Origin: Candidatus Vogelbacteria bacterium RIFOXYD1_FULL_46_19
Lineage (GTDB): Bacteria > Patescibacteriota > Minisyncoccia > Phycocordibacterales > XYD1-FULL-46-19
NCBI GenBank assembly: GCA_001824825.1
Contig: MHTK01000002.1
Span: 70,020 to 134,019, forward strand
DNA: 64,000 bases
Direction of reading: 5' to 3'
Shown here: piece after piece, positions 1 to 64,000 of the stretch
Layout of the letters: each line of letters opens with the position of its first letter
Numbering within the stretch: position 1 is the first letter of the stretch
Made by a program: the position numbers and the translations under genes
Notes under the pieces: generated by a model
What the model was told of the DNA's origin: nothing
Database searches by the model: none
What the model saw: only the letters and a program-made list of their open reading frames with translations

Positions 1-5
1 GGTCA

Positions 6-395
6 TCATTTTGTTGATTGTTTAGGTTGATGGGGTTTTACTCTGGGAACTAATTTTGCCAATTTTTCCTCGGCTTTAACTGTCATCGAAGTGACCACCA
101 CCATCGCTGTCCAACCCGGTAAATTATTTAAATAGGGTATAAATTCCAGGACCGGCATCCCAAAAAAAGAAATCGTGCGCCATTTGTTACCTAAAAATTT
201 TACTCCTTTCATTGTAAACCATAACCAAAAGGTAAGCCAAGCAAAAGGCCACACAATATAGCCCGCTACCACGCCCCCGATCCCCCCAAGTGGTAAAGTC
301 ACAAAAGTAAAAAAAGCCGGAATGCCATCAAAAAACAAAGCGGTAGCTATCATAAAAAAATTATCTATAAAGTTTAGTTTCGGCTGATCAGACAT
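6..395 (-). CDS. small polytopic membrane protein, last gene of T4SS-like operon
   Basis: 129-aa ORF with three hydrophobic segments; its start overlaps the end of the VirB4-like ORF (388..2208) by 8 nt, consistent with translational coupling. Confidence 0.5.
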   Translation of the reverse strand: MSDQPKLNFIDNFFMIATALFFDGIPAFFTFVTLPLGGIGGVVAGYIVWPFAWLTFWLWFTMKGVKFLGNKWRTISFFGMPVLEFIPYLNNLPGWTAMVVVTSMTVKAEEKLAKLVPRVKPHQPKQSTK

Positions 396-2208
396 TACCG
401 GGCGAGGATTGCATTTTTAACTCATCTTTGGCTTTTTTGATAGAGAGTAGTTGGGATGGGTCGGAAGTAATAATCTGGTCTTCGGTATAAGAGGCAATAA
501 TTTTAATCGCCACCCGCTTCAGGCCGGCAAAAAAGATTCCTTCACCCACATTAGACTCCAACAGTAAGAATTTTTCTTCATCAGTTAGATTGAAAGTTTG
601 TTGGATTAGGTCGATTGAAGCTGGCGACTGTTTGAGGAGGAGTTGGAGGGAGGAGTTGGTGATAATTGGTGTTCCATAAGGGCTACGGAGGAAGTCCCCT
701 ACGTCTTGGGTGATAGTGGCGACACCCAAGTAGTATTTACGACCTCGCTTGACCAAGGAGAAGAGAAAAGAGGCAGTGTCCTCGGCCTTCATCATCCACC
801 AAGCCTCATCCACCACCATGAGGCGCTTTTTTAAATTACGGCGAATAGTGTTCCAAATGTGGTGCATCACAATGTACATAGCGACCGGCTTCAAATCGTC
901 TTCCATGTCTCGAACGGAAAAGACCACAAATTGTTTATTGATATCCACGTTGGTTGGCTTATTCAAAAAGCCCGACCAGGTGCCCTGGGTGTATTTAGCC
1001 AGACGCTGGGCCAGGGACTCCCCGCCTTCCATCCCCGCCAAAACTAATTCCAGGTCAGACAAAAGTGGGACCGGTTTGTTGGTAAAGTCGGTGCTGGGGG
1101 TAATATCTTTGAGGGCGTAAGTCTCGGAAATGGCATTGTCTATAATCGAGTCCTCTTCCGGGGTTAAGCCCCCAAGCATAATACGCATCAAGCCGACTAG
1201 GTTGATAATATTAGACCGCAAGACGTCGGCCGGAGCCTCGTCTTCTCGCGGAAAAGGTAGATCAAACGGGTTGATATGATGCTCTGATGACAAAGAAATA
1301 TTGAAATAGCGTCCGCCCACAGCTTCGGCTAAAAATTCATACTCTCGCTCCGGGTCGATGACAATAACGTCGATACCGTACATTAAGCTACGTAAGAGCT
1401 CTAACTTGGTGGCATAAGATTTGCCGGAACCAGACTTGGCAAAAGTGACCGAGTTGTAGTTTTCAAGGGAAAAGCGATCAAAGAGAACGAGGGACGAGTT
1501 GTGGCGGTTGACGCCGTAGAGGATCCCCTGATTGGAGGTGAGGTCGAAAGATACAAAAGGGAAAAGGCTAGATAAGGGCGAGGAGTTGAGTTTGGTGTGG
1601 ATAGATAAAACATCATCACCAAGAGGGGCTACACTCTGGAACCCTTCTTGTTGTTGAAAGAGGGCCGGTTTAATGTAAACCAGCTTGGCGTCTAAAATAG
1701 ACTTGATTTCGGACTCAGTCAGGTCCAACTCTTCTTTGTCAGCCCCGTAAATGGTGATATAGACGCCAATATCAAAAATTCTTTCCTGGGCTTGCTGAAG
1801 CTGGTCGCGCAGAGTTTCAATATCGGAGTAGGCTGTATCCAAAATAGGATCCCGGACAAAACCTCGTTCTTCCTTAATACTAATCTGACTTTCTACCTCG
1901 GCTAATTTTTTTTGTAAATCACGCAAGGCGGTCCCAGTATCGATAGGGTGGATAAAAATTGACACATCGAACACCTTATCTAGGTTGATGATCGGTGAAA
2001 ACCATTCTTCGGTTAAAAAACGTGGATAAGAGATAATAAAGAAGGTGCGGGCCATCTTGCTACCCAAGCTCACTTGATTGGGGGTGATACGTAGAGCCGA
2101 CGGCGCAATAATGTCACGGAGCTCCAGTACCCCCATATCGTAGATATCTTGGGGCATCACCGGGTTGATGTTTGGAGTATTTTTTTCTTTTTTATTAAGT
2201 GGCCACAT
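388..2208 (-). CDS. VirB4/TraE/PrgJ-like type IV secretion ATPase, core ATPase part (606 aa)
   Basis: Walker A KSGSGKS, Walker B MVVDEAWW (DEAW signature of VirB4 family), N-terminal YPRFLTEEWFSPII resembles conserved VirB4 linker; directly follows in same frame the N-domain ORF 2212..2856. Confidence 0.8.
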   Translation of the reverse strand: MWPLNKKEKNTPNINPVMPQDIYDMGVLELRDIIAPSALRITPNQVSLGSKMARTFFIISYPRFLTEEWFSPIINLDKVFDVSIFIHPIDTGTALRDLQKKLAEVESQISIKEERGFVRDPILDTAYSDIETLRDQLQQAQERIFDIGVYITIYGADKEELDLTESEIKSILDAKLVYIKPALFQQQEGFQSVAPLGDDVLSIHTKLNSSPLSSLFPFVSFDLTSNQGILYGVNRHNSSLVLFDRFSLENYNSVTFAKSGSGKSYATKLELLRSLMYGIDVIVIDPEREYEFLAEAVGGRYFNISLSSEHHINPFDLPFPREDEAPADVLRSNIINLVGLMRIMLGGLTPEEDSIIDNAISETYALKDITPSTDFTNKPVPLLSDLELVLAGMEGGESLAQRLAKYTQGTWSGFLNKPTNVDINKQFVVFSVRDMEDDLKPVAMYIVMHHIWNTIRRNLKKRLMVVDEAWWMMKAEDTASFLFSLVKRGRKYYLGVATITQDVGDFLRSPYGTPIITNSSLQLLLKQSPASIDLIQQTFNLTDEEKFLLLESNVGEGIFFAGLKRVAIKIIASYTEDQIITSDPSQLLSIKKAKDELKMQSSPGNV

Positions 2209-2211
2209 AAA

Positions 2212-2856
2212 TTAGGTTTTTACTGTTGGTACTCCTCGTTCGCCTGGGTTGAATATTTTAAAGTATAACTCAATCAATTCTTCTGTATTTAAACGAGCGG
2301 TTTTTACCCCTACTCGCCCCAGGCCGTCGGCTACCACTCCCAAGCGCTGTTCCAGTTGAACTTTATTATTTTGGAAATCTTCTTTGGTGGCGATTTTGGT
2401 GGTTTGTTGTTTGGATTTAGATAAGAAAGGTAGTTTAGACATTATAGTATCAGTGGTTTGAATAACTGATGGCTGATACGGGACGACAATAAAAAAGGTT
2501 TTTGTCATCACATTAGTAGCCTCGGTGAAAGTCTTGATAAAGTTCATATACTCGCGGGACTGAATTTTAATCAGTTCATTAACATGCTCCTTGGTGACCG
2601 CTTCTAAACTTGCTAAATAGGGCTGAATATCAAGCTTTTTTGACTGCAGATGAATTTGAATGGAAAAATCAAGCGAGTTTAAAAAATTTTGATACTGCAT
2701 AATAACCGCTTCTCGTTCGTCGGTGGACTTGAGAGCAAAGTTGATCGATGAGCCGATTAGTACTCCGCGATAGCTACCATCTTTTAAAATGACAATCCCG
2801 TCGCGAATTTCACGTAGGGCGACAAAATCTTGCGTTGGCTTTGCTTTAATGGCCAT
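2212..2856 (-). CDS. VirB4-family N-terminal domain encoded as separate 214-aa ORF (split gene or pseudogenised N-part)
   Basis: Sequence IRDGIVILKDGSYRGVLIGSSINFALKSTDEREAVIMQYQNFLNSLDFSIQI matches the characteristic N-terminus of Gram-positive VirB4 (TcpF/PrgJ/TraE type); ends at TAA 2212-2214, 3 nt before and in frame with ATG of 388..2208. Confidence 0.6.
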   Translation of the reverse strand: MAIKAKPTQDFVALREIRDGIVILKDGSYRGVLIGSSINFALKSTDEREAVIMQYQNFLNSLDFSIQIHLQSKKLDIQPYLASLEAVTKEHVNELIKIQSREYMNFIKTFTEATNVMTKTFFIVVPYQPSVIQTTDTIMSKLPFLSKSKQQTTKIATKEDFQNNKVQLEQRLGVVADGLGRVGVKTARLNTEELIELYFKIFNPGERGVPTVKT

Positions 2857-2858
2857 AG

Positions 2859-3257
2859 CTAATTGATATGTTCTTTAACATCTAAACTCCAAGACAACTG
2901 GTCTAACCGGCTCTCTGATATTTTTGGTAAGTCGATAGCGGCTTGGGCAACGACGGGTTTGGAGCGGGGTTGAGCGGTGGAACCTTTTTGCCAGATGTAT
3001 AGTTTGCTACCGAGGTAATATTTGAGCATTGACTGAATCACGTAAATTAACGAGCGGTTATTGAGTTTGTAGAAAGCGAGACCCAAGCCGCCGGCGATAG
3101 CTATGGCCATCGGCACCAAGGCGATATAAAGCGGTAACAAGACATAAAGTAAAAAGGCTACCGCCAGTCCCCCGACCACGAAAATAAACTGCGGAAATGA
3201 CAAGGGGCCAAAAATTTTATTTTCGACTTCGATAAATTGTGGCACTTGGAAGTTCAT
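2859..3257 (-). CDS. PrgI/VirB3-like two-transmembrane T4SS protein
   Basis: 132 aa, two adjacent TM helices, positioned immediately upstream of VirB4 as in Gram-positive T4SS loci. Confidence 0.55.
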   Translation of the reverse strand: MNFQVPQFIEVENKIFGPLSFPQFIFVVGGLAVAFLLYVLLPLYIALVPMAIAIAGGLGLAFYKLNNRSLIYVIQSMLKYYLGSKLYIWQKGSTAQPRSKPVVAQAAIDLPKISESRLDQLSWSLDVKEHIN

Positions 3258-3488
3258 TCTATATATTTTGCTCGGTTGGAGTCATTTAGTCTGACGGTTT
3301 AAAACTTTAGGTATTAAATTAAGGACTTAAGTCTCCCTATTATTTCCATCTTTTATTTTTACCCTACTGGTTCACTAATTATACTACAGATCGTTCTTTA
3401 GTGGTGAATAGGTTGTTGAAAATAGTTAGGTTTTAGAAAATAAGGGTGAGGAAAAAGGCTGCCATCATCCCTGCCGTATGATTACTCT

Positions 3489-3953
3489 TTACTCTACCGA
3501 TTCGCGATAGGGGTCGGCGTCAGCCAAGCGTGACGGAGCCGGAGGTAGGTTTACATCATCCGACTCCCCGGTTTCAAAAATAGATTGCATTTTTTGGTTA
3601 AAAATGTTTTGGCCGGGCTTGGCAACAGGTGTTTCTAGGGGAGGATTTTTTAAGTAATCGCGAACTTGAGCAAATATTTTAAGGTCAATTTCGTGGGCAA
3701 TATCATTGGCTTTGGTTTGATCAAGGTTTAAGGTGCGAGCCAAGCGGGCGGCAAACAAGTGAGGCCGGGTAAAGCCAAAGAGGACTAAACCGGTTTCATC
3801 GGCCACTTTCCCAATCTCGTCAATATGGAGCTGGTGCTGGTCGCCAATCGCTTTAATAATTTTTGCGGTATCAACCGACAAGACAGCGTCTTGGACGATA
3901 GCTGGTAGACTTTTGAAACGTTCTTGAATTTGTTCGTGGGTGTAATCGGACAT
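3489..3953 (-). CDS. hypothetical protein in T4SS-like operon
   Basis: 154-aa ORF, soluble, no recognisable motif; operonic position between VirB6-like and PrgI-like genes. Confidence 0.5.
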   Translation of the reverse strand: MSDYTHEQIQERFKSLPAIVQDAVLSVDTAKIIKAIGDQHQLHIDEIGKVADETGLVLFGFTRPHLFAARLARTLNLDQTKANDIAHEIDLKIFAQVRDYLKNPPLETPVAKPGQNIFNQKMQSIFETGESDDVNLPPAPSRLADADPYRESVE

Positions 3954-3961
3954 TAATTATA

Positions 3962-6562
3962 TTAGTTATAGGTTGTTTTTGGACCAAATCTATCAGGTTT
4001 TTGATAGTCACCCGCTCCAGCCGGGGTTACCACTTCTGGGGTTTTAGGGGCAGCTGGCTTAGGTGTAGCTCGGGTGGCTAGATACTCTTTTGTCTCACTA
4101 TTTCCGTGCGAGTCAATTGCTTTTTCAAGTTGACGCCAGTTATTAGCGCTCATGTTTCCACTTTTCTCTATTTGCTCCAAGTCTTTTGGAGTCACTTCTT
4201 TAACTATTTTTTCATTAGCGAGGATTTCGGGCTTGATAGCCGCTCGGTTCTTGTAGGTTAGTTTACCCATTTCCTCAATGATGGTCGTGGCGGTCTGGTC
4301 GTCTAGTGACTGTAAGTCGGTGGCGTGGTTGTTGATGGCTTCTATAGCAGTGGCCGTGTCGTCTTTAGCCGCTTGCTCCATTAAATCTTTTTGAGCCTTT
4401 TTGATTTTATGGTCTTTGTCGCCAGCTTGGCCTTTACGTAGGGCGCTTATAGCTTGTTTTAGACTCTCGTTTGGTCCCTTGTTAGCTTCGGTTTCAAATA
4501 TGGCTTTATCGGTGTCGGAGAGGGCTTCGTAAGCCAGTTTCTGGTAGTCTGCACTTAAGGCGGCAAAGTTCTTTAATTGTTCTTCATTGTTGGCCTCTTT
4601 TGTTACCGGCTTGCCATCTTTATCTTTTACTACGTTACCCTCGGCATCCTTAACTACCGTCTGTCTCAGTTCTTCCCGCAAGCGCTTGCCGAACTCCTCA
4701 TCAGCTTTTTCTCTCCTTTCTGGATCTTTAATTCCATTGCGCAGGGCTTTCATGTTTTCAGCTAGGGCTGGATTATCTTTAACGTTTTTGATTTCCAGAT
4801 CAGCTTTTTCTCGGTCACTTAGCTTCTCGTAATTCTTCTTGCGGTCTTCTTCATTTAGGTTACTCAAATATTCCGCTTTAAGTTTAGGATTACGCAATTG
4901 CCCTGCTATTTCTTCTTGGCGCTTTTGTCGTCTGTCTACGGTTTGAGTGTAGCCCCGGTCGGTACCGAAGCCATATCCAGCCACACCCGCCATTGCTTTA
5001 TTGGCTGCCCAGCCTATCTTTGGAGTTTTAGCTGTTAATTTTTTCATTCCATCTGAATTCTGAGCCTTCTTAGCAAGTATACCAATAGTGTTGCGTCCAG
5101 CTACACCAACAGCTCCTACAGTAGCGCCCCGTGCTGCCCACTTGGACAAACCAATTGCTTTGTTTGAAAAAGAGCTTCCTAGTTGACAGCCAACTTTCTG
5201 GGCAATTAACATTGAACCTAGCATTAAGCCGTTTAAGGTTAAAAAGGTAAAAATTTGTCCGGTCGGACCACTGGTGGTAATAGAATTAGAAGCTGCAGTA
5301 TTTAAATTTTTCATTATACCCAGTGTCACATACAAAAAAAACATAAATAGTGGGGCAAATAGCAGGTCACAGCGTAATCTGGTTGACCATAGGTTAAAAA
5401 CTTCTTTCAAGGGCGTGAAAGTATAGCCCAAAAAAGCTAAAGGTGAGGTCATGATTAAAAATAGGAGCGATACTCCTCGAATTAAAAACAAAAGAGAGGC
5501 TGCTAGAAGGGTAAATATGGTTATGGTTTGTAATATTAAAATCCCAATGTTTTTTACAAGTACCCCAGCAGTTAGCTTGAAATAGCCACTATTGTAGTCA
5601 TTGGGAGATTTAATTCCTTCAAAAAATGATAATTGATCTCTGAATGGTTGAGCGATACTTGGATCTTTATTGGGGTCATCTCCAATTTGTTGGTAAAAAG
5701 TCATGGCCACAATATTGGAGGCATCAATGGCAACTTTGGTTATAAAACCACTGAAATTAACCAGTAAGGCTATGACTATCACATTGACCAAGGTTTTTTT
5801 GGTGTTGACATTTGGTAGTTGTAAGATGGTTCCAATGGCAAGGTAAAGTAATATAAAAATAAAGAAAATGTTAGACAAGTCTCTGGCAACCGTCCATCCA
5901 ATATCAATTACCGACAAGTCTGTTACGTAATCCCTGAAGTCGGTGATAGTGGTTTTAACTATGTAAGCAAAAAGGGTATCAGCTAAACTAATTACCCAAG
6001 TGTAAAGCCACAGTAAAATACTAGATATGCCGTCTAAAATCCCTGCAAGACAGCCGTCCCAATTTGGATTAGTGCTGATAAGGTTGCAGTTGTAAACTTG
6101 CTGATCTCGTATGTTTTGAACTCTTTCACTGTAGGTGTTACTACTGGTTGTGCTGTCTTGAAGACGTTCCTCTCTAAGAGCAATTTGTTCTCTTAGTCTT
6201 TCAGCTTCCTGGGTGTTGTTATTATCTTCCGCAATTTGGGCGAGCGCATTATCTCTCTGAATAGTTAATCTTTGGATTTCTCTTCCTATTTCACCTATAG
6301 CCAAAATGTTGTCTTCTGCATCTCTATCCCCATCAATTCCAAGCCAATTTGTAAAAAAATCACTCCACCTTGTGGTTCCCCAGTCAGCCTGGCTTGCTGC
6401 TAATTCATCATATTGATTTTGTAGATTTGCTATATCTTCCTCAATTATTCTTACGAATTCCTCTTGGGATATTGGAGTTTGGGCATTTATTAATAGGGGT
6501 GATAGTAAAGTACATATCACTAAAGTAGAAATAATAATTTTTTTTAAGAATGAGATTCTCAT
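3962..6562 (-). CDS. VirB6/TrbL/TcpH-like polytopic membrane protein with long charged C-terminal tail
   Basis: 866 aa; N-terminal signal/TM, block of ~7-8 TM helices in aa ~180-470, then ~400-aa K/E/D-rich low-complexity tail; start overlaps upstream ORF by 4 nt. Confidence 0.65.
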   Translation of the reverse strand: MRISFLKKIIISTLVICTLLSPLLINAQTPISQEEFVRIIEEDIANLQNQYDELAASQADWGTTRWSDFFTNWLGIDGDRDAEDNILAIGEIGREIQRLTIQRDNALAQIAEDNNNTQEAERLREQIALREERLQDSTTSSNTYSERVQNIRDQQVYNCNLISTNPNWDGCLAGILDGISSILLWLYTWVISLADTLFAYIVKTTITDFRDYVTDLSVIDIGWTVARDLSNIFFIFILLYLAIGTILQLPNVNTKKTLVNVIVIALLVNFSGFITKVAIDASNIVAMTFYQQIGDDPNKDPSIAQPFRDQLSFFEGIKSPNDYNSGYFKLTAGVLVKNIGILILQTITIFTLLAASLLFLIRGVSLLFLIMTSPLAFLGYTFTPLKEVFNLWSTRLRCDLLFAPLFMFFLYVTLGIMKNLNTAASNSITTSGPTGQIFTFLTLNGLMLGSMLIAQKVGCQLGSSFSNKAIGLSKWAARGATVGAVGVAGRNTIGILAKKAQNSDGMKKLTAKTPKIGWAANKAMAGVAGYGFGTDRGYTQTVDRRQKRQEEIAGQLRNPKLKAEYLSNLNEEDRKKNYEKLSDREKADLEIKNVKDNPALAENMKALRNGIKDPERREKADEEFGKRLREELRQTVVKDAEGNVVKDKDGKPVTKEANNEEQLKNFAALSADYQKLAYEALSDTDKAIFETEANKGPNESLKQAISALRKGQAGDKDHKIKKAQKDLMEQAAKDDTATAIEAINNHATDLQSLDDQTATTIIEEMGKLTYKNRAAIKPEILANEKIVKEVTPKDLEQIEKSGNMSANNWRQLEKAIDSHGNSETKEYLATRATPKPAAPKTPEVVTPAGAGDYQKPDRFGPKTTYN

Positions 6563-9500
6563 CTTGCTAGGGTGATTGATTTAGTGATGTTCCCACCAGG
6601 GCTGGTGCATTCTAGCGAATAGTTGGGAGACAGGCTCGCGTCTATTGCTAAGCCATTTAAAGCAAAATAATAAGAACTAAAAACTGGATAAGCCGGATTG
6701 GTTGACGAGTTTCTGGCTAAGTTTATTTTTTCTAGTAATTTTTGACCTAGTTGGGATTGGGTTAGATTTTCAGTTACGGTAAATTCAACTAAATTAGTGG
6801 ACCCTACGTAAGGCCAAAAGGATACGGTGTATTTATCTCCAATTTGGATATCAGCCGGTAGCGGTAGTTTGTTAAGAGTAGATGTTTTAGAAGAGTTAAC
6901 CGAAGTGGCTATTTCTATGGAGTTATCAACATTGTTTCGAGTACGAATGAAACGCGGTTTGAAATTTAGGGGCAAAGATATGGTTCTTTCACTCTCACTA
7001 GGTACAACTGACCCTTTGGCATAGATTAAAGTGGGAGCGTCTGTACTATTTCCAGAAAACCAGTTGTTGGTCGCTCGACAGTTTGTGGCGCCAGGTATAG
7101 ACCAAGCTAGTTGGGCGGTGTTTGGTTGCCCGGCATTAACTTGAGAAAGTGGCAAAAGACTGTAATCAAAACTAGGTTCGGTGACAGGATTGTCGCTTTC
7201 TCCACTTCCTCCACCACCAAATAAGCTACCCAAGAGGTTTAAGATTTGGCCAATATCAAAGGAACCGGGGCCGGAACCCCCACCACCTTGGTCTGATGGG
7301 GTGTGCGTCCTAACTTCCTCTAAAGTTGGCCCACCACCAGGTGAAACATCGCCCGGCTCAGCTTCTTTATACAAATCTAAGCGGTAATTAAGGATGTCGG
7401 CAGCAGTTTCTTTGACTTGAATAGCCGGGGTAATAGTCTTCCACCGGCGACAAGCTTGACCGTCTTCGGTAAACTCTTCACACTCGCGGACTGGTAGATA
7501 GCCTTGGGCGGCTACTATTTGATTAATAGCGTCATTTTCTGCATCTGCTTGTCGTTGGACCAAGATTCGTTGATTGATTTTATAAGATGTTTCGGGACTG
7601 TTTGGAATAAAAGGATTTCTAATATTTTGATATAGTTTGGTCCACTCTTCACTGTCTGTTACTTCGCCCGTCACAAATCGTTGATAGTCTTCCAAAGAAA
7701 CTGTTGAAGTATCTGGTTTGATTGGGAGTTCTTTTAAAATTAAACTCTTGGAGACAACTTTGAATGAATCTTCAGATTTATCTAGATCATCCAAAAACAC
7801 ATTGGTTGCTTCAGGAATTACCAACTCATCCAAATGTGTCCTCAGGTTTTCCACATAAAGCGGCGCGTCTGGGCCTTGGCCGGTCGAGTCGTAACCTTTT
7901 TTGGTGTAGTCGATAAGCTCGGTTCGGTATTGTTCGGACTCTTCGTTGGCTTGTCGCCTTAGATCGACATCTTCGATAAATTCTTTTTGTTCGAAGGCGG
8001 TTTGGATGCGTTGAATCGATTTTAAGTAAGTACACATTTCGACGGTCAACTCTTCGATTTTTTTGGTGGTCTTGTCAATTTCACCGGCATAATTGTCGAT
8101 ACTGACGGTGGTCCTCATTAGTTTACCCTCTACCTCTTGAACGGGTACGTACACTCCTAAGCCCGGGATCGGTAAGTTTAGACCGCCTAATATTGGAACG
8201 TTGCCGAGTAAACCCCCAGCTACATTACCCACCGCTCCTTGCACCACGTTTCCTACTGCTCCGGTGATGCCAGTAGCCCCCAGTACATTGCTGGCAAACC
8301 CATCTAGGGCGCCACTAAAGCTATCGGTAATACCTCCCAAGACGCCACCAAAGGCGTCGGTGATCGGGCTGGTGATGTTGCCGATTAGGTTGCTGGTCAT
8401 ATCGGTAATTGGCGACAGGACCGAATCGGTAATACTGTCTAACATTCCGGTGACTGGGCTCATGATGCCGTCCATTAAACCACTTAGCTGATCAGTGATG
8501 GGAGAAATCAGGCCGTCGGTGATACCACTTAAGGCATCATCAAATACACCGGTGAATTGGCCAATAGTGTCGCCAATCACATCATCAAACACGCCAGTTA
8601 GTTCACCAAAAGTTTGGTCGATCACTGAGTCAAATTCGCCTAGTACTCCGTCTAAGACTCCGTCTAACATAGAGTCAAATTCGCCCGTTAAATCGTCTAA
8701 AATACCGCTGAGTTGTTGATCAATAACACCGGTAAATTGGCCCATCGTTTGATTAATAACATCATCTAAACTGCCGAGGGACTGGTCTAAAATTGAATCT
8801 AAGTTACCGGTGACCGAGTCTAAGACACCGTTTGTGATTTGATCGATAGATGCGTTAAGTCCGTCTAGAGCGGTGCCGGTGAATTCGTTTAACATTTCAT
8901 CGGTCAGGCGGTCGATCATGTCACTCGTTACCCCCGCTTCCCCGCTAAGTTCGTCGATTAGACCATCTTGAATCAGGGCACCTAATTCGGCCTCCATAAT
9001 TTGGGGTAGTTGTTCGGCTAGGGCTCCCGGTAACTGAGTGGTGAGGATTTCTTGCATCGCCGCCGGCAGGCCACTTCGGACGCTGTTTTGTAGAGCGTCG
9101 GGTAGTCCCGCTTCAATACTGCCCGTCATCGCTTGGCCAAAGTTGTCTTGAATCGAGCTGGTCATCAAGTCGGACATTATTTGTGACAAATCTTCTCGGA
9201 GGAGGGGTTCGATCCCTCCGTTGGTGGCGGCGTTGATGGCCTCGGGTAAGCGGTCTTGTAAGTCGGCTCGGACTAGATTGCCAAGTTCTTCGGGTAAATG
9301 TTCACGGACTTGGGTGTTTAGTTCAGCCGGTAGGCGGGTGGCAATTTCCTCTTGCAACTCAGCTGGCAAATTATCTTGCAGGACGTCGGAGGTGGCTTGG
9401 TTTAGAGCTTGGTTCATGGCTTGCCCGGCGGGGCTAGCGGCTCCCATTCCCCCTATACCACTTTCTTCCAGACATTTCTTTAAGTCTTCTTTTTGTTGTT

Positions 9501-9768
9501 GCTCTAATTTTTGTGCCTCCTCTTTAGATGCTTCCACATTAGCCTCGGCCCTTGGGTCATTTCCCCCACTATTGTTTATTTCTCGAGTAGAACTGAAGTT
9601 AAACCCACCCATACTGTGAGTAGAGGTGACACCGTTGGGGGTAGTAAATCCACCCTGAGCTTTTAAGCGAGGTAAGCCGATCATAAAAACAAAGATCACT
9701 AGGATTAATCCGATGGCGGCCAAAGTGATAGTTGTTTTAAGAGAAAAACGGTTCATAAATCTAATCAA
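6559..9768 (-). CDS. large secreted/surface protein with hendecad (11-residue) tandem repeats and Cys-containing C-terminal domain
   Basis: 1069 aa; N-terminal TM/signal; LPxxLxxxI-type repeats aa ~130-260, then about 200 aa of FxxVxDxxxGx 11-mer repeats, glycine linker GGGGSGPGS, non-repetitive C-terminus; overlaps VirB6-like gene by 4 nt. Confidence 0.7.
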   Translation of the reverse strand: MIRFMNRFSLKTTITLAAIGLILVIFVFMIGLPRLKAQGGFTTPNGVTSTHSMGGFNFSSTREINNSGGNDPRAEANVEASKEEAQKLEQQQKEDLKKCLEESGIGGMGAASPAGQAMNQALNQATSDVLQDNLPAELQEEIATRLPAELNTQVREHLPEELGNLVRADLQDRLPEAINAATNGGIEPLLREDLSQIMSDLMTSSIQDNFGQAMTGSIEAGLPDALQNSVRSGLPAAMQEILTTQLPGALAEQLPQIMEAELGALIQDGLIDELSGEAGVTSDMIDRLTDEMLNEFTGTALDGLNASIDQITNGVLDSVTGNLDSILDQSLGSLDDVINQTMGQFTGVIDQQLSGILDDLTGEFDSMLDGVLDGVLGEFDSVIDQTFGELTGVFDDVIGDTIGQFTGVFDDALSGITDGLISPITDQLSGLMDGIMSPVTGMLDSITDSVLSPITDMTSNLIGNITSPITDAFGGVLGGITDSFSGALDGFASNVLGATGITGAVGNVVQGAVGNVAGGLLGNVPILGGLNLPIPGLGVYVPVQEVEGKLMRTTVSIDNYAGEIDKTTKKIEELTVEMCTYLKSIQRIQTAFEQKEFIEDVDLRRQANEESEQYRTELIDYTKKGYDSTGQGPDAPLYVENLRTHLDELVIPEATNVFLDDLDKSEDSFKVVSKSLILKELPIKPDTSTVSLEDYQRFVTGEVTDSEEWTKLYQNIRNPFIPNSPETSYKINQRILVQRQADAENDAINQIVAAQGYLPVRECEEFTEDGQACRRWKTITPAIQVKETAADILNYRLDLYKEAEPGDVSPGGGPTLEEVRTHTPSDQGGGGSGPGSFDIGQILNLLGSLFGGGGSGESDNPVTEPSFDYSLLPLSQVNAGQPNTAQLAWSIPGATNCRATNNWFSGNSTDAPTLIYAKGSVVPSESERTISLPLNFKPRFIRTRNNVDNSIEIATSVNSSKTSTLNKLPLPADIQIGDKYTVSFWPYVGSTNLVEFTVTENLTQSQLGQKLLEKINLARNSSTNPAYPVFSSYYFALNGLAIDASLSPNYSLECTSPGGNITKSITLAR
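8270..8900 (-). repeat. degenerate 33-nt periodic coding repeats (hendecad peptide repeats)
   Basis: Recurring motifs such as atcatcaaa[ct]acaccggtgaattggcc and gagtcaaattcgcc at ~33-nt spacing inside ORF 6559..9768. Confidence 0.6.
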
Positions 9769-10456
9769 GATTGAAATAAAGGTTTAAGCTGGCTTCTTTG
9801 GGAAAAATAAGGTTGTGGTTGGCAAAGTAAACGTTAATATTTTCGGTGGCCCAAAAAAAGCTGGAGGCCCTTTTCAAATATTCTTGACCACTTTCTAAGC
9901 CGAGGGTCGGATTATTAAAAATATTGGCCATATTTTCTAAAAGTGGGATAACTTGACTGAGGCTGTTGACCAAGCGTACATGAACTAGCTGGGCATCTTT
10001 AGGAACTGACAGTTTGAGAAGTTCTGTTAGGGCTAATTTGTGCATATTGATCGTTTTTTGAATGGGGGCGAGTTGACTCTGGTTTTGATTGTTGAGCGCG
10101 GCCACCATTACCTCCGCTTCGTTAGGGCGGACAGTTTCGTAAGGCTTGAGAATTCTAAAAATATCGGTGGCGTATTGCCTGATGGTGGCCTCACTCACCT
10201 CCTCGTTTATCTTTAAGTTGCCAACTTGGTAGCGAGTGTAGCTCTTGTCGGAAGCGGTAGCTGTGAGACCTTTTTGGTTTAAGCGAGACGCGACGATGTT
10301 TTCCAGGTCTCGTTCTTTATCGAGCAGGGACTGGTAGTAGGTCAGGTCAGCCTCTTCTTTTTCCGACTCTTGTTGCAAGCCGAGCCAACGTAAAACGCCC
10401 AAAACAGCAACTAGGACTAAAACAATCAGTAAGATTACTGCCAGCTTTTTCTTCAT
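9761..10456 (-). CDS. N-terminally membrane-anchored protein, first gene of T4SS-like operon
   Basis: 231 aa; MKKKLAVILLIVLVLVAVLGVL anchor; overlaps downstream ORF by 8 nt. Confidence 0.55.
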   Translation of the reverse strand: MKKKLAVILLIVLVLVAVLGVLRWLGLQQESEKEEADLTYYQSLLDKERDLENIVASRLNQKGLTATASDKSYTRYQVGNLKINEEVSEATIRQYATDIFRILKPYETVRPNEAEVMVAALNNQNQSQLAPIQKTINMHKLALTELLKLSVPKDAQLVHVRLVNSLSQVIPLLENMANIFNNPTLGLESGQEYLKRASSFFWATENINVYFANHNLIFPKEASLNLYFNLD

Positions 10457-10563
10457 AAATTAATACGCTTATTATACCTTTTTTTATTTAAAATAATGTT
10501 GTTTTTTGCGGTATAAAGGTGGATAACGGTTGACCTAGTGCTGGTACGTGAAATGCTATACTA

Positions 10564-11430
10564 ATGGTGATGAAATTTTATTTGACCACTTTTTTTATAG
10601 CTGCCTTTTTACTGTTGGCATTATTACCAGTACCGCTAGAAGCTGCCCTAAACCGAAATTTATCTTTGGGGTCAAGTGGGTCCGACGTGTGGGAGCTGCA
10701 AAAGTTGCTTAATCGGGATCTGGCGACCATTATTGCCGGGAGTGGCCCGGGGTCCAGTGGTCTGGAAACCGTTTTTTTTGGCCCCCTAACCCAGTTGGCG
10801 GTGAGTCGCTTCCAAGAAAAATATGCCCCCGAAGTCTTGCACCCCCTTGGTTTAAGCCGTGGTACTGGCTATGTGGGGCAATTAACTCGCCAAAAACTAA
10901 ATAGCTTATTAGGGGCGGGAGCTGGGGCTACTTTAGCGATACCCTCAGCGTCGATGCCAGTTTATATCCCTCCCTTACCCCCTCCCATCCCCACGAGTGA
11001 GCTTGGGAGTGATGAAAAAAGTCCGACAAAACCAAGTAGTACGACCAAAAAATCAACAACGGCTAGTGAAATCGACCTATTAAACCAAACCGCTCAGTCT
11101 TTAGCTGGACTGACGGCGCCGGAGCGCTCAAAATTTATGTCTGTAGTGTCTATTTCACCCACTAGTGGTGGTCCAGGGACCACGGTAACCATTAAAGGTC
11201 ATGGTTTTTCCGAGAATAGTAATAAAGTTTATTTAGGTTATGATATCAAAGATAAGGTGCGCTCTACTAAGGACGGCACGGAAATTAAAGTTAAGATTGA
11301 AAACCCCTTTACCGATGGTGATTATAAAACTAGGGCGTCGGGTCAAGGGAGTCTAGAGATTCCCTTGGGTATTATGGTGGAAAATAATACCGGAATAAGT
11401 AATCACTTTATTTTTACCTTAAAATTTTAG
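10564..11430 (+). CDS. secreted protein with peptidoglycan-binding (PG_binding_1-like) domain and IPT/TIG-like C-terminal domain
   Basis: Signal peptide; LSLGSSGSDVWELQKLLNRDL and FGPLTQLAVSRFQ motifs typical of PG-binding domain; SISPTSGGPGTTVTIKGHGF resembles IPT/TIG fold. Confidence 0.6.
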   Translation: MVMKFYLTTFFIAAFLLLALLPVPLEAALNRNLSLGSSGSDVWELQKLLNRDLATIIAGSGPGSSGLETVFFGPLTQLAVSRFQEKYAPEVLHPLGLSRGTGYVGQLTRQKLNSLLGAGAGATLAIPSASMPVYIPPLPPPIPTSELGSDEKSPTKPSSTTKKSTTASEIDLLNQTAQSLAGLTAPERSKFMSVVSISPTSGGPGTTVTIKGHGFSENSNKVYLGYDIKDKVRSTKDGTEIKVKIENPFTDGDYKTRASGQGSLEIPLGIMVENNTGISNHFIFTLKF

Positions 11431-11439
11431 ATCTTTACT

Positions 11440-11805
11440 ATGTGGCGAAACTTTTTTATTAACAAAATTATTATCATTCCGCTAGTACTGGTTATTTTTG
11501 CCCTGTCGATTCCGTTTAAAGCCGAAGCTGGCCCAGGCTTACCCTTTGGGGGTCAAATTCTCTCAGTTATTCCCTGCTTGTGTAGTGCCAATCTTTTGAT
11601 AACCATGAGGCCTATTGGCCCCTTGTCGCCCCCTCAGGTTATATTTGGGCCCTCCAGTATATTATTTCCTTTCTATCAATTGTGGCGCCCCGGGGCTTAT
11701 CTTCTAGGTAACTATGGTCCACCGGTGCCCTGTGTGGTGTTTGCAATAATTTGTGTCCCCATTTCTGTGGCCCCACTTATATTGATGACCGGAACCTCGA
11801 TGTAG
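11440..11805 (+). CDS. hypothetical small hydrophobic protein
   Basis: 121-aa ORF, hydrophobic, Cys/Pro-rich; no homology recognised. Confidence 0.3.
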   Translation: MWRNFFINKIIIIPLVLVIFALSIPFKAEAGPGLPFGGQILSVIPCLCSANLLITMRPIGPLSPPQVIFGPSSILFPFYQLWRPGAYLLGNYGPPVPCVVFAIICVPISVAPLILMTGTSM

Positions 11806-11808
11806 TTT

Positions 11809-12570
11809 TTAGAGTAAATTTTGCCAATCGGTGAGAGTCAGGTCTTCGGCACGACTTTTTTCCGGTAGATCCCAACTGGTAAGGACTCCTTCGGCTAGGT
11901 TTAAGTTCGAGCGGAGCAATTTTCGTTTTTGGGCAAAGCCTTTTTTGATTAGGTCAAAGAAGGCTTTTTCAGTGAAGTCGCCAAAATAATTTTTATTAAT
12001 ATCACTGATGGCGAGAATAGCCGAGTCGACATTGGGTACGGGCCTGAAGGCCCCCCGGGGGACTTTGGCAATTAGTTTAGGTACACCATAAGCTTTAACC
12101 GACAGCGATAAAATACTTTCTTTGTGGTTTAAAGCGACAATTCTGTCCGCCACTTCTTTTTGCACCAAAATAACTGCCTGGGTGGGCTGGTGTTCGGCCT
12201 CTAAAAACTGACGGATAATTTCCCCGGTGATGTAGTAAGGGATATTGGCGACCAGTTTGTAGGGCGCTAAGGCCTGTAATAGGTTGGGCGGTAAATCTAA
12301 AGCGTCACATTCTAGTAGGGTTAGTTGGCCTTTTTCAATCTCCACTTTAAATTTTTCGGCCAAGGGCTCCATTAGGCGCCGGTCTTTTTCGATAGCGGTA
12401 ACTTTGGCGTCAGCGGCGAGTAAGCGCTCGGTTAAAGCTCCGCGCCCGGGGCCGATTTCCAGTACTTGCTCCCCTGGCTTTAGGCTGGCGGCGTCAATTA
12501 TTTTTTGCAGGGCCGACTGCGATACCAGCCAGTTTTGACCCAAAGATTTCTTAGCAAAAATATGATCCAT
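11809..12570 (-). CDS. rsmA: 16S rRNA (adenine1518/1519-N6)-dimethyltransferase
   Basis: N-terminal KKSLGQNWLVSQSALQKII and SAM motif VLEIGPGRGALT typical of KsgA/RsmA. Confidence 0.85.
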   Translation of the reverse strand: MDHIFAKKSLGQNWLVSQSALQKIIDAASLKPGEQVLEIGPGRGALTERLLAADAKVTAIEKDRRLMEPLAEKFKVEIEKGQLTLLECDALDLPPNLLQALAPYKLVANIPYYITGEIIRQFLEAEHQPTQAVILVQKEVADRIVALNHKESILSLSVKAYGVPKLIAKVPRGAFRPVPNVDSAILAISDINKNYFGDFTEKAFFDLIKKGFAQKRKLLRSNLNLAEGVLTSWDLPEKSRAEDLTLTDWQNLL

Positions 12571-12653
12571 GTGAACCCTATCATACCTCTTCGTTAATTT
12601 AAGTAAAACTAAATCCGGCTGGCGGGTTTTAAAGGATAGTCACTCGTTTGAGT

Positions 12654-12689
12654 AAAAAAATAGGCCCCGCACTGTTTGGGTGCGGGGCC
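12654..12689 (-). terminator. intrinsic terminator after 68-aa ORF
   Basis: 10-bp GC stem ggccccgcac/gtgcggggcc with 7-nt loop followed on minus strand by T7. Confidence 0.6.
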
Positions 12690-12704
12690 GTGAGGCTGAC
12701 TGGT

Positions 12705-12911
12705 TCAGGAAAAGGTTTCCCGAACTACCCCATCCACAATTTCTTTGGCGAGCTGGAGTAGCTCGCCCACCGGAACCCCTATCTCCTTTGATAGAGATTC
12801 GATTTCCTCGCGGGAGGCCGCACTAAGACGGATTCCTTCTTTCCGAACTAAAAAATTCAAAATTTGAAGGGCAATCTGACCCTTCCGCTCATCACTCAGA
12901 GGCATAAACAC
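12705..12911 (-). CDS. hypothetical small protein
   Basis: 68-aa ORF followed by strong terminator. Confidence 0.4.
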   Translation of the reverse strand: MFMPLSDERKGQIALQILNFLVRKEGIRLSAASREEIESLSKEIGVPVGELLQLAKEIVDGVVRETFS

Positions 12912-13031
12912 CTCCTTTCTACGAGAATTATAGACTAAAACTAATAATTTGTCAATAGATAGCGGTTAGGCTGGTTAAGATGATTTTCCAAGGTTTAACC
13001 TTGGAGTGGGGAGGGTGTGATGTAATGGGGA

Positions 13032-14957
13032 TTAGAAATCCAGTAGGTATTCGTAAGTAGGGGCGGCCGGGTCGACATCGCTATCTAAAAGCTCGTCCGG
13101 AATATCCATTAAAAATTCCGACGGCGTATTAACTTGCTGGGAGCCAAAAATGGTACGTAGTTGGGCGTAGGATAAAAACAATTTGGTCCGGGCGCGGGTA
13201 ACAGCCACGTAAAACAAGCGCCGCTCTTCCTCCTCATCGCGATCTTTTTCGCCAAAGCCCTGATGCGGAAACAAACCTTGTTCTAGTCCGGCCACAAAAA
13301 CTACATCAAATTCTAAACCTTTGGCGGCGTGAACGGTCATTAGTTTTACGCCATTTTGCTTTTCGTTCAAAGTGTCTTGATCTGACACTAGGGCGGCCTC
13401 TGTTAAGAGGGCCAACACCGCTTCCGCCCCCTCCAAATGGGCATACTTTTGTGACAAGGTGACCAACTCTTTAATGTTTTCCAGTCGTTCCAAGCCCTCC
13501 TCCCCTTCACCTAAGAGTTCCTTTTCCAGTCCGCTTTCCGCTAAAATAAATTTAACGGTGGCCGCCATCGTTTCCGTTTCAATTTTAGTGCGAATGCGTT
13601 CTAACAGTCGGCGAAAAGCCTCAATCTTTTCTTTAGTGGCACGCGGTAAATCACCCTCAGCTCCAGCGGCCATTTTGGTGAGGGTGGCTTTGCCGATACC
13701 ACGTTTAGGCACATTGATGATGCGTTTTAAACTGTCAAAATCAGTGTCATTAAGAGCCGCTTGCATATAGGCCAAGATGTCCTTAATTTCTTTACGTTCA
13801 AAAAAGCGTACCCCTAAGACTTGGTAAGAGACCCCGGCTTTGAGGAAAGCTTCTTCTAGGGCTCGCGACTGAAAGTTGGCCCGGTACAGGACGGCCATTT
13901 CTTCCGCTTTTTGCCCATTTTGGACCAGCTGTTTGGCCCGATCAGCAATGGCTCTAGATTCCGTACCCTCATCTAAAAAGCTATCCAGTCTAATTTTGTC
14001 TCCGGCCCCATTCTGCGTAAAAAGTTTTTTGTCTCGGCGGTTAACATTTTTTTCAATCACCGCATTGGCGGCGGTTAAGATGTTCTGCGTCGAGCGGTAG
14101 TTTTGTTCGAGGAGTACCACTTTGGCTTTGGGGTGATCTTCTTCAAAACGCAGCAGGTTGGTATAGTCGGCTCCTCGCCAGCTGTAGATCGATTGGTCCA
14201 CATCTCCTACTACACAAATATTGTCGGCCGGGCCACATAAAAGGCGGGTCATTTCGTATTGGACCTGATTGGTATCTTGGTACTCATCAATATGTAAATA
14301 GCGGAAGCGGTCTTGGTACATAGCCCTAATCTGATCATGCTCGCTTAAAAGTAAAACAGTTAAAAGCAATAGATCGTCAAAATCCATACTGTTTTCGGCT
14401 CGTAAAATTCGAGCGTAATTTTCCCAGACCTCCCCTACTACCTCTTGCCAGTAACCGGAGACGTTTAAGCGATAGCTTTGGCCGGACTGCCCTTTACTTT
14501 TGGCAGCCGAAATCGAGCTTAAGATTTTTTTAGGTTCAAACTGTTTTCGGTCAATGCCGGCTTTATCCATCGCTTGCTTGATCTTAGATAAGCTACCCTC
14601 GCGGTCTAAAATGGTAAAAAACCGGGTAAAGCCCAGAGTGTGGGCGTGCTGTCTTAAAATATGAACCGCTAAAGAGTGGAAGGTGCTGGTAAAAGGTTGG
14701 GCTTCACCGGCGTAGGCTGAGCGAGGTTCGGTGTTAAGTAGCTTCTGTAGGCGTTCCGACATTTCTTTAGCGGCTTTGTTGGTAAAAGTTACCGCTAAAA
14801 TGTTCCCAGGAGTCACGCCGGATTTTATTAAGTGTAAAATGCGGTGCGTCACCGTTTTGGTTTTGCCGGCTCCGGCGCCAGCCACAATTAAGAGCGGGCC
14901 GTCTTGGTGCAAAACTGCTTCTTTTTGCGCGTCATTTAGTTCATTTAAATATTCCAC
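13032..14957 (-). CDS. ATP-dependent DNA helicase UvrD/PcrA family
   Basis: Walker A AGAGAGKTKT, DEYQDTN Walker B, YRSTQNI and VHAAKGLEFD helicase motifs. Confidence 0.9.
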   Translation of the reverse strand: MEYLNELNDAQKEAVLHQDGPLLIVAGAGAGKTKTVTHRILHLIKSGVTPGNILAVTFTNKAAKEMSERLQKLLNTEPRSAYAGEAQPFTSTFHSLAVHILRQHAHTLGFTRFFTILDREGSLSKIKQAMDKAGIDRKQFEPKKILSSISAAKSKGQSGQSYRLNVSGYWQEVVGEVWENYARILRAENSMDFDDLLLLTVLLLSEHDQIRAMYQDRFRYLHIDEYQDTNQVQYEMTRLLCGPADNICVVGDVDQSIYSWRGADYTNLLRFEEDHPKAKVVLLEQNYRSTQNILTAANAVIEKNVNRRDKKLFTQNGAGDKIRLDSFLDEGTESRAIADRAKQLVQNGQKAEEMAVLYRANFQSRALEEAFLKAGVSYQVLGVRFFERKEIKDILAYMQAALNDTDFDSLKRIINVPKRGIGKATLTKMAAGAEGDLPRATKEKIEAFRRLLERIRTKIETETMAATVKFILAESGLEKELLGEGEEGLERLENIKELVTLSQKYAHLEGAEAVLALLTEAALVSDQDTLNEKQNGVKLMTVHAAKGLEFDVVFVAGLEQGLFPHQGFGEKDRDEEEERRLFYVAVTRARTKLFLSYAQLRTIFGSQQVNTPSEFLMDIPDELLDSDVDPAAPTYEYLLDF

Positions 14958-15019
14958 CCGCCTACTATAGCATAATTTCTTTCGCAGATGACGGTGATTA
15001 AGCTATAATAAATAGTAAT

Positions 15020-15424
15020 ATGTTAGAACAAAAATTATCATCAAATATTGAAGCTGAAATTGCCGACTTGTCGCGCCAAATTGAAGCCAAAAGACGGTTG
15101 TTGGAAACCGAAAGTGGTATGGTGGAGGATAAACAAGTGGTCGCAGCCGTGGTTAAAGTGCCAGCTGAGGACACCTCTGTTCCTATCCTACGGCCCGTTA
15201 GTGGTAATCAGAGCAATCAAGACGGATCGCTTTCGTACTTAGACAGCTTGGATGATCAAACTAAAGAAAGAGTTTTGGAGTTGGTTGATAAAGTTTTTGA
15301 GCGGGGTTTGGGCCGAACCATTAGTGAAGCTAAAAAGCTGGAGGCCCTCGACCTAGACGCTTTTCACGATACGCTGACCGATCGAGTTTACAACGAGTTA
15401 AAAAAGCGCGGATTGGTGAAGTAA
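15020..15424 (+). CDS. hypothetical protein upstream of coupling ATPase
   Basis: 134-aa ORF, coiled-coil-like N-terminus. Confidence 0.45.
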   Translation: MLEQKLSSNIEAEIADLSRQIEAKRRLLETESGMVEDKQVVAAVVKVPAEDTSVPILRPVSGNQSNQDGSLSYLDSLDDQTKERVLELVDKVFERGLGRTISEAKKLEALDLDAFHDTLTDRVYNELKKRGLVK

Positions 15425-15483
15425 CCCAAGACGATAAAAGGTAAGGCTGATTATTCTTTAAAACAAGTTCCCCCGGGGTTTAT

Positions 15484-17841
15484 ATGGACTTTATAATATA
15501 TAGTTTGCTGGGTTTAGGACTCTTGCTGGCCCTCGGGGGCCTATGGTGGTATCAGCGCCGAGGTAATTTTGGCAGTTTAAACTTAAAAGTGCTACTGGTT
15601 AAGATTCCCGAGCGAGAAAGTAAGGACCCGAAAGAATTTTTACATGACATTGCTTTAAGTGAGCAACTTTTTAGCTCACTGTCGGCTATCAAGGAGCCGA
15701 TTGTATTTGAAACCGCTGTTCATAATACCGGCGGAGAAATTTATTTTTATCTAGCTGTTCCGGCTGATCGGGTCGAGTTTGTGTCGCGACAGATCCAAGG
15801 TCTATTCCCGGCGGCCGAGGTGGATTCGGCTTTGGATTACACTATTTTTGCTACCGAACACGGAATCAGGGCCGGTTACTTGGCTCTGGAGGAGTCACCG
15901 GTGGTGCCAATTCGCACTTACTTGGAAAGCGAAGTTGATTCTTTTGCTCCCATTGTGAGCACTTTGTCGCGGTTGCGGGAAGAAGGCGACGGGGCCGCCA
16001 TCCAAATTGTATTGCGGCCGACCAGCTCCAAATTTAAGCAAAAAGTTCAGTCTATTTTAAGCCGGTTAAAAAAAGGTGAATCACTTAATGAAGTACTGAA
16101 AAGTTATAAGGCTTGGGCACCTTTGGTGGATTTGGCTAAAGATTTGTCGGGGAGTAATAAAAGCCCCGATTCTCTGCCTTCGGAACCCAAGTCGATGGAT
16201 GATGAATTGGTAGCTTCACTGGAAACCAAGATCAAAAAGCCTTTGTTTGATGTGAATGTTCGCCTGATTACCGCGGCGGATACGCCCAACGAGGCCAGTG
16301 ATCTTTTGTTATCAATTAGTGGTTCTTTCAGCCAGTTTTCGGCACCTCGACGCAATAGTTTTAAAATTGTCTCCCCTCGTAAAATTACGCGTTTGGTTTA
16401 CGAATATATTTTTAGAGAATTCAATGAGGATCAGGTAATGGTTTTGAATACCGAAGAAATTGCTAGTATTTTTCACTTGCCTACCACCTCGACCGATGTC
16501 CCTCGTATTAAATGGTTGAAAAGTCGTGAAGCGCCACCACCGGAAAATTTACCCACCGCTGGGGCGGTGATTGGTCAGAGTGTGTTCCGAGGTGACATCA
16601 AACCAGTTCGCTTATCTGATCAGGATCGGCGTCGTCATTTCTACGTGATCGGGCAAACTGGTACTGGTAAATCGTTCTTTATGTTGAACCAGGTGGTCCA
16701 GGATATGCAAAACGGTAAAGGCTTATGCGTGATTGATCCCCACGGCGACTTGGTGGATAAAATTTTAGAGCGGGTGCCGGCCAGTCGCTTGGAAGATGTG
16801 ATTGTCTTTAACCCGGGTGATGTGGCGAGACCCTTGGGCCTTAATATGTTGGAGTTTAACCCAGCTCGACCCGAGGAAAAGACTTTTATCGTTAATGAGA
16901 TTCAGTCCATTTTTAACCGCCTCTTCTCGGAGGAAACCATGGGGCCAATGTTTGAGCAGTATATGCGTAATGCCCTGCTCTTACTGATGGAAGATGCTAA
17001 GCATGAACCAGCCACGCTCATGGAAGTGCCGCGAATTTTTACTGATCCGGATTTTCGGTCGCGTAAGCTGGCCCGTATTACCAACCCCACCGTCATCGAC
17101 TTTTGGGAAAAAGAGGCCGCTAAAACCAGCGGCGAGCAAGGTTTGGCCAATATTACCCCGTACATAACGTCTAAGTTTGGCAACTTTATTGCCAATGATT
17201 ATATGCGGCCGATTATTGGTCAACCAAAATCCGCCTTTAATTTTCGGGAGGTAATGGATGACGGTAAAATTCTTTTGGTTAATTTGGCTAAAGGTAAAAT
17301 TGGGGATATTAATGCTGGACTCTTGGGGATGGTGGTGACCGGGCGACTACTCCTTTCGGCTTTGTCTCGCCAGGATATGGCGGAAGACGATCGCCGGGAC
17401 TTTTATTTATACATCGACGAGTTTCAGAATTTCACCACCGACTCGATCTCGGTTATTTTATCGGAAGCCCGCAAGTACAAACTGAATCTGATTTTGGCTC
17501 ACCAATTTATTGCCCAGCTATCGGATGATATTCGGGAGTCGGTGTTTGGTAATGTGGGCTCCTTGGCGGCCTTCCGGGTAGGTATGACCGACGCGGAAGT
17601 GCTGGTCAAACATTTCCACCCCACCTTTAGTGAAAGTGATTTAATTAATATTGAAAATCAAGAGGCTTTTGTCCGGCTCTTAATTAATGGCGAGCCGGCT
17701 CGACCTTTTAATATTAAAACGGAACAAGTAGTTGGCGGTTCCGATGAACTGCGAGAACAACTGAAAGAACTATCGCGACTTACTTATGGTCGGGATATTG
17801 ATGAAGTAGAGCGGGAGATTTTGGCACGACTAAGGCACTAA
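15484..17841 (+). CDS. VirD4/TraG/TraD-like type IV coupling protein (FtsK/HerA-superfamily ATPase)
   Basis: N-terminal TM helix; Walker A GQTGTGKS followed by CVIDPHGD; Walker B YLYIDEFQNF and LILAHQFIAQL (Qs..QL-like T4CP motif). Confidence 0.6.
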   Translation: MDFIIYSLLGLGLLLALGGLWWYQRRGNFGSLNLKVLLVKIPERESKDPKEFLHDIALSEQLFSSLSAIKEPIVFETAVHNTGGEIYFYLAVPADRVEFVSRQIQGLFPAAEVDSALDYTIFATEHGIRAGYLALEESPVVPIRTYLESEVDSFAPIVSTLSRLREEGDGAAIQIVLRPTSSKFKQKVQSILSRLKKGESLNEVLKSYKAWAPLVDLAKDLSGSNKSPDSLPSEPKSMDDELVASLETKIKKPLFDVNVRLITAADTPNEASDLLLSISGSFSQFSAPRRNSFKIVSPRKITRLVYEYIFREFNEDQVMVLNTEEIASIFHLPTTSTDVPRIKWLKSREAPPPENLPTAGAVIGQSVFRGDIKPVRLSDQDRRRHFYVIGQTGTGKSFFMLNQVVQDMQNGKGLCVIDPHGDLVDKILERVPASRLEDVIVFNPGDVARPLGLNMLEFNPARPEEKTFIVNEIQSIFNRLFSEETMGPMFEQYMRNALLLLMEDAKHEPATLMEVPRIFTDPDFRSRKLARITNPTVIDFWEKEAAKTSGEQGLANITPYITSKFGNFIANDYMRPIIGQPKSAFNFREVMDDGKILLVNLAKGKIGDINAGLLGMVVTGRLLLSALSRQDMAEDDRRDFYLYIDEFQNFTTDSISVILSEARKYKLNLILAHQFIAQLSDDIRESVFGNVGSLAAFRVGMTDAEVLVKHFHPTFSESDLINIENQEAFVRLLINGEPARPFNIKTEQVVGGSDELREQLKELSRLTYGRDIDEVEREILARLRH

Positions 17842-18107
17842 GTCCAGCCAAAAAGCTAGAACAAAATCTATTTTTAGGTTATCCACAGGGGCGACGAATT
17901 GGGTTGCCTTTTCTTACTACTGGTGTAAAATTGTTGTGTACCGTTAGTTGGGCTTCCGAGATGACTGTTGGCAAAAATCCTTATTTTTAGCCATTCCTGA
18001 GCGAGAGCTAGCCATTACTATATAAAACAAGGCTTATTTTAGGTAACTTACAAGAGTCTAAGGTTGGCCCCCGCCAGCCAGACAAAACTAGGTTTCGCGA
18101 TCAAACT

Positions 18108-19157
18108 TTGTCCCCAAGGCTTATTTTAGGTTTTTTGGCCGTTATCCTCATTTTTACCACTTACCACACTGCTCATGCTGGGGTGTTTTCAGCTTTAGGT
18201 AGTAAGTTGAGTGGCGAAACTCCTTTTTATGTTCTAAATCAGGCCGTGGGGGCCAACTCTCAGAAGCTAGCTCTACTGGAACCGGAAGCAACTTTGGCCA
18301 GTAGTGCTCGTGGTGGCTTGGATCCGCAAATCGAAGATGGAGTGGCCCTGGCCCCGGTGGAAGGTTTCGAGGGATCGGCTCAAGCTACAGCTATTATTCC
18401 CCCCAACGACCAAATTAGTGTTTATGTAGTCAAAGAGGGAGACAGTTTGTCACAGGTGGCTGAAATGTTTGGGGTGTCCGTCAATACTATTATGTGGGCC
18501 AACAATATTAAGAAGTCCACTAGTATTAGTGAGGGTGATGTGCTGGTGATTTTACCTATTACTGGTGTTCGACATATCGTGAAGGCTGGAGAAACGATTG
18601 CTAAGATCGCTAAACTCTACAGTGCTGATACGACAGAAGTGGCTAATTATAATGCTTTAGCGGAAGGAACGACGCTTAAAGCCGGGGATGAAATAATAGT
18701 TCCACACGGCGTCATCCCGGCGCCGAAGGCTCCAACTAAGAAAGCACTGGTTAAATCCAAGGATGGCTCCTCTCCTTCGACCGCGTCTAAGTACGCTAAC
18801 TTACCCGATTCTTCTGGTTACTTTATCCAGCCTTTGGTGGGGGGACGCAAAACCCAAGGTATTCACGGTAATAATGCCGTTGACTTGGCGGCGAGCTTAG
18901 GAACGGAGCTACGAGCGGCGGCGGCTGGTAAAGTTATTATTGCGCGAACTGGTGGCTGGAACGGAGGTTATGGCAACTACGTGGTCATTAGTCATGATAA
19001 TGGTTCTCAAACTTTGTACGCTCATATGTTAGATGTGGTGGTGTCTCCCGGCCAAGCAGTAGCCCAAGGACAGAGTATTGGTCACCTTGGGTCTTCTGGT
19101 AATTCGACCGGACCTCATGTTCACTTCGAAATTCGGGGGGTCCGCAATCCCTTCTAG
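18108..19157 (+). CDS. secreted LysM-LysM-M23 family peptidase (peptidoglycan hydrolase)
   Basis: Signal peptide; two LysM repeats (YVVKEGDSLSQVAE..., HIVKAGETIAKIAK...); C-terminal M23 motifs HGNNAVD...GYGNYVVISH...GPHVHFE. Confidence 0.85.
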   Translation: MSPRLILGFLAVILIFTTYHTAHAGVFSALGSKLSGETPFYVLNQAVGANSQKLALLEPEATLASSARGGLDPQIEDGVALAPVEGFEGSAQATAIIPPNDQISVYVVKEGDSLSQVAEMFGVSVNTIMWANNIKKSTSISEGDVLVILPITGVRHIVKAGETIAKIAKLYSADTTEVANYNALAEGTTLKAGDEIIVPHGVIPAPKAPTKKALVKSKDGSSPSTASKYANLPDSSGYFIQPLVGGRKTQGIHGNNAVDLAASLGTELRAAAAGKVIIARTGGWNGGYGNYVVISHDNGSQTLYAHMLDVVVSPGQAVAQGQSIGHLGSSGNSTGPHVHFEIRGVRNPF

Positions 19158-19221
19158 GCTGGCCGTGGGCCACTAAATTTTTGGATCTAGATAAAATATC
19201 CCATTGGTCGATTCATAAAAA

Positions 19222-19242
19222 CCTCACACAAGTGGGGTTTTT
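19222..19242 (+). terminator. putative intrinsic terminator after M23 peptidase gene
   Basis: cctcac-acaa-gtgggg hairpin followed by T5. Confidence 0.45.
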
Positions 19243-19285
19243 ATGATAAAGTAGAGTCACTACTCACTTTTTAAAGATTATTTTA

Positions 19286-20017
19286 ATGTTTAAATTTAAA
19301 TCGCTATTTAAAAACCAACCATCGGCTGTTCATTTAAATGTTCCGGCTAAAGACTTGCCCCTAGAAACTTTGACGGCCGAAGACGTGGATCAAGCCATCA
19401 AGCGCCGGATTGGCAGTATTCAGCGAGAGTTTACTCATGGTTTTAATTTCATTAAGGCTCACGGTAAATCTGTTACTTTTTTTGGTTCGGCCAGACTGTC
19501 GGCCACCGACCCCTATTATGCTAAGGCTAGAGAGTTAGGGCGGAAGTTGGCGCAAGCTGGCTATGCTGTTATTACTGGTGGTGGGCCTGGGATTATGGAG
19601 GCCGGGAATCGTGGGGCGTTTGAAGCGGGGGGAGATTCCTTGGGGTTAACTATTAAGCTACCGATGGAGCAAAGTACCAACCCTTATGTAACAGCTCACG
19701 CCGATTTCTATTACTTTTTTACCCGCAAGGTTTGTATGAGTTTTTCAGCCGAGGCCTACGTTTATTTTCCTGGCGGGTTTGGAACTTTAGATGAATTTTT
19801 TGAAATATTAACTTTGGTTCAGACAAAAAAAATTGAACGAGTACCAATAATTTTAGTTGGCACCGATTTTTGGCGACCACTCGTTACTTGGATTGATACT
19901 GAGCTTCGAAATCGTTTTAAGACTATCGATCAAGAAGATACTAATTTATATCACTTGCTTGATGATGAGCAAATGATAGTTGATCTTATAGAGGAGGTGC
20001 CGGTTAAAATTGGTTAG
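19286..20017 (+). CDS. LOG family protein (TIGR00730 Rossmann-fold nucleotide-binding, cytokinin riboside 5'-monophosphate phosphoribohydrolase-like)
   Basis: GGGPGIMEAGNRGA and PGGFGTLDEFFE motifs. Confidence 0.85.
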   Translation: MFKFKSLFKNQPSAVHLNVPAKDLPLETLTAEDVDQAIKRRIGSIQREFTHGFNFIKAHGKSVTFFGSARLSATDPYYAKARELGRKLAQAGYAVITGGGPGIMEAGNRGAFEAGGDSLGLTIKLPMEQSTNPYVTAHADFYYFFTRKVCMSFSAEAYVYFPGGFGTLDEFFEILTLVQTKKIERVPIILVGTDFWRPLVTWIDTELRNRFKTIDQEDTNLYHLLDDEQMIVDLIEEVPVKIG

Positions 20018-20025
20018 ACTGTTGG

Positions 20026-21762
20026 CTAGACACTGATTTGTTCGCGCCAAAGGGCGGAGTACAAGCCCCCGGCGATGACGAGTTCGTGATGACGTCCGGA
20101 CTCAATGATTTTACCCTTTTCAAAAACGTAGATTCGATTAGCGTGGGCAATGGTCGAGAGTCGGTGGGCAATGAGAATTGTGATCAACTTTGGTTGAGCT
20201 TGCTCTATATTTCTGATGGTATCAGTAATGGCTTTTTCAGTAATGGAGTCTAAACTAGAAGTTGCCTCGTCAAAAACAATTAAGTCTGGTTGGCGCAAGA
20301 GGGCGCGGGCGATGGCCAGACGCTGGCGCTCCCCGCCTGATAGTTTGATGCCACCCTCACCTATTTTGGTGTCTAGTTTATCACCGCGGGCTAAGATTGT
20401 TTCAGCTTGGGCTAGTTTAAGGGCCTGCATACAGTCTTCATCGTCGGCTTCGGGTTTAACGAAGAGGAGGTTGTCTCGAATGGTCCCAGCAAATAGTTGA
20501 GTTTCCTGAGCCACTAGTCCGATTCGTTGACGTAGTTTTTCAATATCCAGTTGGGGGGTGGGTATACTGTTGAAAGTAATTTGTCCCGCCGTCGGCAGAT
20601 AAAGGCCGGTTAAGAGTTTCACCATCGTGCTTTTACCTGACCCCGATGGCCCAACCAGGGCGATAGTTTCTCCGGCCGATACCTGTAGGCTGACGTTTTG
20701 GAGAACATCTTGGCCAGTAGAGCTGTAAGCCAAACTTACATTGTCATAATTAATGGTGTTTATTTGGTGTAAAGGGGTAGCTTGGTCTGGTTTGGGGGTA
20801 GGCGGTAGAGATAACAAATTATCAAGTTGAGCCAAGCTGGCCCGGGCCTCCTGATAACTTGAAGCTACCGTTCCTAATTGGGAGAGGGGCATAAAGATGG
20901 CAAACGAGTAAAAAAGTAAACTAAAAAATTCTCCCAAAGTAATACTGCCACGGAAGATGAGCCAAAGCATTAGGAGCATTAAACCGGAGCGGAGAGCGTT
21001 AATTAAAGTTCCTTGGATAAAGTCTAGCGACCGCACCAGTTTCACTTTTTTTAGTTCAAGCTCTAAAATGGCATCATTGGTGCTATTAAGGCGCTTAATT
21101 TCCTGATTTTCTAGGCCGAGACTTTTAACTAGTTCCACATTACGTAGAGTTTCGGTGGTGGCTCCGGATAGCATGGCAGTTTCCTGAACAATTCTTTGCT
21201 GAGCCTCTTTGATTTTGCGGCTTAAAATAAAAGTGGCCATACCCAAGCTGGGCACAATCAGAAAGTAAACTAAACCGATTAAGGGATGAACATAAGTCGC
21301 GTAAATTAAAACGAAAATCATTCCAACTAAAGACAGAAATAAAATATTGATGGCATTGGTGATCAGTAACTGAGAGTCGGCCCTAGCTTTTTGTAGTTTG
21401 TTTAATAGCTCACCTGATCTTTCGTCTTCAAAGACAGCATAAGGCAAAGAGAAGGCATGGGCTACGCTTTTGGCATACAAGCGGTTGCCGGAGCGCTGGG
21501 TGATAACATTGACATAATAATCTTGAAAGGCCTTGGCGACACGGGAGATAAAAGCTACCGCGACTACACCTAAGAGTAGTAAGCCCACTCCCCTGATGAA
21601 ATCGGCTGGGGCTAATTCACCCGGTCTGGTGGCGTAGTTGTCCACTATTAAGCGAAAAAGTTGAGGGTCCAAAAGGGAAAAAACCTGATTGATAGTAGCC
21701 AGGATTAAGGCTCCAATCAACAAAGGTTTATGATTAATTAGTTCTGCCCACAAAAGTTTCAT
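20026..21762 (-). CDS. ABC transporter ATP-binding/permease fusion (MsbA-like exporter)
   Basis: 6-TM N-terminal domain, Walker A GPSGSGKST, signature LSGGERQRLAIARAL, Walker B LIVFDEATS. Confidence 0.9.
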   Translation of the reverse strand: MKLLWAELINHKPLLIGALILATINQVFSLLDPQLFRLIVDNYATRPGELAPADFIRGVGLLLLGVVAVAFISRVAKAFQDYYVNVITQRSGNRLYAKSVAHAFSLPYAVFEDERSGELLNKLQKARADSQLLITNAINILFLSLVGMIFVLIYATYVHPLIGLVYFLIVPSLGMATFILSRKIKEAQQRIVQETAMLSGATTETLRNVELVKSLGLENQEIKRLNSTNDAILELELKKVKLVRSLDFIQGTLINALRSGLMLLMLWLIFRGSITLGEFFSLLFYSFAIFMPLSQLGTVASSYQEARASLAQLDNLLSLPPTPKPDQATPLHQINTINYDNVSLAYSSTGQDVLQNVSLQVSAGETIALVGPSGSGKSTMVKLLTGLYLPTAGQITFNSIPTPQLDIEKLRQRIGLVAQETQLFAGTIRDNLLFVKPEADDEDCMQALKLAQAETILARGDKLDTKIGEGGIKLSGGERQRLAIARALLRQPDLIVFDEATSSLDSITEKAITDTIRNIEQAQPKLITILIAHRLSTIAHANRIYVFEKGKIIESGRHHELVIAGGLYSALWREQISV

Positions 21763-21892
21763 AATTTGAAAGTAAAGTTAATCCAATTACTAGTTAGACA
21801 ATACTAACATAAAGACCTCGAGCCGGGCGAGAGCGATGGTTATGATTTGTAGTTTAGTAGTAAAAAATTAATTAAAAGAGTGAAATTACAGA

Positions 21893-23431
21893 TTAGTTTT
21901 GAATTTTCGGGCGATATGATAGCGCTTCCAAGAGATGTGGTTCTTTAATGTTCTTCTCTTGATCTAAGTCGGCAATGGTCCGGGCCAGCTTGATGACCCG
22001 ATGATAAGCTCTGGCCGATAAGCCCAAGCGGCCCGCTGACCGATTTAGTAGATTTTCTAAGTCAGCTGACAGTGGGGCTAAAGCTTTGATATGACGATTA
22101 GACATTTCGGCATTAGTGGTGAGACCGCTGTCTTTAAGACGGGCCGCTTGAAGCTGGCGGGCGGCCATTACTTGATGTTGAAGGGTTGTGGAACTTTCTG
22201 TTTCGTTACTTCTTAACAAATCCTCGTGCTTTACTTCTGCCACGTGCAACCAAACATCGATGCGGTCGATAATCGGGCCGGATAATTTTCGCTCATAACG
22301 GTTTAGCGCTTGAGGGCCACAAACACACTCGCGTTGTCGGGAACCGCGCCAGCCACAAGGGCAAGGATTCATAGCGGCCACTAAAATAAACCTAGCCGGA
22401 AACTCCAAGCTGTGTTTGGCCCGGGCCACGGTAATTTTACGATCCTCCAAGGGTTGCCGGAGGGACTCAATCACCCGCTTATCAAATTCGGCAAACTCAT
22501 CGAGAAATAAAACACCGTGATGGGCCAAGGTGATTTCTCCGGGTTTAGGCGTGGCACCTCCACCGACTAAAGCCACATAACTGCTGGTGTGATGAGGGGC
22601 ACGAAAGGGTGGGGTGGTCACCAAGCCGCGACTGGTCCCAGCTGCTGAGTGAATACCGGTTGTCTCTAGTATTTCCGCTAAAGATAATGGAGGTAAAATG
22701 CCAGTAAAAGCTCGAGCCAACATGGTTTTGCCGGTGCCCGGTGGCCCAAACATCGCCACATTGTGGCCACCGGCGGCCGCAATCACGAGACCTCGCTTAG
22801 CGGCGGTCTGACTTTTAACTTCGGAAAAATCTATTTCGGCTTTGGGGGCAACGGTTTTAAGTCTGGTCGGTCTGGTGGGTTTAAGGTCAAAATTAAGTTC
22901 AGTGTTTTGGTCGGGTTTGGACGATAAGTGGGCGGTAACCTCTTTTAAGGTGGAACAAGGTCTGACAATAATACCACTAATCAAGGCTGCTTCTCGGGCA
23001 TTGGCGGCCGGTACAAATATTTCACTAAAGCCGGCAGCTTGCGCTTTCTGGGTTAAAAACAAGATTCCCCGTACCGGTCGAATCTGTCCGTCTAGAGCCA
23101 GTTCCCCAATAAATATTTTGTCCTCGGAATTAAAATCTATTTCTTTGGTGGCTTTCAAATAAGCGAGGGCCATGCCTAGGTCAAAGTGGGTGCCACTTTT
23201 TTTCAAGTCAGCTGGCGACAAAGAAATAATGACCTTGCGGTTTCCGCGGGCGGGCGCTTTAAAGCCGGAGTTTTTAATGGCGGCGTTCAAGCGGTCTTTA
23301 GCCTCTTCTACGGCTTTATCCGGCAGGCCGACTAGAGAAAACGAGTGTAGGCCTTTGCCGATATCCACTTCAATACCAATAACATCGGCCACGAGGCCGA
23401 TGAGTTGAACTGAATTAGTTGTCGCAAACAT
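21893..23431 (-). CDS. comM: YifB/ComM family Mg-chelatase-like AAA+ ATPase
   Basis: N-terminal Lon-like domain, Walker A GPPGTGKT, VLFLDEF, C-terminal ChlI-like region. Confidence 0.85.
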   Translation of the reverse strand: MFATTNSVQLIGLVADVIGIEVDIGKGLHSFSLVGLPDKAVEEAKDRLNAAIKNSGFKAPARGNRKVIISLSPADLKKSGTHFDLGMALAYLKATKEIDFNSEDKIFIGELALDGQIRPVRGILFLTQKAQAAGFSEIFVPAANAREAALISGIIVRPCSTLKEVTAHLSSKPDQNTELNFDLKPTRPTRLKTVAPKAEIDFSEVKSQTAAKRGLVIAAAGGHNVAMFGPPGTGKTMLARAFTGILPPLSLAEILETTGIHSAAGTSRGLVTTPPFRAPHHTSSYVALVGGGATPKPGEITLAHHGVLFLDEFAEFDKRVIESLRQPLEDRKITVARAKHSLEFPARFILVAAMNPCPCGWRGSRQRECVCGPQALNRYERKLSGPIIDRIDVWLHVAEVKHEDLLRSNETESSTTLQHQVMAARQLQAARLKDSGLTTNAEMSNRHIKALAPLSADLENLLNRSAGRLGLSARAYHRVIKLARTIADLDQEKNIKEPHLLEALSYRPKIQN

Positions 23432-23440
23432 AGAGAGGGT

Positions 23441-23809
23441 TTAGGCTCCGACGTGAGCCAGACAAGTGGTGGCGGCCGGGTTGGCCTCGAGGCGGGCCGG
23501 TTCGATCTCACCGCCACAGACCTCACATAGGCCGAACTGATCTTGGGCGAGGCGGTCCAGAGCTTTTTCTACTTCAGCCAAACTGCCCCCCAGGGCTGCT
23601 TCCTGACTTTGGCGTTCCTCCATATCTTCTAGTCGGTCGGCTACCTCGTCTCTGGTTTCAACAGGTTGGTCTTTTTCGGAAGCCATCGTACTCCACTCTT
23701 CTGGCTCGACATGAGTCTCATTAGTGGCGATACTTTTTAAGTCTGCCTCTAGTCGCTCTTTTTCGGCTAATAATTTTTGTTGATAGTGGTTTAAGTCAGT
23801 CATGGTCAA
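23441..23809 (-). CDS. DksA/TraR-family C4 zinc-finger protein
   Basis: C-terminal CEVCGGEIEPARLEANPAATTC four-Cys motif preceded by acidic coiled-coil. Confidence 0.75.
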   Translation of the reverse strand: MTMTDLNHYQQKLLAEKERLEADLKSIATNETHVEPEEWSTMASEKDQPVETRDEVADRLEDMEERQSQEAALGGSLAEVEKALDRLAQDQFGLCEVCGGEIEPARLEANPAATTCLAHVGA

Positions 23810-23842
23810 TTAATGGTAGCACTATGTTTAAGGCTAATCAAG

Positions 23843-25138
23843 CTACTGGGTAGCCGTGGCTTTACCTCTTTCATAGGCACTTTGGACCTTAAAAAAGGCC
23901 TCCGGGCTTTCCGTAAACACTAAGGTTTTACGGTCTAAAAAGGCGTATAAGGCGATTACTTCCCCAGCGCTGTTTTTAATCACTCGAGTATCAAGGTTGT
24001 TGATTATTTGGTCCTCAAAAGGTTGGAAACGGATAGCGAAAGTATTTTCTGGTGGGGCCAACTTGCCAAACAGGGCGTGAGTGATCAGGCTGCCTTCGCG
24101 CAGCAAAATATCAAAGGTGTGTTCAAAACTGCGGGTCGTGAAAATAAAAATATGGGATTGATTTTGGCCCGGGGCATCATAAACAGCTGTCATAAATTTC
24201 GGTTCTAAAAAGTGAACAAAGTCAGCTGGTAGTCCGAGATTGGCCTGGGCCAGGAAATCTATGACCGGTAGCACCTCGGTTATTTTTCGGCCATCTTCGG
24301 TTGAGGTGGTGGTAGTAAAATAAATATCAATGAGAGATTCGCGGCTAGGGACCCCACGCCAGGCGGTCGCGAGGGCTGACATTATTTCATCTGGGGTTAG
24401 GCCGTCGATAGCAATAACCCGTTGGTCCTCGGCAAACACTAGCGGTACGACCATTTCAGCCTTAACACCGGCCAGACGCTTGGAGTAGACATGATAGGCC
24501 CCATAGGCGACAACCAAGCTACCAGCTAAAAAAGCTAGACCCAACAACCAAACCGCCAGAGATAAGCGAGTTTTTTTACGGGTTGCCGCCGTAGCCCGAG
24601 ACGACTTACTCAATTCTTGTTCTTTAGCCTGCAGGGCAAGCTTGGCTTCACTGGTGCCGGTAGCTCCTAAGTTAGAAAAAATATCAGTTGAAAAAGTACG
24701 CCCTTTGGCCAGTTCAGGGGGCGCGGAAGCTATCGCTGTCATTTCTTTTTTAGCCTCATTGATTTGTTCGCGGTATTTATCCCACTGGCCTGGTGGTGGG
24801 GCGGTAATGGGAATTTCCGGGTGGCCCTTTTGGGCGGCTAAAATTTCCCGCTTTTTTTTAACTATCTCAATTTGTTGCTGACGCAGAAGTTCTTCTCGTT
24901 CTTTTTTCTGGACTAGTTCCCTTTCTCGCCGCCGCTCGGCCCCCTCCATAGCGTGACGGGCTTCACTCCTTTTTTCGTTAAGTTCACCCCCGGCGTTAGT
25001 GGGTCCGCTAGCGTCCCCTACCTCGGTAGAATCAACTGAAAAAAACTGATCAGGTTCAGTTTTTTTTGGTTTCGCCCGACCGGCACTCATGGCTTGCCTG
25101 GCGGCTTGTCTTTTTTGTTCTAAATCGGCGTCGGACAT
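23843..25138 (-). CDS. hypothetical single-pass membrane protein with charged coiled-coil N-terminus
   Basis: 431 aa; K/E/R-rich N-terminal 180 aa, TM LSLAVWLLGLAFLAGSLVVAYGAY, 215-aa C-terminal domain. Confidence 0.5.
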   Translation of the reverse strand: MSDADLEQKRQAARQAMSAGRAKPKKTEPDQFFSVDSTEVGDASGPTNAGGELNEKRSEARHAMEGAERRRERELVQKKEREELLRQQQIEIVKKKREILAAQKGHPEIPITAPPPGQWDKYREQINEAKKEMTAIASAPPELAKGRTFSTDIFSNLGATGTSEAKLALQAKEQELSKSSRATAATRKKTRLSLAVWLLGLAFLAGSLVVAYGAYHVYSKRLAGVKAEMVVPLVFAEDQRVIAIDGLTPDEIMSALATAWRGVPSRESLIDIYFTTTTSTEDGRKITEVLPVIDFLAQANLGLPADFVHFLEPKFMTAVYDAPGQNQSHIFIFTTRSFEHTFDILLREGSLITHALFGKLAPPENTFAIRFQPFEDQIINNLDTRVIKNSAGEVIALYAFLDRKTLVFTESPEAFFKVQSAYERGKATATQ

Positions 25139-25176
25139 AATTTAAATTACTTGACCGTGGGTCGCCTAACTTCGTT

Positions 25177-26436
25177 CTACTTTAACCAAGGAAAAGTTTT
25201 TTTGGCTTCCTTGATTTGTTCTGGCGAGAGTGAACTGCCTTGGCCAGCCACATCTTCTTTAAAAGTGCGAAGTTTAGGTAAGTCGCTGGTTTCGTTTGGC
25301 AAGAAAGGTGGTACGTCTATTTCGTCTTGATTGGTTTTAGAATTTACCCCAGAGATATTTCCCTCAATCTTGACGGCGGAAGCCTCCGGGTCGGGAGTGT
25401 TGCCCGCTTTATTTTCAGTGCCAGTGTTGGGGATACTTATTGTTTCAGCTTTTGGATTGGGATTTGGTTCGGAAGGAGTCGTTGTCTGAGTTGGGGTGGC
25501 CGCGGCTTTAGCTTTTTGTATAGCCTCCTGGCGTTTCATTTCTAGGTCGGCACGTATTTTTTGTTCGAGCGCATTTTTTTGGGCTTGGGCTAAAGCTTGT
25601 TTTTGAACTTCGGCCTGACGCTGTTTTTCGGCGGTAGCCTGCTCGGCCGCCTTCGCTTCATCCTCAGCTTTTTTACGAGCTAAGAGTTCGGCCCGTGCCC
25701 GTTCCCGTTTGTCGGCTTCCAACGCTTCAGCTTCTTGGCGCCGTTTTTGTTCCGCTTCTATTTGTTTAGTTTGTTCGTCTGCCTGTTGACGTTCTTCTTC
25801 CAGTCGTACTTTTTCTTTAGCGGCTTGAACTTCATACTCTAAATTTTCAATTTGTTTATTAATGACATCTTCTTCATCCAAAAGTTTCTGATAGGCATCG
25901 GTATTTTTTTTGAGGTCAGCTTCAATGACCAGAACTTTATTTTCTAGTTCCCATTTACGTTTTTCTAAATCTTTTCTTTTATCTTGAACAGCCCAACGTT
26001 TTTTTTCAAATTGCTGTCGTTCGGTTACATCGCTGGTGGTGTGTTCCTCACCTTCTAAAACGTCTTCTTCTAATTCGATTTTTTCTTCTTCCTGTTTGAT
26101 TGGTGTCAATAGAGTTTCGAGTTCACTTTGTTTGCCGCTCAACACCACCCAGTTGATCTCCAATTTTTCTTTTTGCTTGCCGATGAAACTGAGTTGTTTT
26201 TCCAGTTTTGAATTCTCATCCCTAACTTTTTTTTCAGTTTCTTCTTCCTCACGTTTAACCGTTCGCTCCGGGCCTTCCATGGCGAGTCGGGCGGCTTCTA
26301 GTTTGTCTTTAAAATTTTCCGGTTCGATCGGGTTAGCTGCCGGCTCGTTCGTCGTCGGTGTAGTTGGTTCTGTTGTAACTGGATCGTTCATACTTTGTTC
26401 CCCGTCATTTTTTGGTAAAGTGTTTTCGTCTGACAT
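25177..26436 (-). CDS. hypothetical E/K/Q-rich coiled-coil protein
   Basis: 419 aa, low-complexity charged repeats, T/P-rich N-terminus. Confidence 0.5.
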   Translation of the reverse strand: MSDENTLPKNDGEQSMNDPVTTEPTTPTTNEPAANPIEPENFKDKLEAARLAMEGPERTVKREEEETEKKVRDENSKLEKQLSFIGKQKEKLEINWVVLSGKQSELETLLTPIKQEEEKIELEEDVLEGEEHTTSDVTERQQFEKKRWAVQDKRKDLEKRKWELENKVLVIEADLKKNTDAYQKLLDEEDVINKQIENLEYEVQAAKEKVRLEEERQQADEQTKQIEAEQKRRQEAEALEADKRERARAELLARKKAEDEAKAAEQATAEKQRQAEVQKQALAQAQKNALEQKIRADLEMKRQEAIQKAKAAATPTQTTTPSEPNPNPKAETISIPNTGTENKAGNTPDPEASAVKIEGNISGVNSKTNQDEIDVPPFLPNETSDLPKLRTFKEDVAGQGSSLSPEQIKEAKKTFPWLK

Positions 26437-26535
26437 TGTTTACATTATAAAGATAACGCCGCTCTTATACTAGCGGCGTTATCAATTCTTTTGTGAATTA
26501 CTAGTGAAACAGCTCATCTGTTAAAATTGTGCTTT

Positions 26536-28653
26536 TTAAGCAGTAGTTGATGATGGCTTGATAAAGTCTGGATCTGCTTTTTTAATCGAGAGATTGATGC
26601 GGTTTTGATTATCGATTTCTTTGATGACGACTGGCACTGCTTGCCCGACAGCTAAGTGGTCGCCCACTTTGTCGACGCGGAAGGTGGCAATTTCGGAAAC
26701 ATGCACCAGACCTTCAGTGTCGGGACCAATTTTTACAAAGGCCCCAAAGTCCATTAAGCGTGTAACTGTACCGGTGAAACGTTCACCAGCTTGGTATTCG
26801 TGCGTTAAATCGCTGATGATTTTTTTAGCTTGTTCAGGTCCGTCGCCACGACCGGTAATGAAGACCGTGCCGTCTTCCTCAATATTTATTTCAGCCCCCG
26901 TCTCGTCGCTGATTTTATGAATCATTTTGCCGCCGGGGCCAATTACTAAACCAATTTTCGATACCGGAATAGTAAGGGTGGTAATGCGCGGGGCTGATTC
27001 TTTTAGGGCGGTGCGAGGGGTGGCAATAGCCGCGGTGATTTTGTCTAAAATATGCAGGCGCGCGGCTTTCGCTCCGGCGAGGGCTTCCACTAAAATAGGT
27101 ATCGGTATACCGTCGACTTTAATATCGAGTTGAATTCCGGTGACCCCTTCGGAGGTACCGGCCACTTTAAAGTCCATATCACCATGATGGTCTTCTGGTC
27201 CTTGAATGTCGGTTAACACTTTGTAATTTTTCTCGGTGTCAAAAAACAAACCCATGGCAATCCCGGCGACCGGCCGCGTGATGGGTACCCCACCATCCAT
27301 CAAAGCTAGAGTGGAAGCACAAACTGAACCCATGGACGTGGAACCGTTCGACGCGAGGGCCTCGGATACTAAGCGAATGGTGTAAGGAAAAGTTTCACGG
27401 TTGGGCAACACGGCGACGAGTGATTTTTCGGCGAGTGCCCCGTGGCCAATGGCCCGGCGATTCATCCCACCCAAGCGCCCGGTTTCGCCCACGGAAAATG
27501 GTGGGAAGTTGTAGTGGTGCATGAAGTATTTTTTACCTTGCGTTTCAATGTCTTCAATCAGTTGTGAATCTTGTGGACCGGATAAAGTTAAAACCGACAA
27601 GATGTGGGTGCCGCCACGATAAAAAATTCCGGTGCCGTGGACCACTTCGGTTAGCCCGCCGGCTTGCGCAAAAATCGGCCGCACTTCATCTAAGACGCGA
27701 CCGTCAGCGCGCCGACTGTTAGACAAAGCTTCGGTGTGCAAGACTTCATTAATTTTTTCATCCAAGAATCTAAGACCCTCTCCAACTTGGTCGGGGGCTT
27801 CAGTTTTTAAAATTTCTTTCCAGGTGGCAGCTAGTTCCCCCATTAAACCTTTACCTGGTGTACCGGAAAAAACATGATCGATTAATTTAGGAGCGATATA
27901 CTGGTCAAACAATTTACTAACGATGGCGCTAGTTTCCGGCCAGGTGACCGGGACTTTAGTTTTGCCGACGGCGGCAATAATTTCCGTTTGCCATGATTGT
28001 AGTTTTTCAATTTCTGTTACCGCCTGCTCGAAAGCGCGCGCTAAAATATCTTCTGTCACTTCGCGCGCTTCGGCTTCGATCATGTTAATATTTTTATTTT
28101 TTCCGCAGACCAGTAAGTCGAGTGCCAAGTCACCATTTTCGGTGTTGGCGGGATTGACGGTGAAGTTGGCAAGCTCGCCCGACTTTAGGCCGAGACGGAC
28201 CGCGGACACCGGACCGTTCCACGGAATGTCGGAAGTAGCGAGTGCTAGTGACGCTCCTAAAATGGCCGGCACCGACGGATCGTTTTTGTCATCAATCGAT
28301 AACACGGTGGCAATGACTTGTATCTCTTGGCGCAAGCGGTCGTCGAACAACGGGCGGATAGTGCGGTCGATCATCCGACCAGTGAGCACTGCTTCTTCAC
28401 TTGGTCGGCCTTCTCTTTTTATAAAACGACTGCCTAAAATTTTACCGACGGCGTAAAACTTTTCTTCGTAGTCGACAGTTAGGGGGAAGTAGTCGATATC
28501 GTCGCGACTCTTCACGCCCATCACGGCTGTCACTAAAACGACAGTGTCCCCCAACCGCACCATCACCGAGCCGTTGGCTTGGTCGGCCAAGTCGGAAAAA
28601 GTAGCGGTGAGTTTACTACCTCCCAACTCCGTGGCAAATTCTTTGGTTTGCAT
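26536..28653 (-). CDS. pnp: polyribonucleotide nucleotidyltransferase (PNPase)
   Basis: Two RNase PH domains, KH (GPGGKMIHKI) and S1 domains; start assigned to MQTKEF (internal Met of ORF 26536..28686). Confidence 0.9.
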   Translation of the reverse strand: MQTKEFATELGGSKLTATFSDLADQANGSVMVRLGDTVVLVTAVMGVKSRDDIDYFPLTVDYEEKFYAVGKILGSRFIKREGRPSEEAVLTGRMIDRTIRPLFDDRLRQEIQVIATVLSIDDKNDPSVPAILGASLALATSDIPWNGPVSAVRLGLKSGELANFTVNPANTENGDLALDLLVCGKNKNINMIEAEAREVTEDILARAFEQAVTEIEKLQSWQTEIIAAVGKTKVPVTWPETSAIVSKLFDQYIAPKLIDHVFSGTPGKGLMGELAATWKEILKTEAPDQVGEGLRFLDEKINEVLHTEALSNSRRADGRVLDEVRPIFAQAGGLTEVVHGTGIFYRGGTHILSVLTLSGPQDSQLIEDIETQGKKYFMHHYNFPPFSVGETGRLGGMNRRAIGHGALAEKSLVAVLPNRETFPYTIRLVSEALASNGSTSMGSVCASTLALMDGGVPITRPVAGIAMGLFFDTEKNYKVLTDIQGPEDHHGDMDFKVAGTSEGVTGIQLDIKVDGIPIPILVEALAGAKAARLHILDKITAAIATPRTALKESAPRITTLTIPVSKIGLVIGPGGKMIHKISDETGAEINIEEDGTVFITGRGDGPEQAKKIISDLTHEYQAGERFTGTVTRLMDFGAFVKIGPDTEGLVHVSEIATFRVDKVGDHLAVGQAVPVVIKEIDNQNRINLSIKKADPDFIKPSSTTA

Positions 28654-28859
28654 ATTTAAAATTGGCGCTCGCGGACAGATCGCCAAGTCGAACGGTTGCC
28701 CGTTAGAGTCTGGTTATCTGACCACCAGCAGATTAGGAATAATTGACCATAAATTACCACACCTCCCCCAAAAGAAAAAGCCACATGAAGGACAAAGAAC
28801 TTTTTGGTTCAAGTGCCTAACACCCGGCGGCGGTCTTTGGCATGTGGGGTATGGTTTAG

Positions 28860-30395
28860 TTAAAGATCTTGATTATTTCCGTAGTTAACATTAACTAAGC
28901 CGGGTGAGATTTTCCCATTTATAATATCTAGGACTTTTTCAGTCACCGCTTTAGGTGGGGTGGATAGTTTTTTCAGTTCTTGGCCGTAGGTATTGATGTA
29001 AGCATCTCCGAGGGTAGAAGGGCTGATCAACGGGGTGTTGAGGTAGTAAGCTTCAAATATGTCTTGGTAGTGTCTGTTTATCTCGCTTACTAGTGAAAGC
29101 AGGGCTGAGTTGCTAACACTGTAGTTTATTAAGTGTTTGTGTTTGGCGGTTGGTTTGCCGGCTAGCCAAATTAATTTAATTTTGTGGGTCGGGCGGTTTT
29201 TAAGTAGAGCATTTAGTAATAATAAACTGCCACTAAGTTTGGTCGATATTAAATCTTTAATACCGTTTACGGTTAAATTTTCCAGATCTCCTTTACCGTT
29301 GCCGGGGTCCGCTGAAAAGATTATTACATGGGTATCCGAGGTCTCTTTTAAAAGTGTTTTTACTGAACTTGCGGAATTAATATTACACACTCTTTCATGC
29401 CAAAGTTTTTTACTGACTATTTTGGCTGATCTACTATAAAGCCATACGTCCCACCCTGCATTTTTTAGCTGGTTACCAATAGTTCTCCCTAAAGAATATT
29501 TTTTGGTTCCAGCTACTAATACTTTTGGGGTGTATCCTTTATGGGCGGTTATAAATGCCCAACCAATTTTTTTGCTTTTAACTGCACTTACTATACTTAA
29601 GTACCGGTTTTTTAGATCCCGCTCTGCTCGGCTTGGGTTGGCTACAATTTCATCCATTTGGTGAGCAAGTTTTTTGTAGGTATTTACCATATCTTCATTT
29701 TTTTGTTCAATTTTTATGTTTGAAAAAGATAGTCGTTTTAAGATTCTTTTGTAGGTAGCTGAAGATAACCCGTTGTCCCAATTAACCAGTTCTTTTATAA
29801 GTTGGGCTTCATTATTGTTTAAACTTTTGGTGGTCTCGTTTGATAAAAAGTCGGCTATAACCATAACTCCACCCGGGGCCATTAGTTCATACAAATTAGA
29901 AAATAGTTTTGATTTATTGGGTATCAAAAAAATTGCGTCTTGGCTAATAATGTGAGTAATAGTATTTTTTTGTTTAGCGAGTTTTTTGTCTATGTTGGAG
30001 GCTCTACTTCTGATAAAGCTTATATCTAGAATTCCAGCTGTTAAATTTGACGGTTTACTGTTAATTAATTTTATTTTTTTGTTGGCTTCTTTAATCATCT
30101 CATCACTAATATCTACTCCAATACCTTTGCAGTGATATTTTAAACAAATATCAATTAATGTTTGACCAGTGCCACAACCAATATCTAAAACGACAGAGCG
30201 CGAGTCTAGTGTTCTGGATGTGTTAACTTTGTTTATTAAGTGTTCTGTTGCGTTTAAGAATGACTTACTTAATGAATCATTTTTCGACGAAAACAAACCA
30301 ACGTGCAGGGTGTGATGTTTGGGATCCCACGTTTTGTCGTAATGTTTTTTTAGGGAGTTAAATTTTTTTCTAGTTTTTTCCTCGGTGGTTATCAT
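28860..30395 (-). CDS. fusion protein: class I SAM-dependent methyltransferase (CFA-synthase-like) + Rossmann NAD(P)-binding domain
   Basis: N-term HYDKTWDP...VLDIGCGTGQTLIDI motif I; C-term KVLVAGTKKYSLGRTIGNQL dinucleotide-binding-like; AT-rich codon usage distinct from flanks. Confidence 0.65.
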   Translation of the reverse strand: MITTEEKTRKKFNSLKKHYDKTWDPKHHTLHVGLFSSKNDSLSKSFLNATEHLINKVNTSRTLDSRSVVLDIGCGTGQTLIDICLKYHCKGIGVDISDEMIKEANKKIKLINSKPSNLTAGILDISFIRSRASNIDKKLAKQKNTITHIISQDAIFLIPNKSKLFSNLYELMAPGGVMVIADFLSNETTKSLNNNEAQLIKELVNWDNGLSSATYKRILKRLSFSNIKIEQKNEDMVNTYKKLAHQMDEIVANPSRAERDLKNRYLSIVSAVKSKKIGWAFITAHKGYTPKVLVAGTKKYSLGRTIGNQLKNAGWDVWLYSRSAKIVSKKLWHERVCNINSASSVKTLLKETSDTHVIIFSADPGNGKGDLENLTVNGIKDLISTKLSGSLLLLNALLKNRPTHKIKLIWLAGKPTAKHKHLINYSVSNSALLSLVSEINRHYQDIFEAYYLNTPLISPSTLGDAYINTYGQELKKLSTPPKAVTEKVLDIINGKISPGLVNVNYGNNQDL

Positions 30396-30407
30396 AATAG
30401 TCTAAAA

Positions 30408-31877
30408 TTAGATGTTATTTTTAAGTAGGTAGTCGACCATATTTCCTAATAATTTATAGGTTTTTACTCTAATTGATTCTTGGGTTTTCCACCCCGCTCT
30501 GTAAGTTAAGATGTGATTACTTAATTCGTGGCTAATTTTCCAATCAGTTTTATCTCTTATTGGTAAACCAAGTATATCTTTTCGTGGTAAACCTGGATAA
30601 ACGTCTAGAAAGGCTAATATATTGTTATTTATCATTTGGCTGGTCAGGGCTTGTTGATCAATAGCGTTTCCGTCTGCTGTATTTATAACAATTACTCCAG
30701 GTTTCATTTTTAGAATAAGTTTCTCGTTTAATGTGTTTTCAGCGTGGTGTGCCGGAAGATTGATTGAAATAATGTCCGCAATCTCAGACATTTTTTCAAG
30801 GGTTGAATACTTTATGCCAAGAGTCTTCTCCAGGTCGACTTTTCTTGTTTTAGAATAATAAATGACCTTAAAACCCATTCCGGTGGCTATTTTCGCCACT
30901 AAAAATCCAATTCTTCCCAACCCTACTATTCCGAACGTTTTACCGTTGAATGAATAAGTACTGGAAACAAGATTGCTAACATCTACGAGTTTATCTCCAA
31001 AGAGTATTTGAGATTTATTAAGATCAAATAAGTTAATATTTTTTGCCTCATAAAATATTATTTCGTTATCGGTTAAAAACTTAAAGTAACTCGCCAGTGT
31101 AGATTCGGTAAGTTGATATTGCTCGCAAATAACTCCAAGGGCCGTTAATCTTTCTATGGTAACGTTTAAGCCTTGCATATTAAGGAATCCAACTTTCCTA
31201 TTTTGGAGGAGTTTTTCTGGAATTAGGTCTTCCATATTTCTTTCGCTGAAGTCGAATTTTACTTGTCCTATTTTGTGAAAATGATGGACAAATTTACCGC
31301 GCCTAGTATTTTTTTCGTTACTTGAAAGTTTTCGGAAAAATCCAAATAAGTGATTAATAATAGTGTGCGATACCTCTTCTTGGTTTTTGGTCGAAGTGAA
31401 AGTGGTGGGGAAGTTTCTGGTGATTAATGAGAACAAACCAGCAAATACCACTTCTGAAACTGACTCCGTACCGTAGTCCGGGATATTAGTCACTTCTATA
31501 CCTAGTTTTTTAGCTAAAAGGGTGTTGATTCGATGCTCCTTTTCGTGGGTCCAAAAGATAACTAGTTTTAATTGGGGGTTCAATTTTAATATTTCATCCG
31601 GTATGTTGGTCCAACAACTAATAATAACGTCTGCACCCTCGACCCTACTCATTAGTAATTGAAGAGGAATGTTGTCGGTGGCAATTTCGGTGTAACACTT
31701 TTTACCTGTAAATACCCCCGGGTTATTCTCGTAGTCTTTTTCTAGACTTGCTGGGAGACTGGAGGGGTATTCTATTACCTCACGCGAAATACTGTTCAGA
31801 AGTTTTCGATGCTCGGGATAAAAGATTACCGTGTCTAGAATTACCACTTTATTAAATTTTTTGGCTAGGTTGATCAT
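30408..31877 (-). CDS. D-isomer-specific 2-hydroxyacid dehydrogenase family protein with ~150-aa insertion between catalytic and NAD-binding domains
   Basis: N-terminal catalytic-domain pattern (ADVIISCW...LKLVIFWT...GIEVTNIPDY...SVSEVVF) and NAD-binding GIVGLGRIGFLVAK separated by unmatched segment. Confidence 0.65.
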   Translation of the reverse strand: MINLAKKFNKVVILDTVIFYPEHRKLLNSISREVIEYPSSLPASLEKDYENNPGVFTGKKCYTEIATDNIPLQLLMSRVEGADVIISCWTNIPDEILKLNPQLKLVIFWTHEKEHRINTLLAKKLGIEVTNIPDYGTESVSEVVFAGLFSLITRNFPTTFTSTKNQEEVSHTIINHLFGFFRKLSSNEKNTRRGKFVHHFHKIGQVKFDFSERNMEDLIPEKLLQNRKVGFLNMQGLNVTIERLTALGVICEQYQLTESTLASYFKFLTDNEIIFYEAKNINLFDLNKSQILFGDKLVDVSNLVSSTYSFNGKTFGIVGLGRIGFLVAKIATGMGFKVIYYSKTRKVDLEKTLGIKYSTLEKMSEIADIISINLPAHHAENTLNEKLILKMKPGVIVINTADGNAIDQQALTSQMINNNILAFLDVYPGLPRKDILGLPIRDKTDWKISHELSNHILTYRAGWKTQESIRVKTYKLLGNMVDYLLKNNI

Positions 31878-32007
31878 AGGATATATATAACATAAACATA
31901 CACTATAGTCAAGTAAATAGTCTTAAGATTGTTGTAAATTATAAAAGATGTATAATATTTATATACACTTTTGATTAAAATAAGCTAGATATATCTATAT
32001 TTTTCGT

Positions 32008-32790
32008 ATGAATGATAAAAATTCCTTTTCTCCAGATTTTTACACTTCGTTAAGTGAATTAGGGTTATCTCAGTTGGAAATTAACTTGTATACAATATCT
32101 CTACAGCTTGGCCCAAGCCCCATTTCTCTACTTGCAAAGTATATGGGTATCTCTCGACCGAATGTTTATAAGGTTATAGAGGGGTTACGAGACAAAGGTC
32201 TTGCTTCATTTTACGGTCAGGAAAAGTATGCTAGAAAATTTATGGTTGAATCACCTTCAATTGTTCTTGAAAAGTTGAGAAAAAAAGGAGAGTTGTTGAA
32301 GGGCTTGGACGGTAGTTTAACGGCTTCCCTGCCTGATTTGTTGGCCTTTTATCAGCAAGGAGGTAAAGACACTAAGATAAAAGTAATTAAAAATCAGGAC
32401 CAGTTTTTAAAAATTTTCCATCAGTCTTTGGAAGAGACCCGAGTTGGTGGAATGATGGAATTTTTTGGTTCGGCTAGTGATTTTATTAGTTTTGTCGGTT
32501 GGCAAACCGAACGGGAATGGATTAAAGGTCGTTTAAAGAAGAAAATATCTATCCGGACTTTAGTTTCTCCCGATAAAGATGCGGCCACCTTAAGAGTGGG
32601 GCAGGAGAAGGAGTTAAGAGAAGTGAGACTTTATAACGGAGAAGCCAACTTCCCTACTTCCTTTTTGATTTACGGTAATAAGCTGGTAATTTGGCAACCC
32701 AAAGCTCCACTAGCGGTATCTATTGAGGATGAGTATATGGCAGTTATGTTTAAGAGTATATTTTATACTTTGTGGGAAAAGTCGAAGTAG
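32008..32790 (+). CDS. TrmB-family HTH transcriptional regulator
   Basis: N-terminal LGLSQLEINLYTISLQLGPSPISLLAKYMGISRPNVYKVIEGLRDKGLAS typical TrmB wHTH. Confidence 0.65.
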   Translation: MNDKNSFSPDFYTSLSELGLSQLEINLYTISLQLGPSPISLLAKYMGISRPNVYKVIEGLRDKGLASFYGQEKYARKFMVESPSIVLEKLRKKGELLKGLDGSLTASLPDLLAFYQQGGKDTKIKVIKNQDQFLKIFHQSLEETRVGGMMEFFGSASDFISFVGWQTEREWIKGRLKKKISIRTLVSPDKDAATLRVGQEKELREVRLYNGEANFPTSFLIYGNKLVIWQPKAPLAVSIEDEYMAVMFKSIFYTLWEKSK

Positions 32791-32871
32791 ATAATTACCA
32801 CACCTCCCCCAAAAGAAAAAGGTTCTTCTTGAGTTTGATTAAATAATCAATAGCACTTAATATTAAGAAAT

Positions 32872-33246
32872 ATGAAACCTAAATTTGAAAAAGGTTTTCC
32901 TTTATCTAATAAAAGTGAAACATTGCCTGAGTCGGACATTGCTCGCTATTGGAAGAGAATGGGTTTTTCTTTTAGCTCACCCAAGCCAGGTAGTCCGGCG
33001 GAGGCGAGATTGAGGGAGGCTTGTGAAAGTTATAGTCGTTTTATTGTGAACCCAAGTTTAAGAGGGGCTACTGGAAGTGAGGGCCGTCGCCGCCAGCTTC
33101 ACAATGAAATTTCCATAATGACTGTCGGTGAACCAAGAAGTGGGATGGAAAGTGAGAAGGCAGAAAAAATAGCGGATTTTGCCTGCTTGGTGGCCACCGG
33201 CTTAACCGCCGCTGAGCTTCTTAAAGATGAGATGAGTCGTAATTAA
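32872..33246 (+). CDS. hypothetical protein
   Basis: 124-aa ORF, no motif recognised. Confidence 0.35.
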   Translation: MKPKFEKGFPLSNKSETLPESDIARYWKRMGFSFSSPKPGSPAEARLREACESYSRFIVNPSLRGATGSEGRRRQLHNEISIMTVGEPRSGMESEKAEKIADFACLVATGLTAAELLKDEMSRN

Positions 33247-33284
33247 AGAAAAAATTAAGGCCAGCACTGGAGAGTGCTGGCCAA

Positions 33285-33500
33285 CTAGAGCAGGCTGGTG
33301 GTAATACAGTGAAACTTTTTACCCAGAGCTAGTGCTTCGTGGTGGTAAACATCGTCACCCCCGCGAATTTGATTTTTGCAAACTAATTGCCCTCCGGCTT
33401 TGATTAAGTCTTGAATCTCTTGTCTGCTAGCAGTATAGACTGGGCGATTTTCTTCCCAACCCTCGGTGATTTTTTTCACCAATACTTCGAGTTTTTCCAC
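33285..33500 (-). CDS. hypothetical small protein
   Basis: 71-aa ORF. Confidence 0.3.
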   Translation of the reverse strand: MEKLEVLVKKITEGWEENRPVYTASRQEIQDLIKAGGQLVCKNQIRGGDDVYHHEALALGKKFHCITTSLL

Positions 33501-33579
33501 GGAGCCTCCTTTTTACTATTAGCCAAATTCAAGAATAGCACGTTACTAAACTATTGTCAAATATTAGCAGAGTGAGCTT

Positions 33580-34137
33580 TTAGATAGCTTTGAGGGCTTT
33601 CTTTCCCGCGCGGCGGCCGTTACCATTGCGACCATAAATGAGGAATTTTTTTGGCTCCTTATCGAGATCGATAAAATCGTCCACTGACTCCTTCAAGCGC
33701 GAGGAAGAACTGCGACCAAAAGACACAGCTTCCACCTGGCAACCCATATTGGTTTGGAGGTATTCGACCAGGGGTACAAAGTCGCCATCGCCAGAGGCGA
33801 TGATCACTGCGTCTAACTTAGGCGCCATAGAAATGGCGTCGACCGCGAGACCTACGTCCCAGTCGGCTTTTTTGGCACCACCTAGAAATATTTGCAAATC
33901 TTTAGTTTTAACCTCAATCCCGATTTTATGCAAAGCCTCAAAAAAAGGCTGTTCTTCCCCGCTTTCCGTGGTCACGACGTAGGCGCGGGCTCTAATTAGG
34001 TTGCGATCCCCGACGGCTGCTTCCAAAATGGCGCCAAAGTTAACTCGAGCGTTGTATAGATTTTTGGCGGAGTGATAAAGATTTTGGGTATCAATAAATA
34101 CCCCAACTCGTTGGTTTTTATGCTTAATTACGGGCAT
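33580..34137 (-). CDS. NYN-domain (LabA-like) protein
   Basis: VGVFIDTQNLYHSAKNLYNARVNFGAIL and IIASGDGDFVPLVEYLQ characteristic of NYN/PIN-like fold. Confidence 0.7.
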   Translation of the reverse strand: MPVIKHKNQRVGVFIDTQNLYHSAKNLYNARVNFGAILEAAVGDRNLIRARAYVVTTESGEEQPFFEALHKIGIEVKTKDLQIFLGGAKKADWDVGLAVDAISMAPKLDAVIIASGDGDFVPLVEYLQTNMGCQVEAVSFGRSSSSRLKESVDDFIDLDKEPKKFLIYGRNGNGRRAGKKALKAI

Positions 34138-34227
34138 ATAACTTATATAAAATTAAAGAAACTAGTATTAAATAAAATTCTACCTCAGTTCTCGCACTTC
34201 TAACTTAAGAAAAAGTTGATCAGGGGA

Positions 34228-34250
34228 AGAAAAAAGGCCTAGGCGGCCTC
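34228..34250 (-). terminator. putative terminator overlapping rpsO stop
   Basis: aggcc-taggc-ggcct hairpin followed on minus strand by T6. Confidence 0.35.
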
Positions 34251-34490
34251 TTTCTTGCTCTCTGCCTTCTTGGCTTTGGTGTCCAAATATTTTTGATGGG
34301 CTCGGCGTTTGGCTACCAATTTAAGCAAACCACGGCGAGAGTGATGATCTTTGTTATGGGTCTTTAGATGGTCCGACAGTTCGGTGATGCGTTCATTTAA
34401 CAGGGCAATTTGCACTTCCGAAGAGCCAGTATCGGTCTCGTGTTTGGCCGTCTTTTTGATCACACTAACTTTTTTCTTAGTCGTAAGCAT
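34239..34490 (-). CDS. rpsO: 30S ribosomal protein S15
   Basis: [42 protein letters not shown] is the S15 signature; start at internal Met MLTTKKK. Confidence 0.9.
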
Positions 34491-34906
34491 AGGGCTATAG
34501 TAGCATAAAAGAGTTATTTTTGCAAGTAAACCGTACATAATTAGCTTAGGTAAAATAAAGGCCGATCCAGTTTGGGTATAGGGGAGGCTGGAGCGGCCTT
34601 ACTCATTGCTGTGCTGTGTAGACCTTTTTTGTCCGGTGTTAGGTGACTGGAAGGTATACGCTTTGAGTATTCCTATTTTACCTTTATTGGTTAGGCTTGT
34701 CAATCCCCCTCATATGGAATGATTCCGCTGACTGGTACCCCCAGGTTTCTCTGCGCTCAAAAGAGCAAAGCCATTCCATGTTTTTTTTGGGGGGGGTGTA
34801 CACCCCCCTGTAAATGTGCTCTAGGAGGGTCCTTAGAGTGGTAGTTTGTCTTGAAGTTGTAATATTGTGCGACTCTTTCTATACTGAATCAACAAAACTA
34901 CTAAAT

Positions 34907-35818
34907 ATGAAACTCATTGAACAACAGAAGCAAGAATTTCTCGACTACTTAGAGATTGAAAAGGGGCGGAGCTTGAAGACTCGCAGTAGTTATGATCGCT
35001 ATTTAAGCCTTTTTTTTAAGCAAACGAAAATCTCGTCCCCGACTGATATTGATGAGAATCTACTTAGAGAGTTTCGTTTGTGGTTGAATCGCCAGCCCGG
35101 TACGACCGGCACCTTGAAAAAAAATACCCAAAATTATTATTTAATTGCTCTTAGAACTTTTTTGAAGTACTTGGCGAGGCGGGGTGTTCCTTCCCTCTCG
35201 CCAGAGCGGATTGAACTGGCTAAAACGCCTGGTCGGGAGATTGATCTCTTAAATGAGGTGGAACTCGGCCGGCTACTTACTATGCCGGCCGACCAAGACG
35301 AAAAAAGTTTGAGAGATAAGGCTATTTTGGAGCTATTGTTTTCGACCGGCCTTCGGGTGTCCGAGTTAACCGGCTTAAACCGTGATTCCATTGACTTGTC
35401 TCGCGACGAGTTTAGTGTGCGAGGGAAGGGTGAAAAAGTGCGGCTGGTATTTTTGTCGCTCGACGCCAAAGAAGCTATTAAGACTTATTTAAAAAAACGA
35501 GTTGATATTGAAGAGGCTCTATTTGTGAGTTTAAAAAATAAAGTCGGTGATGCTCCGACTCGCCTCACTTCTCGTAGTGTGGAAAGAATAGTGAAGTTTT
35601 ACGCTACGAAGGCGGGTATTGGCAGTAAGGTTACCCCGCACACCATTAGGCATAGTTTTGCGACTGACCTCTTACAAAATGGGGCTGATATCCGCTCGGT
35701 GCAAGCTATGTTGGGCCACTCGAGCGTGGCCACTACCCAAATATATACTCACGTGACCGACAAGCACTTACGAGAGATTCATCAGAAATTTCACAATCGT
35801 AAAAATACTGGCTCTTAA
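34907..35818 (+). CDS. tyrosine site-specific recombinase, XerC/XerD family
   Basis: N-terminal FLDYLEIEKGRSLKTRSSYDRYL core-binding domain and C-terminal HTIRHSFATDLLQNGADIRSVQAMLGHSSVATTQIYTHV (R..H..R...Y); start at MKLIEQQKQ. Confidence 0.85.
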   Translation: MKLIEQQKQEFLDYLEIEKGRSLKTRSSYDRYLSLFFKQTKISSPTDIDENLLREFRLWLNRQPGTTGTLKKNTQNYYLIALRTFLKYLARRGVPSLSPERIELAKTPGREIDLLNEVELGRLLTMPADQDEKSLRDKAILELLFSTGLRVSELTGLNRDSIDLSRDEFSVRGKGEKVRLVFLSLDAKEAIKTYLKKRVDIEEALFVSLKNKVGDAPTRLTSRSVERIVKFYATKAGIGSKVTPHTIRHSFATDLLQNGADIRSVQAMLGHSSVATTQIYTHVTDKHLREIHQKFHNRKNTGS

Positions 35819-36072
35819 TTTTTGAAAAAGTGGATAACTTTTAGGGAGGAAAAAGGTTTGGTGGTTGTGTCCGATAAGGGCCTAGCACTTATCCACAACC
35901 AATTCCTTGTCCTATACTCTGTCTGATAGTAAGATAAGCCTAGGTCTGATTTGGTCTTATCGAAATGTCCTATAGGTCGGTTTCCCCTTGATATTTTTTC
36001 TCCTCATTCAAGGCGAGCTCCTCATTTTTTCACTTGGATCTCTATGGATCCCAACCTGTTTGACACTTTCAA

Positions 36073-36107
36073 CCCCGCCATAACCAGTGCGGGGTTTAGT
36101 TTTTTTG
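36073..36107 (+). terminator. intrinsic terminator between xer and cca (convergent)
   Basis: ccccgc-cataaccagt-gcgggg hairpin then tttagttttttt. Confidence 0.45.
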
Positions 36108-36139
36108 TTTTCCGCTTTTTCCTATTTTTACTACACCCC

Positions 36140-37612
36140 CTACTTGACACCGTGACGCTGACGAATTTTTTTTAGCTCCTTATTCTCGGTCTCACTCTTT
36201 TTTTCTTTACCTTGGGCGGCTAGTTTGGCTAATTCTTTATCCCCCAATTCATTAAGATCTTTAGCTCGGTTTAATAAGTATTCCTTGGTATTTTGGGTGG
36301 GCTCGTCGAGTACCTCTTCCAATAGAGCATGCAAAATTTGCCCGATTTGGGGACCAGGTTTCACGTGCAACTCGTTCATTAAGTCATTCCCGTCAATTTT
36401 TAGCATAGTGACCGAGGTGGGGCTACGCAAGGCCTCTTCAATCATCGATTCGTATTTTCTCAAGCGATAAGGGTGTTCCTTGGGCCGGCCCATACCGATT
36501 CGGTCGCTGGTGCGTAGCTTCATCAAGTCCCAGACATTGTTCTCCCCCACTTTGGCTATAATTCGGCGGACGGCTGACAAGGTAATTTGATCAACATCCA
36601 CAAAAAACATATGGTTTCTAACCAGTTTTTCCACCACCTCGGCAGTTTTAGACGGGTATTTTAGGTCGGCCATAATTTTCTGTACCAGTCGCGCTCCCAC
36701 TACCTCATGACCGTAAAAGGTCCAGTCATTTTTCTCTTTAATCCAGCGCCTGGTGGCTGGTTTACCAATGTCATGAAACAGAGCCGCTAGACGTAGGTGA
36801 AGGGGGAAGTCTCTCTCAGCGGCGTGTTGCAAAGCTCGGAGCGAGTGTTCCCAGACATCAAAGATATGATCCCCGTTTTGCTCAGTGCCGATTGCTGGTA
36901 CTAAGTCGGGTAAAACGTGCGGTAAAAGTTCAAGCTTGGAGATAAGCTGTAGACCCATCATTGGTCTTTTAGACATAATAATCTTGTTAAATTCTTCACG
37001 CAGTCTTTCTTTAGAAATCCGTCCGAGTAAGCCCGCCTCTGCCTCGATGGCTTGCTCAGTCACCGGGTCAATACTAAAGCCTAGCTCGGTAGCCAAGCGG
37101 ACAGCCCTAAGCAGGCGCAAGGCATCTTCGCGGAAGCGCTCGGTGGGTGAGCCGACGGTTTTGATGATCTTGTCCTTTATATCAGCTACTCCCCCAAACA
37201 GATCAATAAGTTGTCCTTTATCAAGATTATAGGCTAGGGCATTAATGGTGAAGTCGCGACGAGCTAAATCATCTTCTATCGATTCGGCAAAGTGGACTTG
37301 ATCTGGGTGGCGGTGGTCAGTGTACTCAGATTCAGTGCGGTATGGAGTAACCTCGACATTTTTTAAAGTTGGGTCATCGGTGTCCTCATTCACGATTGTG
37401 ACTGTGCCGAAGCGGTTTTCGTAAAAAGTCTTAGTAAATAAGGCCTCAATCTCAGAGGGAGTGGCTTTGGTAGTAATATCCCAGTCTTTAGGTTCGCGGT
37501 TCATTAGGCTGTCACGAACACAGCCTCCCACAATAAAAGCCTCAAAACCAGCATTTTCCAGGGTTTTGGTTATACGTGAAACTTCTTTTGGGACTGGTAA
37601 CGATATTTTCAT
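36140..37612 (-). CDS. cca: CCA-adding tRNA nucleotidyltransferase with HD domain
   Basis: GGCVRDSLM...DWDITT polymerase-beta motif, RRDFTINA, HD motif FHDIGK; start at MKISLP (ORF 5' extension overlaps tRNA-Arg). Confidence 0.85.
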   Translation of the reverse strand: MKISLPVPKEVSRITKTLENAGFEAFIVGGCVRDSLMNREPKDWDITTKATPSEIEALFTKTFYENRFGTVTIVNEDTDDPTLKNVEVTPYRTESEYTDHRHPDQVHFAESIEDDLARRDFTINALAYNLDKGQLIDLFGGVADIKDKIIKTVGSPTERFREDALRLLRAVRLATELGFSIDPVTEQAIEAEAGLLGRISKERLREEFNKIIMSKRPMMGLQLISKLELLPHVLPDLVPAIGTEQNGDHIFDVWEHSLRALQHAAERDFPLHLRLAALFHDIGKPATRRWIKEKNDWTFYGHEVVGARLVQKIMADLKYPSKTAEVVEKLVRNHMFFVDVDQITLSAVRRIIAKVGENNVWDLMKLRTSDRIGMGRPKEHPYRLRKYESMIEEALRSPTSVTMLKIDGNDLMNELHVKPGPQIGQILHALLEEVLDEPTQNTKEYLLNRAKDLNELGDKELAKLAAQGKEKKSETENKELKKIRQRHGVK

Positions 37613-37637
37613 AAAGAAACTAGTACTCCACTTGTGT

Positions 37638-37708
37638 GCTCTCGGAGGGACTCGAACCCCCAACGACGGTTCCGAAGACCGTTGTGATATCCATTTCACC
37701 ACGAGAGC
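37638..37708 (-). tRNA. tRNA-Arg (anticodon TCG)
   Basis: Manual fold: acceptor GCTCTCG/CGAGAGC, D stem GTGA/TCAC, anticodon stem ACGGT/ACCGT loop CTTCGGA, T arm GGGGG-TTCGAGT-CCCTC, discriminator A; no encoded CCA. Confidence 0.8.
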
Positions 37709-37790
37709 CTAATGGCCATAGAATAGCGTGGAATTGAAAAAAAAGCGAATTTTTTAGGTTGTTTACTCTCGAGGAATAGTAAGTATTATA

Positions 37791-37989
37791 TGTGCGGGTA
37801 GGGAGAATCGGTCAGGAATATCTTGCCCTCCGTCGAGGACAAGATTTCACGACCCTGGCTCACCTGTTTTTCTTGCTAGAAAAACATAGTTCCGCCTTTC
37901 GATTCTCCACGCAAGTAAAGCAGTTTACTTGCTCATTCCGTCACTAAAACCACAAAAAACCAGGTTAAAACCTGGTTTTTTGTGGTTAG
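37791..37989 (-). repeat. tRNA-Gly trailer module copy A: terminator + ~150-nt structured core + 18-19-nt direct repeat of tRNA-Gly(GCC) 3' end
   Basis: Reverse complement of 43354..43555 is near-identical (150-nt core 100% identical); 37793-37810 tgcgggtagggagaatcg repeats tRNA 3' end at 37990-38007. Confidence 0.8.
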
Positions 37990-38060
37990 TGCGGGTAGGG
38001 AGAATCGAACTCCCGACTCGTCCTTGGCAAGGACGTGTTCTACCACTAAACCATACCCGC
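37990..38060 (-). tRNA. tRNA-Gly (anticodon GCC)
   Basis: Manual fold: acceptor GCGGGTA/TACCCGC, anticodon stem CGTCC/GGACG loop TTGCCAA, T arm GGGAG-TTCGATT-CTCCC, discriminator A. Confidence 0.8.
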
Positions 38061-38205
38061 TACTTTTTACTTCCCTAGTATAGCTAATTTATGGCGATAG
38101 TAAAGAAGTTTAAGCAAAATATGTTAACCTGTAAGTGTAAGGAAGCTTTAGCCCAGCAGTCTAATAATTATAAGGAAGGTATAAAATATATAATTCTTTT
38201 TATTT

Positions 38206-38742
38206 ATGAATAAATCCGTTGGTATAGTGGTAGCAGTGATTGTTTTACTCATATTGTTGGGTCTATGGGCGGCATTTAAAGAAAATGAGGAGCAAATCAT
38301 CCCAATAGACGACGATGACTCACCGGCTACCCAAGAGATAAGTCTGTTTTTTCTCAATGAAGACCGTTTTGCTGTGGGAACAGAGCCTTATGAGGATGGA
38401 GTCACTCGCTCTATTCCCGCCTCTAGCGAGGCTAAACAGGCGGTAATTAGCGCCCTTTACGCTGGACCAACAGCGGATGAAACCGACCAATCACTACGTA
38501 TGGTTTATAGCGAGTCGACGGGCGCCAGGGTAGACTTTGACGAAGCCACAGGCACTGCCTCGGTTTATTTAGAGAGTGGCTGTAATAGTGCTGGGGCGAC
38601 TTATACGGTGGCTAATTTAATAATCAGGAATCTAGAGCAGTTTTCAGACGTAAATCGGGTTATTATCTATGATCCGGAGGGTGAAACCTTAGGCTCTGAG
38701 ACAGATATTGGTAATTTGGTCCCCGCTTGTTTACAACCGTAG
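38206..38742 (+). CDS. secreted GerMN-like domain protein
   Basis: Signal/TM anchor, acidic linker, then pattern ISALYAGPT...ASVYLESGC...NRVIIYD reminiscent of GerMN (germination/sporulation lipoprotein-like) domain. Confidence 0.5.
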   Translation: MNKSVGIVVAVIVLLILLGLWAAFKENEEQIIPIDDDDSPATQEISLFFLNEDRFAVGTEPYEDGVTRSIPASSEAKQAVISALYAGPTADETDQSLRMVYSESTGARVDFDEATGTASVYLESGCNSAGATYTVANLIIRNLEQFSDVNRVIIYDPEGETLGSETDIGNLVPACLQP

Positions 38743-38797
38743 TTGGGCTGGCTTTTAGACTCAAGTGTCCCCTAGCTACCCCAACCGTGGCTTATAA

Positions 38798-38826
38798 ATA
38801 TCGCTTAGTTGAGCGATATTTTGTTA
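38798..38826 (+). terminator. putative terminator after GerMN-like gene
   Basis: atatcgct-tagttg-agcgatat hairpin followed by tttgtt. Confidence 0.45.
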
Positions 38827-39059
38827 AAAAAGTGGATAACCTTGGGGACAATGTGTATAACGGACAGTCTTTTTAAAGTAGAGTTTGTCTTTTTACAATG
38901 AGAGAATATTGAAATTATGTTGATAGATAAGGCTTTTACTGGAAAATAAAGGAAAATGGTTAATTCTCAAGAGAAAATCCTAATTTGGTTACATATGTAA
39001 CACTTTCTATAAAAGTTATACATGAAACTTTAACTTAAGGATGTGCTAAACTTTAGTTA

Positions 39060-39455
39060 ATGACGGCGAAAGCTCGATTGGGAGCCCTGGGGGAACAGGT
39101 AGCGGCTAAATATCTAAAGCAAGCCGGCTTTAAAGTGGTGGCACAAAATTACCGGAAACCCTGGGGAGAAATTGACCTAGTGGCTACTAAAGGAGGAAAT
39201 CTTCACTTTGTGGAAGTGAAAACAGTCACTAAAGCCGAGAATGTTTTACATGAAACAGGGGAGCAGGGTGATGATTATGAGCCGGCCGACAATATTCACC
39301 CCTGGAAGTTGAAGCGCCTGGCTCGGGCGATGGAAAGCTTTATGCTTGATCAGAACATTCCCGAAGAGGTGGACTATCAGTTGGATGCCATTTTGGTCTA
39401 CTTAAGCCCTAAGGAGCAGGTGCTTAAAATAGAGTATTTACCGGATATTTTTTAG
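39060..39455 (+). CDS. YraN/UPF0102 family endonuclease-like protein
   Basis: GALGEQVAAKYLKQAGFKVVAQNYRKPWGEIDLVA and FVEVKT motifs typical of UPF0102. Confidence 0.75.
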   Translation: MTAKARLGALGEQVAAKYLKQAGFKVVAQNYRKPWGEIDLVATKGGNLHFVEVKTVTKAENVLHETGEQGDDYEPADNIHPWKLKRLARAMESFMLDQNIPEEVDYQLDAILVYLSPKEQVLKIEYLPDIF

Positions 39456-39520
39456 TAAATTGGTCATAAAAGTGTTGGTTTTTTAAGAAGTTTCGTGTTA
39501 CGATGGGGGAGTTAAAAAAT

Positions 39521-39546
39521 GGGACGTGGTGTAACGGCTAACATTT
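39521..39546 (+). repeat. partial copy of tRNA-Pro 5' half (acceptor-5'/D-arm, 26 nt)
   Basis: gggacgtggtgtaacggctaacatt identical to positions 2-27 of tRNA-Pro at 39576..39648 but followed by sequence that cannot complete a cloverleaf. Confidence 0.7.
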
Positions 39547-39575
39547 TTGGTTTGCCTGTCCGCCAAAGCCAGAGC

Positions 39576-39648
39576 CGGGACGTGGTGTAACGGCTAACAT
39601 TCTCGGTTTGGGACCGAGCGATTCCGGGTTCGAATCCCGGCGTCCCGA
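39576..39648 (+). tRNA. tRNA-Pro (anticodon TGG)
   Basis: Manual fold: acceptor CGGGACG/CGTCCCG, D stem GTGT/ACAT, anticodon stem CTCGG/CCGAG loop TTTGGGA (G37), T arm CCGGG-TTCGAAT-CCCGG, discriminator A. Confidence 0.8.
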
Positions 39649-39669
39649 AAGGGGGCGATGGCAGGTGGG

Positions 39670-39707
39670 GGACCGAGCGATTCCGAGTTCGAATCTCGGC
39701 GTCCCGA
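39670..39707 (+). repeat. partial copy of tRNA-Pro 3' half (anticodon-stem 3' strand through discriminator, 38 nt) with compensatory T-stem substitutions
   Basis: ggaccgagcgattccgAgttcgaatcTcggcgtcccga vs tRNA ggaccgagcgattccgGgttcgaatcCcggcgtcccga; the two differences keep the T stem paired. Confidence 0.75.
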
Positions 39708-39757
39708 CAAAAAAACCACCAAAGACTCCGCTTAAGCGGGGTCTTTGGTGGTTTTAT
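39708..39757. terminator. strong bidirectional intrinsic terminator after tRNA-Pro cluster
   Basis: A7 - accaccaaagactccgc ttaa gcggggtctttggtggt - T4; 17-bp stem. Confidence 0.7.
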
Positions 39758-39925
39758 AAAACTAGTTCGATCAAATCCAACGAAGCTAAATACACTTTTC
39801 GTGTTCATAAAATAAGTACCCGCATTATTTATTGATTGACAAACTGGCTTTTATTGAGCAGGCTAATCAATAGTATTGTTGTGTTCTAGTGTTATTGTAA
39901 TATAGTCAACGAAGGAGGATTTCTG

Positions 39926-40342
39926 ATGAAACGTGAATTTAGCCTCTTGTTGCTAGTGGTGGTGGTTACGTTGGTGGTCGGCTGTCCCACGACAGTGCCG
40001 GGGGAGCGAGAATACTGGATCACGATCGAAAACCACACTGACATGGAGCTGACAGAGTTGTATATTAGCCCCTGCGGTGAAAGTTACTGGGGCGACAACT
40101 GGCTAGTAGGATCCATCGATCCCTGGACGTCCCACTACGAGGTTCTATTTGCCAACCAGTGTTGGGATATCCGGATTGTGTCGGAGTATGGAAACACAAT
40201 GACGACTCAGTTGTTTTTAGACTCCGACTACCTGATTCCTGTCTACCAAAGCAAGTCGGGTCAGTTGCTCGGAGAGAGCGAGGAAGCCTACTGGGAAGAT
40301 GGTGATTTTCTCTTAAAAGAATATCCACCACCCACCGAGTAA
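39926..40342 (+). CDS. small secreted lipoprotein-like protein
   Basis: Signal peptide with LVVGC lipobox-like motif; W/Y/E-rich mature part, 4 Cys. Confidence 0.5.
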   Translation: MKREFSLLLLVVVVTLVVGCPTTVPGEREYWITIENHTDMELTELYISPCGESYWGDNWLVGSIDPWTSHYEVLFANQCWDIRIVSEYGNTMTTQLFLDSDYLIPVYQSKSGQLLGESEEAYWEDGDFLLKEYPPPTE

Positions 40343-40531
40343 CCAGTGCTCGAATCGTTTGCCGTCCCTATCAACAGTAGGGGCGGCACTTCATTTCCGG
40401 AGTTTTTTGATTTCATAGTCAACTTAATATCTCGAGTAAAATTTTTAACTTTTTATCTTGACAGGTTTTTATTAATAATGGACAATGCCCAGCAGATTTA
40501 GTAGTGGTTACACAACTGGGAGGAGACTATA

Positions 40532-41284
40532 ATGCCAAAGCCCAAGTGGAGCGACTTCTGTTTTTTGTTCGTGTTTGGGGCGTCAATGGCTAGCTTGTGT
40601 TTGGTGGAGGCTTACTTAGACGGGTCAGCTTTAAAGCTCGATGTGATTCTCGGCGTCGTTATCGGAGTGCTTGTTACGGTGGTCTACACCGGATTCCGTT
40701 GGTTTGATTGGGACAGGCGAAACGAGGCCATGGTCGAGATCTTACGTTATCATCCGAATGATATCGAAGTCTTTCTCGGGCGGTGGGGTGTGCGGGTGAC
40801 GGCGCAAACCTTCGTCTGTGATATGGCGTTGTTTCGTCAGCATTCGGCCAAATATCTCGGCGCGGTGTTAGCTAAGCTCCTGGAGTATAAGCTTGACCGT
40901 AATGGCTGTCGGCCCGACTACCGCTATAGTGGTCAGTCAGCCTACACCGACTTGGTGCGGATGGCGGTGGTAGCTTACGATCAAGCTAGTCTGCCTAAAG
41001 GCTTTGTCACAGGTTTGAAAAATTACTCGGCTTGCGCGGAATATGAGTTGAGACGAGCGGTAGCGGCGGTGGATTACTATGACCGCCTCACAAGTTGGAC
41101 GACAGAATTGCACGAAATGGAGGAGCGGTTTGCGGGTGAACGCGAGGAGGCAGTGCAAGCTTCTTTAACACCGGTTGCCACTGTTCGGTTGTGGAACTGG
41201 ACCTGGTGCAAGTTGAGCCGGTTGCGACCCACGATTTGGGCGCCCACTTGGACCGCCCCGGCGGTCAAAGAGGCAAAACTCTAA
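40532..41284 (+). CDS. hypothetical membrane-anchored protein in GC-rich patch
   Basis: 250 aa, two N-terminal hydrophobic segments; local GC clearly higher than flanks. Confidence 0.5.
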   Translation: MPKPKWSDFCFLFVFGASMASLCLVEAYLDGSALKLDVILGVVIGVLVTVVYTGFRWFDWDRRNEAMVEILRYHPNDIEVFLGRWGVRVTAQTFVCDMALFRQHSAKYLGAVLAKLLEYKLDRNGCRPDYRYSGQSAYTDLVRMAVVAYDQASLPKGFVTGLKNYSACAEYELRRAVAAVDYYDRLTSWTTELHEMEERFAGEREEAVQASLTPVATVRLWNWTWCKLSRLRPTIWAPTWTAPAVKEAKL

Positions 41285-41405
41285 ACAGATATCCGGTGCC
41301 TCCTTTGAAATTTCTCAAGGGAAGCACCGGTTTTTTGATGCGGGTAATAATATTGACAAAACGCTTAAATTTGTTATAATATAAGAAGATTAAAAAAGGG
41401 GAGGA

Positions 41406-41699
41406 ATGAATATGACTTGGGAGCGCGTTTTTAATTTTTTGGCGGCGGCAGTGACTTTTGTCTGGCGCGAGCTCTTGGGTCCCGTTGTCACCGGCTTGGT
41501 TCGGGGCGCTGGCGAGGGCTTACGAGCGGTGGCCCGGCGACTCGTCCCGCCAGTGGCCGTGGTCGGCCTCTTGGTCCTCTGGTACCGGACCAACCCGGAG
41601 AGTCTGGCCGACTCAATCGGTCTCGTGGTTTTCTTGGGCCTCTTGGCCTGGGTTGGTCGCGAGTGGTTCCGGGCGGCCTTCTCCGGGCGAAGGCGATGA
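41406..41699 (+). CDS. hypothetical small membrane protein in GC-rich patch
   Basis: 97 aa, two TM segments, Arg-rich C-terminus; very GC-rich codons. Confidence 0.4.
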   Translation: MNMTWERVFNFLAAAVTFVWRELLGPVVTGLVRGAGEGLRAVARRLVPPVAVVGLLVLWYRTNPESLADSIGLVVFLGLLAWVGREWFRAAFSGRRR

Positions 41700-41924
41700 G
41701 GGTGTTTCGAGCCGAGGGAAATCTCCTTCGGCTCTTATTTTATACACTTTTATATACAGACAAGTTCTAGCTGATTGACTTTTTTACTGTTTCTGTTATA
41801 CTAGACAGCGTGCGTGTAAATATCTCAAAAAGTTTTCTCTCCAGGTGTATACAAACGCGAGGGAGCAGAGATCAGTATGAGGGGTCGTTACTTCGCATAT
41901 GTTAATAAGTTAAATTGTATACAC

Positions 41925-42191
41925 ATGGCTAAGAAGTTATACGTTGGTGGTTTGCCTTACTCTACCACTGACAGTGAACTCCAGGAGGCTTTTGCTCAGG
42001 CCGGTGCAGTTTCTTCGGCAACCATCATCATGGACCGAATGACTGGCCGTTCCAAGGGCTTTGGTTTCGTTGAGTTTGAAAACGATGGCGACGCTGACAA
42101 AGCGATCGACATGTGGAATGGCAAAGACTTTGGTGGACGGAATCTAACCGTCAACGAAGCTCGCCCGCTCGAAGAGCGACCTCGCCGCTAA
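41925..42191 (+). CDS. RRM-domain RNA-binding protein
   Basis: RNP2 KLYVGGLPY and RNP1 KGFGFVEF motifs; start at MAKKLYV. Confidence 0.85.
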   Translation: MAKKLYVGGLPYSTTDSELQEAFAQAGAVSSATIIMDRMTGRSKGFGFVEFENDGDADKAIDMWNGKDFGGRNLTVNEARPLEERPRR

Positions 42192-42217
42192 CCGTAAGGT
42201 TACGACTGGTTTCTACC

Positions 42218-42246
42218 AAAAAAACCGCCCCAAGGGCGGTTTTTTG
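42218..42246 (+). terminator. intrinsic terminator after RRM gene
   Basis: A7 - ccgcccc aag gggcgg - T7. Confidence 0.7.
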
Positions 42247-42346
42247 TTTTAGGTTGATTTAGATGTTTTTATAAAAATATTAAAGCCGAAGTTACAGTGG
42301 TGTGTGCAACTTCGGCTTTACGAACAGAAACCTCCCCCGCGATATG

Positions 42347-42664
42347 TCATTTTTCCGACCTTCCATGGTGTTGGTGTATCTCCCACGTGTGCGTGATGGC
42401 CGCCTTGGCCCCGCTCCAAATCATGGTGGCCACGATAATTTGAGGCGGATTTTTAGGATTAGTTGGAACAAGTATCCGAAGTTCCTCACTTTGCAGTTTG
42501 GGATACACATCGGAGTTAAATCTGAGAGTGATGCTGGCGCCGTCTGGATTGTGGGAAATCTCAGAGACAACACCTCTATGTCTCGGGGCCACAGTTCCTC
42601 TGGCCGCGTTTATTATTTTGTCATCTAGCGACAAGTTGCGCACTTCAAGCAACACTAGGATCAC
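42347..42664 (-). CDS. hypothetical protein
   Basis: 105-aa ORF more protein-like than overlapping + strand ORF; no motif recognised. Confidence 0.3.
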   Translation of the reverse strand: MILVLLEVRNLSLDDKIINAARGTVAPRHRGVVSEISHNPDGASITLRFNSDVYPKLQSEELRILVPTNPKNPPQIIVATMIWSGAKAAITHTWEIHQHHGRSEK

Positions 42665-42806
42665 CTCCTTTCTGGTGCGGTGGAAATGGGTTTAGTTTCG
42701 ATCACAAAGAACAGATACCCTCATTTTAATAGGGTCGGAATTTATGTCAATGTCAACAATTCCCGTAAGGATGGCTCTCTTCTTTTGGTCGTGATAAAAT
42801 TTATCA

Positions 42807-43220
42807 ATGCCAATTATATTTTTGCTGGTAATTTTAGTGGTCGCGGTGGTGGGTGGGGTGACCAGTGGGTATATAAAGTATCACCGCCGACACGGAAAAA
42901 AATTAGAATGCGCTATTACTACCGATTGTGAGCAGTTATTTTCCAGTTCTTACGAGGCTTGGCGGGGGATAGATAATGAAAAGCTTGGTTTATGGTTTTT
43001 TGGCTTAGTGATTGCTTTTGCGGTCCTTGGGGCGGTGGTAGGGGTTTATTGGTGGCTTAAGGTAGGTTTGCTCTTGGTGACCATGGCTGGAGCCGGGTAT
43101 GGAATTTATTTAATCCACGCCCAAATTAGAGTGATTAAGCACTGGTGCACTTGGTGTTTGGTGCCGACCGTTTCGGCGGTAATCATTCTCTTGGCGGTGT
43201 TGGGGTTACTGGCAGCTTAA
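42807..43220 (+). CDS. VKOR-like (vitamin K epoxide reductase family) membrane thiol oxidoreductase
   Basis: 4 TM helices; loop CAITTDC...SSSYEAW and in-membrane CTWC redox motif. Confidence 0.5.
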   Translation: MPIIFLLVILVVAVVGGVTSGYIKYHRRHGKKLECAITTDCEQLFSSSYEAWRGIDNEKLGLWFFGLVIAFAVLGAVVGVYWWLKVGLLLVTMAGAGYGIYLIHAQIRVIKHWCTWCLVPTVSAVIILLAVLGLLAA

Positions 43221-43282
43221 ATTTTCAGATTGAAACGGCCGAGCAATTTTGCTAGTATGCCTGGTGTTACTCTGTAACATAT

Positions 43283-43353
43283 GCGGGATTAGTTAAATGG
43301 TATAATATCAGTTTTCCAAACTGAGGTTGGGAGTTCGATTCTCCCATCCCGCA
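43283..43353 (+). tRNA. tRNA-Gly (anticodon TCC)
   Basis: Manual fold: acceptor GCGGGAT/ATCCCGC, D stem GTTA/TAAT, anticodon stem TCAGT/ACTGA loop TTTCCAA, T arm GGGAG-TTCGATT-CTCCC, discriminator A. Confidence 0.75.
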
Positions 43354-43555
43354 CAAACCACAAAAGACCGGATTTTAACCTGGTCTTTTTTTGGTTTTAG
43401 TGACGGAATGAGCAAGTAAACTGCTTTACTTGCGTGGAGAATCGAAAGGCGGAACTATGTTTTTCTAGCAAGAAAAACAGGTGAGCCAGGGTCGTGAAAT
43501 CTTGTCCTCGACGGAGGGCAAGATATTCCTGACCGATTCTCCCATCCCGCACAAA
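43354..43555 (+). repeat. tRNA-Gly trailer module copy B: terminator + ~150-nt structured core + 22-nt direct repeat of tRNA-Gly(TCC) 3' end
   Basis: 43534-43555 cgattctcccatcccgcacaaa = 43336-43357; core identical to reverse complement of 37811-37960. Confidence 0.8.
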
Positions 43556-43584
43556 AATTTACCCACCAGACGTGATCTGGTGGG

Positions 43585-44088
43585 TTAGTCGGCAAAACTG
43601 GAAACGATGTCGTAGTGGCAATCAAGGACTATGCCTTGATTGGACCCAGGTTGATACTTGCACCACCCACGTATTTTTTGGTCAGACAAGATGAGTGGTA
43701 GAAAGGTGTAGTCGCCAGCCATCATCTCCACTTGGCGGGGGTTGGCGATCAAGTCAGAAATGTTAAACCACTGACCTTTGACCATTTCCTCACTGTCCTG
43801 GGGCTCACCCTGGTACTTGGTGGTGGTGAAAATATGGACCAAGAACTCTGAATCCGGCCCGTTGTGGAAGGTGATTTCCGCCACTTTAATCAGGTCGGAG
43901 GCTACGAGCTTGACCTCGGTTTCTTCCCGGGTTTCGCGCACGGCCGTTTCTGGTGGGGTTTCGCCCACTTCACATTTACCACCCGGCCCGGTGTACTTAC
44001 CGATACCGATTTTTCCGGTTTTACGGCCCATAAATACTTGGCCATTCCTGTTGGATATAAAAACCAGTGCGCCCACTTTTTTACTCAT
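43585..44088 (-). CDS. NUDIX hydrolase
   Basis: Nudix box GGKCEVGETPPETAVRETREETEV. Confidence 0.85.
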   Translation of the reverse strand: MSKKVGALVFISNRNGQVFMGRKTGKIGIGKYTGPGGKCEVGETPPETAVRETREETEVKLVASDLIKVAEITFHNGPDSEFLVHIFTTTKYQGEPQDSEEMVKGQWFNISDLIANPRQVEMMAGDYTFLPLILSDQKIRGWCKYQPGSNQGIVLDCHYDIVSSFAD

Positions 44089-44205
44089 AGTATTTCTCCG
44101 GTTAGGGTTTCTGACTCAACTCTACCATCATTATTATTTAGCACAAGTCTACTCTTTTGAAAAAGTTTGCTACAATCGGAGGCGTAATAACTAACTTAAT
44201 TTACC

Positions 44206-45039
44206 ATGCTGACATACTGTTATGCTAAGGGAAAAATTGTCCGTTTAAGCCAAGCGACTGTTCCGGCCAATGATCTGGCGATTTTGCGCGGTTACGCCGT
44301 GTTTGATTTTACCCGCATTTATAACGGCCGGCCGTTTCACCTTAAAGATCATTGGGCTCGTTTCAATCGCTCGGCTCGGGAGCTGGATCTTAAGGTACCG
44401 GTTAAGCTAACAGAAGTTGAACAGGCAATTAGTGATCTCTTAAAAAAGAACAAGGTTAAAGATGCTTCCGTCCGCCTGGTGTTGACCGGTGGGGCTAGTG
44501 TGGACTCTATAGCTAAAGGCCCGGCCGAATTTTTTATCTTAATGGATTATCATTATAACTTACCCCCGGCAGTTTTTACGGAGGGAGCTCGGTTGATAAC
44601 CTATGAGTTACAACGGGTACTACCGACGGCTAAAAATACCAATTATGCAGCGGCGGTAAAACTACAGAAGGATCTAAAAAAGGCTAAAGCGGTCGAGGTG
44701 CTCTATGTTAACAATGGTGCCATTTTAGAGTGTTCGACCAGTAATTTTTTTATCGTTAAAAACAAAGTGATAATAACGCCGAAAGATAAAATTTTGACCG
44801 GGGTGACTCGTCAGATCGTGCTTAGACTGGCACGGAAAAAATATAAAATAGAGGAGCGGTCGCTTAAGTTTGTCGAGCTTAAAACCGCCGACGAGGCTTT
44901 CTTAACCGCGAGCAATAAATACGTGACCCCGGTAGTGAAAGTGGATGAGATGGTGATCGGATCTGGTCGGGTTGGCGAGGTGACTAAAGAGTTACTCGCG
45001 ACCTATCACGAAGAAATAAAGAAAGAGTGTTATAGCTAA
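44206..45039 (+). CDS. class IV aminotransferase (branched-chain/D-amino-acid aminotransferase or aminodeoxychorismate-lyase-like)
   Basis: Fold-type IV pattern (FDFTRIY..., VLTGGAS, E..FLTAS..V.PV..VD). Confidence 0.7.
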   Translation: MLTYCYAKGKIVRLSQATVPANDLAILRGYAVFDFTRIYNGRPFHLKDHWARFNRSARELDLKVPVKLTEVEQAISDLLKKNKVKDASVRLVLTGGASVDSIAKGPAEFFILMDYHYNLPPAVFTEGARLITYELQRVLPTAKNTNYAAAVKLQKDLKKAKAVEVLYVNNGAILECSTSNFFIVKNKVIITPKDKILTGVTRQIVLRLARKKYKIEERSLKFVELKTADEAFLTASNKYVTPVVKVDEMVIGSGRVGEVTKELLATYHEEIKKECYS

Positions 45040-45053
45040 AGTATTCGGGACAC

Positions 45054-45081
45054 AAAAAAACCGCTTCTGAGCGGTTTTTTT
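45054..45081. terminator. bidirectional intrinsic terminator between aminotransferase and HU genes
   Basis: A7 - ccgcttctgagcgg - T7. Confidence 0.7.
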
Positions 45082-45106
45082 GTGTAGTGAGAAACGACTT
45101 AGCTGT

Positions 45107-45379
45107 TTACTTGACAGCGTCCTTAAGAGCCTTAGCGGCTCGAAACTTGGGCACACGCATAGCCGGTACTTGAACGGTTTCGCCGGTGCGCGGATTGCGG
45201 GCTGTTCGGGCGGCGCGATCCTTGGTGGAGAAAATACCCAGTCCGGCGATTGATACTTCCTCGCCTTTCTTTAAGGTGTTGACGATGGAGTCAACTACCA
45301 CATCGACTGCTTTCTCAGCGCCGGCCTTGGTTCCGCCGATGGCGACGTGCACTTCCTCGATGATTGCTTGTTTGTTCAT
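45107..45379 (-). CDS. hup: HU family DNA-binding protein
   Basis: MNKQAIIEEV...GLGIFSTKDRAARTARNPRTGETVQVPAMRVPKFRAAKALKDAV. Confidence 0.9.
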   Translation of the reverse strand: MNKQAIIEEVHVAIGGTKAGAEKAVDVVVDSIVNTLKKGEEVSIAGLGIFSTKDRAARTARNPRTGETVQVPAMRVPKFRAAKALKDAVK

Positions 45380-45575
45380 ACCATAGATGGTTAATTTGCT
45401 AATGGCACGACCTTAATACCTTGATTAATAGTATATATTTTAGGGCTAGATGGTGCAATAGCTAGGTATTTTGGTGATCCGGGGTTTTTATGATTAAACA
45501 ATAAGCACCCAGACCGGTTTATCTTACCGATACGGGTGCTGATTAGTAAAAAGTGAAGTTAAAATCGATTCAAAA

Positions 45576-47105
45576 CTAGCGAGCGTACTCTACCACACGG
45601 GAATCACGGATGACCGTGACCTTAATTTCTCCTGGATACTTAAGTTCGCGCTCGATGCGCAAGGTAATGTCATGAGCTAATTTTTTAGCTTCCAAGTCAC
45701 CGAGTTCTTCTGGTCGGACAAAGACTCGAATTTCCCGGCCAGCTTGAATAGCATAGGTTTTTTCAATACCACCAAAGGAATTGGCAATATCCTCTAAATC
45801 TTTTAGGCGTTTAAGATAATTTTCCAAACTGTCGCGTCTAGCGCCTGGCCGCCCGCCCGAGATAGCATCGGCGGTTTGGACGATAATGGATTCAATCGTT
45901 TCGTATGGGTACTCCTCGTGGTGCGATTGCATGGCTTTGATAATCGCTTGGTCCGCCCCAAATTTTTCCAGAATGCGCCGGCCAATTTCTACGTGAGTAC
46001 CGGAAACTTCATGATCCACCGCTTTACCGATATCGTGCAGGAGAGCTCCGGCCTTAGCGACTTGGACGTCAGCTCCCAGTTCTTCGGCGAGCATGCCGGC
46101 AAAGTGGGCCATTTCGATCGAGTGATGCAAAACATTTTGGCCGTAGCTGGTGCGGAAGTGTAGGCGACCTAAGATGAGCAGGATGCGCGGATCCAAATTT
46201 AATACCCCCACTTCATAAGCGGCCTGTTCACCTCGCTCTTTAATGATTTTAGAAATTTCTTCTTTGGCTTTAGCTACAAATTCTTCAATTTTAGCCGGTT
46301 GAATGCGGCCGTCTAAAATCAAGTTTTCCATGGCCGCTTTAGCAATTTGGCGACGGATCGGGTCAAAGGACGAGAGGACAATGGAGCCGGGGGTGTCGTC
46401 GATAATCACTTCCACTCCGGTTTCTTTTTCGAAAGTTCGAATATTGCGACCCTCTTTACCGATAATTTTGCCTTTAACATCGTCGGATGGAATATCGACA
46501 TTGGTCGACATAATGTCAGGAACGCTAGAGTTGGCTAACCTTTGAATGGTGGTAGCTAATATATCGCGCGATTTTTGTTCCAACTTGTCTTCAGCATTCA
46601 TCTCCAATTTATGCATCCGAATGAGCAAATCTTCCTCGTAGTCTTTTTCAACTCGGCTAATCATTTCTTGGTAGGCCTCTTCCTTGGTTAAGCCAGCAAT
46701 GCGAGTTAGCTCTTTCTCTTGTTCATCTTGTTTGGCTTCTGTTTCCTCTTCGGCACGTTTAATGTTTTCGGCTTTGGTGCGTAAGTTTTCGGCTTCTTGG
46801 TCAATATCCGATTGCCGTTTGTCTAAAAGCTCGTCTTTTTTGATCAAGCGATCCTCTAATTTTTTGAGCCCGGCCTCTTTACTTTTTTCTTGTTCCTTGG
46901 CCTCCAATAAGATGTGGGCCGATTCTTTTTCCGCATCTTGCACAATTTGCTGAGCTTTATCCTTGGCCTCCAGCAAAGTTTGCTTGATGGTTAGTTCAAT
47001 TGAACCTTTTTGTCCCAAGGTAACCAGCCAGCGCAGAAAGTAGCCAATGACTACGCCACCGAGACTGGTGGTCCCGGCAATAATTATTACAGTTACTAAG
47101 TTCAT
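45576..47105 (-). CDS. rny: ribonuclease Y
   Basis: N-terminal TM, coiled coil, KH domain (GKIIGKEGRNIR), HD domain (LLHDIGKAVDHE); start at MNLVTVII. Confidence 0.9.
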   Translation of the reverse strand: MNLVTVIIIAGTTSLGGVVIGYFLRWLVTLGQKGSIELTIKQTLLEAKDKAQQIVQDAEKESAHILLEAKEQEKSKEAGLKKLEDRLIKKDELLDKRQSDIDQEAENLRTKAENIKRAEEETEAKQDEQEKELTRIAGLTKEEAYQEMISRVEKDYEEDLLIRMHKLEMNAEDKLEQKSRDILATTIQRLANSSVPDIMSTNVDIPSDDVKGKIIGKEGRNIRTFEKETGVEVIIDDTPGSIVLSSFDPIRRQIAKAAMENLILDGRIQPAKIEEFVAKAKEEISKIIKERGEQAAYEVGVLNLDPRILLILGRLHFRTSYGQNVLHHSIEMAHFAGMLAEELGADVQVAKAGALLHDIGKAVDHEVSGTHVEIGRRILEKFGADQAIIKAMQSHHEEYPYETIESIIVQTADAISGGRPGARRDSLENYLKRLKDLEDIANSFGGIEKTYAIQAGREIRVFVRPEELGDLEAKKLAHDITLRIERELKYPGEIKVTVIRDSRVVEYAR

Positions 47106-47331
47106 AAGCGCGTGGCCTCGTCCGCTTGGCAAGGCTAGCTAAACAGTTTGGCGGTAAGCTACATCCCAAAATTAGCTGGTCGGGGGTCCGGCCAGGTCAT
47201 TAACAATGGGTTTAGAAATAGCAAATGGTCCAGAGTTCGGTCGGTCATAGCAGTCGCAAGCAGAGTAAGCCTTTTACAATTAATAATAAGGTAACCGAAT
47301 CATATCAGGACTTTTCCACTTTGTCGAATCA

Positions 47332-47374
47332 GTTTAAAACCCCCGCCAGAGCCTAGGCTCTGGCGGGGGTTTTG
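47332..47374. terminator. bidirectional terminator downstream of clpP
   Basis: 13-bp stem ccccgccagagcc tagg gctctggcggggg flanked by A-run/T-run. Confidence 0.6.
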
Positions 47375-47386
47375 ATGGAACGGTCT

Positions 47387-47974
47387 CTACTTTTTAGTTT
47401 TAGGCTTAATCACGTTATCAATCAGGCCGTACTTTTTGGCTTCCTCGGCTGACATATAGAAGTCGCGATCAGAATCTTTTTCCACTTGTTGCAGGGGCTG
47501 GCCGGTAAACTTGGCCAACATGCGGTTTAATTGATCTTTGGTTTTTAAGATGTGGCGGGCGGTAATTTCTAAATCAGAGGCTTGACCCTCGGCACCGCCT
47601 AAAGGTTGGTGAATCATTACTTCCGAGTTGGGTAGGGCCAGACGCTTGCCTTTGGTACCAGCGGCGAGCACCAAGGCTCCGCCGGAGGCGGCAATACCGA
47701 CAACAATCGTAGAAACATCCGGTGCTACATGCTCCATGGTGTCGATAATAGCTAGGGTGGAGGTGACGGATCCGCCAGGGGAATTAACATACAACTTAAT
47801 ATCTTTTTTGGGATCTTCTGATTCTAGGAACAATAGCTGAGCAATAACAGTATTGGCCACATTGTCATTAATGGGGCCACCTAAAAAAACGATTCGCTCT
47901 CGCAAGAGGCGCGAGTAAATGTCGTAAGCTCTTTCACCAAATTGAGATTTTTCGATGACGGTTGGGATAAGCAT
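47387..47974 (-). CDS. clpP: ATP-dependent Clp protease proteolytic subunit
   Basis: [51 protein letters not shown]. Confidence 0.9.
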
Positions 47975-48004
47975 AGGTTTATGATGATTATGAAAAATTA
48001 TAAG

Positions 48005-49066
48005 TTATTTAGTCACTGTCGACAATTGGTCACCTGGTTGATCCGGGTCGATAAAGTTCATTACCAAGTTATTTGTTAAAACGTTTTCGACATACGCCCG
48101 GAGACGATCAGGGGAAGTTTGGCCGGCAGTTTCTGGTAGGCGCACCATTAGCTGGTCCATTTCTTTGGCTACTTGTTCAGGCGCCGGCTTTAGTTCATAT
48201 TTCTCGGCCAAGTGGCTCGCGACCAAGCCAAACATGACGCGTTTCTTGGCCTCGTTTTCCCAATCTGACTTTAGATCCGCTTCGGTTTTCTTAAGGTGAC
48301 TTAAGTAGTCGGTGAAAGTGAGACCCATGTGCTCGATTTGTCCGCGCATTTCCGCCAACATTTTTTCCTGTTCTTTTTTAACCAAAACTGGTGGCAGGGG
48401 GACAGCGGCTTGTTCACCCAAGGTTTGAATGATTAGGAGGCGACGCTTGTCTCTAGCTTCGGAAATTTTCTCGGCTAACATATTAGTTTTAAGCTGGCTT
48501 TTAAAATCGTCAACGGACTTGAAATCACCAAGAGTTTTGACAAAGTCATCAGACAGCTCCGGTAAGTCAGGCTTGAGCTCGTCGGCCGAGGCTGGCTTTA
48601 CTCGGCTGCGACGGATATTATCAATCGTTTGGTTTAATTCTTCCTCAGTCACCTCAGTGGGTAGTGGCTGGTCTTTAGCCACTTGCTCGGCTAGAGGTTT
48701 GTGATCGGGCAGATTAAATTCCGGCCGGACGGCGACTTTTAAGGTAAAACCCAAAGGATTGTCTTTAGCGAGTTTGGTGAGGGCAACTTCGGGTGGACCG
48801 ATCGGTTCTAGCTGGTGATTTTTAATGAGTTCCGGGTACAAATCGCTAATAGCTCTTTCGGCCATTTCCGTTAAAATGGCCGGTTCCCCAAGGCGTTCCA
48901 GAGCGATTTTGTCCGGAGTATGGCCGGGACGGAAACCAGCCACGTTCAACTGACTTTTAAAGTCGGCTAACACAGTTGGCCAGTGAGCCATAAAATCAGC
49001 GGTGGCAATTTCCCCGCTTAGTTCCACTTCGGAAGTGTCCAATTTTTTTAACTCAACTTTACCCAT
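48005..49066 (-). CDS. tig: trigger factor (short form)
   Basis: N-terminal ribosome-binding domain with GFRPGHTP signature; 353 aa lacks part of canonical length. Confidence 0.75.
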   Translation of the reverse strand: MGKVELKKLDTSEVELSGEIATADFMAHWPTVLADFKSQLNVAGFRPGHTPDKIALERLGEPAILTEMAERAISDLYPELIKNHQLEPIGPPEVALTKLAKDNPLGFTLKVAVRPEFNLPDHKPLAEQVAKDQPLPTEVTEEELNQTIDNIRRSRVKPASADELKPDLPELSDDFVKTLGDFKSVDDFKSQLKTNMLAEKISEARDKRRLLIIQTLGEQAAVPLPPVLVKKEQEKMLAEMRGQIEHMGLTFTDYLSHLKKTEADLKSDWENEAKKRVMFGLVASHLAEKYELKPAPEQVAKEMDQLMVRLPETAGQTSPDRLRAYVENVLTNNLVMNFIDPDQPGDQLSTVTK

Positions 49067-49153
49067 ATGAAGAGGTTAGTTTAGCTTAATTATAATTTTT
49101 TGCAATCAGCCTAAATTAACCGGTGGATGACCCGAGATAGGTAAAATAACTAG

Positions 49154-49507
49154 TTACTCCAAGTTTGTCTCGAGTAAGTCTAGTTCACCTTCCAGAGAGG
49201 AAAAGTTGGCGGCTTCCAGATCTTCTTCAATATCATCTAAGTTGGTTGAGGTGCCGGTAGTCATCCAGGTTGGTTCAGTAACCATCGTGGCGGCTGATTC
49301 TGAATTATCAGCTTCAAGTGGAAGAGGGACGGTGATATCTGTGTTTTCGTTTTGCCAGCTCCGGCTCTTTTGATACTGCTGGTAAAAAACGGCGATGGCT
49401 CCTAGGACTAGTACTATTATTATTATTACAGTTCCAATGAGAGGGCCGGTGGAACCACCAGCAGGGGTTGGATTAGTGAGGGTATCTTCCGGGTTATTAT
49501 AATCCAT
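49154..49507 (-). CDS. hypothetical single-pass membrane protein
   Basis: 117 aa, TM GTVIIIIVLVLGAIAVFY, acidic C-terminus. Confidence 0.45.
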   Translation of the reverse strand: MDYNNPEDTLTNPTPAGGSTGPLIGTVIIIIVLVLGAIAVFYQQYQKSRSWQNENTDITVPLPLEADNSESAATMVTEPTWMTTGTSTNLDDIEEDLEAANFSSLEGELDLLETNLE

Positions 49508-49512
49508 AACCT

Positions 49513-50100
49513 TTACTCGTTACTTAGAGTTTTGGCGGTCTCAATCGCCTCGGCCAAGAGGTCGCGGACTTGGCCTAATTTAACCACCGCTTCTTCGATC
49601 ATCATTTTAATGTCACGAATAGTTTGACCGGGATCAGTGGAGGTGAAAACGGCAGTGGTGCTGGCTCTAGCAACAGCGATAGTAGTACTGGCTTGATCCA
49701 GGAGTAGACCAGCTTCGTTGGCTTGATTTTGAACTTTGGTAGTATCTTTACCATTAGTCGAGAGTTCGGCTAAGCTCGAATCTAAGCGATTTAAAATACC
49801 GCTTAAGTATTCTGAGTAACGTTCGGTATTGGTGAGGACTCGGTCGTACGAAGCTAAAATGGTTTTCTGACGGAGACTCAAGATTCTTTCTTCTAAACTT
49901 TTAATTTTGTCTTGAATCGAATCAGAAGAAGCAGAATCGACAACGGTCGATCCAGTGGTTTGTTGTTTTAGAAACGATTCACGGTGAGCTCGAGCTCGGT
50001 CTTGGATGGTGGCATAGTCGGTACTTTGGGCTAAAGTGGTGGCTGGAAGTATCAAACTCAAAGATCCTAGTGTTAAGCTGATAACGGCTAAAAATTTCAT
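49513..50100 (-). CDS. hypothetical secreted protein
   Basis: 195 aa with signal peptide, coiled-coil-like. Confidence 0.45.
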   Translation of the reverse strand: MKFLAVISLTLGSLSLILPATTLAQSTDYATIQDRARAHRESFLKQQTTGSTVVDSASSDSIQDKIKSLEERILSLRQKTILASYDRVLTNTERYSEYLSGILNRLDSSLAELSTNGKDTTKVQNQANEAGLLLDQASTTIAVARASTTAVFTSTDPGQTIRDIKMMIEEAVVKLGQVRDLLAEAIETAKTLSNE

Positions 50101-50235
50101 GTTTTTGATTATTTAAGGACTAAAGTCGGCTTAAACCCGCCAAAAAAGCGAGGTTGCCAATAGGATCACTATAGCATTTTAAATAGGCAAATTCCACCAC
50201 TTTATCCAGCCTCAGGCTAGAGCTTAAAGTGAGGC

Positions 50236-50769
50236 TTACTCAGCTTTGACTTGGAACTTATCGTGGTAGAGCACAAAAGATCGTTCGATATCCCGCTTAG
50301 CTTCACTGGCATTGCGCCAGTCGGCCACTATTACTTCCTTTTTTTGCAGATCTTTGTAGACTTTGAAGAAGTGTTTAATTTCTTCTAGAGTGTGGGTGTC
50401 GAGATCGGTAATATCTTTAACGTAATTGTAACGGGGGTCTTTGATGGGTACTGATAGAACTTTAGCGTCGGAGTCGCCATCATCAGTCATTTCCATCACA
50501 CCGATGGGTCGGGCTTTGACGAGGCAGCCCGGCACAAAAGGTTCGTGCGACATCACGAGGACATCCAAGGGATCACCATCAGGCCATAAGGTTTGAGGGA
50601 CGAAACCGTAGTTGGTCGGGTAGTGCATTGGCGAGTACAGGACGCGGTCGACGTGAATCAGGCCGGTGTCTTTATCCAGTTCATATTTAATGCGAGATAG
50701 CTTAGGAATTTCGATGATTACGTTTAACTCGTCTGGGGTACCGGCGGGAACATCATGCCAAAGGTTCAT
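50236..50769 (-). CDS. ppa: inorganic pyrophosphatase
   Basis: IEIPKLSRIKYELDKDTG, DGDPLDVLV family-I PPase motifs; start at MNLWHDVPAG. Confidence 0.9.
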   Translation of the reverse strand: MNLWHDVPAGTPDELNVIIEIPKLSRIKYELDKDTGLIHVDRVLYSPMHYPTNYGFVPQTLWPDGDPLDVLVMSHEPFVPGCLVKARPIGVMEMTDDGDSDAKVLSVPIKDPRYNYVKDITDLDTHTLEEIKHFFKVYKDLQKKEVIVADWRNASEAKRDIERSFVLYHDKFQVKAE

Positions 50770-50806
50770 AAATAATATAAGAGTTAAGTTTAATAAAGGT
50801 TGGTGT

Positions 50807-51985
50807 TTAACTGGTTTCGGTTTCAGGTGGGGCATCAGCTATCTCTGACTCAGCACTGGCTTCTGGTTCTAGTTTGACTGCTAAGTCTTCCGGAATCTCG
50901 GGGGTGGTAATATTTATTTTCCAGCCGGTAAGCTTGGCGGCTAAGCGGACGTTTTGACCGCCTTTGCCGACCGCGAGAGAAAATTGATCAGCACTCACAT
51001 CCACAGTCGCTTGATGCTCGTCTTCATTTAGGGTCACATCATTAACTTTGGCCGGTGATAGGGAGTTGGTAATAAACATAGACATATTATCCGACCACTC
51101 GATAATATCGATTTTTTCTCCGCCCAGTTCGGCGATCACGGTGTTCACCCGAGAACCGCGCTGGCCCACCATCGAGCCAACCGGATCAATACTATTATCA
51201 TGAGAGGTGACGGCAATTTTGGTGCGAGAGCCGGCTTCACGGGCGACCGCTTTTATTTCCACGGCGCCACTGCCGATTTCCGGTGCTTCCATGGCAAACA
51301 ATTGCTCGACAAATTTAGGGTGCGAGCGGGAGAGTTTCAGAGCAATCCCCCGTGGGGTGTCTTCTACCAAGTAAAGATAAGCCCGAATACGCTCGCCTTG
51401 ACGGTAAAATTCCCCGGGGATTTGTTCCTCGTAGGGGAGGATAGCGGTGGTGCGGCCCAGGTCCACAAACACATTACCACGTTCGATTTTTTGTACTTTA
51501 CCACTGGCAATCTCGCCTTCCTTTTCGGCGTATTCATCCAAAATAGAAACCTTTTCGGCTTCACGGATGCGCTGGATAATCACTTGCTTGGCCGTTTGGG
51601 CGGCGATGCGGCCGTAGTCGTCTTTGGTTTCCAAGGGGAAAATCAGTTCTTCACTCACTTGGATATCTTTTTTAATTTTTTTGGCATCATCAATCAAAAT
51701 GTGATGTTCCTCATTAAAGAGAGGACGTTCGTCTGCATCGTCACGAGGCTCCTCTTCATCGAAGCGAACGGTGGTGCCGTCGACGGCAATTTTAACCTGG
51801 TTAAATTCAATGGCGCCGGTGTTTAGATCAAAGTTGGCCCGCACAATTTGCCCTTTCTTACCATAGTCTTTTTTATAAGCGGCCACTAAAGCATCGTTAA
51901 TAGCTTCGGTGATTTTTTCCCGGGGAATGTGACGCTCTTCTTCCAGTTCGCTCAGGGCCGCGTTTAAAGCTTTTAAGTCAATCAT
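50807..51985 (-). CDS. nusA: transcription termination/antitermination factor NusA
   Basis: N-terminal domain, S1 and tandem KH domains; acidic C-terminal tail. Confidence 0.9.
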   Translation of the reverse strand: MIDLKALNAALSELEEERHIPREKITEAINDALVAAYKKDYGKKGQIVRANFDLNTGAIEFNQVKIAVDGTTVRFDEEEPRDDADERPLFNEEHHILIDDAKKIKKDIQVSEELIFPLETKDDYGRIAAQTAKQVIIQRIREAEKVSILDEYAEKEGEIASGKVQKIERGNVFVDLGRTTAILPYEEQIPGEFYRQGERIRAYLYLVEDTPRGIALKLSRSHPKFVEQLFAMEAPEIGSGAVEIKAVAREAGSRTKIAVTSHDNSIDPVGSMVGQRGSRVNTVIAELGGEKIDIIEWSDNMSMFITNSLSPAKVNDVTLNEDEHQATVDVSADQFSLAVGKGGQNVRLAAKLTGWKINITTPEIPEDLAVKLEPEASAESEIADAPPETETS

Positions 51986-52332
51986 AAGGATTAAGTATTT
52001 AGTGTATTGTATTTTGTATGGAGACTATGAAGTCAAGATACAAAATCACTGATAATTTTAATAAAAAACCCGCTCTTCCTGGTCAGAATAGCGGACTAAC
52101 ATTCGTATATTAATGATACCAAACCATGAGTAGGGTGTCAATTTATTTTTAGAAAAACCTAATTTTAGGGTACGGATTTTTTGAAGCTTAAAAAATCCTG
52201 AAACGTTCGGTTCGACAACCTCACGACCCCCTAAAATAGGTTTTTCTATGATTTTAGTATCAATCCCCCACGAGGCTTAGCCTCGTGGGGGATTGTGGTT
52301 CTAGATAAGGATATTTTTGATAGGTAAAAATC

Positions 52333-52361
52333 TTGACGAAAATTAGATAAAAGTGTATAAT
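52333..52361 (+). promoter_or_regulatory. consensus sigma70-type promoter for ORF 52424..53023
   Basis: -35 ttgacg (52333-52338), 17-nt spacer, -10 tataat (52356-52361); purine-rich RBS aagaaggag before ATG 52424. Confidence 0.55.
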
Positions 52362-52423
52362 TAAATAAGATAAGGTGGTGGCTTTGCATAAGGCAAGGTC
52401 AAAAAAAAGAAGGAGAAGTTGTC

Positions 52424-53023
52424 ATGGCTAACGTCGTTGGCGACGAAGTGTTGGGCAAGATTGCTCGGCAGCAGCATGATTGGTTTCGACGGGTGAAAGA
52501 AGGATCATTGGATCCTGCCGAGGTTTTGCTGGTCCATCAGATTATCCAAGACTTTGGGGACGGTAAAATACCGAACTTACTGGGACTAAGGAGAGGAACT
52601 CATGAACTTCGGCCAGTCAAATATGTTATCGACTGCGACGCCGACCCCTTCCTGCCTGACGGCTGGAAAGTGGAAGATCACCAGCAGGGCGGTATCCTTA
52701 AATGGACGGAGTCGCTCATCGCTCTCTATCTCGACCAGAGACAGCAGAGCGGCCGGTGCATCGGTCACGACCTGCGCCGGGCGCTCAGGAATCAGAAGGT
52801 TCTGAACGCCAACGTGTTAGACTTCCTCTTACAGCACCCCGAGCTCATCCCTGAAGAGTGGAAGGGCAAAGAAGTTTTCTTCTGGGGCACCATCTACCTC
52901 ATTTCTGACGACAATCTCTGCGTCCGTTCTTTGTCCTGGCACGGCGATGAGTGGCGCTGGAGCCACTTCTGGCCCGACTTCATCTGGCCCAACAACTACC
53001 TTGCCGCGGTGCGCGCAAGTTAG
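52424..53023 (+). CDS. hypothetical protein, GC-rich orphan gene
   Basis: 199-aa ORF, Trp-rich C-terminus, no motif recognised; GC visibly higher than neighbours. Confidence 0.5.
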   Translation: MANVVGDEVLGKIARQQHDWFRRVKEGSLDPAEVLLVHQIIQDFGDGKIPNLLGLRRGTHELRPVKYVIDCDADPFLPDGWKVEDHQQGGILKWTESLIALYLDQRQQSGRCIGHDLRRALRNQKVLNANVLDFLLQHPELIPEEWKGKEVFFWGTIYLISDDNLCVRSLSWHGDEWRWSHFWPDFIWPNNYLAAVRAS

Positions 53024-53198
53024 CCCTTTGGGATTGGTTTCTGTGTTCTAAACTTAACTTAGGTACCCTGACCTTAGTTCTTGAGCCCCGTGCTTTTCTG
53101 TGTAAACACAGATTAGCGGCGGGGCTCTTTTTGTTTGGTTAAGATACCAACAGTTGGGGGGCGGTAAAAAATTGATCTGATGGTATAATTTTAAAAAC

Positions 53199-54842
53199 AT
53201 GAGTTCTTCTATCTTGCTTAATTTTTTAGTGACCAGTCGTTTGTTGTCACCAGCGGAAGCCGACAGTGTGGCCGCGGAAGCGGAGGAGCACGGCTTGTCG
53301 GCTTCGGAGCTACTCCTGGCTCGGGGACTTTTTACCGGTGATGAGTTGCGCCGCTTGGAAGCGCGGCTCTCGGGGGTACCTTTTATTTCCGCTTGGGATG
53401 AGCCGGTACCGTTTGAAGTGTTGGCCCGGATTCCGGAGCCGGTGGCCCGCAATCACAATGTGATTGCGGTGCGGGAAAATGACGGTGCCTTGGAAGTAAT
53501 TGGGCTAGATATGAGTGCTTTTCCGGCGGTAGAAAAGTTGGTAGGTGAACACAAGTTGCGACTCTTACCACGCTTGGGGAGCGAGCCGGTGGTACGCAAG
53601 CTTTTGAAGACTTATCAGAAAGATTTGTTTGACCGCTACGGCCAGACCCTACGACACTTGACGGAGACTGGGCCGGAGGATGGTTTGACCGAGCAGCACT
53701 TAAACAATGTTTTGGAAGTTTTATTTAACCAAGCCGCCACCGCCAGAGCCAGACGCATTCATTTTGATATTACCCCACAGGAAACTTTGGTCCGTTATCG
53801 GATCGGTTCGCGACTGTATAATGCCCTCGCTTTAAACAGTAGTGCCGGCGAACTTTTAACGACTTTGAAAGCAGAATCGGTGCCGGCGACTGCTGCTTAC
53901 TCTTTGGCCGGGTTACACACGGCAGATTTGGGTACTAAAATGATTTTCACGGCTAAAAATCAAATGACTGATTTGTCCCTGCCGGCGCTCGGTTTATGGG
54001 GGCAAGGTCTGGATGATTTGGAGGCGGCCCTAGAGCGGCGCGGTATAATTTTTATTGGTTCGGAAGCCCTTAGCAGTCGGAAAAATTTGTTTTACGCTAT
54101 CGCTGCTACTTTATCCAAAGCTGGCCGGGCGGTGGCGATGGTGGAAGCTGACAGGGAGCGTTACCTACCTCATGTTCATCAAGTGATAACAACCAATCTC
54201 TCGACTACGGCCACGACTGACTTGATGCGCCAAGTTTTAAAACAAGATGTGGATGTTTTAATAATTGACCGGTTGCTCGCGGTAGAGACAGCCGCTTTGG
54301 CTACTGCCGCGGCGGCGCGCGGAGTGACGGTGGTGGTTGGACTGGAAGCCAAAACCACGGTGGATGTTATCACGACGGCTCGCATCTTGGTGGGTGATGA
54401 TTATATTTTAGCGATTAATGCCTCACTGTTTGGCTTGGTGGAGCCGGTACGAGCCCTGGGTTCCGATAGCCGGCCGGCCAATTTAAGTGAGGACGAGCTG
54501 AAAGATTTGAAAGGTTTTGTAAATTTACCGAACATAGCTCAAGCCCTAGCCGATGGAGCTCCGCTAGTGGGGGCGGTTGCGAGCCTTGCCAACTCAAATT
54601 GGCGTACGAGGAGCCAAGGAGCCTCTGAGCCACTTTTAAATAAAAAAAGGTTGCTGACGGAAATTTTACCGGTGACGGCGGTGATGGAGCATCAGCTTAA
54701 AGATGGTAAAACCACCGCTGAAATTTATAAGGAAGCGCGCCAGACAGGGGTTTTATCCCTCGGGGAAGACGCGCTGACCCAAGCGGCTCAAGGGTTGGTG
54801 GATTTAAATGAGGCGATAGCGGTGGTGAGACGAGCGGTGTAA
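53199..54842 (+). CDS. PilB/GspE-like protein with GspE-N domain and degenerate ATPase motifs (probable pseudo-ATPase)
   Basis: N-terminal GspE_N-like domain; N2-like ARRIHFDITPQETLVRYRIGSRL; Walker A position reads GSEALSSRKN instead of GPTGSGKST, Asp box VEADRE, His box absent; PilB-like C-terminus GVLSLGEDALTQAAQGLVDLNEAIAV. Confidence 0.6.
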   Translation: MSSSILLNFLVTSRLLSPAEADSVAAEAEEHGLSASELLLARGLFTGDELRRLEARLSGVPFISAWDEPVPFEVLARIPEPVARNHNVIAVRENDGALEVIGLDMSAFPAVEKLVGEHKLRLLPRLGSEPVVRKLLKTYQKDLFDRYGQTLRHLTETGPEDGLTEQHLNNVLEVLFNQAATARARRIHFDITPQETLVRYRIGSRLYNALALNSSAGELLTTLKAESVPATAAYSLAGLHTADLGTKMIFTAKNQMTDLSLPALGLWGQGLDDLEAALERRGIIFIGSEALSSRKNLFYAIAATLSKAGRAVAMVEADRERYLPHVHQVITTNLSTTATTDLMRQVLKQDVDVLIIDRLLAVETAALATAAAARGVTVVVGLEAKTTVDVITTARILVGDDYILAINASLFGLVEPVRALGSDSRPANLSEDELKDLKGFVNLPNIAQALADGAPLVGAVASLANSNWRTRSQGASEPLLNKKRLLTEILPVTAVMEHQLKDGKTTAEIYKEARQTGVLSLGEDALTQAAQGLVDLNEAIAVVRRAV

Positions 54843-54856
54843 AGCCTTATGCTATA

Positions 54857-55657
54857 ATGACGGGTATGAAAGATAAACTGATTGTTTTTAACTGGAAAAT
54901 GAACCCGGCGGAAGCTAAGGAGGCTCGCTGGTTGGGGGCCAAGGTTAAAACTATCAGTAGCCGACTAAAAAAGGTGCAGACGGTGATGGTGCCACCGGCG
55001 GTTTTTTTACCTCTCCTCACATCGACCAAGCCGAGCCGGCGGTGGTCCCTCTCGGCTCAAGATATCTCGCTCGAAAAAGAGACGGGGGCTTTTACTGGTG
55101 AAATTTCGGCGACCCAGGTGGCTTCGGTGGGAGCCAAGTATGTAATAGTCGGCCACTCGGAACGTCGAGGGAGGGGAGACACTGACGATGTGGTGCGCGG
55201 GAAGCTCATGGCCGGCCTCATGGCCGGCCTTAGTGTTATTCTATGTGTGGGCGAAAAAGCCAGGGACGCGCACGGTGCTTATTTAGATTTTTTGCGAGCT
55301 CAACTGATTTCCGCAACCAAAGCTTGTCGCCGGGCTGATTTTAAAAATCTAATCATTGCCTATGAGCCGGTCTGGGCGGTGGGTGACCAAGCAGCCGGGG
55401 CGGATACACCGGATAATTTTTTCCATAACGCTCTGTTTATCCGGAAGGTCATTAGTGGGCTGGCCGGACAAGAGACAGCCCTTTCTATCCCGATTTTATA
55501 CGGTGGGTCGGTTAATTCAGCTAATGCGGTCGAGTTTTTAGCCGCTGGTCGGGCCGATGGTTTACTGATCGGACGAGCCTCGCTCGTGCCGGAGGAGGTG
55601 AAGGCGATATTGCTCTTGGCCGATCAGGTGAAGGTAAAAGTAAAAGTTAAAAAATAA
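54857..55657 (+). CDS. tpiA: triosephosphate isomerase
   Basis: LIVFNWKMN, VIVGHSERR, AYEPVWAVG, GGSV motifs; ends with VKVKVKVKK tail; alternative start 54866. Confidence 0.85.
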   Translation: MTGMKDKLIVFNWKMNPAEAKEARWLGAKVKTISSRLKKVQTVMVPPAVFLPLLTSTKPSRRWSLSAQDISLEKETGAFTGEISATQVASVGAKYVIVGHSERRGRGDTDDVVRGKLMAGLMAGLSVILCVGEKARDAHGAYLDFLRAQLISATKACRRADFKNLIIAYEPVWAVGDQAAGADTPDNFFHNALFIRKVISGLAGQETALSIPILYGGSVNSANAVEFLAAGRADGLLIGRASLVPEEVKAILLLADQVKVKVKVKK

Positions 55658-55660
55658 GTT

Positions 55661-56779
55661 ATGGCCAAAATTCCTTTTAAAAGTATTAAAGAATTAAAAC
55701 CGGTCGCTTTGAAAGGTAAGTATGTCTTGGTGCGGACCGATTTTAACGTGCCGGTCGACCAAGGTCGGGTGACCAACAATTTTCGCCTTAAGCAAGCTTT
55801 ACCAACTTTGGAGTATCTAAGGCGAGCCGGGGCCCGGGTATTGGTGATTAGTCACACGACCGGACCAACCCTAAAGCCTATGGCTTTGGAATTGGAGACT
55901 TTTATTAAAGCTGGTTTTTCCCAGCTTATTTTTGATGATGGTCGTTTCCAAGCGATGCCTGATGGCTCGGTGATGGTGTTGGAAAATTTGCGCGGCCAAG
56001 TGGAAGAAGAAAAAAACAGCGAGTCTTTAGCCAAACGGCTGGCCTCTTTGGCTGATGTTTATGTCAACGACGCCTTTTCGGCCTCTCATCGCCGGCACGC
56101 CTCTATTGTAAGCTTGCCTAAACACTTACCGAGCTACGCCGGTTTAAATTTTGGGCGTGAGTATACAGAGTTATCTAAAATTTTTAAAGCGCCAAAACCA
56201 TTTACGATAATTTTAGGGGGAGCTAAATTTTCCACTAAGTTGCCCTTGGTAGAGTCGCTCCTGCCTAAGGCCGACCACATTTTTGTCGGTGGGGCCCTGG
56301 CTCACACTTTTTTTCGTAAGCTAGGTTATGAAATCGGCAAATCGCTAGTAGAAGAAGATATGAGAGGTCTGACAGAGTTGCTAAAAAATAAAAAAATAAT
56401 TTTACCGACCGATGTAGTGGTAAAAACCGCTGAGGGTTCAGAAGTTAAACAACTAGAAAGCATCCGCCGGCAAGATATAATCGTAGACGTTGGACCGGCC
56501 ACTTTGAAACAATTAAGTAAACTTGTGCGTGAGTCCAAATTTATTTTATGGAATGGGCCGTTGGGAAATTTTGAAAAGGGTTTTGCCGGGGGTACCGAGA
56601 AACTGGCGCGTATCGTGGCGCGGGCCGATGCTTATTCCGTGGTGGGCGGTGGGGATACGGTGGCAGCTATTGAAAATTTAAAGTTGGCGGAAAAATTTAA
56701 CCACCTATCAACGGCCGGCGGAGCGATGATGGAATTTTTGGCCACCGGTACTTTACCGGGGATTGAAGCCTTAAAATAA
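55661..56779 (+). CDS. pgk: phosphoglycerate kinase
   Basis: VLVRTDFNVP N-terminal signature, GGAKFSTKL, GGGDT. Confidence 0.9.
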   Translation: MAKIPFKSIKELKPVALKGKYVLVRTDFNVPVDQGRVTNNFRLKQALPTLEYLRRAGARVLVISHTTGPTLKPMALELETFIKAGFSQLIFDDGRFQAMPDGSVMVLENLRGQVEEEKNSESLAKRLASLADVYVNDAFSASHRRHASIVSLPKHLPSYAGLNFGREYTELSKIFKAPKPFTIILGGAKFSTKLPLVESLLPKADHIFVGGALAHTFFRKLGYEIGKSLVEEDMRGLTELLKNKKIILPTDVVVKTAEGSEVKQLESIRRQDIIVDVGPATLKQLSKLVRESKFILWNGPLGNFEKGFAGGTEKLARIVARADAYSVVGGGDTVAAIENLKLAEKFNHLSTAGGAMMEFLATGTLPGIEALK

Positions 56780-56853
56780 TAAATTTGACATCCATCTCTA
56801 GTAGCGTATTCTCTGTTTCAGATATCTAGGAACTTTGACTAAAGGAGTGATAG

Positions 56854-58428
56854 ATGAAAAGAGTGGTGACACAAAGGGTGTCGGCTGAGCAACTCTATAA
56901 TTCGGATGATACTTTGCGTCTTCGTGACGTAGTGTATTTTCCTGGGAGTTGGGGTAAGCCGATTGAAGATGAAGATTTAGTTCAGGTGCTTAAGCTACTG
57001 TGGTTTCAGGAGCGAGCCGGTCGAGAGAGTTTGCGGTGGTTCGGTGAGCACCCCGGTTTTGTGATGGACACTCTCCAATCTTTTTATGAGGTGGATATTG
57101 GTTGCTATTGTGGACTCGAGCCTGCTTGGATTCACGATCTACCGAGAAGTCTCAGAAGACATCTTCGGGTACTGGGAGATATAGCCGCCCAGCGGGCCCC
57201 TCAAGACGTCTTCCAACTAATCCCGCAGCTACCGTTTACCGGCTTTGGACTGTCGGTGGAAGAAGGAGGGATGGTTGAGGCGGTGTATCGACACTGGCCT
57301 TTGCCAAGACTCGCTCGGGTGCGTCAGTTAGGGATGTTATCTCTTCCAGTTGTTGGACCAGAGCGACCCCACTTTTATGGTATCGGCTTTCAGCATACGC
57401 GTTATGTGCATAGTCTGATTGCGTATGCTTTTGCCACTTTGTGGGCGACCACTTGTGGCTTGACGGAGGACGAAAGTACAGTGATTAGACTAGCGGCTTT
57501 AACTCATGATCTCTTGACGCCGGCTGGTAGCGACACTACTAAACAGGTGGATCCGGTTCGTTTTGATGAAGACGCCAACTACTTCCGTTTGTTCGAACAC
57601 CCCGGTTGGCCCGCTTTAGCGGACAAATTCCAGGTTAACCAGTCGTTACTTTTAGAGACGATTGCCGGCCAAGGCCCTTTGGGCAAGCTTCTAGATTTGG
57701 CCGACAAGCTGTCCTACACCTTGGTGGACGCTGATAGTTTGCGTCGCCAACTACCGCGTGGCGTAATAGACTCGCCCGAGCTTGACTTGTTCCACCGGTT
57801 ACTGGAGAGCTATCCCTTTATTTTAAGCTGGTGGGATAGGGTGATGATGATGGAAGGACAAATGGTGGTAGCGTCGCCTCGGCGACTGGCGAATTTTCTC
57901 TTGTTGAGGGCGCTTATGTTCAAGATTCTTTACTTGAATCCGGCGGCCCGTTTGGTAGAGGAGGTTTACGGTTTAGCTCTTCGTTTTCTCTATGAACGAG
58001 GCGAGGTGACCACTTGCGACTTGCTCGATGGTGGGGACGAGGTAGTTAAAACCAAAGTGTTGGCGCTATTAGGGGAAAGCGACCTCCTTTCTGGTGATGA
58101 TGATATGTGGCGGCCTCGTCTCCAAATGTTTGAAACAGAAAAGGAGGCAGTAGACTACGAACAAACTATTCATCCACCGTGGATCGCTATTCGGACGGTC
58201 CGGCGCCCCATTAAATCGGCCCTGGATTCTTTCCCTGTTCTCTATTGCGGGCGGGTGGAATCACTACGCTTAGTCAGACCGGCAGAGGCGACCGAGATTG
58301 AGCGACTAATTGCTATTGATCGGCCATATTGCGTTTACTCTTGGTCTATTGAAGAAATTCGTCGCAACGGATCAAGAGAATTTGCTGGTTGGCTTGAAGG
58401 TGGAGGTGGAAGTATCGTTTCTCATTAG
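56854..58428 (+). CDS. HD-domain-containing protein
   Basis: HTRYVHSLIAYAFATL...AALTHDLLTPAGSD consistent with HD phosphohydrolase fold; rest unassigned. Confidence 0.5.
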   Translation: MKRVVTQRVSAEQLYNSDDTLRLRDVVYFPGSWGKPIEDEDLVQVLKLLWFQERAGRESLRWFGEHPGFVMDTLQSFYEVDIGCYCGLEPAWIHDLPRSLRRHLRVLGDIAAQRAPQDVFQLIPQLPFTGFGLSVEEGGMVEAVYRHWPLPRLARVRQLGMLSLPVVGPERPHFYGIGFQHTRYVHSLIAYAFATLWATTCGLTEDESTVIRLAALTHDLLTPAGSDTTKQVDPVRFDEDANYFRLFEHPGWPALADKFQVNQSLLLETIAGQGPLGKLLDLADKLSYTLVDADSLRRQLPRGVIDSPELDLFHRLLESYPFILSWWDRVMMMEGQMVVASPRRLANFLLLRALMFKILYLNPAARLVEEVYGLALRFLYERGEVTTCDLLDGGDEVVKTKVLALLGESDLLSGDDDMWRPRLQMFETEKEAVDYEQTIHPPWIAIRTVRRPIKSALDSFPVLYCGRVESLRLVRPAEATEIERLIAIDRPYCVYSWSIEEIRRNGSREFAGWLEGGGGSIVSH

Positions 58429-58451
58429 TTGTACTCTGTGGCAACAAATCA

Positions 58452-58492
58452 GGGCCACGAGCGTCTTTGCGTTCGTGGCCCCTTTTATATTT
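58452..58492 (+). terminator. putative terminator after HD-domain gene
   Basis: gggccacgagcg tctttgc gttcgtggccc hairpin then cttttatatttt. Confidence 0.45.
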
Positions 58493-58514
58493 TATACTAT
58501 GTATTTAAAGTCTC

Positions 58515-58919
58515 TTACTCTTTTTGCTCAGAAGTTAGAGTGTCTTTAATAAGTTGAGCATTGGTGGTGAAATCTTTTTTGTCCCCTCGAGCTTTAGAGC
58601 TGGGATAGACCCAGATGTGGGCGTGGGGCACTTCGTCACCCACAATTTTAGATAAAATCCACTCGGTATTAAAGGCTTGTCTTTGGGCTAAGGCTACTTT
58701 ATGAGCGACGGCAAAATATTTTTCGATGGTGGGCCCCTCCTTCGCCAAGGCTTCGGCGGGCAGGTCCCAAACCCAGCGGTAATGTTTTTTGGGTATCACT
58801 TGGACGTGGCCAACGGACTGTGGGTTGATATCGAGGAAGGCTAAAAAATTTTCATCCTCGTACACAGTATAAGACGGAATCTCACCAGCGACTATTTTAC
58901 AAAAAAGGCAATCGTTCAT
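58515..58919 (-). CDS. HIT (histidine triad) family protein
   Basis: CLFCKIVAGEIP N-terminus and HxHxHxx-type HAHIWVY motif. Confidence 0.85.
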   Translation of the reverse strand: MNDCLFCKIVAGEIPSYTVYEDENFLAFLDINPQSVGHVQVIPKKHYRWVWDLPAEALAKEGPTIEKYFAVAHKVALAQRQAFNTEWILSKIVGDEVPHAHIWVYPSSKARGDKKDFTTNAQLIKDTLTSEQKE

Positions 58920-59003
58920 TAGTTTACTATAGCAAAATTAATTAATAGTCGTCCAAGTTAACCATTTTAGGTGAGGTCTGTAACTTGAGTTATAATAGCC
59001 AAG

Positions 59004-60740
59004 ATGCAAAAACGCTGGCTATTAAAACAAACGACCAGCCATTCGGACCTGGCGGGCTTGACTGAACTTTCAGCCACGATTTTAGCTAATCGCGGAGTTA
59101 CCTCAGGGCTTGAGGTTGCGGCTACCATTAGTCCCGACTATGCCGAGCACTTGCATGACCCTTTTTTAATGAAGGATATGGCGGGTGGAGTAAAACGCAT
59201 TCTCCAAGCGATAAAAAAGCAGGAAAAAATATTAATTTTTGGTGATTATGACGCCGACGGAGTACCAGCCTCCGCGGTTCTCGCTTGTTTTTTCAAACAA
59301 ATCGGTTACGAGCATTTTGATGTTTATATACCCGATCGCCACAATGAACAGTACGGCTTGTCGGTCGCCTCGATAGAAAAGTTTGCTGGGGAAGGGGTGA
59401 AGCTCATTATCACTGTCGATTGTGGGGTTTCCAATATCAAGGAGATTAAACGAGCCGGGGAGTTGGATCTCGAGGTGGTGGTGACCGATCATCACTTGCC
59501 ACCAGCCGAGTTGCCCCCGGCGGTGGCGGTGATTAATCCGAAGCGCTTGGATGATACCTATCCTTACAAATTTTTAGCGGGTACCGGGGTGGCTTTTAAG
59601 CTGGTGCAAGCTCTGATGGCTAAAGGTAAATTTACTGCGATTAAACCGGGTTGGGAAAAATGGCTCCTGGATCTGGTGGCGATTGCGACCGTGGCTGATA
59701 TGGTGCCGATGACGGGCGAAAACAAAGTGTTAACGCGCTTTGGACTGTTGGTACTTAAAAAAACCAGACGGGTTGGTCTGCTTGCCCTATTTAAAGCTTT
59801 GAAGTTGAAGCAACAATTTCTAGTGGAAGAAGATATTGGTTTTATGATCGGACCAAGGCTAAACTCGGCCGGTCGGATGTCGCATGCTTCGCAAGCTTAT
59901 TTTTTGTTAATGACGGATAATGACACGGAGGCCAGAACTATTACCACTCACTTGGAAGAAAAAAACCAAGAGCGGCGTAGTCAAGTGACTGACATTTTGG
60001 CGGAAGCGGATTTAAAGTATCAAGCGGCTGAAATTCCAGCGGTCGTGGTCTTAGGGCGGACGGAGTGGGGACTGGGAGTTTTGGGTCTCGCGGCGGCGCG
60101 GATTTCGGAAAAGTATAAGCGGACCACTTTTATTTGGGCCAAAAACGGCAATGGCGAAATCAAGGGTTCTTGTCGTTCGGGCGGTGAAGTAAATGTGGTG
60201 GATTTAATGGCGGCGGCCGGCGGGCGAGAATTCTTTTCCGACTTTGGGGGGCATGCTTTTGCGGGCGGATTTTCTTTGCCAGAGTCGCGCTTGGAACAGT
60301 TGGAGGAGACTCTCCTTAAGGCTTATGAAGATTTGCCTAAAACCGAAGTTATTGAGGAAGAGGAGGCCGATGCCAAGATTGGTCTTGATGATATTACTTG
60401 GGCTACTTTCAGCGAGGTAGAAAAGCTGGCACCGTATGGTTTGGAATTTCCGAAACCGGTGTTTTGGTTAGAGGGGGTGGAAATTGTGGCCGCTAAAAGT
60501 TTTGGTAAAACCGGTGGTCACGTGGAGCTGGTGTTTAAAAATTCTAAAGGGGAGTCGATACCAGCCATCGCCTTTTTTTCATGCGAGGGAGAACTGGCCT
60601 ATGACCAAGGCCACATTTGGCTCGGAGTAAATTTAGCCCCTGGTCGGCGAGTAGACGTACTTGCTAATATTGAGAAATCAACTTTTAAATACAAGCCGGA
60701 ACTCCGCTTGCGTATAGTTGACTTAAAGCAAAGTATTTGA
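59004..60740 (+). CDS. recJ: single-stranded-DNA-specific exonuclease RecJ
   Basis: DHH motifs ILIFGDYDADGV, ITVDCG, VVTDHH; DHHA1 GGGHAFAGG. Confidence 0.9.
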   Translation: MQKRWLLKQTTSHSDLAGLTELSATILANRGVTSGLEVAATISPDYAEHLHDPFLMKDMAGGVKRILQAIKKQEKILIFGDYDADGVPASAVLACFFKQIGYEHFDVYIPDRHNEQYGLSVASIEKFAGEGVKLIITVDCGVSNIKEIKRAGELDLEVVVTDHHLPPAELPPAVAVINPKRLDDTYPYKFLAGTGVAFKLVQALMAKGKFTAIKPGWEKWLLDLVAIATVADMVPMTGENKVLTRFGLLVLKKTRRVGLLALFKALKLKQQFLVEEDIGFMIGPRLNSAGRMSHASQAYFLLMTDNDTEARTITTHLEEKNQERRSQVTDILAEADLKYQAAEIPAVVVLGRTEWGLGVLGLAAARISEKYKRTTFIWAKNGNGEIKGSCRSGGEVNVVDLMAAAGGREFFSDFGGHAFAGGFSLPESRLEQLEETLLKAYEDLPKTEVIEEEEADAKIGLDDITWATFSEVEKLAPYGLEFPKPVFWLEGVEIVAAKSFGKTGGHVELVFKNSKGESIPAIAFFSCEGELAYDQGHIWLGVNLAPGRRVDVLANIEKSTFKYKPELRLRIVDLKQSI

Positions 60741-60792
60741 TATAATATAAAGAGATAAGTCTTAGTCAAAAACCCACCAAAGGAGGTGTGCG

Positions 60793-61422
60793 ATGAGTTT
60801 CTTTAAGGTTTTGCTGATAGTGGCCTGGGTCAGTCTTGTAACAGTGGCCGGAGGTGAAGACGAAACCCCAACCGGGGTGTTGTCGGGAGTGGTAATTGAG
60901 GGTCAAGTGGAGATTAGGGAAAATCCCCACGCCGTTCCGACCGAAGAGTTTGTGGAGGCCTGCCGGAAGGAGATGCCCGTTGGGTCTCGGTTTTGGCAGG
61001 GTAAAACTTACCTGCGCTACTCGGGTCGCCAGATCGACTTTGAAATTGATCATCCACCCTTTGAGGGGTTACCCGCTGGTAAAGCGGACCGACGGCCGGT
61101 GGTGAAGCTGGTCGAAGCTATGGATTTGCCGACCCCGGCCAACTTTCGGCGGCCAGCTGACTGGTTTGGCTGGCAAACGGCAGCCGGCGAGGTGATCTTA
61201 AAGTTCGGTGGGTGCCTCGAAACCTTCGAGCTGAACCTTTTGCGGGTAGTGAGGGAGGAGGGCGAGGACTGGCAGTCAGAGTCGGTATACACAATGGGTT
61301 TCAATCGAGATCAGTTGATGGGTACCACGATCCGGGTGGGGAAGCTTCCACACCAAGAGGATTTAACTCCTTTAATGGCCAAGTTGGAGGAGCTCGGTGT
61401 TGTCGAGCCGCTGGCCCAGTAA
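60793..61422 (+). CDS. hypothetical secreted protein
   Basis: 209 aa with signal peptide. Confidence 0.5.
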   Translation: MSFFKVLLIVAWVSLVTVAGGEDETPTGVLSGVVIEGQVEIRENPHAVPTEEFVEACRKEMPVGSRFWQGKTYLRYSGRQIDFEIDHPPFEGLPAGKADRRPVVKLVEAMDLPTPANFRRPADWFGWQTAAGEVILKFGGCLETFELNLLRVVREEGEDWQSESVYTMGFNRDQLMGTTIRVGKLPHQEDLTPLMAKLEELGVVEPLAQ

Positions 61423-61532
61423 ATAAATAAGATAAAGTTTTTTCCACCGGTGAGCCATAGCTTTGGCCCGCCGGTTATTTTTATCCCCATTTTTAGTTGA
61501 GTTAAATAATCTACGGTATATTATAAACTTAA

Positions 61533-63020
61533 ATGAAGCTAAAACTTATTGTAATCATAGTTGTAAGTCTGATGACACTGGGGTTTGGAGTTGGTTCGAC
61601 CTTAGCTCAGACCGTACCGCCTATTTGTAACCGTAATTTTCCCAATGAGTTAACGAAAAATTTGTTTGAAAATCCAGTGGGGTGTGCTTGTAGTAACAGT
61701 GCAACAAATCCATCTTTTTATCCTGGTTATAATCATCGAATTTTTACTTATTATGAATGGCCAGCGGGAACAGTCTGGGGGCCTTCTATGTATTGTCGAT
61801 ACCCCGGGGACCCGTTTAATCCACCTAGTACTGCCGTGGGCAAGGTTGAATATTGTGCGGATTTAGACGAGGGCCGATTTTGGTGGAGGAGTTCTTTGCA
61901 ACAGTATTATACTGGGCACTTACAAGGGAGGTACGCTTCCTTGCTTGATTTTGCTGCCATTAAACAAAGAAACGGCCCAAATGTCCCCGAAAATCAACGT
62001 CAAGAATTTTTATTTTGTGAAGGGAACGATTGGCATGAGTGTAGCACTAATCAAAACTGTGCCTATCAGCCCAAAGGGTATGGTCATAGTGAAGCTACTA
62101 GTAAATGTTTGGTAAATAAATACTCTCCGCCCGGCCGAAAAACTTGCCACTTTTTAAAAGATATTAAATTAGACGGTATTACTGTTTCTTCCCCTAAAGC
62201 CAGGGTTATATTTTTAGTGGACGCCACAGGCCGGCGGGACACTTTTGATGCAGCCGCGGTGGCTAAAACATTGGCGACAGCCGTGGCTAATACTGAACCA
62301 TTTAAGACTGTGCAACAAGAAAAGGGCTCAATTCAATTTTTATATATTGCGGGGGACATTGGCTCACAAATACCACCTCGGGAATTTGTTAAAAGTCATG
62401 ATGAAAGATGGACAATCAGTGATGGAGCACGGGACGATATTGAAAAATATATGAAGAAAATTGCTGGACAGGTAACTAATCAAAAGACTGTAATGGTTTT
62501 TATCGATGCTTCAATGAATAAACCTAGTCAGAACCCGGATGATATCATTGCTTTTGGGGGCGTACAGTTTGTTTATATGCCTTACTCGGCAAATTCTTTT
62601 GACAATAAAACGACAATAGTTCATGAGTTGGGCCATTCGCTATTTGATTTAAGTGACGAATATTCTTATCTAGAGGGTGGATTAGATCGATCTCATTATA
62701 GTTTAGGTCTAAATGTTATATCACAAATTTCTGTGTATGGCGTTAGGGGGTTTATATGTCATAAATTTGATGATTACAGTCTTAAATGGCCTAATTGCTA
62801 CGGTATAGGCTCTAATCAAGAAACCCATGAAGGCTTGACTGTGTGGAAATCGACCCAAAACAGTGTAATGAACGATCCGTGGGAGGAGGATAGATATAAT
62901 GTTATTAGTTGTGCCAGCATTCTGCGAGAACTGGGTTATGAAAGTGATTTAAATAAGGCAGTTAGAAAGTGTCAAACACCGCCTATATCCTTAGGAATAA
63001 TTCAAAATGAAAATCAATAA
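61533..63020 (+). CDS. secreted Cys-rich zinc metallopeptidase-like protein (HEXXH)
   Basis: Signal peptide, many Cys in N-terminal half, TTIVHELGHSLFDLSDEY zinc-binding motif; AT-rich codon usage. Confidence 0.6.
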   Translation: MKLKLIVIIVVSLMTLGFGVGSTLAQTVPPICNRNFPNELTKNLFENPVGCACSNSATNPSFYPGYNHRIFTYYEWPAGTVWGPSMYCRYPGDPFNPPSTAVGKVEYCADLDEGRFWWRSSLQQYYTGHLQGRYASLLDFAAIKQRNGPNVPENQRQEFLFCEGNDWHECSTNQNCAYQPKGYGHSEATSKCLVNKYSPPGRKTCHFLKDIKLDGITVSSPKARVIFLVDATGRRDTFDAAAVAKTLATAVANTEPFKTVQQEKGSIQFLYIAGDIGSQIPPREFVKSHDERWTISDGARDDIEKYMKKIAGQVTNQKTVMVFIDASMNKPSQNPDDIIAFGGVQFVYMPYSANSFDNKTTIVHELGHSLFDLSDEYSYLEGGLDRSHYSLGLNVISQISVYGVRGFICHKFDDYSLKWPNCYGIGSNQETHEGLTVWKSTQNSVMNDPWEEDRYNVISCASILRELGYESDLNKAVRKCQTPPISLGIIQNENQ

Positions 63021-64000
63021 ATCGATTTTAAAATATTTGGGTCTCACTTTAATACTCGTAGTGGGGGTATTGTCTTTGGGGTGGCACGGGGATGAGTACT
63101 TAAGTTTTACCGTTTACGCCGGTAACTCGCTGGCGCGGACGGCCAAAAGTTTGCTGGCCCAAGTGTCCTCTAGTGTTTCTTCGCCTATTGTTTCCAGTGT
63201 AGATTTAATGGGATCGGGAGTGGTGGGCAACAGCTGGCAAGTGGGGACCACCAACACTGTAACTTGGTCTTACGGCAATTTTAGTCCCACAGTAAAAACC
63301 GTATCCTTAAGCTTGTGTAACCCGATTACCTCAGGATCGTTTGAGTATTGCATTTTGATGAGTCATGGGCCTGATCAGCCGCAAAATAAAGTTGTATCAG
63401 GCGATGGTCAGATAGCGGGCACCGCCACCTCTCTCCAACCTCTCGGCCAAGCGGTAGTATCAAAACATATCAATCCTTACTACCACCTCTCAGTGGAAGA
63501 AAAGAAAGCTAAAGGGGCGCTCCTGGCCGCAGCCTTTAGTGGATATCGTACTAGAATTAAAGTTTGTCCGACTGATGATTTAGGCCAAACACCGGGTGGG
63601 GCGAGATGTGCTTACAGCCAAATCTATTACGTTAGTGACCCAGCTAATCCGCCACCATCTAGTGAACCATCAGTGACCACTTTCCCGCCAACGGTGTTCA
63701 CGGTTAATATTAGCGGTAGTGGTATGGTTTCTAATACTCGCTGGCAAGTGGGCACCTCTAATACCTTAAGTTGGACTTATAAAGATTTTAGTAGCACTGC
63801 TAAAACTGTATCTCTAAGCCTATGTAATCCAGCCCTCTCCGGGACTAATGAATACTGTATTTTGATGAGCCGGGGACCCAATCAACCACAAAATAAAGTT
63901 GTATCAGGCGATGGTCAGGTAGCGGGCACCGCCACCTCCCTCCAGCCCCTCGGCCAAGCAGTGGTATCAAATTACATCAACCCTTACTATTATCTGTCGA
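63007..64000 (+). CDS. secreted tandem-domain repeat protein (5' partial in window, continues past end)
   Basis: ATG 63007 overlaps upstream stop by 14 nt; signal-anchor MKINKSILKYLGLTLILVVGVL; two ~180-aa homologous domains visible (…CNPITSGSFEYCILMSHGPDQPQNKVVSGDGQIAGTATSLQPLGQAVV… repeated). Confidence 0.6.
   Translation, partial: MKINKSILKYLGLTLILVVGVLSLGWHGDEYLSFTVYAGNSLARTAKSLLAQVSSSVSSPIVSSVDLMGSGVVGNSWQVGTTNTVTWSYGNFSPTVKTVSLSLCNPITSGSFEYCILMSHGPDQPQNKVVSGDGQIAGTATSLQPLGQAVVSKHINPYYHLSVEEKKAKGALLAAAFSGYRTRIKVCPTDDLGQTPGGARCAYSQIYYVSDPANPPPSSEPSVTTFPPTVFTVNISGSGMVSNTRWQVGTSNTLSWTYKDFSSTAKTVSLSLCNPALSGTNEYCILMSRGPNQPQNKVVSGDGQVAGTATSLQPLGQAVVSNYINPYYYLS
63130..64000 (+). repeat. tandem ~540-nt coding repeat (about 85% identical units, second unit truncated by window end)
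   Basis: 63380-63480 region (aaagttgtatcaggcgatggtcagatagcgggcaccgccacctc...) recurs at 63895-63990 with few substitutions. Confidence 0.65.

Follow-up and report, generated by a model that had tools for sequence, protein, structure and literature searches.

A probable chromosomal, relaxase-free T4SS gene cluster of the Patescibacteria type, with VirB4 encoded in two parts, in a groundwater Paceibacteria genome

A run of T4SS-like genes lies at one edge of a 64-kb window (the whole stretch of DNA analyzed here) from a groundwater Paceibacteria genome, and raises the question of whether these genes belong to a conjugative element or to a machine with another task. From its gene content and gene order, we consider the cluster at positions 6-10456 to be, very probably, a chromosomal, relaxase-free T4SS of the Patescibacteria type, from a clade derived from MPF_FATA systems.

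Results

The cluster comprises eight co-directional ORFs on the minus strand, all of them present at the coordinates given in an earlier sequence-only reading. That reading described the genes as overlapping, which is only partly accurate: three junctions overlap by 4-8 nt (388-395, 6559-6562 and 9761-9768), three are gaps of 2-8 nt, and one gap of 231 nt (3258-3488) lies inside the cluster. This gap contains no minus-strand ORF of at least 20 aa and no Rfam match, and promoter and terminator scans of it did not rise above shuffled controls; it could be the site of an internal promoter. The eight genes also proved not to be the complete operon, which is cut by the window edge, positions 1-9 (minus strand) being the first three codons of the next gene. 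In a contig near-identical to the window (L081, 8 differences over 12208 nt), the 129-aa gene that ends the cluster in the window is followed by three more, of 346, 302 and 405 aa; they encode a secreted beta-rich protein (family present in 76 of 82 loci), a pilin that in this lineage carries a fused M15/Hedgehog-type zinc peptidase, and an anchored protein, and beyond them lie yidC, rnpA, dnaA and dnaN. The pilin appears VirB2-like from sub-threshold matches, and such a pilin lies within the operon in 69 of 82 loci; its fusion to a peptidase was not found in the portions of PMC12102498 available to us.

Conservation was assessed in the 80 closest VirB4 loci (82 loci for some family counts), all of which are from Patescibacteria or unclassified MAGs, with the closest VirB4 relatives at 72-83% identity. 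The gene order uvrD-ksgA-231-1069-866-154-PrgI-214-VirB4-129 (numbers denoting protein lengths) is common to the 80 Paceibacteria loci, and the cluster is flanked by ksgA/uvrD on one side and by dnaA, a few kb away, on the other. The maintenance of this order across Paceibacteria supports a chromosomal cluster that has probably been kept vertically.

These observations bear on whether the genes are an integrated conjugative element, or the remnant of one, with its relaxase and oriT outside the region in view. Its core parts (VirB4, PrgI, the VirB6-like protein and the T4CP-like protein) derive from Gram-positive conjugation machinery, and a tyrosine recombinase gene is present at 34814-35818; however, the recombinase gene lies 24 kb from the cluster amid housekeeping genes and has a XerC/D-like look, the cluster holds a single chromosomal position across species despite the VirB4 divergence given above, GC over the cluster is not atypical, and the neighboring genes are all housekeeping genes. 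In a Pfam scan, no relaxase, Rep or oriT-type gene was detected among the larger ORFs of the window (~55), and the adjoining 9.6 kb past the left end of the window had none either (~73 kb in total), in agreement with the sequence-only reading, which had seen no relaxase, oriT or plasmid replication gene. Furthermore, of the 3,035 Patescibacteria genomes covered in PMC12102498, only 103 are reported to have relaxases. A mobile element is consequently a very improbable explanation for a cluster that we take to be a resident T4SS.

The VirB4 ATPase (388-2208, minus strand, 606 aa) places the system with the Gram-positive, MPF_FATA-type T4SS, as had been proposed. Its score of 369.5 bits (3.3e-110) exceeds the 325-bit cutoff of the curated CD1110-family model NCBIfam NF045971, with the match spanning profile positions 185-733 of 752; the protein also matches Pfam P-loop_TraG (2.6e-26) and the VirB4 structure PDB 4AG5 (1.1e-42), and aligns to residues 215-772 of PrgJ from pCF10 (BLASTP, 1.2e-39, 26% identity). 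Both Walker motifs are intact (A, GSGKS; B, VVDEAW), and the usual N-terminal ~200 residues are missing. The neighboring 214-aa protein (2212-2856, minus strand), comparable to TrsD and TraC-like proteins, covers positions 3-163 of the CD1110-family model (1.4e-8), also matches VirB4_plasma (positions 102-236) and TrbE (positions 53-206), carries a precomputed PF26593 TraC-like match, and is encoded in 81 of 82 loci at ~52% identity. Full-length VirB4 models fit it better than NCBIfam TrsD does (0.0064, 16.3 bits, cutoff 200), and hhalign comparisons with its own VirB4 partner and with the PrgJ N-terminus were negative. The two gene products tile the VirB4 model exactly, an arrangement not found in the available portions of PMC12102498. 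Because the 214-aa protein falls on positions 3-163 of the model, we infer that VirB4 is split, as in TrsD/TrsE, with 2212-2856 and 388-2208 separately encoding the N-terminal domain and the ATPase of one VirB4.

Upstream of the split VirB4 is a 132-aa PrgI/VirB3-like protein (2859-3257, minus strand), which matches PF12666 above its cutoff (1.3e-8, 35.7 bits, cutoff 27), has two TM segments (span 15-65), and was found by tblastn in 76 of 80 loci; hhalign with PrgI of pCF10 gave P = 0.004. The 866-aa product of 3962-6562 (minus strand) starts with a signal/TM segment, has ~6 TM segments between residues 175 and 460, and ends in a long tail rich in K and E, the topology of the extended, polytopic VirB6-like protein anticipated from the sequence. 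Its homology is harder to secure: hmmscan of the protein itself found nothing, its precomputed TrbL_3 match is marked weak, Pfam TrbL is matched by 4 of 44 family members (best 6e-5), and hhalign of the family with PrgH of pCF10 gave P = 6.5e-4 over 172 columns. Three weak, independent lines with sub-threshold matches thus lend weak support to its assignment as VirB6. Overall, profile searches of the ORFs recovered similarity to VirB4, PrgI/VirB3 and T4CP, with VirB6 similarity weak; neither a VirB8-like component nor a PrgK-type VirB1 component was found for the cluster.

The remaining members of the cluster match no known family. The first gene (9761-10456, minus strand) encodes a 231-aa protein predicted by AF2 (pLDDT 78, pTM 0.68, bundle >90) to have a TM helix at its N-terminus and, outside the cytoplasm, a four-helix bundle; its family occurs in 51 loci, and PF18884 is frequent among its relatives. 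Foldseek gave no match with E <= 0.001, and what it returned were only four-helix bundles of a generic kind, so the protein is not NTF2/VirB8-like. The 1069-aa protein (6559-9768, minus strand; 1065 aa by the contig's own gene call) is an anchored fibrous surface protein, with an N-terminal TM segment (7-39), an acidic fibrous helical region of ~440 aa with a hydrophobic periodicity of 3.7-4.0 residues, a conserved core of ~230 aa (residues 576-800) that includes two invariant Cys, and a C-terminus that varies; it has no match in Pfam or the PDB, and positional homologs occur in 37 loci. The 154-aa protein (3489-3953, minus strand; family in 69 loci) comprises a six-helix domain (AF2 pLDDT ~90 over residues 6-102), a linker predicted to be disordered and, at the C-terminus, a DPYRE motif that hardly varies. 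Its best Foldseek E-value against the PDB is 2.6 and a PDB profile search was empty; with neither a TM segment nor a signal peptide, it is probably cytoplasmic. The 129-aa small integral membrane protein (6-395, minus strand), recognized by its hydrophobic segments, directly follows VirB4 in 50 loci (jackhmmer); it has no match in Pfam or NCBIfam, and hhalign revealed no relation to the pilin, PrgI, PrgF, PrgG or PrgH. Neither of these two predicted folds (231-aa and 154-aa proteins) was found in the available portions of PMC12102498. Finally, a divergently transcribed pair (10564-11805, plus strand) encodes envelope proteins of 288 aa (PG_binding_1 and TIG domains, Pfam) and 121 aa (signal peptide, P/G/C-rich region, C-terminal TM segment); in 15-24 loci the pair separates ksgA from the 231-aa gene, and it may be associated with the cluster.

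The unassigned members, namely the four-helix bundle, 1069-aa, 129-aa, DPYRE, 346-aa and 405-aa proteins, are Paceibacteria-specific. The candidate novel structural components of the sequence-only reading (6-395, 3489-3953, 9761-10456 and 15020-15424) are conserved, lineage-specific genes, none of them assignable to a known T4SS role; the label of envelope protein fails for 2212-2856, the VirB4 N-terminal domain, and 3489-3953 and 15020-15424, which lack TM segments and signal peptides, are probably cytoplasmic.

Outside the cluster, a 785-aa protein (15484-17841, plus strand) is a divergent T4CP-like ATPase of the VirD4/TrwB superfamily, in line with the VirD4-like coupling ATPase reported nearby. 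It scores just above the Pfam cutoffs for TrwB_AAD_bind (28.5 bits, cutoff 20.5) and T4SS-DNA_transf (23.6 bits, cutoff 20.1), NCBIfam TraD and CD1115 match only its P-loop and far below their cutoffs, and the best PDB matches of its family profile are TrwB (2.5e-6) and DotL (9.7e-4). It has one N-terminal TM segment and a conserved N-terminal domain of ~350 aa of no known type, and full-length relatives at 54-70% identity occur in >560 contigs. The gene immediately upstream (15020-15424, plus strand) encodes a soluble 134-aa protein, probably cytoplasmic, without a match in Pfam or NCBIfam; it occupies this position in 75-77 of 80 metagenome loci regardless of the surrounding genes, and the two genes are a separately conserved module. 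This conserved partner was not found in the available portions of PMC12102498. Proximity of the T4CP-like gene to virB4 is specific to this lineage, the two being unlinked in most relatives; as T4CP models also match mainly around the P-loop, the protein may not belong to this machine. The LysM-M23 peptidoglycan peptidase further downstream (18108-19157, plus strand; Pfam M23 4.4e-29, LysM 9.4e-20) has the domains of the wall hydrolase that had been noted there, and its tie to the system is only loose: of 80 loci, 12 have it downstream of the T4CP gene and 5 have it near VirB4.

Discussion

Because a relaxase is absent, the cluster probably encodes a machine for epibiont-host interaction rather than for conjugation, serving protein delivery, attachment or uptake, which supports the host-interaction reading given from the sequence alone. 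This role is drawn from the literature on Saccharibacteria, where Tn-seq in one species, of a different class, found the counterpart T4SS essential for epibiotic growth (PMC10633639). In such a machine, a VirB4 hexamer held by VirB3 and VirB6 would drive pilin extraction and assembly and possibly also move substrate across the single membrane and the wall, the VirB6-like protein would act as a channel or platform, and wall opening and contact with the host cell would fall to the peptidase domain and the surface proteins.

Two other functions were weighed against this one. VirB4 might power only a surface pilus or an organelle for attachment, translocating no substrate and leaving the T4CP-like module to an unrelated process; this would fit the pilin within the operon, the large fibrous surface protein and other envelope proteins encoded there, and the missing synteny of T4CP and virB4 in most relatives. 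The conservation of a polytopic VirB6-like protein and of the cytoplasmic DPYRE protein may point to a platform for translocation, although such a platform is also compatible with a pilus; we regard a pilus alone as unlikely. Import of DNA or nucleic acids, as by archaeal Ced or Helicobacter ComB, might feed an organism that does not synthesize nucleotides, and Patescibacteria lack de novo nucleotide synthesis (PMC10633639). A T4SS without a relaxase and with a DNA-translocase-type ATPase nearby is compatible with import, as are weak NCBIfam similarities to Ced proteins (VirB4 with CedB, 4.9e-10; the T4CP-like protein with CedD, 5.3e-3). The Ced matches, however, are generic P-loop matches far below cutoffs, the T4CP-like gene is mostly unlinked to virB4, and the T4CP is reported (PMC12102498) to be non-essential in Southlakia epibionticum, where the T4SS is essential. 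ComEC loss in S. epibionticum abolishes competence and leaves viability unaffected, so acquiring nucleotides does not depend on natural transformation. Import is therefore quite unlikely as the task of the machine, and host interaction remains our preferred reading.

Compared with the MPF_FATA prototype, Prg/Pcf of pCF10 from Enterococcus faecalis, the cluster shares the VirB4-PrgJ relationship, the PrgI family and the likeness of its VirB6-like protein to PrgH. It differs in having a split VirB4, a pilin gene and a chromosomal rather than plasmid-borne location, and the PcfG-type relaxase, PrgK-type hydrolase and PrgL/PrgD VirB8-like protein of pCF10 were not detected in it, nor was homology to the PrgB/PrgC adhesins. 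In the Trs systems of pGO1/pSK41 (TrsD and TrsE), the gene for a shortened VirB4 is likewise directly preceded by one for a small protein akin to the VirB4 N-terminus, but these systems belong to conjugative plasmids with a relaxase. The T4SS of S. epibionticum ML1 (SEML1_0006-0019, PMC10633639) is also chromosomal and Gram-positive-like, with pilin genes and no recognizable relaxase, and both hosts are ultrasmall bacteria of the epibiotic Patescibacteria. ML1 is a member of another class, Saccharimonadia; six pilins form an array in it, against one pilin gene seen here in L081, peptidase and lysozyme genes lie directly downstream of its virB4, and its T4SS has been shown by experiment to be essential.

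The closest counterpart is the Patescibacteria-clade T4SS in its Paceibacteria arrangement. PMC12102498 describes a Patescibacteria VirB4 clade nested in MPF_FATA, with TrsD, PrgI, VirB6 and VirB2-like pilins beside virB4, the T4CP distant, relaxases almost absent, and the T4SS near dnaA and ksgA in Paceibacteria. The present cluster shares the MPF_FATA-type VirB4 with an adjacent TrsD-like gene, the lack of a relaxase, the PrgI/VirB3, VirB6-like and VirB2-like pilin genes near virB4, and the chromosomal location near dnaA and ksgA. Its features match PMC12102498 and PMC10633639 point for point; this kind of system has already been published (Wang 2023, PMC10633639; Quinonero-Coronel 2025, PMC12102498), and the locus described here is a typical one, with no difference in kind.

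Operon layout and conservation

Eight ORFs run in one direction on the minus strand between window positions 1 and 10456 (6–395, 388–2208, 2212–2856, 2859–3257, 3489–3953, 3962–6562, 6559–9768 and 9761–10456), and the coordinates given for these eight co-directional genes in the sequence-only reading of the locus are correct. Three of the junctions are overlaps of 4–8 nt and three are gaps of 2–8 nt; the remaining one is the largest gap within the cluster, 231 nt at 3258–3488, which contains no minus-strand ORF of at least 20 aa and no Rfam match. The only Rfam matches are to four tRNAs, all distant from the cluster, and a scan for promoters and terminators returned counts not above those of shuffled controls.

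The 80 best VirB4 relatives (72–83% identity) all come from Patescibacteria or unclassified MAGs, the majority labelled as Paceibacteria or Parcubacteria lineages. Among the 80 closest loci the recurring order, with proteins named by their length, is uvrD–ksgA–(divergent pair)–231–1069–866–154–PrgI–214–VirB4–129. jackhmmer searches over the ORFs of 82 loci found family members of the cluster proteins at syntenic positions, with the 154-aa, 231-aa, 129-aa and 1069-aa families present in 69, 51, 50 and 37 loci, respectively. The divergent pair (10564–11805, plus strand), which lies between ksgA (11809–12570) and the operon and is kept in 15–24 relatives, comprises a surface protein with PG_binding_1 and TIG domains and a P/G/C-rich protein of 121 aa in which a signal peptide is paired with a C-terminal TM segment.

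The operon is cut by the window edge. A near-identical contig from a groundwater metagenome, L081, has 8 differences from the window in 12,208 overlapping bases and reaches 9.6 kb past window position 1, revealing three further co-directional genes after the 129-aa gene. Past the operon it carries yidC, rnpA, dnaA and dnaN, with dnaA ~4.6 kb beyond the window edge; the cluster thus adjoins the replication origin.

The VirB4 motor

The gene at 388–2208 (minus strand) encodes a 606-aa protein with the Pfam domains P-loop_TraG and AAA_10. It passes the curated NCBIfam model NF045971 for CD1110-family VirB4 (3.3e-110, 369.5 bits against a cutoff of 325), upholding its earlier naming as a VirB4 and assigning it to the MPF_FATA type, and matches the solved Thermoanaerobacter VirB4 domain (PDB 4AG5) at 1.1e-42 and R388 TrwK at ~1e-7. 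As it covers only positions 185–733 of the 752-position NCBIfam model and aligns only with residues 215–772 of pCF10 PrgJ, the usual N-terminal domain is missing.

That domain is found in the adjacent gene (2212–2856, minus strand), whose end lies three bases upstream of the start of virB4. Its 214-aa product corresponds to positions 3–163 of the same CD1110-family model (1.4e-8) and also matches the N-terminal portions of two other VirB4/TrbE models, the TrsD match being weak. Since the 214-aa protein fills the N-terminus of the model and the 606-aa protein the rest, VirB4 is, by sequence comparison, split into two polypeptides that tile one model, as it is in TrsD/TrsE of pGO1. The 214-aa protein, which had previously been grouped with the uncharacterised envelope proteins, lacks a TM segment. 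It is encoded by the best conserved accessory gene of the cluster (81 of 82 loci, ~52% identity). The kinship is visible solely against curated full-length VirB4 models: hhalign comparison of the 214-aa family with its own VirB4 partner and with the PrgJ N-terminus returned nothing, and the family profile gave no meaningful match among PDB sequences. A precomputed PF26593 label for the protein was not reproduced by our own hmmscan, possibly owing to a difference in library version or filter.

PrgI/VirB3 and VirB6-like proteins

The gene at 2859–3257 (minus strand) encodes, just as the sequence-only reading proposed, a PrgI/VirB3 protein with two TM segments; its Pfam score is 35.7 bits (cutoff 27), and a PrgI/VirB3-like gene stands beside virB4 in 76 of the 80 loci. 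Assignment of the 866-aa protein (3962–6562, minus strand) is less firm. Its architecture comprises an N-terminal signal/TM segment, roughly six TM segments and an extended hydrophilic tail, the Pfam TrbL family is matched by four of 44 relatives, and its family aligns with PrgH in hhalign across 172 columns (P = 6.5e-4), which together lend weak support to homology with VirB6. A precomputed TrbL_3 label is itself marked weak and was not reproduced by our hmmscan, which found no Pfam match in the 866-aa protein (again, a library-version or filter difference is possible), and the family profile had no meaningful match among PDB sequences.

Accessory proteins of the cluster

The remaining members of the cluster are lineage-specific. 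In the AlphaFold2 model of the 231-aa protein (9761–10456, minus strand), built from an 18-sequence alignment (pLDDT 78, pTM 0.68), a TM helix at the N-terminus leads into a confidently predicted four-helix bundle. A single-sequence search recovered only two homologs, and an alignment query was needed to define the family, whose profile gave no meaningful match among PDB sequences. A Foldseek search of the model against the PDB returned nothing at E ≤ 0.001, the hits being to generic bundles, chemoreceptor ligand-binding domains among them. The 231-aa protein was considered as the missing VirB8 and rejected, because the model is all-alpha and Foldseek finds generic bundles only. Many of its homologs (P0003–P0015) are 290–350 aa long and carry PF18884 ahead of the helical bundle, an insert that is absent from the window protein.

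The 154-aa protein (3489–3953, minus strand) lacks both TM segments and a signal peptide and is modeled by AlphaFold2 as a confident six-helix domain (residues 6–102) plus a disordered linker. The fold has no match in the PDB (best E-value 2.6), nor does the family profile match PDB sequences meaningfully. Following the linker, the family carries a near-invariant C-terminal DPYRE motif, and this near-invariance suggests a docking peptide.

The 1069-aa protein (6559–9768, minus strand) consists of an N-terminal anchor, ~440 acidic residues rich in G, L, D and T, a conserved core of ~230 residues with two invariant cysteines, and a variable C-terminus. The acidic region has a hydrophobic period of 3.7–4.0 residues, as is typical of fibrous helical proteins, and no DNA tandem repeats were found in this repetitive gene. 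The protein has no Pfam or PDB match, and a Pfam scan and PDB profile search with the core family were likewise empty. The 129-aa protein (6–395, minus strand) is a small membrane protein, and relatives of it were detected only within the T4SS context.

When aligned with the pilin family using hhalign, the 129-aa protein and the 121-aa protein of the divergent pair showed likeness confined to their signal/TM segments. All hhalign comparisons of the accessory families with pCF10 PrgD/E/F/G/K/L/M and PcfA/B were negative. No VirB8-like (NTF2 fold) component was found among them, the 231-aa protein being a four-helix bundle and the comparisons with PrgL and PrgD negative, and no VirB1-like (PrgK/TrsG/CD419) component was found by comparison with PrgK.

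A putative pilin–peptidase fusion beyond the window edge

Two of the three genes seen on L081 encode a 346-aa secreted, beta-rich protein, directly after the 129-aa gene (76 loci), and a 405-aa anchored protein (68 loci). The third (L081:13244–14152, ~1.0–2.0 kb beyond window position 1, on the operon strand) encodes a 302-aa protein with a signal peptide, two hydrophobic helices, a low-complexity linker and a C-terminal domain. In three family members the helices match Pfam T4SS_pilin with E-values from 6e-5 to 1.2e-3, none of these matches reaching the 26.6-bit cutoff, and the C-terminal domain matches HH_signal (5e-8, above cutoff) and Peptidase_M15_3, with H-x6-D and H-x-H zinc motifs. The protein is predicted to be a VirB2-like pilin fused to an M15/Hedgehog-type zinc peptidase domain, the sole hydrolase encoded by the operon. 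The pilin part is present in 69 loci with varying C-termini (120–615 aa overall); the peptidase fusion has been observed just in the present lineage and, to judge from the retained HYEGRAVDI motif, in its closest relative (L001), and other Paceibacteria pilin homologs differ C-terminally.

The T4CP-like module

The ATPase at 15484–17841 (plus strand) has intact Walker motifs, and its family profile finds TrwB and DotL as its best matches among solved structures. Profile matches are divided on its proposed identity as a VirD4-like coupling ATPase: two Pfam T4CP families are matched just above their cutoffs, but NCBIfam T4CP models match the P-loop only, at 23–37 bits against cutoffs of 250–650, and in place of the two TM helices that directly precede the NTPase domain of a T4CP there is a single N-terminal hydrophobic segment (residues 1–22), followed by a conserved ~350-aa domain of no known type before the P-loop. 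Over 560 metagenome contigs encode the protein at full length, with 54–70% identity.

Among 80 such loci, the 134-aa gene (15020–15424) lies directly upstream of the T4CP-like gene in 75–77, whatever the neighborhood, and its product has a conserved C-terminal motif, DAFHDAL..KLY.EL..RG. The other neighbors are variable, including PGK, ribosomal protein L21 and glycosyltransferases, and the LysM-M23 gene is downstream in only 12. The two genes thus form a conserved module, in which the 134-aa protein, earlier listed among the candidate structural components, partners the T4CP-like ATPase rather than the VirB4 operon. The nearness of the module to virB4 is specific to the present lineage, and no relaxase occurs among the conserved neighbors of the T4CP-like gene in the 80 loci.

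Mobility genes and genomic context

Pfam scans of the window and L081 (~73 kb) detected no match to any relaxase family, and no Rep gene was found in the window scans, bearing out the earlier remark that neither a relaxase nor a plasmid replication gene is in view. The rest of the window is housekeeping in character (PNPase, CCA enzyme, RNase Y, ClpP, trigger factor, NusA, TIM, PGK, RecJ and a PilB-like ATPase). Amid these genes, 24 kb from the cluster, a tyrosine recombinase (34814–35818, plus strand; Phage_integrase and SAM-like N-terminal domains) looks XerC/D-like rather than like a mobile-element integrase. Between 30001 and 32000 the GC content falls to 0.343, against ~0.45 elsewhere, across a 489-aa 2-hydroxyacid-dehydrogenase-like ORF (30408–31877) preceded by a 511-aa methyltransferase ORF; this stretch may be acquired DNA. 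The PilB/GspE-like T2SSE ATPase (53199–54842, plus strand), which also has an MshEN domain, is probably a component of the type IV pilus machinery that Patescibacteria are known to have. Two neighboring ORFs of 431 and 419 aa (23843–26436, minus strand) have no Pfam match and lie beside a DksA/TraR-type zinc-finger gene (23441–23809). As called from the longest ORF, the gene for the CCA-adding enzyme (36140–37702, minus strand, GTG start) overlaps a tRNA gene (37637–37708, minus strand), and its true start probably lies further downstream.

Functional interpretation and comparison with published systems

By analogy, the system would serve host interaction, not conjugation. VirB4, VirB3 and VirB6 would drive assembly of the pilin, and the VirB4 motor may also transfer substrate across one membrane and the wall; wall passage and host contact would fall to the peptidase domain and to the envelope proteins specific to the lineage. 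Two other functions are possible for a Patescibacteria-type T4SS at this locus, namely DNA import and a role confined to the pilus. We consider it improbable that the Paceibacteria T4SS is structurally distinct, with the roles of VirB8, VirB1 and adhesin held by unrelated lineage-specific proteins (the anchored four-helix bundle, the 1069-aa fibrous, 346-aa and 405-aa proteins, and the cytoplasmic DPYRE protein) and the pilus presenting a wall-cutting enzyme. If it were, the polymerized pilus would expose the wall of the epibiont itself, or that of its host, to an M15/Hedgehog-type peptidase.

The Patescibacteria T4SS is among the few machines implicated in the life of ultrasmall bacteria on other cells. 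In Saccharibacteria, Tn-seq showed the counterpart to be essential for the epibiotic growth of S. epibionticum, the one species for which such a requirement is known, and the system there has pilins and lacks a relaxase (Wang et al. 2023, PMC10633639); a 2025 review lists the Patescibacteria systems as a recognized T4SS group. The available part of the survey of 3,035 Patescibacteria genomes by Quinonero-Coronel et al. 2025 (PMC12102498) reports VirB4 in 2,417 genomes, as a clade nested in MPF_FATA, with TrsD, PrgI/VirB3, VirB6 and VirB2-like pilins adjoining virB4. In the same survey VirB8 homologs are few, T4CP genes mostly lie far from virB4, only 103 genomes have a relaxase, and in Paceibacteria the system is found near dnaA and ksgA.

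The present locus represents a clean and complete Paceibacteria example, an 11-gene operon beside oriC, and no new kind of system. Its testable details, the split VirB4, the T4CP-like ATPase with its 134-aa partner, the DPYRE protein and the pilin–peptidoglycan peptidase fusion, are leads for workers on cultivable relatives rather than a discovery in themselves. A conjugative MPF_FATA system of a plasmid or ICE would have VirB8-like and VirB1-like components, neither of which is detected here, and a relaxase and oriT linked to the T4SS or T4CP; no relaxase family is matched in the ~73 kb covered. In contrast, the locus agrees feature by feature with the Patescibacteria-clade T4SS as described in the available text of the two studies (PMC12102498, PMC10633639): it has an MPF_FATA VirB4, adjacent TrsD-like and PrgI/VirB3-like genes, no relaxase and a chromosomal position by dnaA and ksgA. 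The Gram-positive-style, relaxase-free T4SS of the sequence-only reading is thereby substantiated and, on the strength of its sequence, the locus is best regarded as an ordinary member of this published system, to which it adds a few new descriptive details.

Follow-up and report, generated by a model that had tools for sequence, protein, structure and literature searches.

A VirB4 probably encoded by two adjacent genes in a chromosomal type IV secretion locus of Candidatus Vogelbacteria

Patescibacteria's type IV secretion system (T4SS) is by now an established newcomer to its superfamily (2025 review, PMC12857230), and reports describe it as essential for the epibiotic lifestyle. In the published survey of these systems (Quinonero-Coronel et al. 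2025, Microb Genom, PMC12102498), where the criterion was the TrsD HMM of CONJScan/MacSyFinder, TrsD homologues beside virB4 were the most abundant T4SS component, with 1664 of them associated with virB4, and TrsD itself was described as 'remotely homologous to the N-terminal portion of VirB4'. As cited in the same paper, the TrsD homologue of the cultivated Ca. S. epibionticum ML1 was listed as essential by Wang et al. (2023). According to this survey, the TrsD homologues of Gracilibacteria are mostly not adjacent to virB4, and therefore a strict one-to-one partnership of the two proteins is not universal. Guglielmini et al. 2014 (PMC4027160) do not use the name 'TrsD' in their main text, so that PMC12102498 is our only source for its homology to VirB4. 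The two-gene architecture is already published, and the locus described here is one more instance of it. The role of TrsD, the detached N-terminal piece, is likewise a question already recognised in the literature, for which this locus gives no special handle; what the present analysis adds is a residue-level collinear mapping of the two proteins and a survey of the geometry of their junction.

The window, namely the whole stretch of 64,000 nucleotides from Candidatus Vogelbacteria bacterium RIFOXYD1_FULL_46_19 (GCA_001824825.1 MHTK01000002.1:70020-134019) to which all positions refer, is chromosomal and carries KsgA, UvrD, PNPase, CCA-adding enzyme, a tyrosine recombinase and four tRNAs. Two ORFs of 214 and 606 aa follow each other in it, which the original prediction had presented as a VirB4 interrupted by a single in-frame TAA. 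This headline turned out to be misleading, because the architecture is the ancient one of two genes, a TrsD-like gene plus a short virB4. Very probably the pair is the normal two-gene VirB4 motor of a chromosomal, monoderm-type (MPF-FATA-like) T4SS in Patescibacteria (Parcubacteria/Paceibacteria-like).

Layout of the junction and the operon

As to the coordinates and the layout around the stop, the original prediction was right. When the ORFs were re-derived, the 214-aa ORF was found to end with TAA at 2212-2214, the TTT at 2209-2211 to form a 3-nt spacer, and the ATG at 2206-2208 to open the 606-aa ORF in the same frame, all on the minus strand; continuous translation across the junction reads ...GVPTVKT*FMWPLNKK.... 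The stop stands in a TAA-T context, and in bacteria a T after TAA makes for strong termination. The features of the locus are collected in Table 1.

Table 1. Features of the T4SS locus in the window, ordered by position
Feature	Coordinates	Strand	Remarks
Hydrophobic protein, 129 aa	6..395	-	same operon
Short VirB4-type ATPase, 606 aa	388..2208	-	rest of the N-terminal domain, followed by the P-loop ATPase domain (C-terminal)
Walker A, AKSGSGKS	1417..1440	-	in the 606-aa ORF
Junction	2206..2214	-	TAA stop, TTT spacer, ATG of the ATPase gene
TrsD-like / 'TraC-like' (PF26593) protein, 214 aa	2212..2856	-	free-standing homologue of VirB4 N-terminal domain residues 1 to 165-200
PrgI family (VirB3-like) membrane protein, 132 aa	2859..3257	-	PF12666, 35.7 bits vs cutoff 27
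ORF, 154 aa	3489..3953	-	same operon; annotated as a gene in every public assembly
Polytopic membrane protein, 866 aa	3962..6562	-	candidate VirB6/TrbL-like channel subunit
Upstream operon ORF, 1069 aa	6559..9768	-	one N-terminal hydrophobic segment
Upstream operon ORF, 231 aa	9761..10456	-	one N-terminal hydrophobic segment
VirD4-like type IV coupling protein, 785 aa	15484..17841	+	TrwB_AAD_bind, T4SS-DNA_transf, DUF87

The rest of the operon had been called intact, and this is what we see: its ORFs are tightly packed at distances of -8 to +8 nt, apart from a single gap of 231 nt upstream of prgI. The TrsD-like gene starts 2 nt downstream of the prgI stop, the ATG of the 129-aa ORF overlaps the ATPase stop by 8 nt (ATGTCTGA), and overlaps of 4 nt and 8 nt occur farther upstream. 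Among the neighbouring products, the PrgI protein has a hydrophobic stretch at residues 15-63. The 866-aa protein has several TM-like segments from residue 175 to 414 and a weak PF19590 TrbL_3 assignment in the precomputed annotation of an identical gene, with no match in the local Pfam or NCBIfam scans. In Pfam and NCBIfam the 129-aa ORF has no family match and the 154-aa ORF no credible one. The VirD4-like gene is about 5 kb from the operon, with housekeeping genes in between.

A Shine-Dalgarno-like motif precedes only about 6 of the 51 ORFs in the window, and with such rare motifs and such tight packing, a start of the ATPase ORF that has no Shine-Dalgarno motif and lies 3 nt from the preceding stop is not unusual here. 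A scan for promoters and terminators at the junction gave nothing above chance.

An alternative genetic code was also considered and rejected, as code 11 gives housekeeping genes of full length and without breaks. In this connection, TGA ends only 4 of the 51 window ORFs, and some of the public annotations of identical DNA extend genes across TGA stops; the question has no bearing on the TAA at 2212-2214.

Two proteins in the order of one VirB4

The 606-aa ORF is a P-loop NTPase with a Walker A motif and with homology to the solved VirB4 C-terminal domain. Its Pfam matches are P-loop_TraG, AAA_10 and DUF87, and in the PDB it matches 4ag5 (VirB4 C-terminal domain) at 1e-42 and TrwK at 1e-7. Against model NF045971 (VirB4-like, CD1110 family) it scores 369.5 bits, above the cutoff of 325, which places it in the VirB4 family, and its residues 28-567 align with model positions 185-733. 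No single polypeptide here spans positions 1-752 of the model; positions 3-163 come from the 214-aa ORF, whose residues 10-175 match them with a score of 33.5 bits when the ORF is taken alone. The 214-aa ORF has further matches to the N-terminal regions of two NCBIfam models, Mbov_0397 VirB4 and TrbE, and a weaker one to the TrsD/TraD model.

The same division is found on a fused protein, the 797-aa VirB4 of C. botulinum pCDC3875. Residues 21-200 of this chain align with the profile of the 214-aa family (hhalign probability 93.5%), and residues 213-757 with the 606-aa ORF (33% identity, 7e-89). Since they map consecutively onto both NF045971 and the pCDC3875 protein, the two ORFs are successive collinear pieces of one VirB4, with the break in a linker around residue 200-213 of the 797-aa chain. 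In this respect the proposal that the two ORFs together make up a VirB4 is borne out by their mapping, in order, on fused VirB4 proteins. The further statement that the 214-aa ORF carries the canonical VirB4 N-terminal domain holds for the first part of that domain only, the remainder being in residues 28 to ~230 of the 606-aa ORF.

The fold of the smaller protein points in the same direction. An AlphaFold2 model built from a 39-sequence alignment (mean pLDDT 76) has as its top 14 PDB matches exclusively R388 TrwK/VirB4 chains, with probabilities of 0.95-1.0, the matches below them being unrelated with probabilities of 0.3 or less. The TM-scores of the model to TrwK in Foldseek are modest at 0.37-0.50, and the aligned TrwK residues are absent from the Foldseek output. 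Within the PDB, the link of the 214-aa ORF to VirB4 is seen by this fold search only, as the sequence search returned no relevant match. No TM-like segment is predicted in the 214-aa ORF. It is probably a soluble protein that stands, as a chain of its own, for VirB4's first ~200 residues.

As for the family name, the position is that of a TrsD-type gene, a small gene directly upstream of a short virB4 (~600-670 aa) and downstream of the prgI gene, in the window and in 34/34 relatives. The similarity to the staphylococcal prototype TrsD is marginal: the TrsD/TraD model NF041427 gives 16.3 bits (E 0.0064), under its cutoff of 200, and the family profile aligned with pSK41 TrsD by hhalign gives a probability of 5% (E 0.007), which is unconvincing, so that membership in the NCBIfam TrsD/TraD family is not claimed. 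With a Halobacillus plasmid protein annotated as TrsD, the hhalign probability is 95.6%. PF26593 appears in the precomputed annotation of the identical protein and of the best 120 of 6952 homologues; our own Pfam scan of the ORF returned nothing even at E<=10, the scanned copy of Pfam presumably not containing PF26593. In view of the marginal similarity to the prototype we call the protein TrsD-like, or PF26593 'TraC-like'.

Conservation of the split among relatives

Homologues of the 214-aa ORF form 6952 clusters, and the best 120 of them are all stand-alone proteins of 208-242 aa with 53-100% identity, from Patescibacteria (Vogelbacteria, Zambryskibacteria, Paceibacterota and others); Giovannonibacteria are also among the relatives. 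The 39-sequence alignment of the family has 43 invariant columns, and these invariant residues, together with stand-alone homologues at 53-68% identity, indicate purifying selection, to which both ORFs are subject.

To describe the junction across species, we surveyed 34 related Patescibacteria loci together with the window, namely 35 loci. The two genes are separate in all 34 related loci as well as in the window; thus the comparison of fused and split forms in orthologous loci, which the original prediction had proposed, gives the split form in every relative examined. The distance from stop to start varies across the 35 loci: most of the closer relatives have 1-9 nt, others overlap (-25, -14) or lie 85-356 nt apart, and no conserved structure or motif was found at the junction. 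The junction geometry is therefore not conserved among relatives. What is conserved in relatives, directly after the stop, is the ATG with the next peptide M-W/S-P/L-F...KK, and this supports the ATG at 2206-2208 as a true start.

These observations bear on the idea of a fresh pseudogene, or of a sequencing or assembly error, in which a recent nonsense change would have split a virB4 of ~820 aa. Its sole support is that a point mutation would leave the same picture, a TAA in frame and a spacer of 3 nt. Against it stand the same split in every relative down to ~50% identity, the conserved ATG and N-terminal ATPase peptide right after the stop, and the purifying selection on both ORFs. Moreover, the exact 214-aa protein is on record in 14 contigs, and the junction DNA is the same as in the window in six independent assemblies, which derive from different samples and different assemblers. 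With the split kept to ~50% identity and six assemblies in agreement, we reject the nonsense mutation, the sequencing error and the fresh pseudogene, to which next to no probability can be given.

A programmed readthrough or recoding of the TAA, which would yield a covalently fused full-length VirB4 alone or along with the two pieces, is more probable than a lesion but still very unlikely. In its favour, the frame is shared in the window with a single sense codon (TTT) between the stop and the ATG, and five relatives (L008, L012, L022, L031 and L034) have a short in-frame spacer without extra stops. Nevertheless, the relative frames 0, 1 and 2 occur in 10, 13 and 12 of the 35 loci, and a shared frame in 10/35, against one third expected, is no more than chance. 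The conservation of frame and stop context among relatives that would mark a recoding site is thus not found, and the 25 loci out of frame include the two nearest related species found by the genome scan (L002 with 67% identity and L001 with 62%), both with a 1-nt spacer. Further in-frame stops are present in 4 of the 10 in-frame loci. Besides, TAA, the most frequent of the ordinary stops in the window (30/51 ORFs), stands here in a strongly terminating TAA-T context, and the junction has no conserved structure or motif. With frames at chance, extra stops and such a context, stop-codon readthrough is rejected as a conserved mechanism. Altogether, the lengths of the homologues, the junction geometry and the independent assemblies lead us to reject nonsense mutation, assembly error and conserved readthrough alike. 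The shared frame of the two genes in the window is without function, and the in-frame junction is a coincidence.

A weaker form of the same idea, in which the TAA-TTT-ATG junction might allow rare readthrough and thus a little covalently fused VirB4 beside the separate proteins, is just as improbable; if it were true, the fused VirB4 could, for example, seed or bias the assembly of the essential T4SS motor. In a milder reading, the detached N-terminal subdomain would let the cell set its stoichiometry apart from that of the ATPase.

Among the explanations named in the original prediction, it is the functional split into two polypeptides that is supported, by separate genes which are conserved and collinear with fused VirB4. 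For annotation this calls for caution, as a VirB4 ATPase that follows a short ORF in frame resembles the product of a nonsense lesion, while in the Patescibacteria T4SS this architecture is the standard one; such loci should therefore be neither flagged as pseudogenes nor merged.

Proposed function and comparison with known systems

For the two-gene motor we propose the following scenario. Either an ancient fission of the gene or an ancestral state without fusion would have made VirB4's first ~200 residues a separate protein. prgI, trsD and virB4 would be co-transcribed as one polycistronic message from which both proteins are translated, the TAA acting as a true stop and the ATPase ORF starting independently at the ATG 3 nt downstream, possibly by re-initiation of the terminating ribosome or else by ordinary initiation without a Shine-Dalgarno motif in an A/U-rich stretch, the usual case for genes of this genome. 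The TrsD-like protein and the short VirB4 may then associate non-covalently and rebuild a VirB4-like N-terminal domain. We infer such a reassembly by analogy with the R388 VirB3-VirB4 complex. Through the rebuilt domain the ATPase hexamer might be docked onto the membrane channel and PrgI/VirB3, because VirB4 sits with VirB3 in the R388 complex 8RTB.

The synteny of PrgI, a TrsD-like protein and a DUF87/VirB4 protein is common to plasmids of Geobacillus, Halobacillus and S. aureus (pSK41). In Geobacillus pGspE55-1 a 318-aa protein is followed by a 636-aa DUF87 protein with a 14-nt overlap; in the Halobacillus plasmid a protein annotated 'TrsD' (345 aa) is followed by a 622-aa DUF87 protein; and in pSK41 trsD (227 aa) is followed, after a 14-nt spacer, by a 672-aa ATPase. 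Residue 36 of pSK41 TrsE aligns with residue 32 of the window ATPase, and thus both short VirB4 proteins begin at the same point.

It might also be thought that the TrsD-like protein, though a descendant of the VirB4 N-terminus, is now independent of the ATPase and serves as an adaptor, assembly factor or regulator with its own stoichiometry. This would agree with the extra N-terminal extensions of the Bacillales TrsD-like proteins (318 and 345 aa), with the distances of as much as 356 nt between the genes of some relatives, which permit uncoupled expression, and with the survey in PMC12102498, which reports that TrsD has no assigned function and finds the Gracilibacteria homologues mostly away from virB4. 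Such an independent role seems unlikely to us, as the order prgI, trsD-like, virB4 agrees with the order of the segments in fused proteins and is kept from Firmicutes plasmids to Patescibacteria, and what TrsD supplies is exactly the segment missing from the short VirB4 proteins.

Turning back to the two-gene VirB4 motor as the preferred reading, the pGO1/pSK41-type MPF-FATA systems of Firmicutes (TrsD/TraD with TrsE/TraE) resemble the window in having a small TrsD gene directly upstream of a 620-670-aa DUF87/VirB4. They are, however, plasmid-borne conjugation machines with relaxases, whereas the system in the window is chromosomal and, according to the literature, repurposed. The fused monoderm VirB4 of the CD1110 family, as in C. 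botulinum pCDC3875 (797 aa), has PrgI upstream just as in the window, but it is a single polypeptide where the window has two genes. In R388, TrwK/VirB4 (cryo-EM 7O41 and 8RTB) has chains that match the fold of the 214-aa protein, and its ATPase domain is homologous to the 606-aa ORF; the 8RTB complex contains, per its entry title, VirB4 with VirB3, VirB6, VirB8 and VirB10. In contrast to the window, TrwK is a single chain, with a very low identity of 10-14%, and belongs to a diderm system with an outer-membrane complex. The closest counterpart is the published Patescibacteria T4SS (PMC12102498), which is of the same lineage and has the same gene set of PrgI/VirB3, TrsD-like, VirB4, VirB6-like and a distant VirD4; both are chromosomal and lie among housekeeping genes, and there is no substantive difference between them.

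Stop codons and the public gene calls

In several public gene calls for DNA that matches the window exactly (loci L039-L043), the VirB4-type ATPase is annotated as 598 aa, with the start placed at an internal ATG (2155-2157) and the TGA stop passed over, and the same calls lengthen the following ORF from 129 to 141 aa. These versions are likely to have come from a code-4/25 model picked by metagenomic gene calling. In the window, TGA is the terminator of only 4 of 51 ORFs, but the housekeeping genes are uninterrupted under code 11.

Features of the window (window coordinates)
Feature	Position	Remark
TGA stops passed over in public calls	388-390; 6-8	
Example ORF starts for initiation signals	15020, 53199, 61533 (+); 14957 (-)	
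Operon protein, 1069 aa	6559-9768	one N-terminal hydrophobic segment
Operon protein, 866 aa	3962-6562	polytopic
VirD4-like coupling protein (785 aa) and LysM-M23 peptidase (349 aa)	15484-19157	
G8/C6 palindrome TTTTTGGGGGGGGTGTACACCCCCCTGTAA	34784-34813	
Tyrosine recombinase ORF	34814..35818	Phage_integrase family
Small ORF, 104 aa	41877-42191	

Initiation signals and other window features

Over the whole window, only about 6 of the 51 ORFs have a Shine-Dalgarno-like motif in front of them. Several ORFs carry a TATAAT-like hexamer a few bases 5' of the start codon, which suggests that leaderless or SD-independent initiation is frequent.

Elsewhere, the G8/C6 palindrome directly adjoins the tyrosine recombinase ORF on its upstream side. 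The 104-aa ORF, which sits within a 1.5-kb region devoid of long ORFs, resembles by eye an RRM/RNP-1-type RNA-binding protein (motifs KGFGFVEF and LYVGGL).

Candidate T4SS components and archaeal homologues

As for the two large operon proteins, neither the 1069-aa nor the 866-aa product matched any family when scanned against local copies of Pfam and NCBIfam, and precomputed annotation gives only a weak TrbL_3 match for the latter; each is a candidate lineage-specific part of the T4SS, either at the surface or in the channel. The virB4 operon is some 5 kb away from the VirD4-like and LysM-M23 peptidase genes, with KsgA and UvrD in between, and the peptidase is possibly a cell-wall hydrolase serving the T4SS. 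No relaxase was seen among the window ORFs scanned.

Stand-alone homologues of the 214-aa TrsD-like protein, annotated as hypothetical, are also carried by haloarchaeal plasmids, as found by tblastn in Haloprofundus halobius (H27, E = 5e-6) and Salinibaculum sp. (H29, E = 6e-7), so archaeal MPF-FATA-type systems may also have the N-terminal piece of VirB4 as a detached protein.

Follow-up and report, generated by a model that had tools for sequence, protein, structure and literature searches.

A probably secreted protein with a long acidic stalk and a cysteine-bearing head in a T4SS operon of Candidatus Vogelbacteria

The window, a 64,000-nucleotide stretch of Candidatus Vogelbacteria DNA, encodes a real, unannotated protein that is probably secreted and that carries a long, acidic, tape-measure-like stalk in front of a cysteine-bearing head. 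The explanation that we tentatively prefer, while rating it a little short of probable, is that the protein is a Sec-exported subunit of the T4SS that lies outside the cell, its head held at a distance by the rod.

The gene and its T4SS operon

The stalk gene occupies the minus-strand open frame at 6559..9768. The sequence-only reading placed this ORF correctly and gave it 1069 aa; the length did not hold, since translation more likely begins with the ATG at 9756, 4 nt past the upstream stop, which yields 1065 aa. An identical protein of 1065 aa is present in the NCBI record, and the source annotation calls it a “hypothetical protein”. The following features surround the gene:

6..395, minus strand: 129-aa membrane protein, part of the rest of the T4SS operon in the window
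388..2208, minus strand: VirB4 ATPase (Pfam/NCBIfam and synteny)
2212..2856, minus strand: TrsD/VirB4-N-like gene (Pfam/NCBIfam and synteny)
2859..3257, minus strand: PrgI/VirB3-like gene (Pfam/NCBIfam and synteny)
3962..6562, minus strand: downstream VirB6/TrbL-like gene, 866 aa, polytopic, with an N-terminal signal/coiled-coil and a long K/E-rich C-terminal tail
6559..6562, minus strand: ATGA overlap of the stalk-gene stop (6559-6561) with the VirB6-like ATG (6560-6562)
9761..10456, minus strand: upstream bitopic gene, 231 aa, first gene of the apparent operon, with a TM segment at aa 4-22

The T4SS-like operon proposed from the sequence is borne out by the presence of PrgI/VirB3, TrsD, VirB4, a VirD4-like protein and a LysM-M23 peptidase. 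Hydropathy of the 866-aa product gives nine partly overlapping windows, equivalent to about six distinct hydrophobic segments. It has no direct Pfam match and a faint PDB match to TrwI (E 0.88), and it is homologous (28% identical, E 6e-55) to a gene in locus L015 that itself has a weak PF04610 TrbL match; we therefore call it VirB6/TrbL-like by transitive homology. The overlap of the stalk gene with this neighbor can be read directly at the ATGA junction, and gene calls in L015 show an identical 4-nt overlap. Translational coupling to a channel protein suggests that the two products assemble together, although overlap alone is no proof of physical partnership because compact genomes often have overlapping genes. 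Upstream, the 231-aa gene is preceded by a TATAAT-like box and has no family match.

We examined ten distinct loci of the ultra-small Patescibacteria, which share the order LysM-M23, VirD4, UvrD, KsgA, PG-binding, bitopic, stalk-family gene, VirB6-like, ~160 aa, PrgI, TrsD, VirB4. VirD4 or LysM-M23 is absent or lies past the end in some, and a phage-lysozyme gene replaces the PG-binding gene in one (L014). A bitopic gene of the same size precedes the stalk-family gene in 10/10 loci, and tblastn to the 231-aa gene recovers 8/10 of them. The position of the family next to virB4/prgI/trsD/virB6 is thus fixed in all ten, as expected of a T4SS component, and the order is also kept for distant members (E 2e-40 and 3e-11), for members with 27% identity and for members that lack the stalk. 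VirB2-like pilin genes can be found just past VirB4 in related loci. VirB4 shares 75-85% identity with the window, as against 27-39% for the stalk-family protein and 26-38% for VirB6; such a gradient is typical of exposed components.

Export signal and stalk periodicity

The protein can be divided into the following segments:

9658..9756, minus strand: probable Sec signal peptide, aa 1-33, MNRFSLKTTITLAAIGLILVIFVFMIGLPRLKA followed by QGG, with one hydrophobic segment at aa 10-28
9373..9657, minus strand: N-terminal mature segment, aa 34-128, a G/S/N-rich spacer and then a charged helix (~aa 73-97) ending at Cys95
8971..9372, minus strand: stalk module 1, aa 129-262, proline-punctuated 12-residue repeats LPxxLxxxIxxx, net charge -15
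8197..8970, minus strand: stalk module 2, aa 263-520, ~17 pentadecad repeats of period 3.75, net charge -40
8122..8196, minus strand: Gly/Pro junction, aa 521-545, where a VPVxExGxL motif (VPVQEVEGKL, aa 537-546) opens the conserved core
7282..8121, minus strand: conserved helical head domain, aa 546-825, with a 66-residue helix bearing Cys575, more helices and a beta-hairpin
7174..7281, minus strand: second glycine-rich linker, aa 826-861, with a short conserved amphipathic helix (FDIGQILNLLGSLF)
6562..7173, minus strand: C-terminal beta-rich domain, aa 862-1065, with invariant Cys893, near-invariant Cys1050 and the look of a beta-sandwich

The N-terminus reads MNRFSLK, followed by an h-region of ~20 aa and then LKA before QGG, and the A-Q motif directly after the h-region is kept in family members. 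Cleavage would fall at this motif; since the h-region is long, the N-terminus could instead be an uncleaved membrane anchor. The n- and h-regions with their conserved Ala-Gln motif, together with six conserved cysteines and TSP3-like calcium-binding repeats in some homologues, agree with the earlier proposal of a secreted protein, and on these sequence features the protein is probably secreted. The charged helix of the mature N-terminal segment is a low-confidence prediction; its cysteine (Cys1, Cys95) is conserved whether the family member is long or short.

The stalk repeats exceed chance by far. In module 2, self-similarity is higher at lag 15 (z=12.7) than at lag 11 (z=9.5), and the Fourier power of hydrophobicity is 391 at a period of 3.75 as against 23.5 at 3.67, with values of at most 84.7 in 200 shuffles. 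The peak stays at 3.74-3.76 across aa 263-520. The rows FDSVIDQTFGELTGV, FDDVIGDTIGQFTGV and FDDALSGITDGLISP keep register at 15, consensus hydrophobic positions fall at 1, 4, (5), 8, (11), 12 and 15, and prolines recur every 15 residues at 419/434/449/464. A period of 3.75 held over many repeats, with a core pattern of a/d/e/h/l-type, is that of a pentadecad (15/4), and a hendecad (11/3) coiled coil was rejected on the same comparison of power and lag. In module 1, lag 12 gives z=10 against shuffles, and the hydrophobic period is 3.98 with a Fourier power of 241 (shuffle maximum 154); prolines are spaced by 12 at positions 131, 143, 155 and again at 219, 231, 243. Module 1 is also found in homologues, and module 2 and its pattern are conserved in them.

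These lag and Fourier tests, of the kind that the sequence-only reading had called for, find clear periods of 3.75 and ~4.0 and revise its account of the stalk. Its LPxxLxxxI repeats near the N-terminus are confirmed at aa 129-262. The 11-residue hendecad label gives way to 15/4 = 3.75 in the center and 12/3 = 4.0 in the N-terminal module; the broader class of non-heptad, right-handed coiled coils stands without the 11-residue period, and the central repeats are real, extending over ~260 aa (263-520) rather than ~200 aa.

A 15/4 period belongs to a strongly right-handed coiled-coil class, while a period of 4.0 falls beyond the range open to a continuous coiled coil (PMC4786415), which leaves module 1 without a structural model. 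A single-sequence AF2 model places helices at 279-382 and 398-491 with pLDDT <50; together with the periodicity, it suggests a helical stalk, which may be oligomeric. Composition is also unusual. Module 2 is 16% G and 13% D, with R = 1 and K = 0, and module 1 has K = 0 and R = 6. The E/K salt-bridge pattern is common in coiled-coil fibres; it is missing from the stalk, because K and R are nearly absent and E is scarce in module 2 (7/258).

The head, its cysteines and the family

An exhaustive phmmer search returned 230 representatives at E<1e-3. At E<1e-10 there were 97 and at E<1e-30 there were 45; many of the matches are full-length, and the family amounts to about 90-100 cluster representatives. 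The C-terminal ~540 aa, common to every family member, presumably form the conserved, functional part; the VPVxExGxL motif at its start was defined from family alignments A1/A2 and from motif positions family-wide. The AF2 model of these 540 aa, built from a 45-sequence alignment, has a mean pLDDT of 82.4 and two folded domains. In the helical domain, pLDDT is mostly 70-94 per 10-residue block and falls below 50 at model residues 153-156. The hairpin carries the invariant Cys759 and Cys769 within RECxxxTxDGxxCxxWxTxTP. The linker helix corresponds to a low-confidence helix in the model (H312-322); homologues have similar helices, and in other members this place is taken by TSP3-like DxDxDG repeats. 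The C-terminal domain looks beta-sandwich-like in the model. These data uphold the glycine linker and Cys-containing globular C-terminus of the earlier description. Neither domain has a Pfam or PDB-sequence match, the helical one has no NCBIfam match either, and we found no convincing fold match for the head, with no known adhesin, lectin or T4SS fold among the matches.

Six cysteines are conserved in the family and are likely to form three pairs. The Cys1-Cys2 spacing is <=100 in 34 proteins, >=300 in 36 and in between in 1. The stalk insertion between these two cysteines is therefore all-or-none: where a stalk is present, it has at least 300 aa. Since stalk-less orthologues occupy the same locus, the rod is dispensable for core function.

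Possible roles of the stalk

Under our preferred reading of an extracellular T4SS subunit, a ~390-aa rod would have been inserted in this lineage, separating the N-terminal helix (Cys95) from the core (Cys575). Its first module consists of proline-broken 12-mers, and its second, strongly acidic and rich in small residues, would most likely be a right-handed multi-helix bundle with a 15/4 repeat. The rod would then probably act as a fixed-length spacer of ~59 nm if fully extended, or ~29 nm if Cys95 and Cys575 pin it as a hairpin or loop. The head, with a disulfide-clamped beta-hairpin in its helical domain, a flexible Gly linker and a beta-sandwich-like domain, would reach past the cell wall or S-layer, to the host-cell interface or the distal end of the T4SS conduit. 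The surface fibre, adhesin or pilus-associated component suggested from the sequence alone is plausible.

Among the closest parallels are the YadA-type trimeric autotransporter adhesins (TAAs), whose pentadecads (15/4 and 19/5) have the 15/4 period and predicted right-handed supercoil of the stalk (PMC4786415) and which likewise hold out a distal binding head. The stalk protein differs from TAAs in its monoderm origin, in having no beta-barrel anchor and no TAA head/neck motifs, in a pentadecad surface of D/G/S/T only, and in its additional period-4.0 module, which is beyond the TAA range. VirB5/TraC pilus-tip subunits are likewise secreted, largely helical and encoded immediately upstream of virB6, and the T4SS of Patescibacteria, which are MPF-FATA-like, do carry VirB2-like pilins (PMC12102498). 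The stalk protein is five times larger, and membership of the VirB5/TraC family was rejected, as we found no VirB5 match in Pfam/NCBIfam and no VirB5-like fold match.

A possible but unlikely alternative is that the acidic rod, instead of being displayed on the surface, is a tape measure, ruler or plug that threads the T4SS channel or the lumen of a VirB2-like pilus, much as phage tape-measure proteins occupy the tail tube; it would set conduit length, gate the conduit or be expelled into the envelope of the host ahead of the substrate, with the head as distal cap. The stalk matches 21 PHROG families, 15 of them tape-measure/tail families (best E 1.2e-10), and random shuffles match 0. With tblastn, all 20 of the matches listed, out of 52 matching phage records, fall in tape-measure protein (TMP) genes, as judged by the annotation of the record itself or of a duplicate, most being labelled directly; these matches have 23-27% identity across 70-90% of the stalk. 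However, shuffles that keep the period-15 columns still give 4-6 PHROG matches each, nearly all TMP/tail (E 2e-6 to 6e-5), so the similarity mostly reflects pattern and composition and not descent; it is a resemblance of pattern, and the shuffles do not support a claim of homology. The stalk, at 15/4, also differs from the matched phage regions, which are genuine hendecads with a period of 3.64-3.67 and lags of 11/22/33.

The TMPs of Lactococcus 936-group/Skunavirus, Enterococcus and Staphylococcus phiETA siphophages share with the stalk long non-heptad amphipathic helical repeats, a G/S/T/A-rich composition with evenly spaced F/I/V/L and, presumably, the form of an extended rod that lengthens with the number of residues. 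This similarity also counts toward our preferred reading, in that it argues for an extended helical rod. The phage proteins have hendecads with aromatic W/F, whereas the stalk has period 3.75 and lag 15, is highly acidic, follows a predicted Sec signal and is encoded within a T4SS operon rather than a tail module, with the flanking tail chaperone and Dit/Tal genes absent. Membership among phage TMPs by context was rejected, given the chromosomal T4SS operon and the non-hendecad period.

A ruler or plug would also be consistent with the G/S/T/D composition and near-lack of R and K across 258 aa, which would suit sliding in a narrow lumen, with the all-or-none stalk of at least ~300 aa, with the nearby VirB2-like pilin genes and with coupling to the VirB6-like gene; VirB6 is the platform for pilus assembly in Gram-negative systems. 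Against it, stalk-less orthologues occur at the same locus, and a Cys95-Cys575 pair would make the rod a closed loop and not a free thread. We know of no ruler protein for any T4SS. The more specific version, in which an acidic pentadecad bundle occupies or templates the conduit or VirB2-like pilus and ends in a novel disulfide-bonded cap, is unlikelier again. If true, the rod would set the reach of the machine to the host, or be driven into the host envelope as phage TMPs are, and no ruler or plug would have been described before it for any T4SS; it would also point to convergence with phage tails or to exchange from them.

It is improbable that the protein is a free-standing surface adhesin or envelope fibre, co-regulated with the T4SS and physically separate from it. 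The comparison here is with the surface proteins PrgA, PrgB and PrgC, whose genes lie upstream of those for the channel in the enterococcal pCF10 (MPF-FATA) system; PrgA has a coiled-coil stalk bearing a globular domain. The stalk protein resembles them in its predicted signal peptide and its place upstream of Gram-positive-type T4SS channel genes, and a long helical stalk, a globular distal domain of beta-sandwich-like form and fast divergence would suit an adhesin. A 2025 survey found no adhesin and no PrgB homologues in the Patescibacteria systems, which leaves that role vacant (PMC12102498). The protein nevertheless has no LPXTG or other recognizable anchor (no LP.[TSA]G sorting motif; the sequence ends in ...ITKSITLAR), lacks CAP and polymer-adhesin domains and has no adhesin Pfam match, and its head folds are unrelated to those of the Prg proteins; a sortase-anchored PrgB-like adhesin was rejected on these grounds. 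Its fixed position between the bitopic protein and VirB6, with start/stop overlaps, points to a machine subunit.

Very improbable is an apolipoprotein-like lipid binder, in which amphipathic helices would shuttle host lipids. Exchangeable apolipoproteins are typified by amphipathic repeats punctuated with proline; Pfam matches to ApoLp-III, Apolipoprotein A1/A4/E and Baculo_PEP_C are found in proteins that resemble the query in its repeat region only; and Patescibacteria, to our knowledge, are unable to make lipids. Pfam gives no match of this kind for the query, however, and its modules, charged -15 and -40, lack most of the positive interfacial residues that class A lipid-binding helices have. 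The period of 3.75-4.0 is not the 3.67 typical of membrane-bound 11-mers, and a hydrophobic share of 40-47% of stalk repeat positions better suits a buried bundle core.

It is scarcely credible that the ORF is an artefact of misassembly, of a collapsed repeat (a possibility that the sequence-only reading had named against itself) or of spurious prediction: although another assembly holds a chimeric protein with the C-terminal 280 aa, the frame is unbroken with 0 N bases, a collapsed repeat is unlikely as there is no tandem repeat at the DNA level, the NCBI protein is identical, and the artefact reading is effectively refuted by dozens of independent homologues, from independent assemblies, that have the same architecture and agree in domain order and synteny.

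Gene boundaries and stalk periodicity

The reading frame of the stalk protein is open for 1069 codons when counted from a TTG. The genes and protein segments discussed here, with residue numbers of the 1065-aa form, are:

9761..10456, minus strand: upstream gene, bitopic protein of 231 aa
6559..9768, minus strand: stalk protein
aa 129-262 of the stalk protein: module 1 of the stalk, 12-mers
aa 263-520 of the stalk protein: module 2 of the stalk, 15-mers
C-terminal ~540 aa of the stalk protein: conserved head
3962..6562, minus strand: downstream gene, VirB6-like protein of 866 aa

The bitopic-protein gene ends in TAG, and an ATG at 9756 comes 4 nt later. The NCBI protein for the stalk-protein locus begins at this ATG and is a 1065-aa “hypothetical protein” of Candidatus Vogelbacteria RIFOXYD1_FULL_46_19. 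At the other end, the stop codon and the ATG of the VirB6-like gene overlap as ATGA. The open ORF and this overlap uphold both the coordinates and the translational coupling to the next gene that were proposed in the sequence-only reading, which was also right in placing an unrecognised repeat protein inside a T4SS operon. We rejected a collapsed-repeat artefact, which is unlikely since no DNA-level tandem repeat was found in the gene, and the ORF contains zero ambiguous bases.

Self-similarity of the stalk (BLOSUM scores compared with shuffles) shows a lag of 12 at aa 130-260 (z=10; other peaks fall at multiples of 4) and lags of 15 (z=12.7), 11 (z=9.5) and 4 (z=7.8) at aa 260-520. Laid out in 15-residue rows, the units of module 2 stand in register (FDSVIDQTFGELTGV / FDDVIGDTIGQFTGV / FDDALSGITDGLISP / ITDQLSGLMDGIMSP, and onward). 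The Fourier power of hydrophobicity over aa 263-520 is 391 at a period of 3.75, compared with 23.5 at 3.67 and 7.5 at 3.5 (maximum of 200 shuffles, 84.7), and the centre of the stalk is therefore unambiguously a pentadecad (15/4) repeat. The hendecad (11-residue) unit suggested earlier is thus incorrect, and the 11-residue lag, weaker than that at 15, appears only because 15 = 11 + 4. Over aa 129-262 the Fourier peak lies at 3.98, with a power of 241 (shuffle maximum, 154).

Prolines recur 12 residues apart in module 1 (131, 143, 155; 219, 231, 243) and 15 residues apart in part of module 2 (419, 434, 449, 464). Module 2 is rich in Gly (16%) and Asp (13%), contains a single Arg and no Lys, and carries a net charge of -40; that of module 1 is -15. 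In coiled coils, the right-handed twist of a 15/4 period is equal in strength to the left-handed twist of heptads. Natural periods are known up to 19/5 (3.8) at the most extreme, and the upper limit is about 3.9, with 4.0 outside the accessible range (Hartmann et al., 2016; PMC4786415). A continuous coiled coil is thus excluded for module 1, whose regular prolines suggest a chain of short helices of ~10 residues each. A single-sequence AF2 prediction of the full-length protein gave an unusable model (pLDDT 37.5).

A 132-aa, Ser/Ala/Cys-rich ORF lies antisense within the repeat-coding region (9221..9619, plus strand) and is most likely a by-product of opposite-strand composition. In a 376-aa JGI protein from a contig of 4468 nt (P0002), the last ~280 aa of the stalk protein are preceded by an N-terminal DNA-binding domain of LexA type (PF01726). 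The ~280-aa part is 100% identical to the stalk protein (equivalent to window 6562..7400, minus strand), and the fusion is most likely an assembly chimera in its metagenome.

Likeness to phage tape-measure proteins

Of the 21 PHROG families matched by the stalk (best E 1.2e-10), 15 are tape-measure or tail proteins, and a tblastn search of 50,697 phage records matched 52. The best 20 of these 52 matches fall within tape-measure genes, according to the annotation of the record or its duplicate, mostly from Gram-positive siphophages and at 23-27% identity. No PHROG family was matched by any of three randomly shuffled stalks. In three other shuffles, residues changed places only inside their own repeat column (15 columns); each of these still had 4-6 matches (E 2e-6 to 6e-5), nearly all to tape-measure or tail families. 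Most of the signal is thus periodic pattern plus composition, a similarity from which homology does not follow; the remainder may be local sequence correlation. The stalk and the phage proteins are alike in class, as small-residue, non-heptad, extended helical rods, but differ in repeat unit, since the matched phage regions are genuine hendecads (period 3.64-3.67, lags 11/22/33) with regularly spaced W/F.

Head, cysteines and homologues

The N-terminus of the stalk protein consists of basic residues and a hydrophobic stretch of ~20 residues followed by LKA|QGG, and the Ala-Gln motif right behind the hydrophobic stretch is recurrent in the family. This arrangement would fit a signal-peptidase I site; given the long h-region, an uncleaved membrane anchor is possible. 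For the head, AF2 with a 45-sequence alignment gave a mean pLDDT of 82.4 (aa 525-1065).

Parts of the head in the AF2 model
Helical domain: a 66-residue helix bearing C575, several shorter helices and a disulfide hairpin
Gly-rich linker: low confidence, with a short amphipathic helix within
Beta-rich C-terminal domain: mostly above pLDDT 90

The amphipathic helix of the linker (FDIGQILNLLGSLF; aa 826-861, window 7174..7281, minus strand) is flanked on either side by a poly-Gly run, and several homologues share it. Some other members carry thrombospondin-type-3-like DxDxDG calcium-binding repeats in its place, which point to an extracellular location.

Six cysteines are common to nearly all full-length members (here C95, C575, C759, C769, C893 and C1050). 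In the AF2 model, C759 and C769 lie on opposite strands of a predicted beta-hairpin and C893 and C1050 inside the C-terminal domain, which makes C95 and C575 the probable third disulfide pair. The distance from the first cysteine to the second has a bimodal distribution (at most 100 residues in 34 proteins, at least 300 in 36, and between these values in one), which argues that the stalk is an all-or-none insertion between them. If C95 and C575 were bonded, they would hold the two ends of the stalk together, and in place of a 59-nm rod there would be a hairpin or loop about 29 nm long. The family as a whole does not require such a loop, since three homologues (P0056, P0059 and P0065) have their extra length N-terminal to the first cysteine.

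No match to the head emerged from Pfam scans (all 25 members of the alignment), from NCBIfam, from a PDB profile search or from tblastn against plasmids. Within the reach of these tools, the head therefore represents a new domain family. A PDB sequence search with the stalk protein returned nothing. We rejected a sub-threshold Pfam match of the stalk protein to DUF445 (E 0.002) and, for lack of profile or fold support, a lytic transglycosylase assignment of the helical domain that had been prompted by a near-invariant Glu.

Searching 1.84 billion cluster representatives exhaustively with phmmer gave 230 matches at E<1e-3, of which 97 reached E<1e-10 and 45 reached E<1e-30. The family is hardly visible to word-indexed searches, which returned only the protein itself (full-length query), only the chimeric JGI protein (core segment) or only 11 proteins (alignment). 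Long forms (1000-1350 aa) align across most of their length, while short forms (about 620-700 aa) align to aa ~530-1065 only, and in these proteins just a probable signal peptide and a short N-terminal segment of their own precede that part. The weakest phmmer matches cover the repeat region only (Pfam Baculo_PEP_C, DUF7217, ApoLp-III) and are unrelated long amphipathic-repeat proteins. All named members come from Patescibacteria or Paceibacteria metagenome-assembled genomes. By tblastn, the core matched none of 72,556 plasmids, so that sequenced conjugative plasmids do not recognisably carry it.

The long forms again have two modules, the first with a period of about 4.0 and the second with one of about 3.75. 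Stalks of other members have periods of 3.33-3.5, or a period of 4.0 alone in repeats of 12/24 residues; homologues P0057, P0034, P0028, P0010, P0035 and P0055, which share the conserved head, show 3.33 (10/3), about 3.5, or 4.0 only. Periods in the family cover both extremes of the published coiled-coil range and one value beyond (PMC4786415). Structural biology thereby gains a natural series of unusual periods on one head (10/3, 7/2, 15/4, 12/3). It includes a period, 4.0, outside the range allowed by current coiled-coil theory.

T4SS locus and possible role

We compared ten distinct loci, obtained via protein look-ups and one genome scan. In all ten, and in the window, the gene order is LysM-peptidase M23, VirD4-like coupling protein, small ORF, UvrD, KsgA, small hydrophobic ORF, PG-binding protein, bitopic ~230-aa protein, stalk-protein family, polytopic VirB6-like protein, ~160-aa protein, PrgI/VirB3, TrsD (TraC-like) and VirB4. 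Exceptions occur among the flanking genes: VirD4 or LysM-M23 is absent or truncated in some of the loci, and L014 has a phage-lysozyme gene where the PG-binding one would be expected. More genes, including a T4SS_pilin match, lie beyond VirB4 where the contig goes on. The order is kept around a stalk-less member (P0152) and around distant members (P0035, E 2e-40; P0096, E 3e-11). Identity to the window proteins is 75-85% for VirB4 and 51-68% for TrsD, compared with 27-39% for the stalk-protein family, 26-38% for the VirB6-like protein and 25-46% for the bitopic protein, a gradient that would be expected if the latter three were the exposed parts.

The VirB6-like gene has no direct Pfam match; its L015 orthologue (E 6e-55) matches TrbL (PF04610) weakly, and the window gene matches TrwI in the PDB faintly (E 0.88), so the label appears reasonable but indirect. 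The protein belongs to the “extended VirB6” type. It has an N-terminal coiled-coil-like segment preceding the membrane domain, and a K/E-rich low-complexity C-terminal extension of ~370 aa (aa ~500-866).

According to a 2025 survey, Patescibacteria T4SS are MPF-FATA-like, with TrsD, PrgI, VirB6 and VirB2-like pilins, usually without a relaxase, and no adhesins such as PrgB were detected (PMC12102498). In Southlakia, the one Patescibacterium tested, the T4SS is essential for epibiotic growth (PMC10633639; PMC12857230), and it appears not to be used in conjugation. The stalk-protein family is not mentioned in the available portions of these three papers and is annotated in no database.

The most economical reading is that the stalk protein is an exported structural subunit of the Patescibacteria T4SS. 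VirB6 coupling, fixed gene position, fast divergence and the vacant “adhesin/distal component” role fit this reading. The conserved head would do a conserved job, and in many lineages, including that of the window, the added long rod would place it at a distance. Alternatively, in a more unusual role, the stalk could fill a lumen as a ruler or plug, for which its tape-measure-like composition, with a small, acidic surface lacking basic residues, speaks; we consider this unlikely. A free adhesin, a lipid-binding protein or an artefact is less likely.

The feature is real: it is an uncharacterised but widespread family of Patescibacteria T4SS loci, with an unusual pentadecad/12-mer stalk and a novel head. 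We class the stalk protein among the fibrous accessory proteins of secretion systems that combine a stalk with a head. As a probably secreted, fast-evolving, syntenic and unannotated component present in 10/10 loci examined, the family is therefore a concrete candidate for the T4SS part that meets the host.

Several smaller features of the region were also recorded. The N-terminal region of VirB4 is a separate TrsD-like gene (2212..2856, minus strand), directly upstream of the 606-aa VirB4 (388..2208, minus strand); its product of 214 aa corresponds to the first ~200 positions of VirB4/TrbE models, in agreement with the TrsD finding in PMC12102498. Beside the operon, a divergently transcribed pair that is kept in most examined loci (10564..11430 and 11440..11805, plus strand) encodes a secreted PG_binding_1 and TIG-domain protein and a 121-aa hydrophobic, Cys-containing protein without a family match. 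A 230-nt gap (3258..3488) separates the 154-aa gene from prgI in an otherwise tightly packed operon, compared with only 5-200 nt at the equivalent junction in related loci. Further along the window, G+C falls to 0.343 at 30001..32000, against about 0.45 elsewhere, in a dip that overlaps a 489-aa ORF (30408..31877, minus strand).
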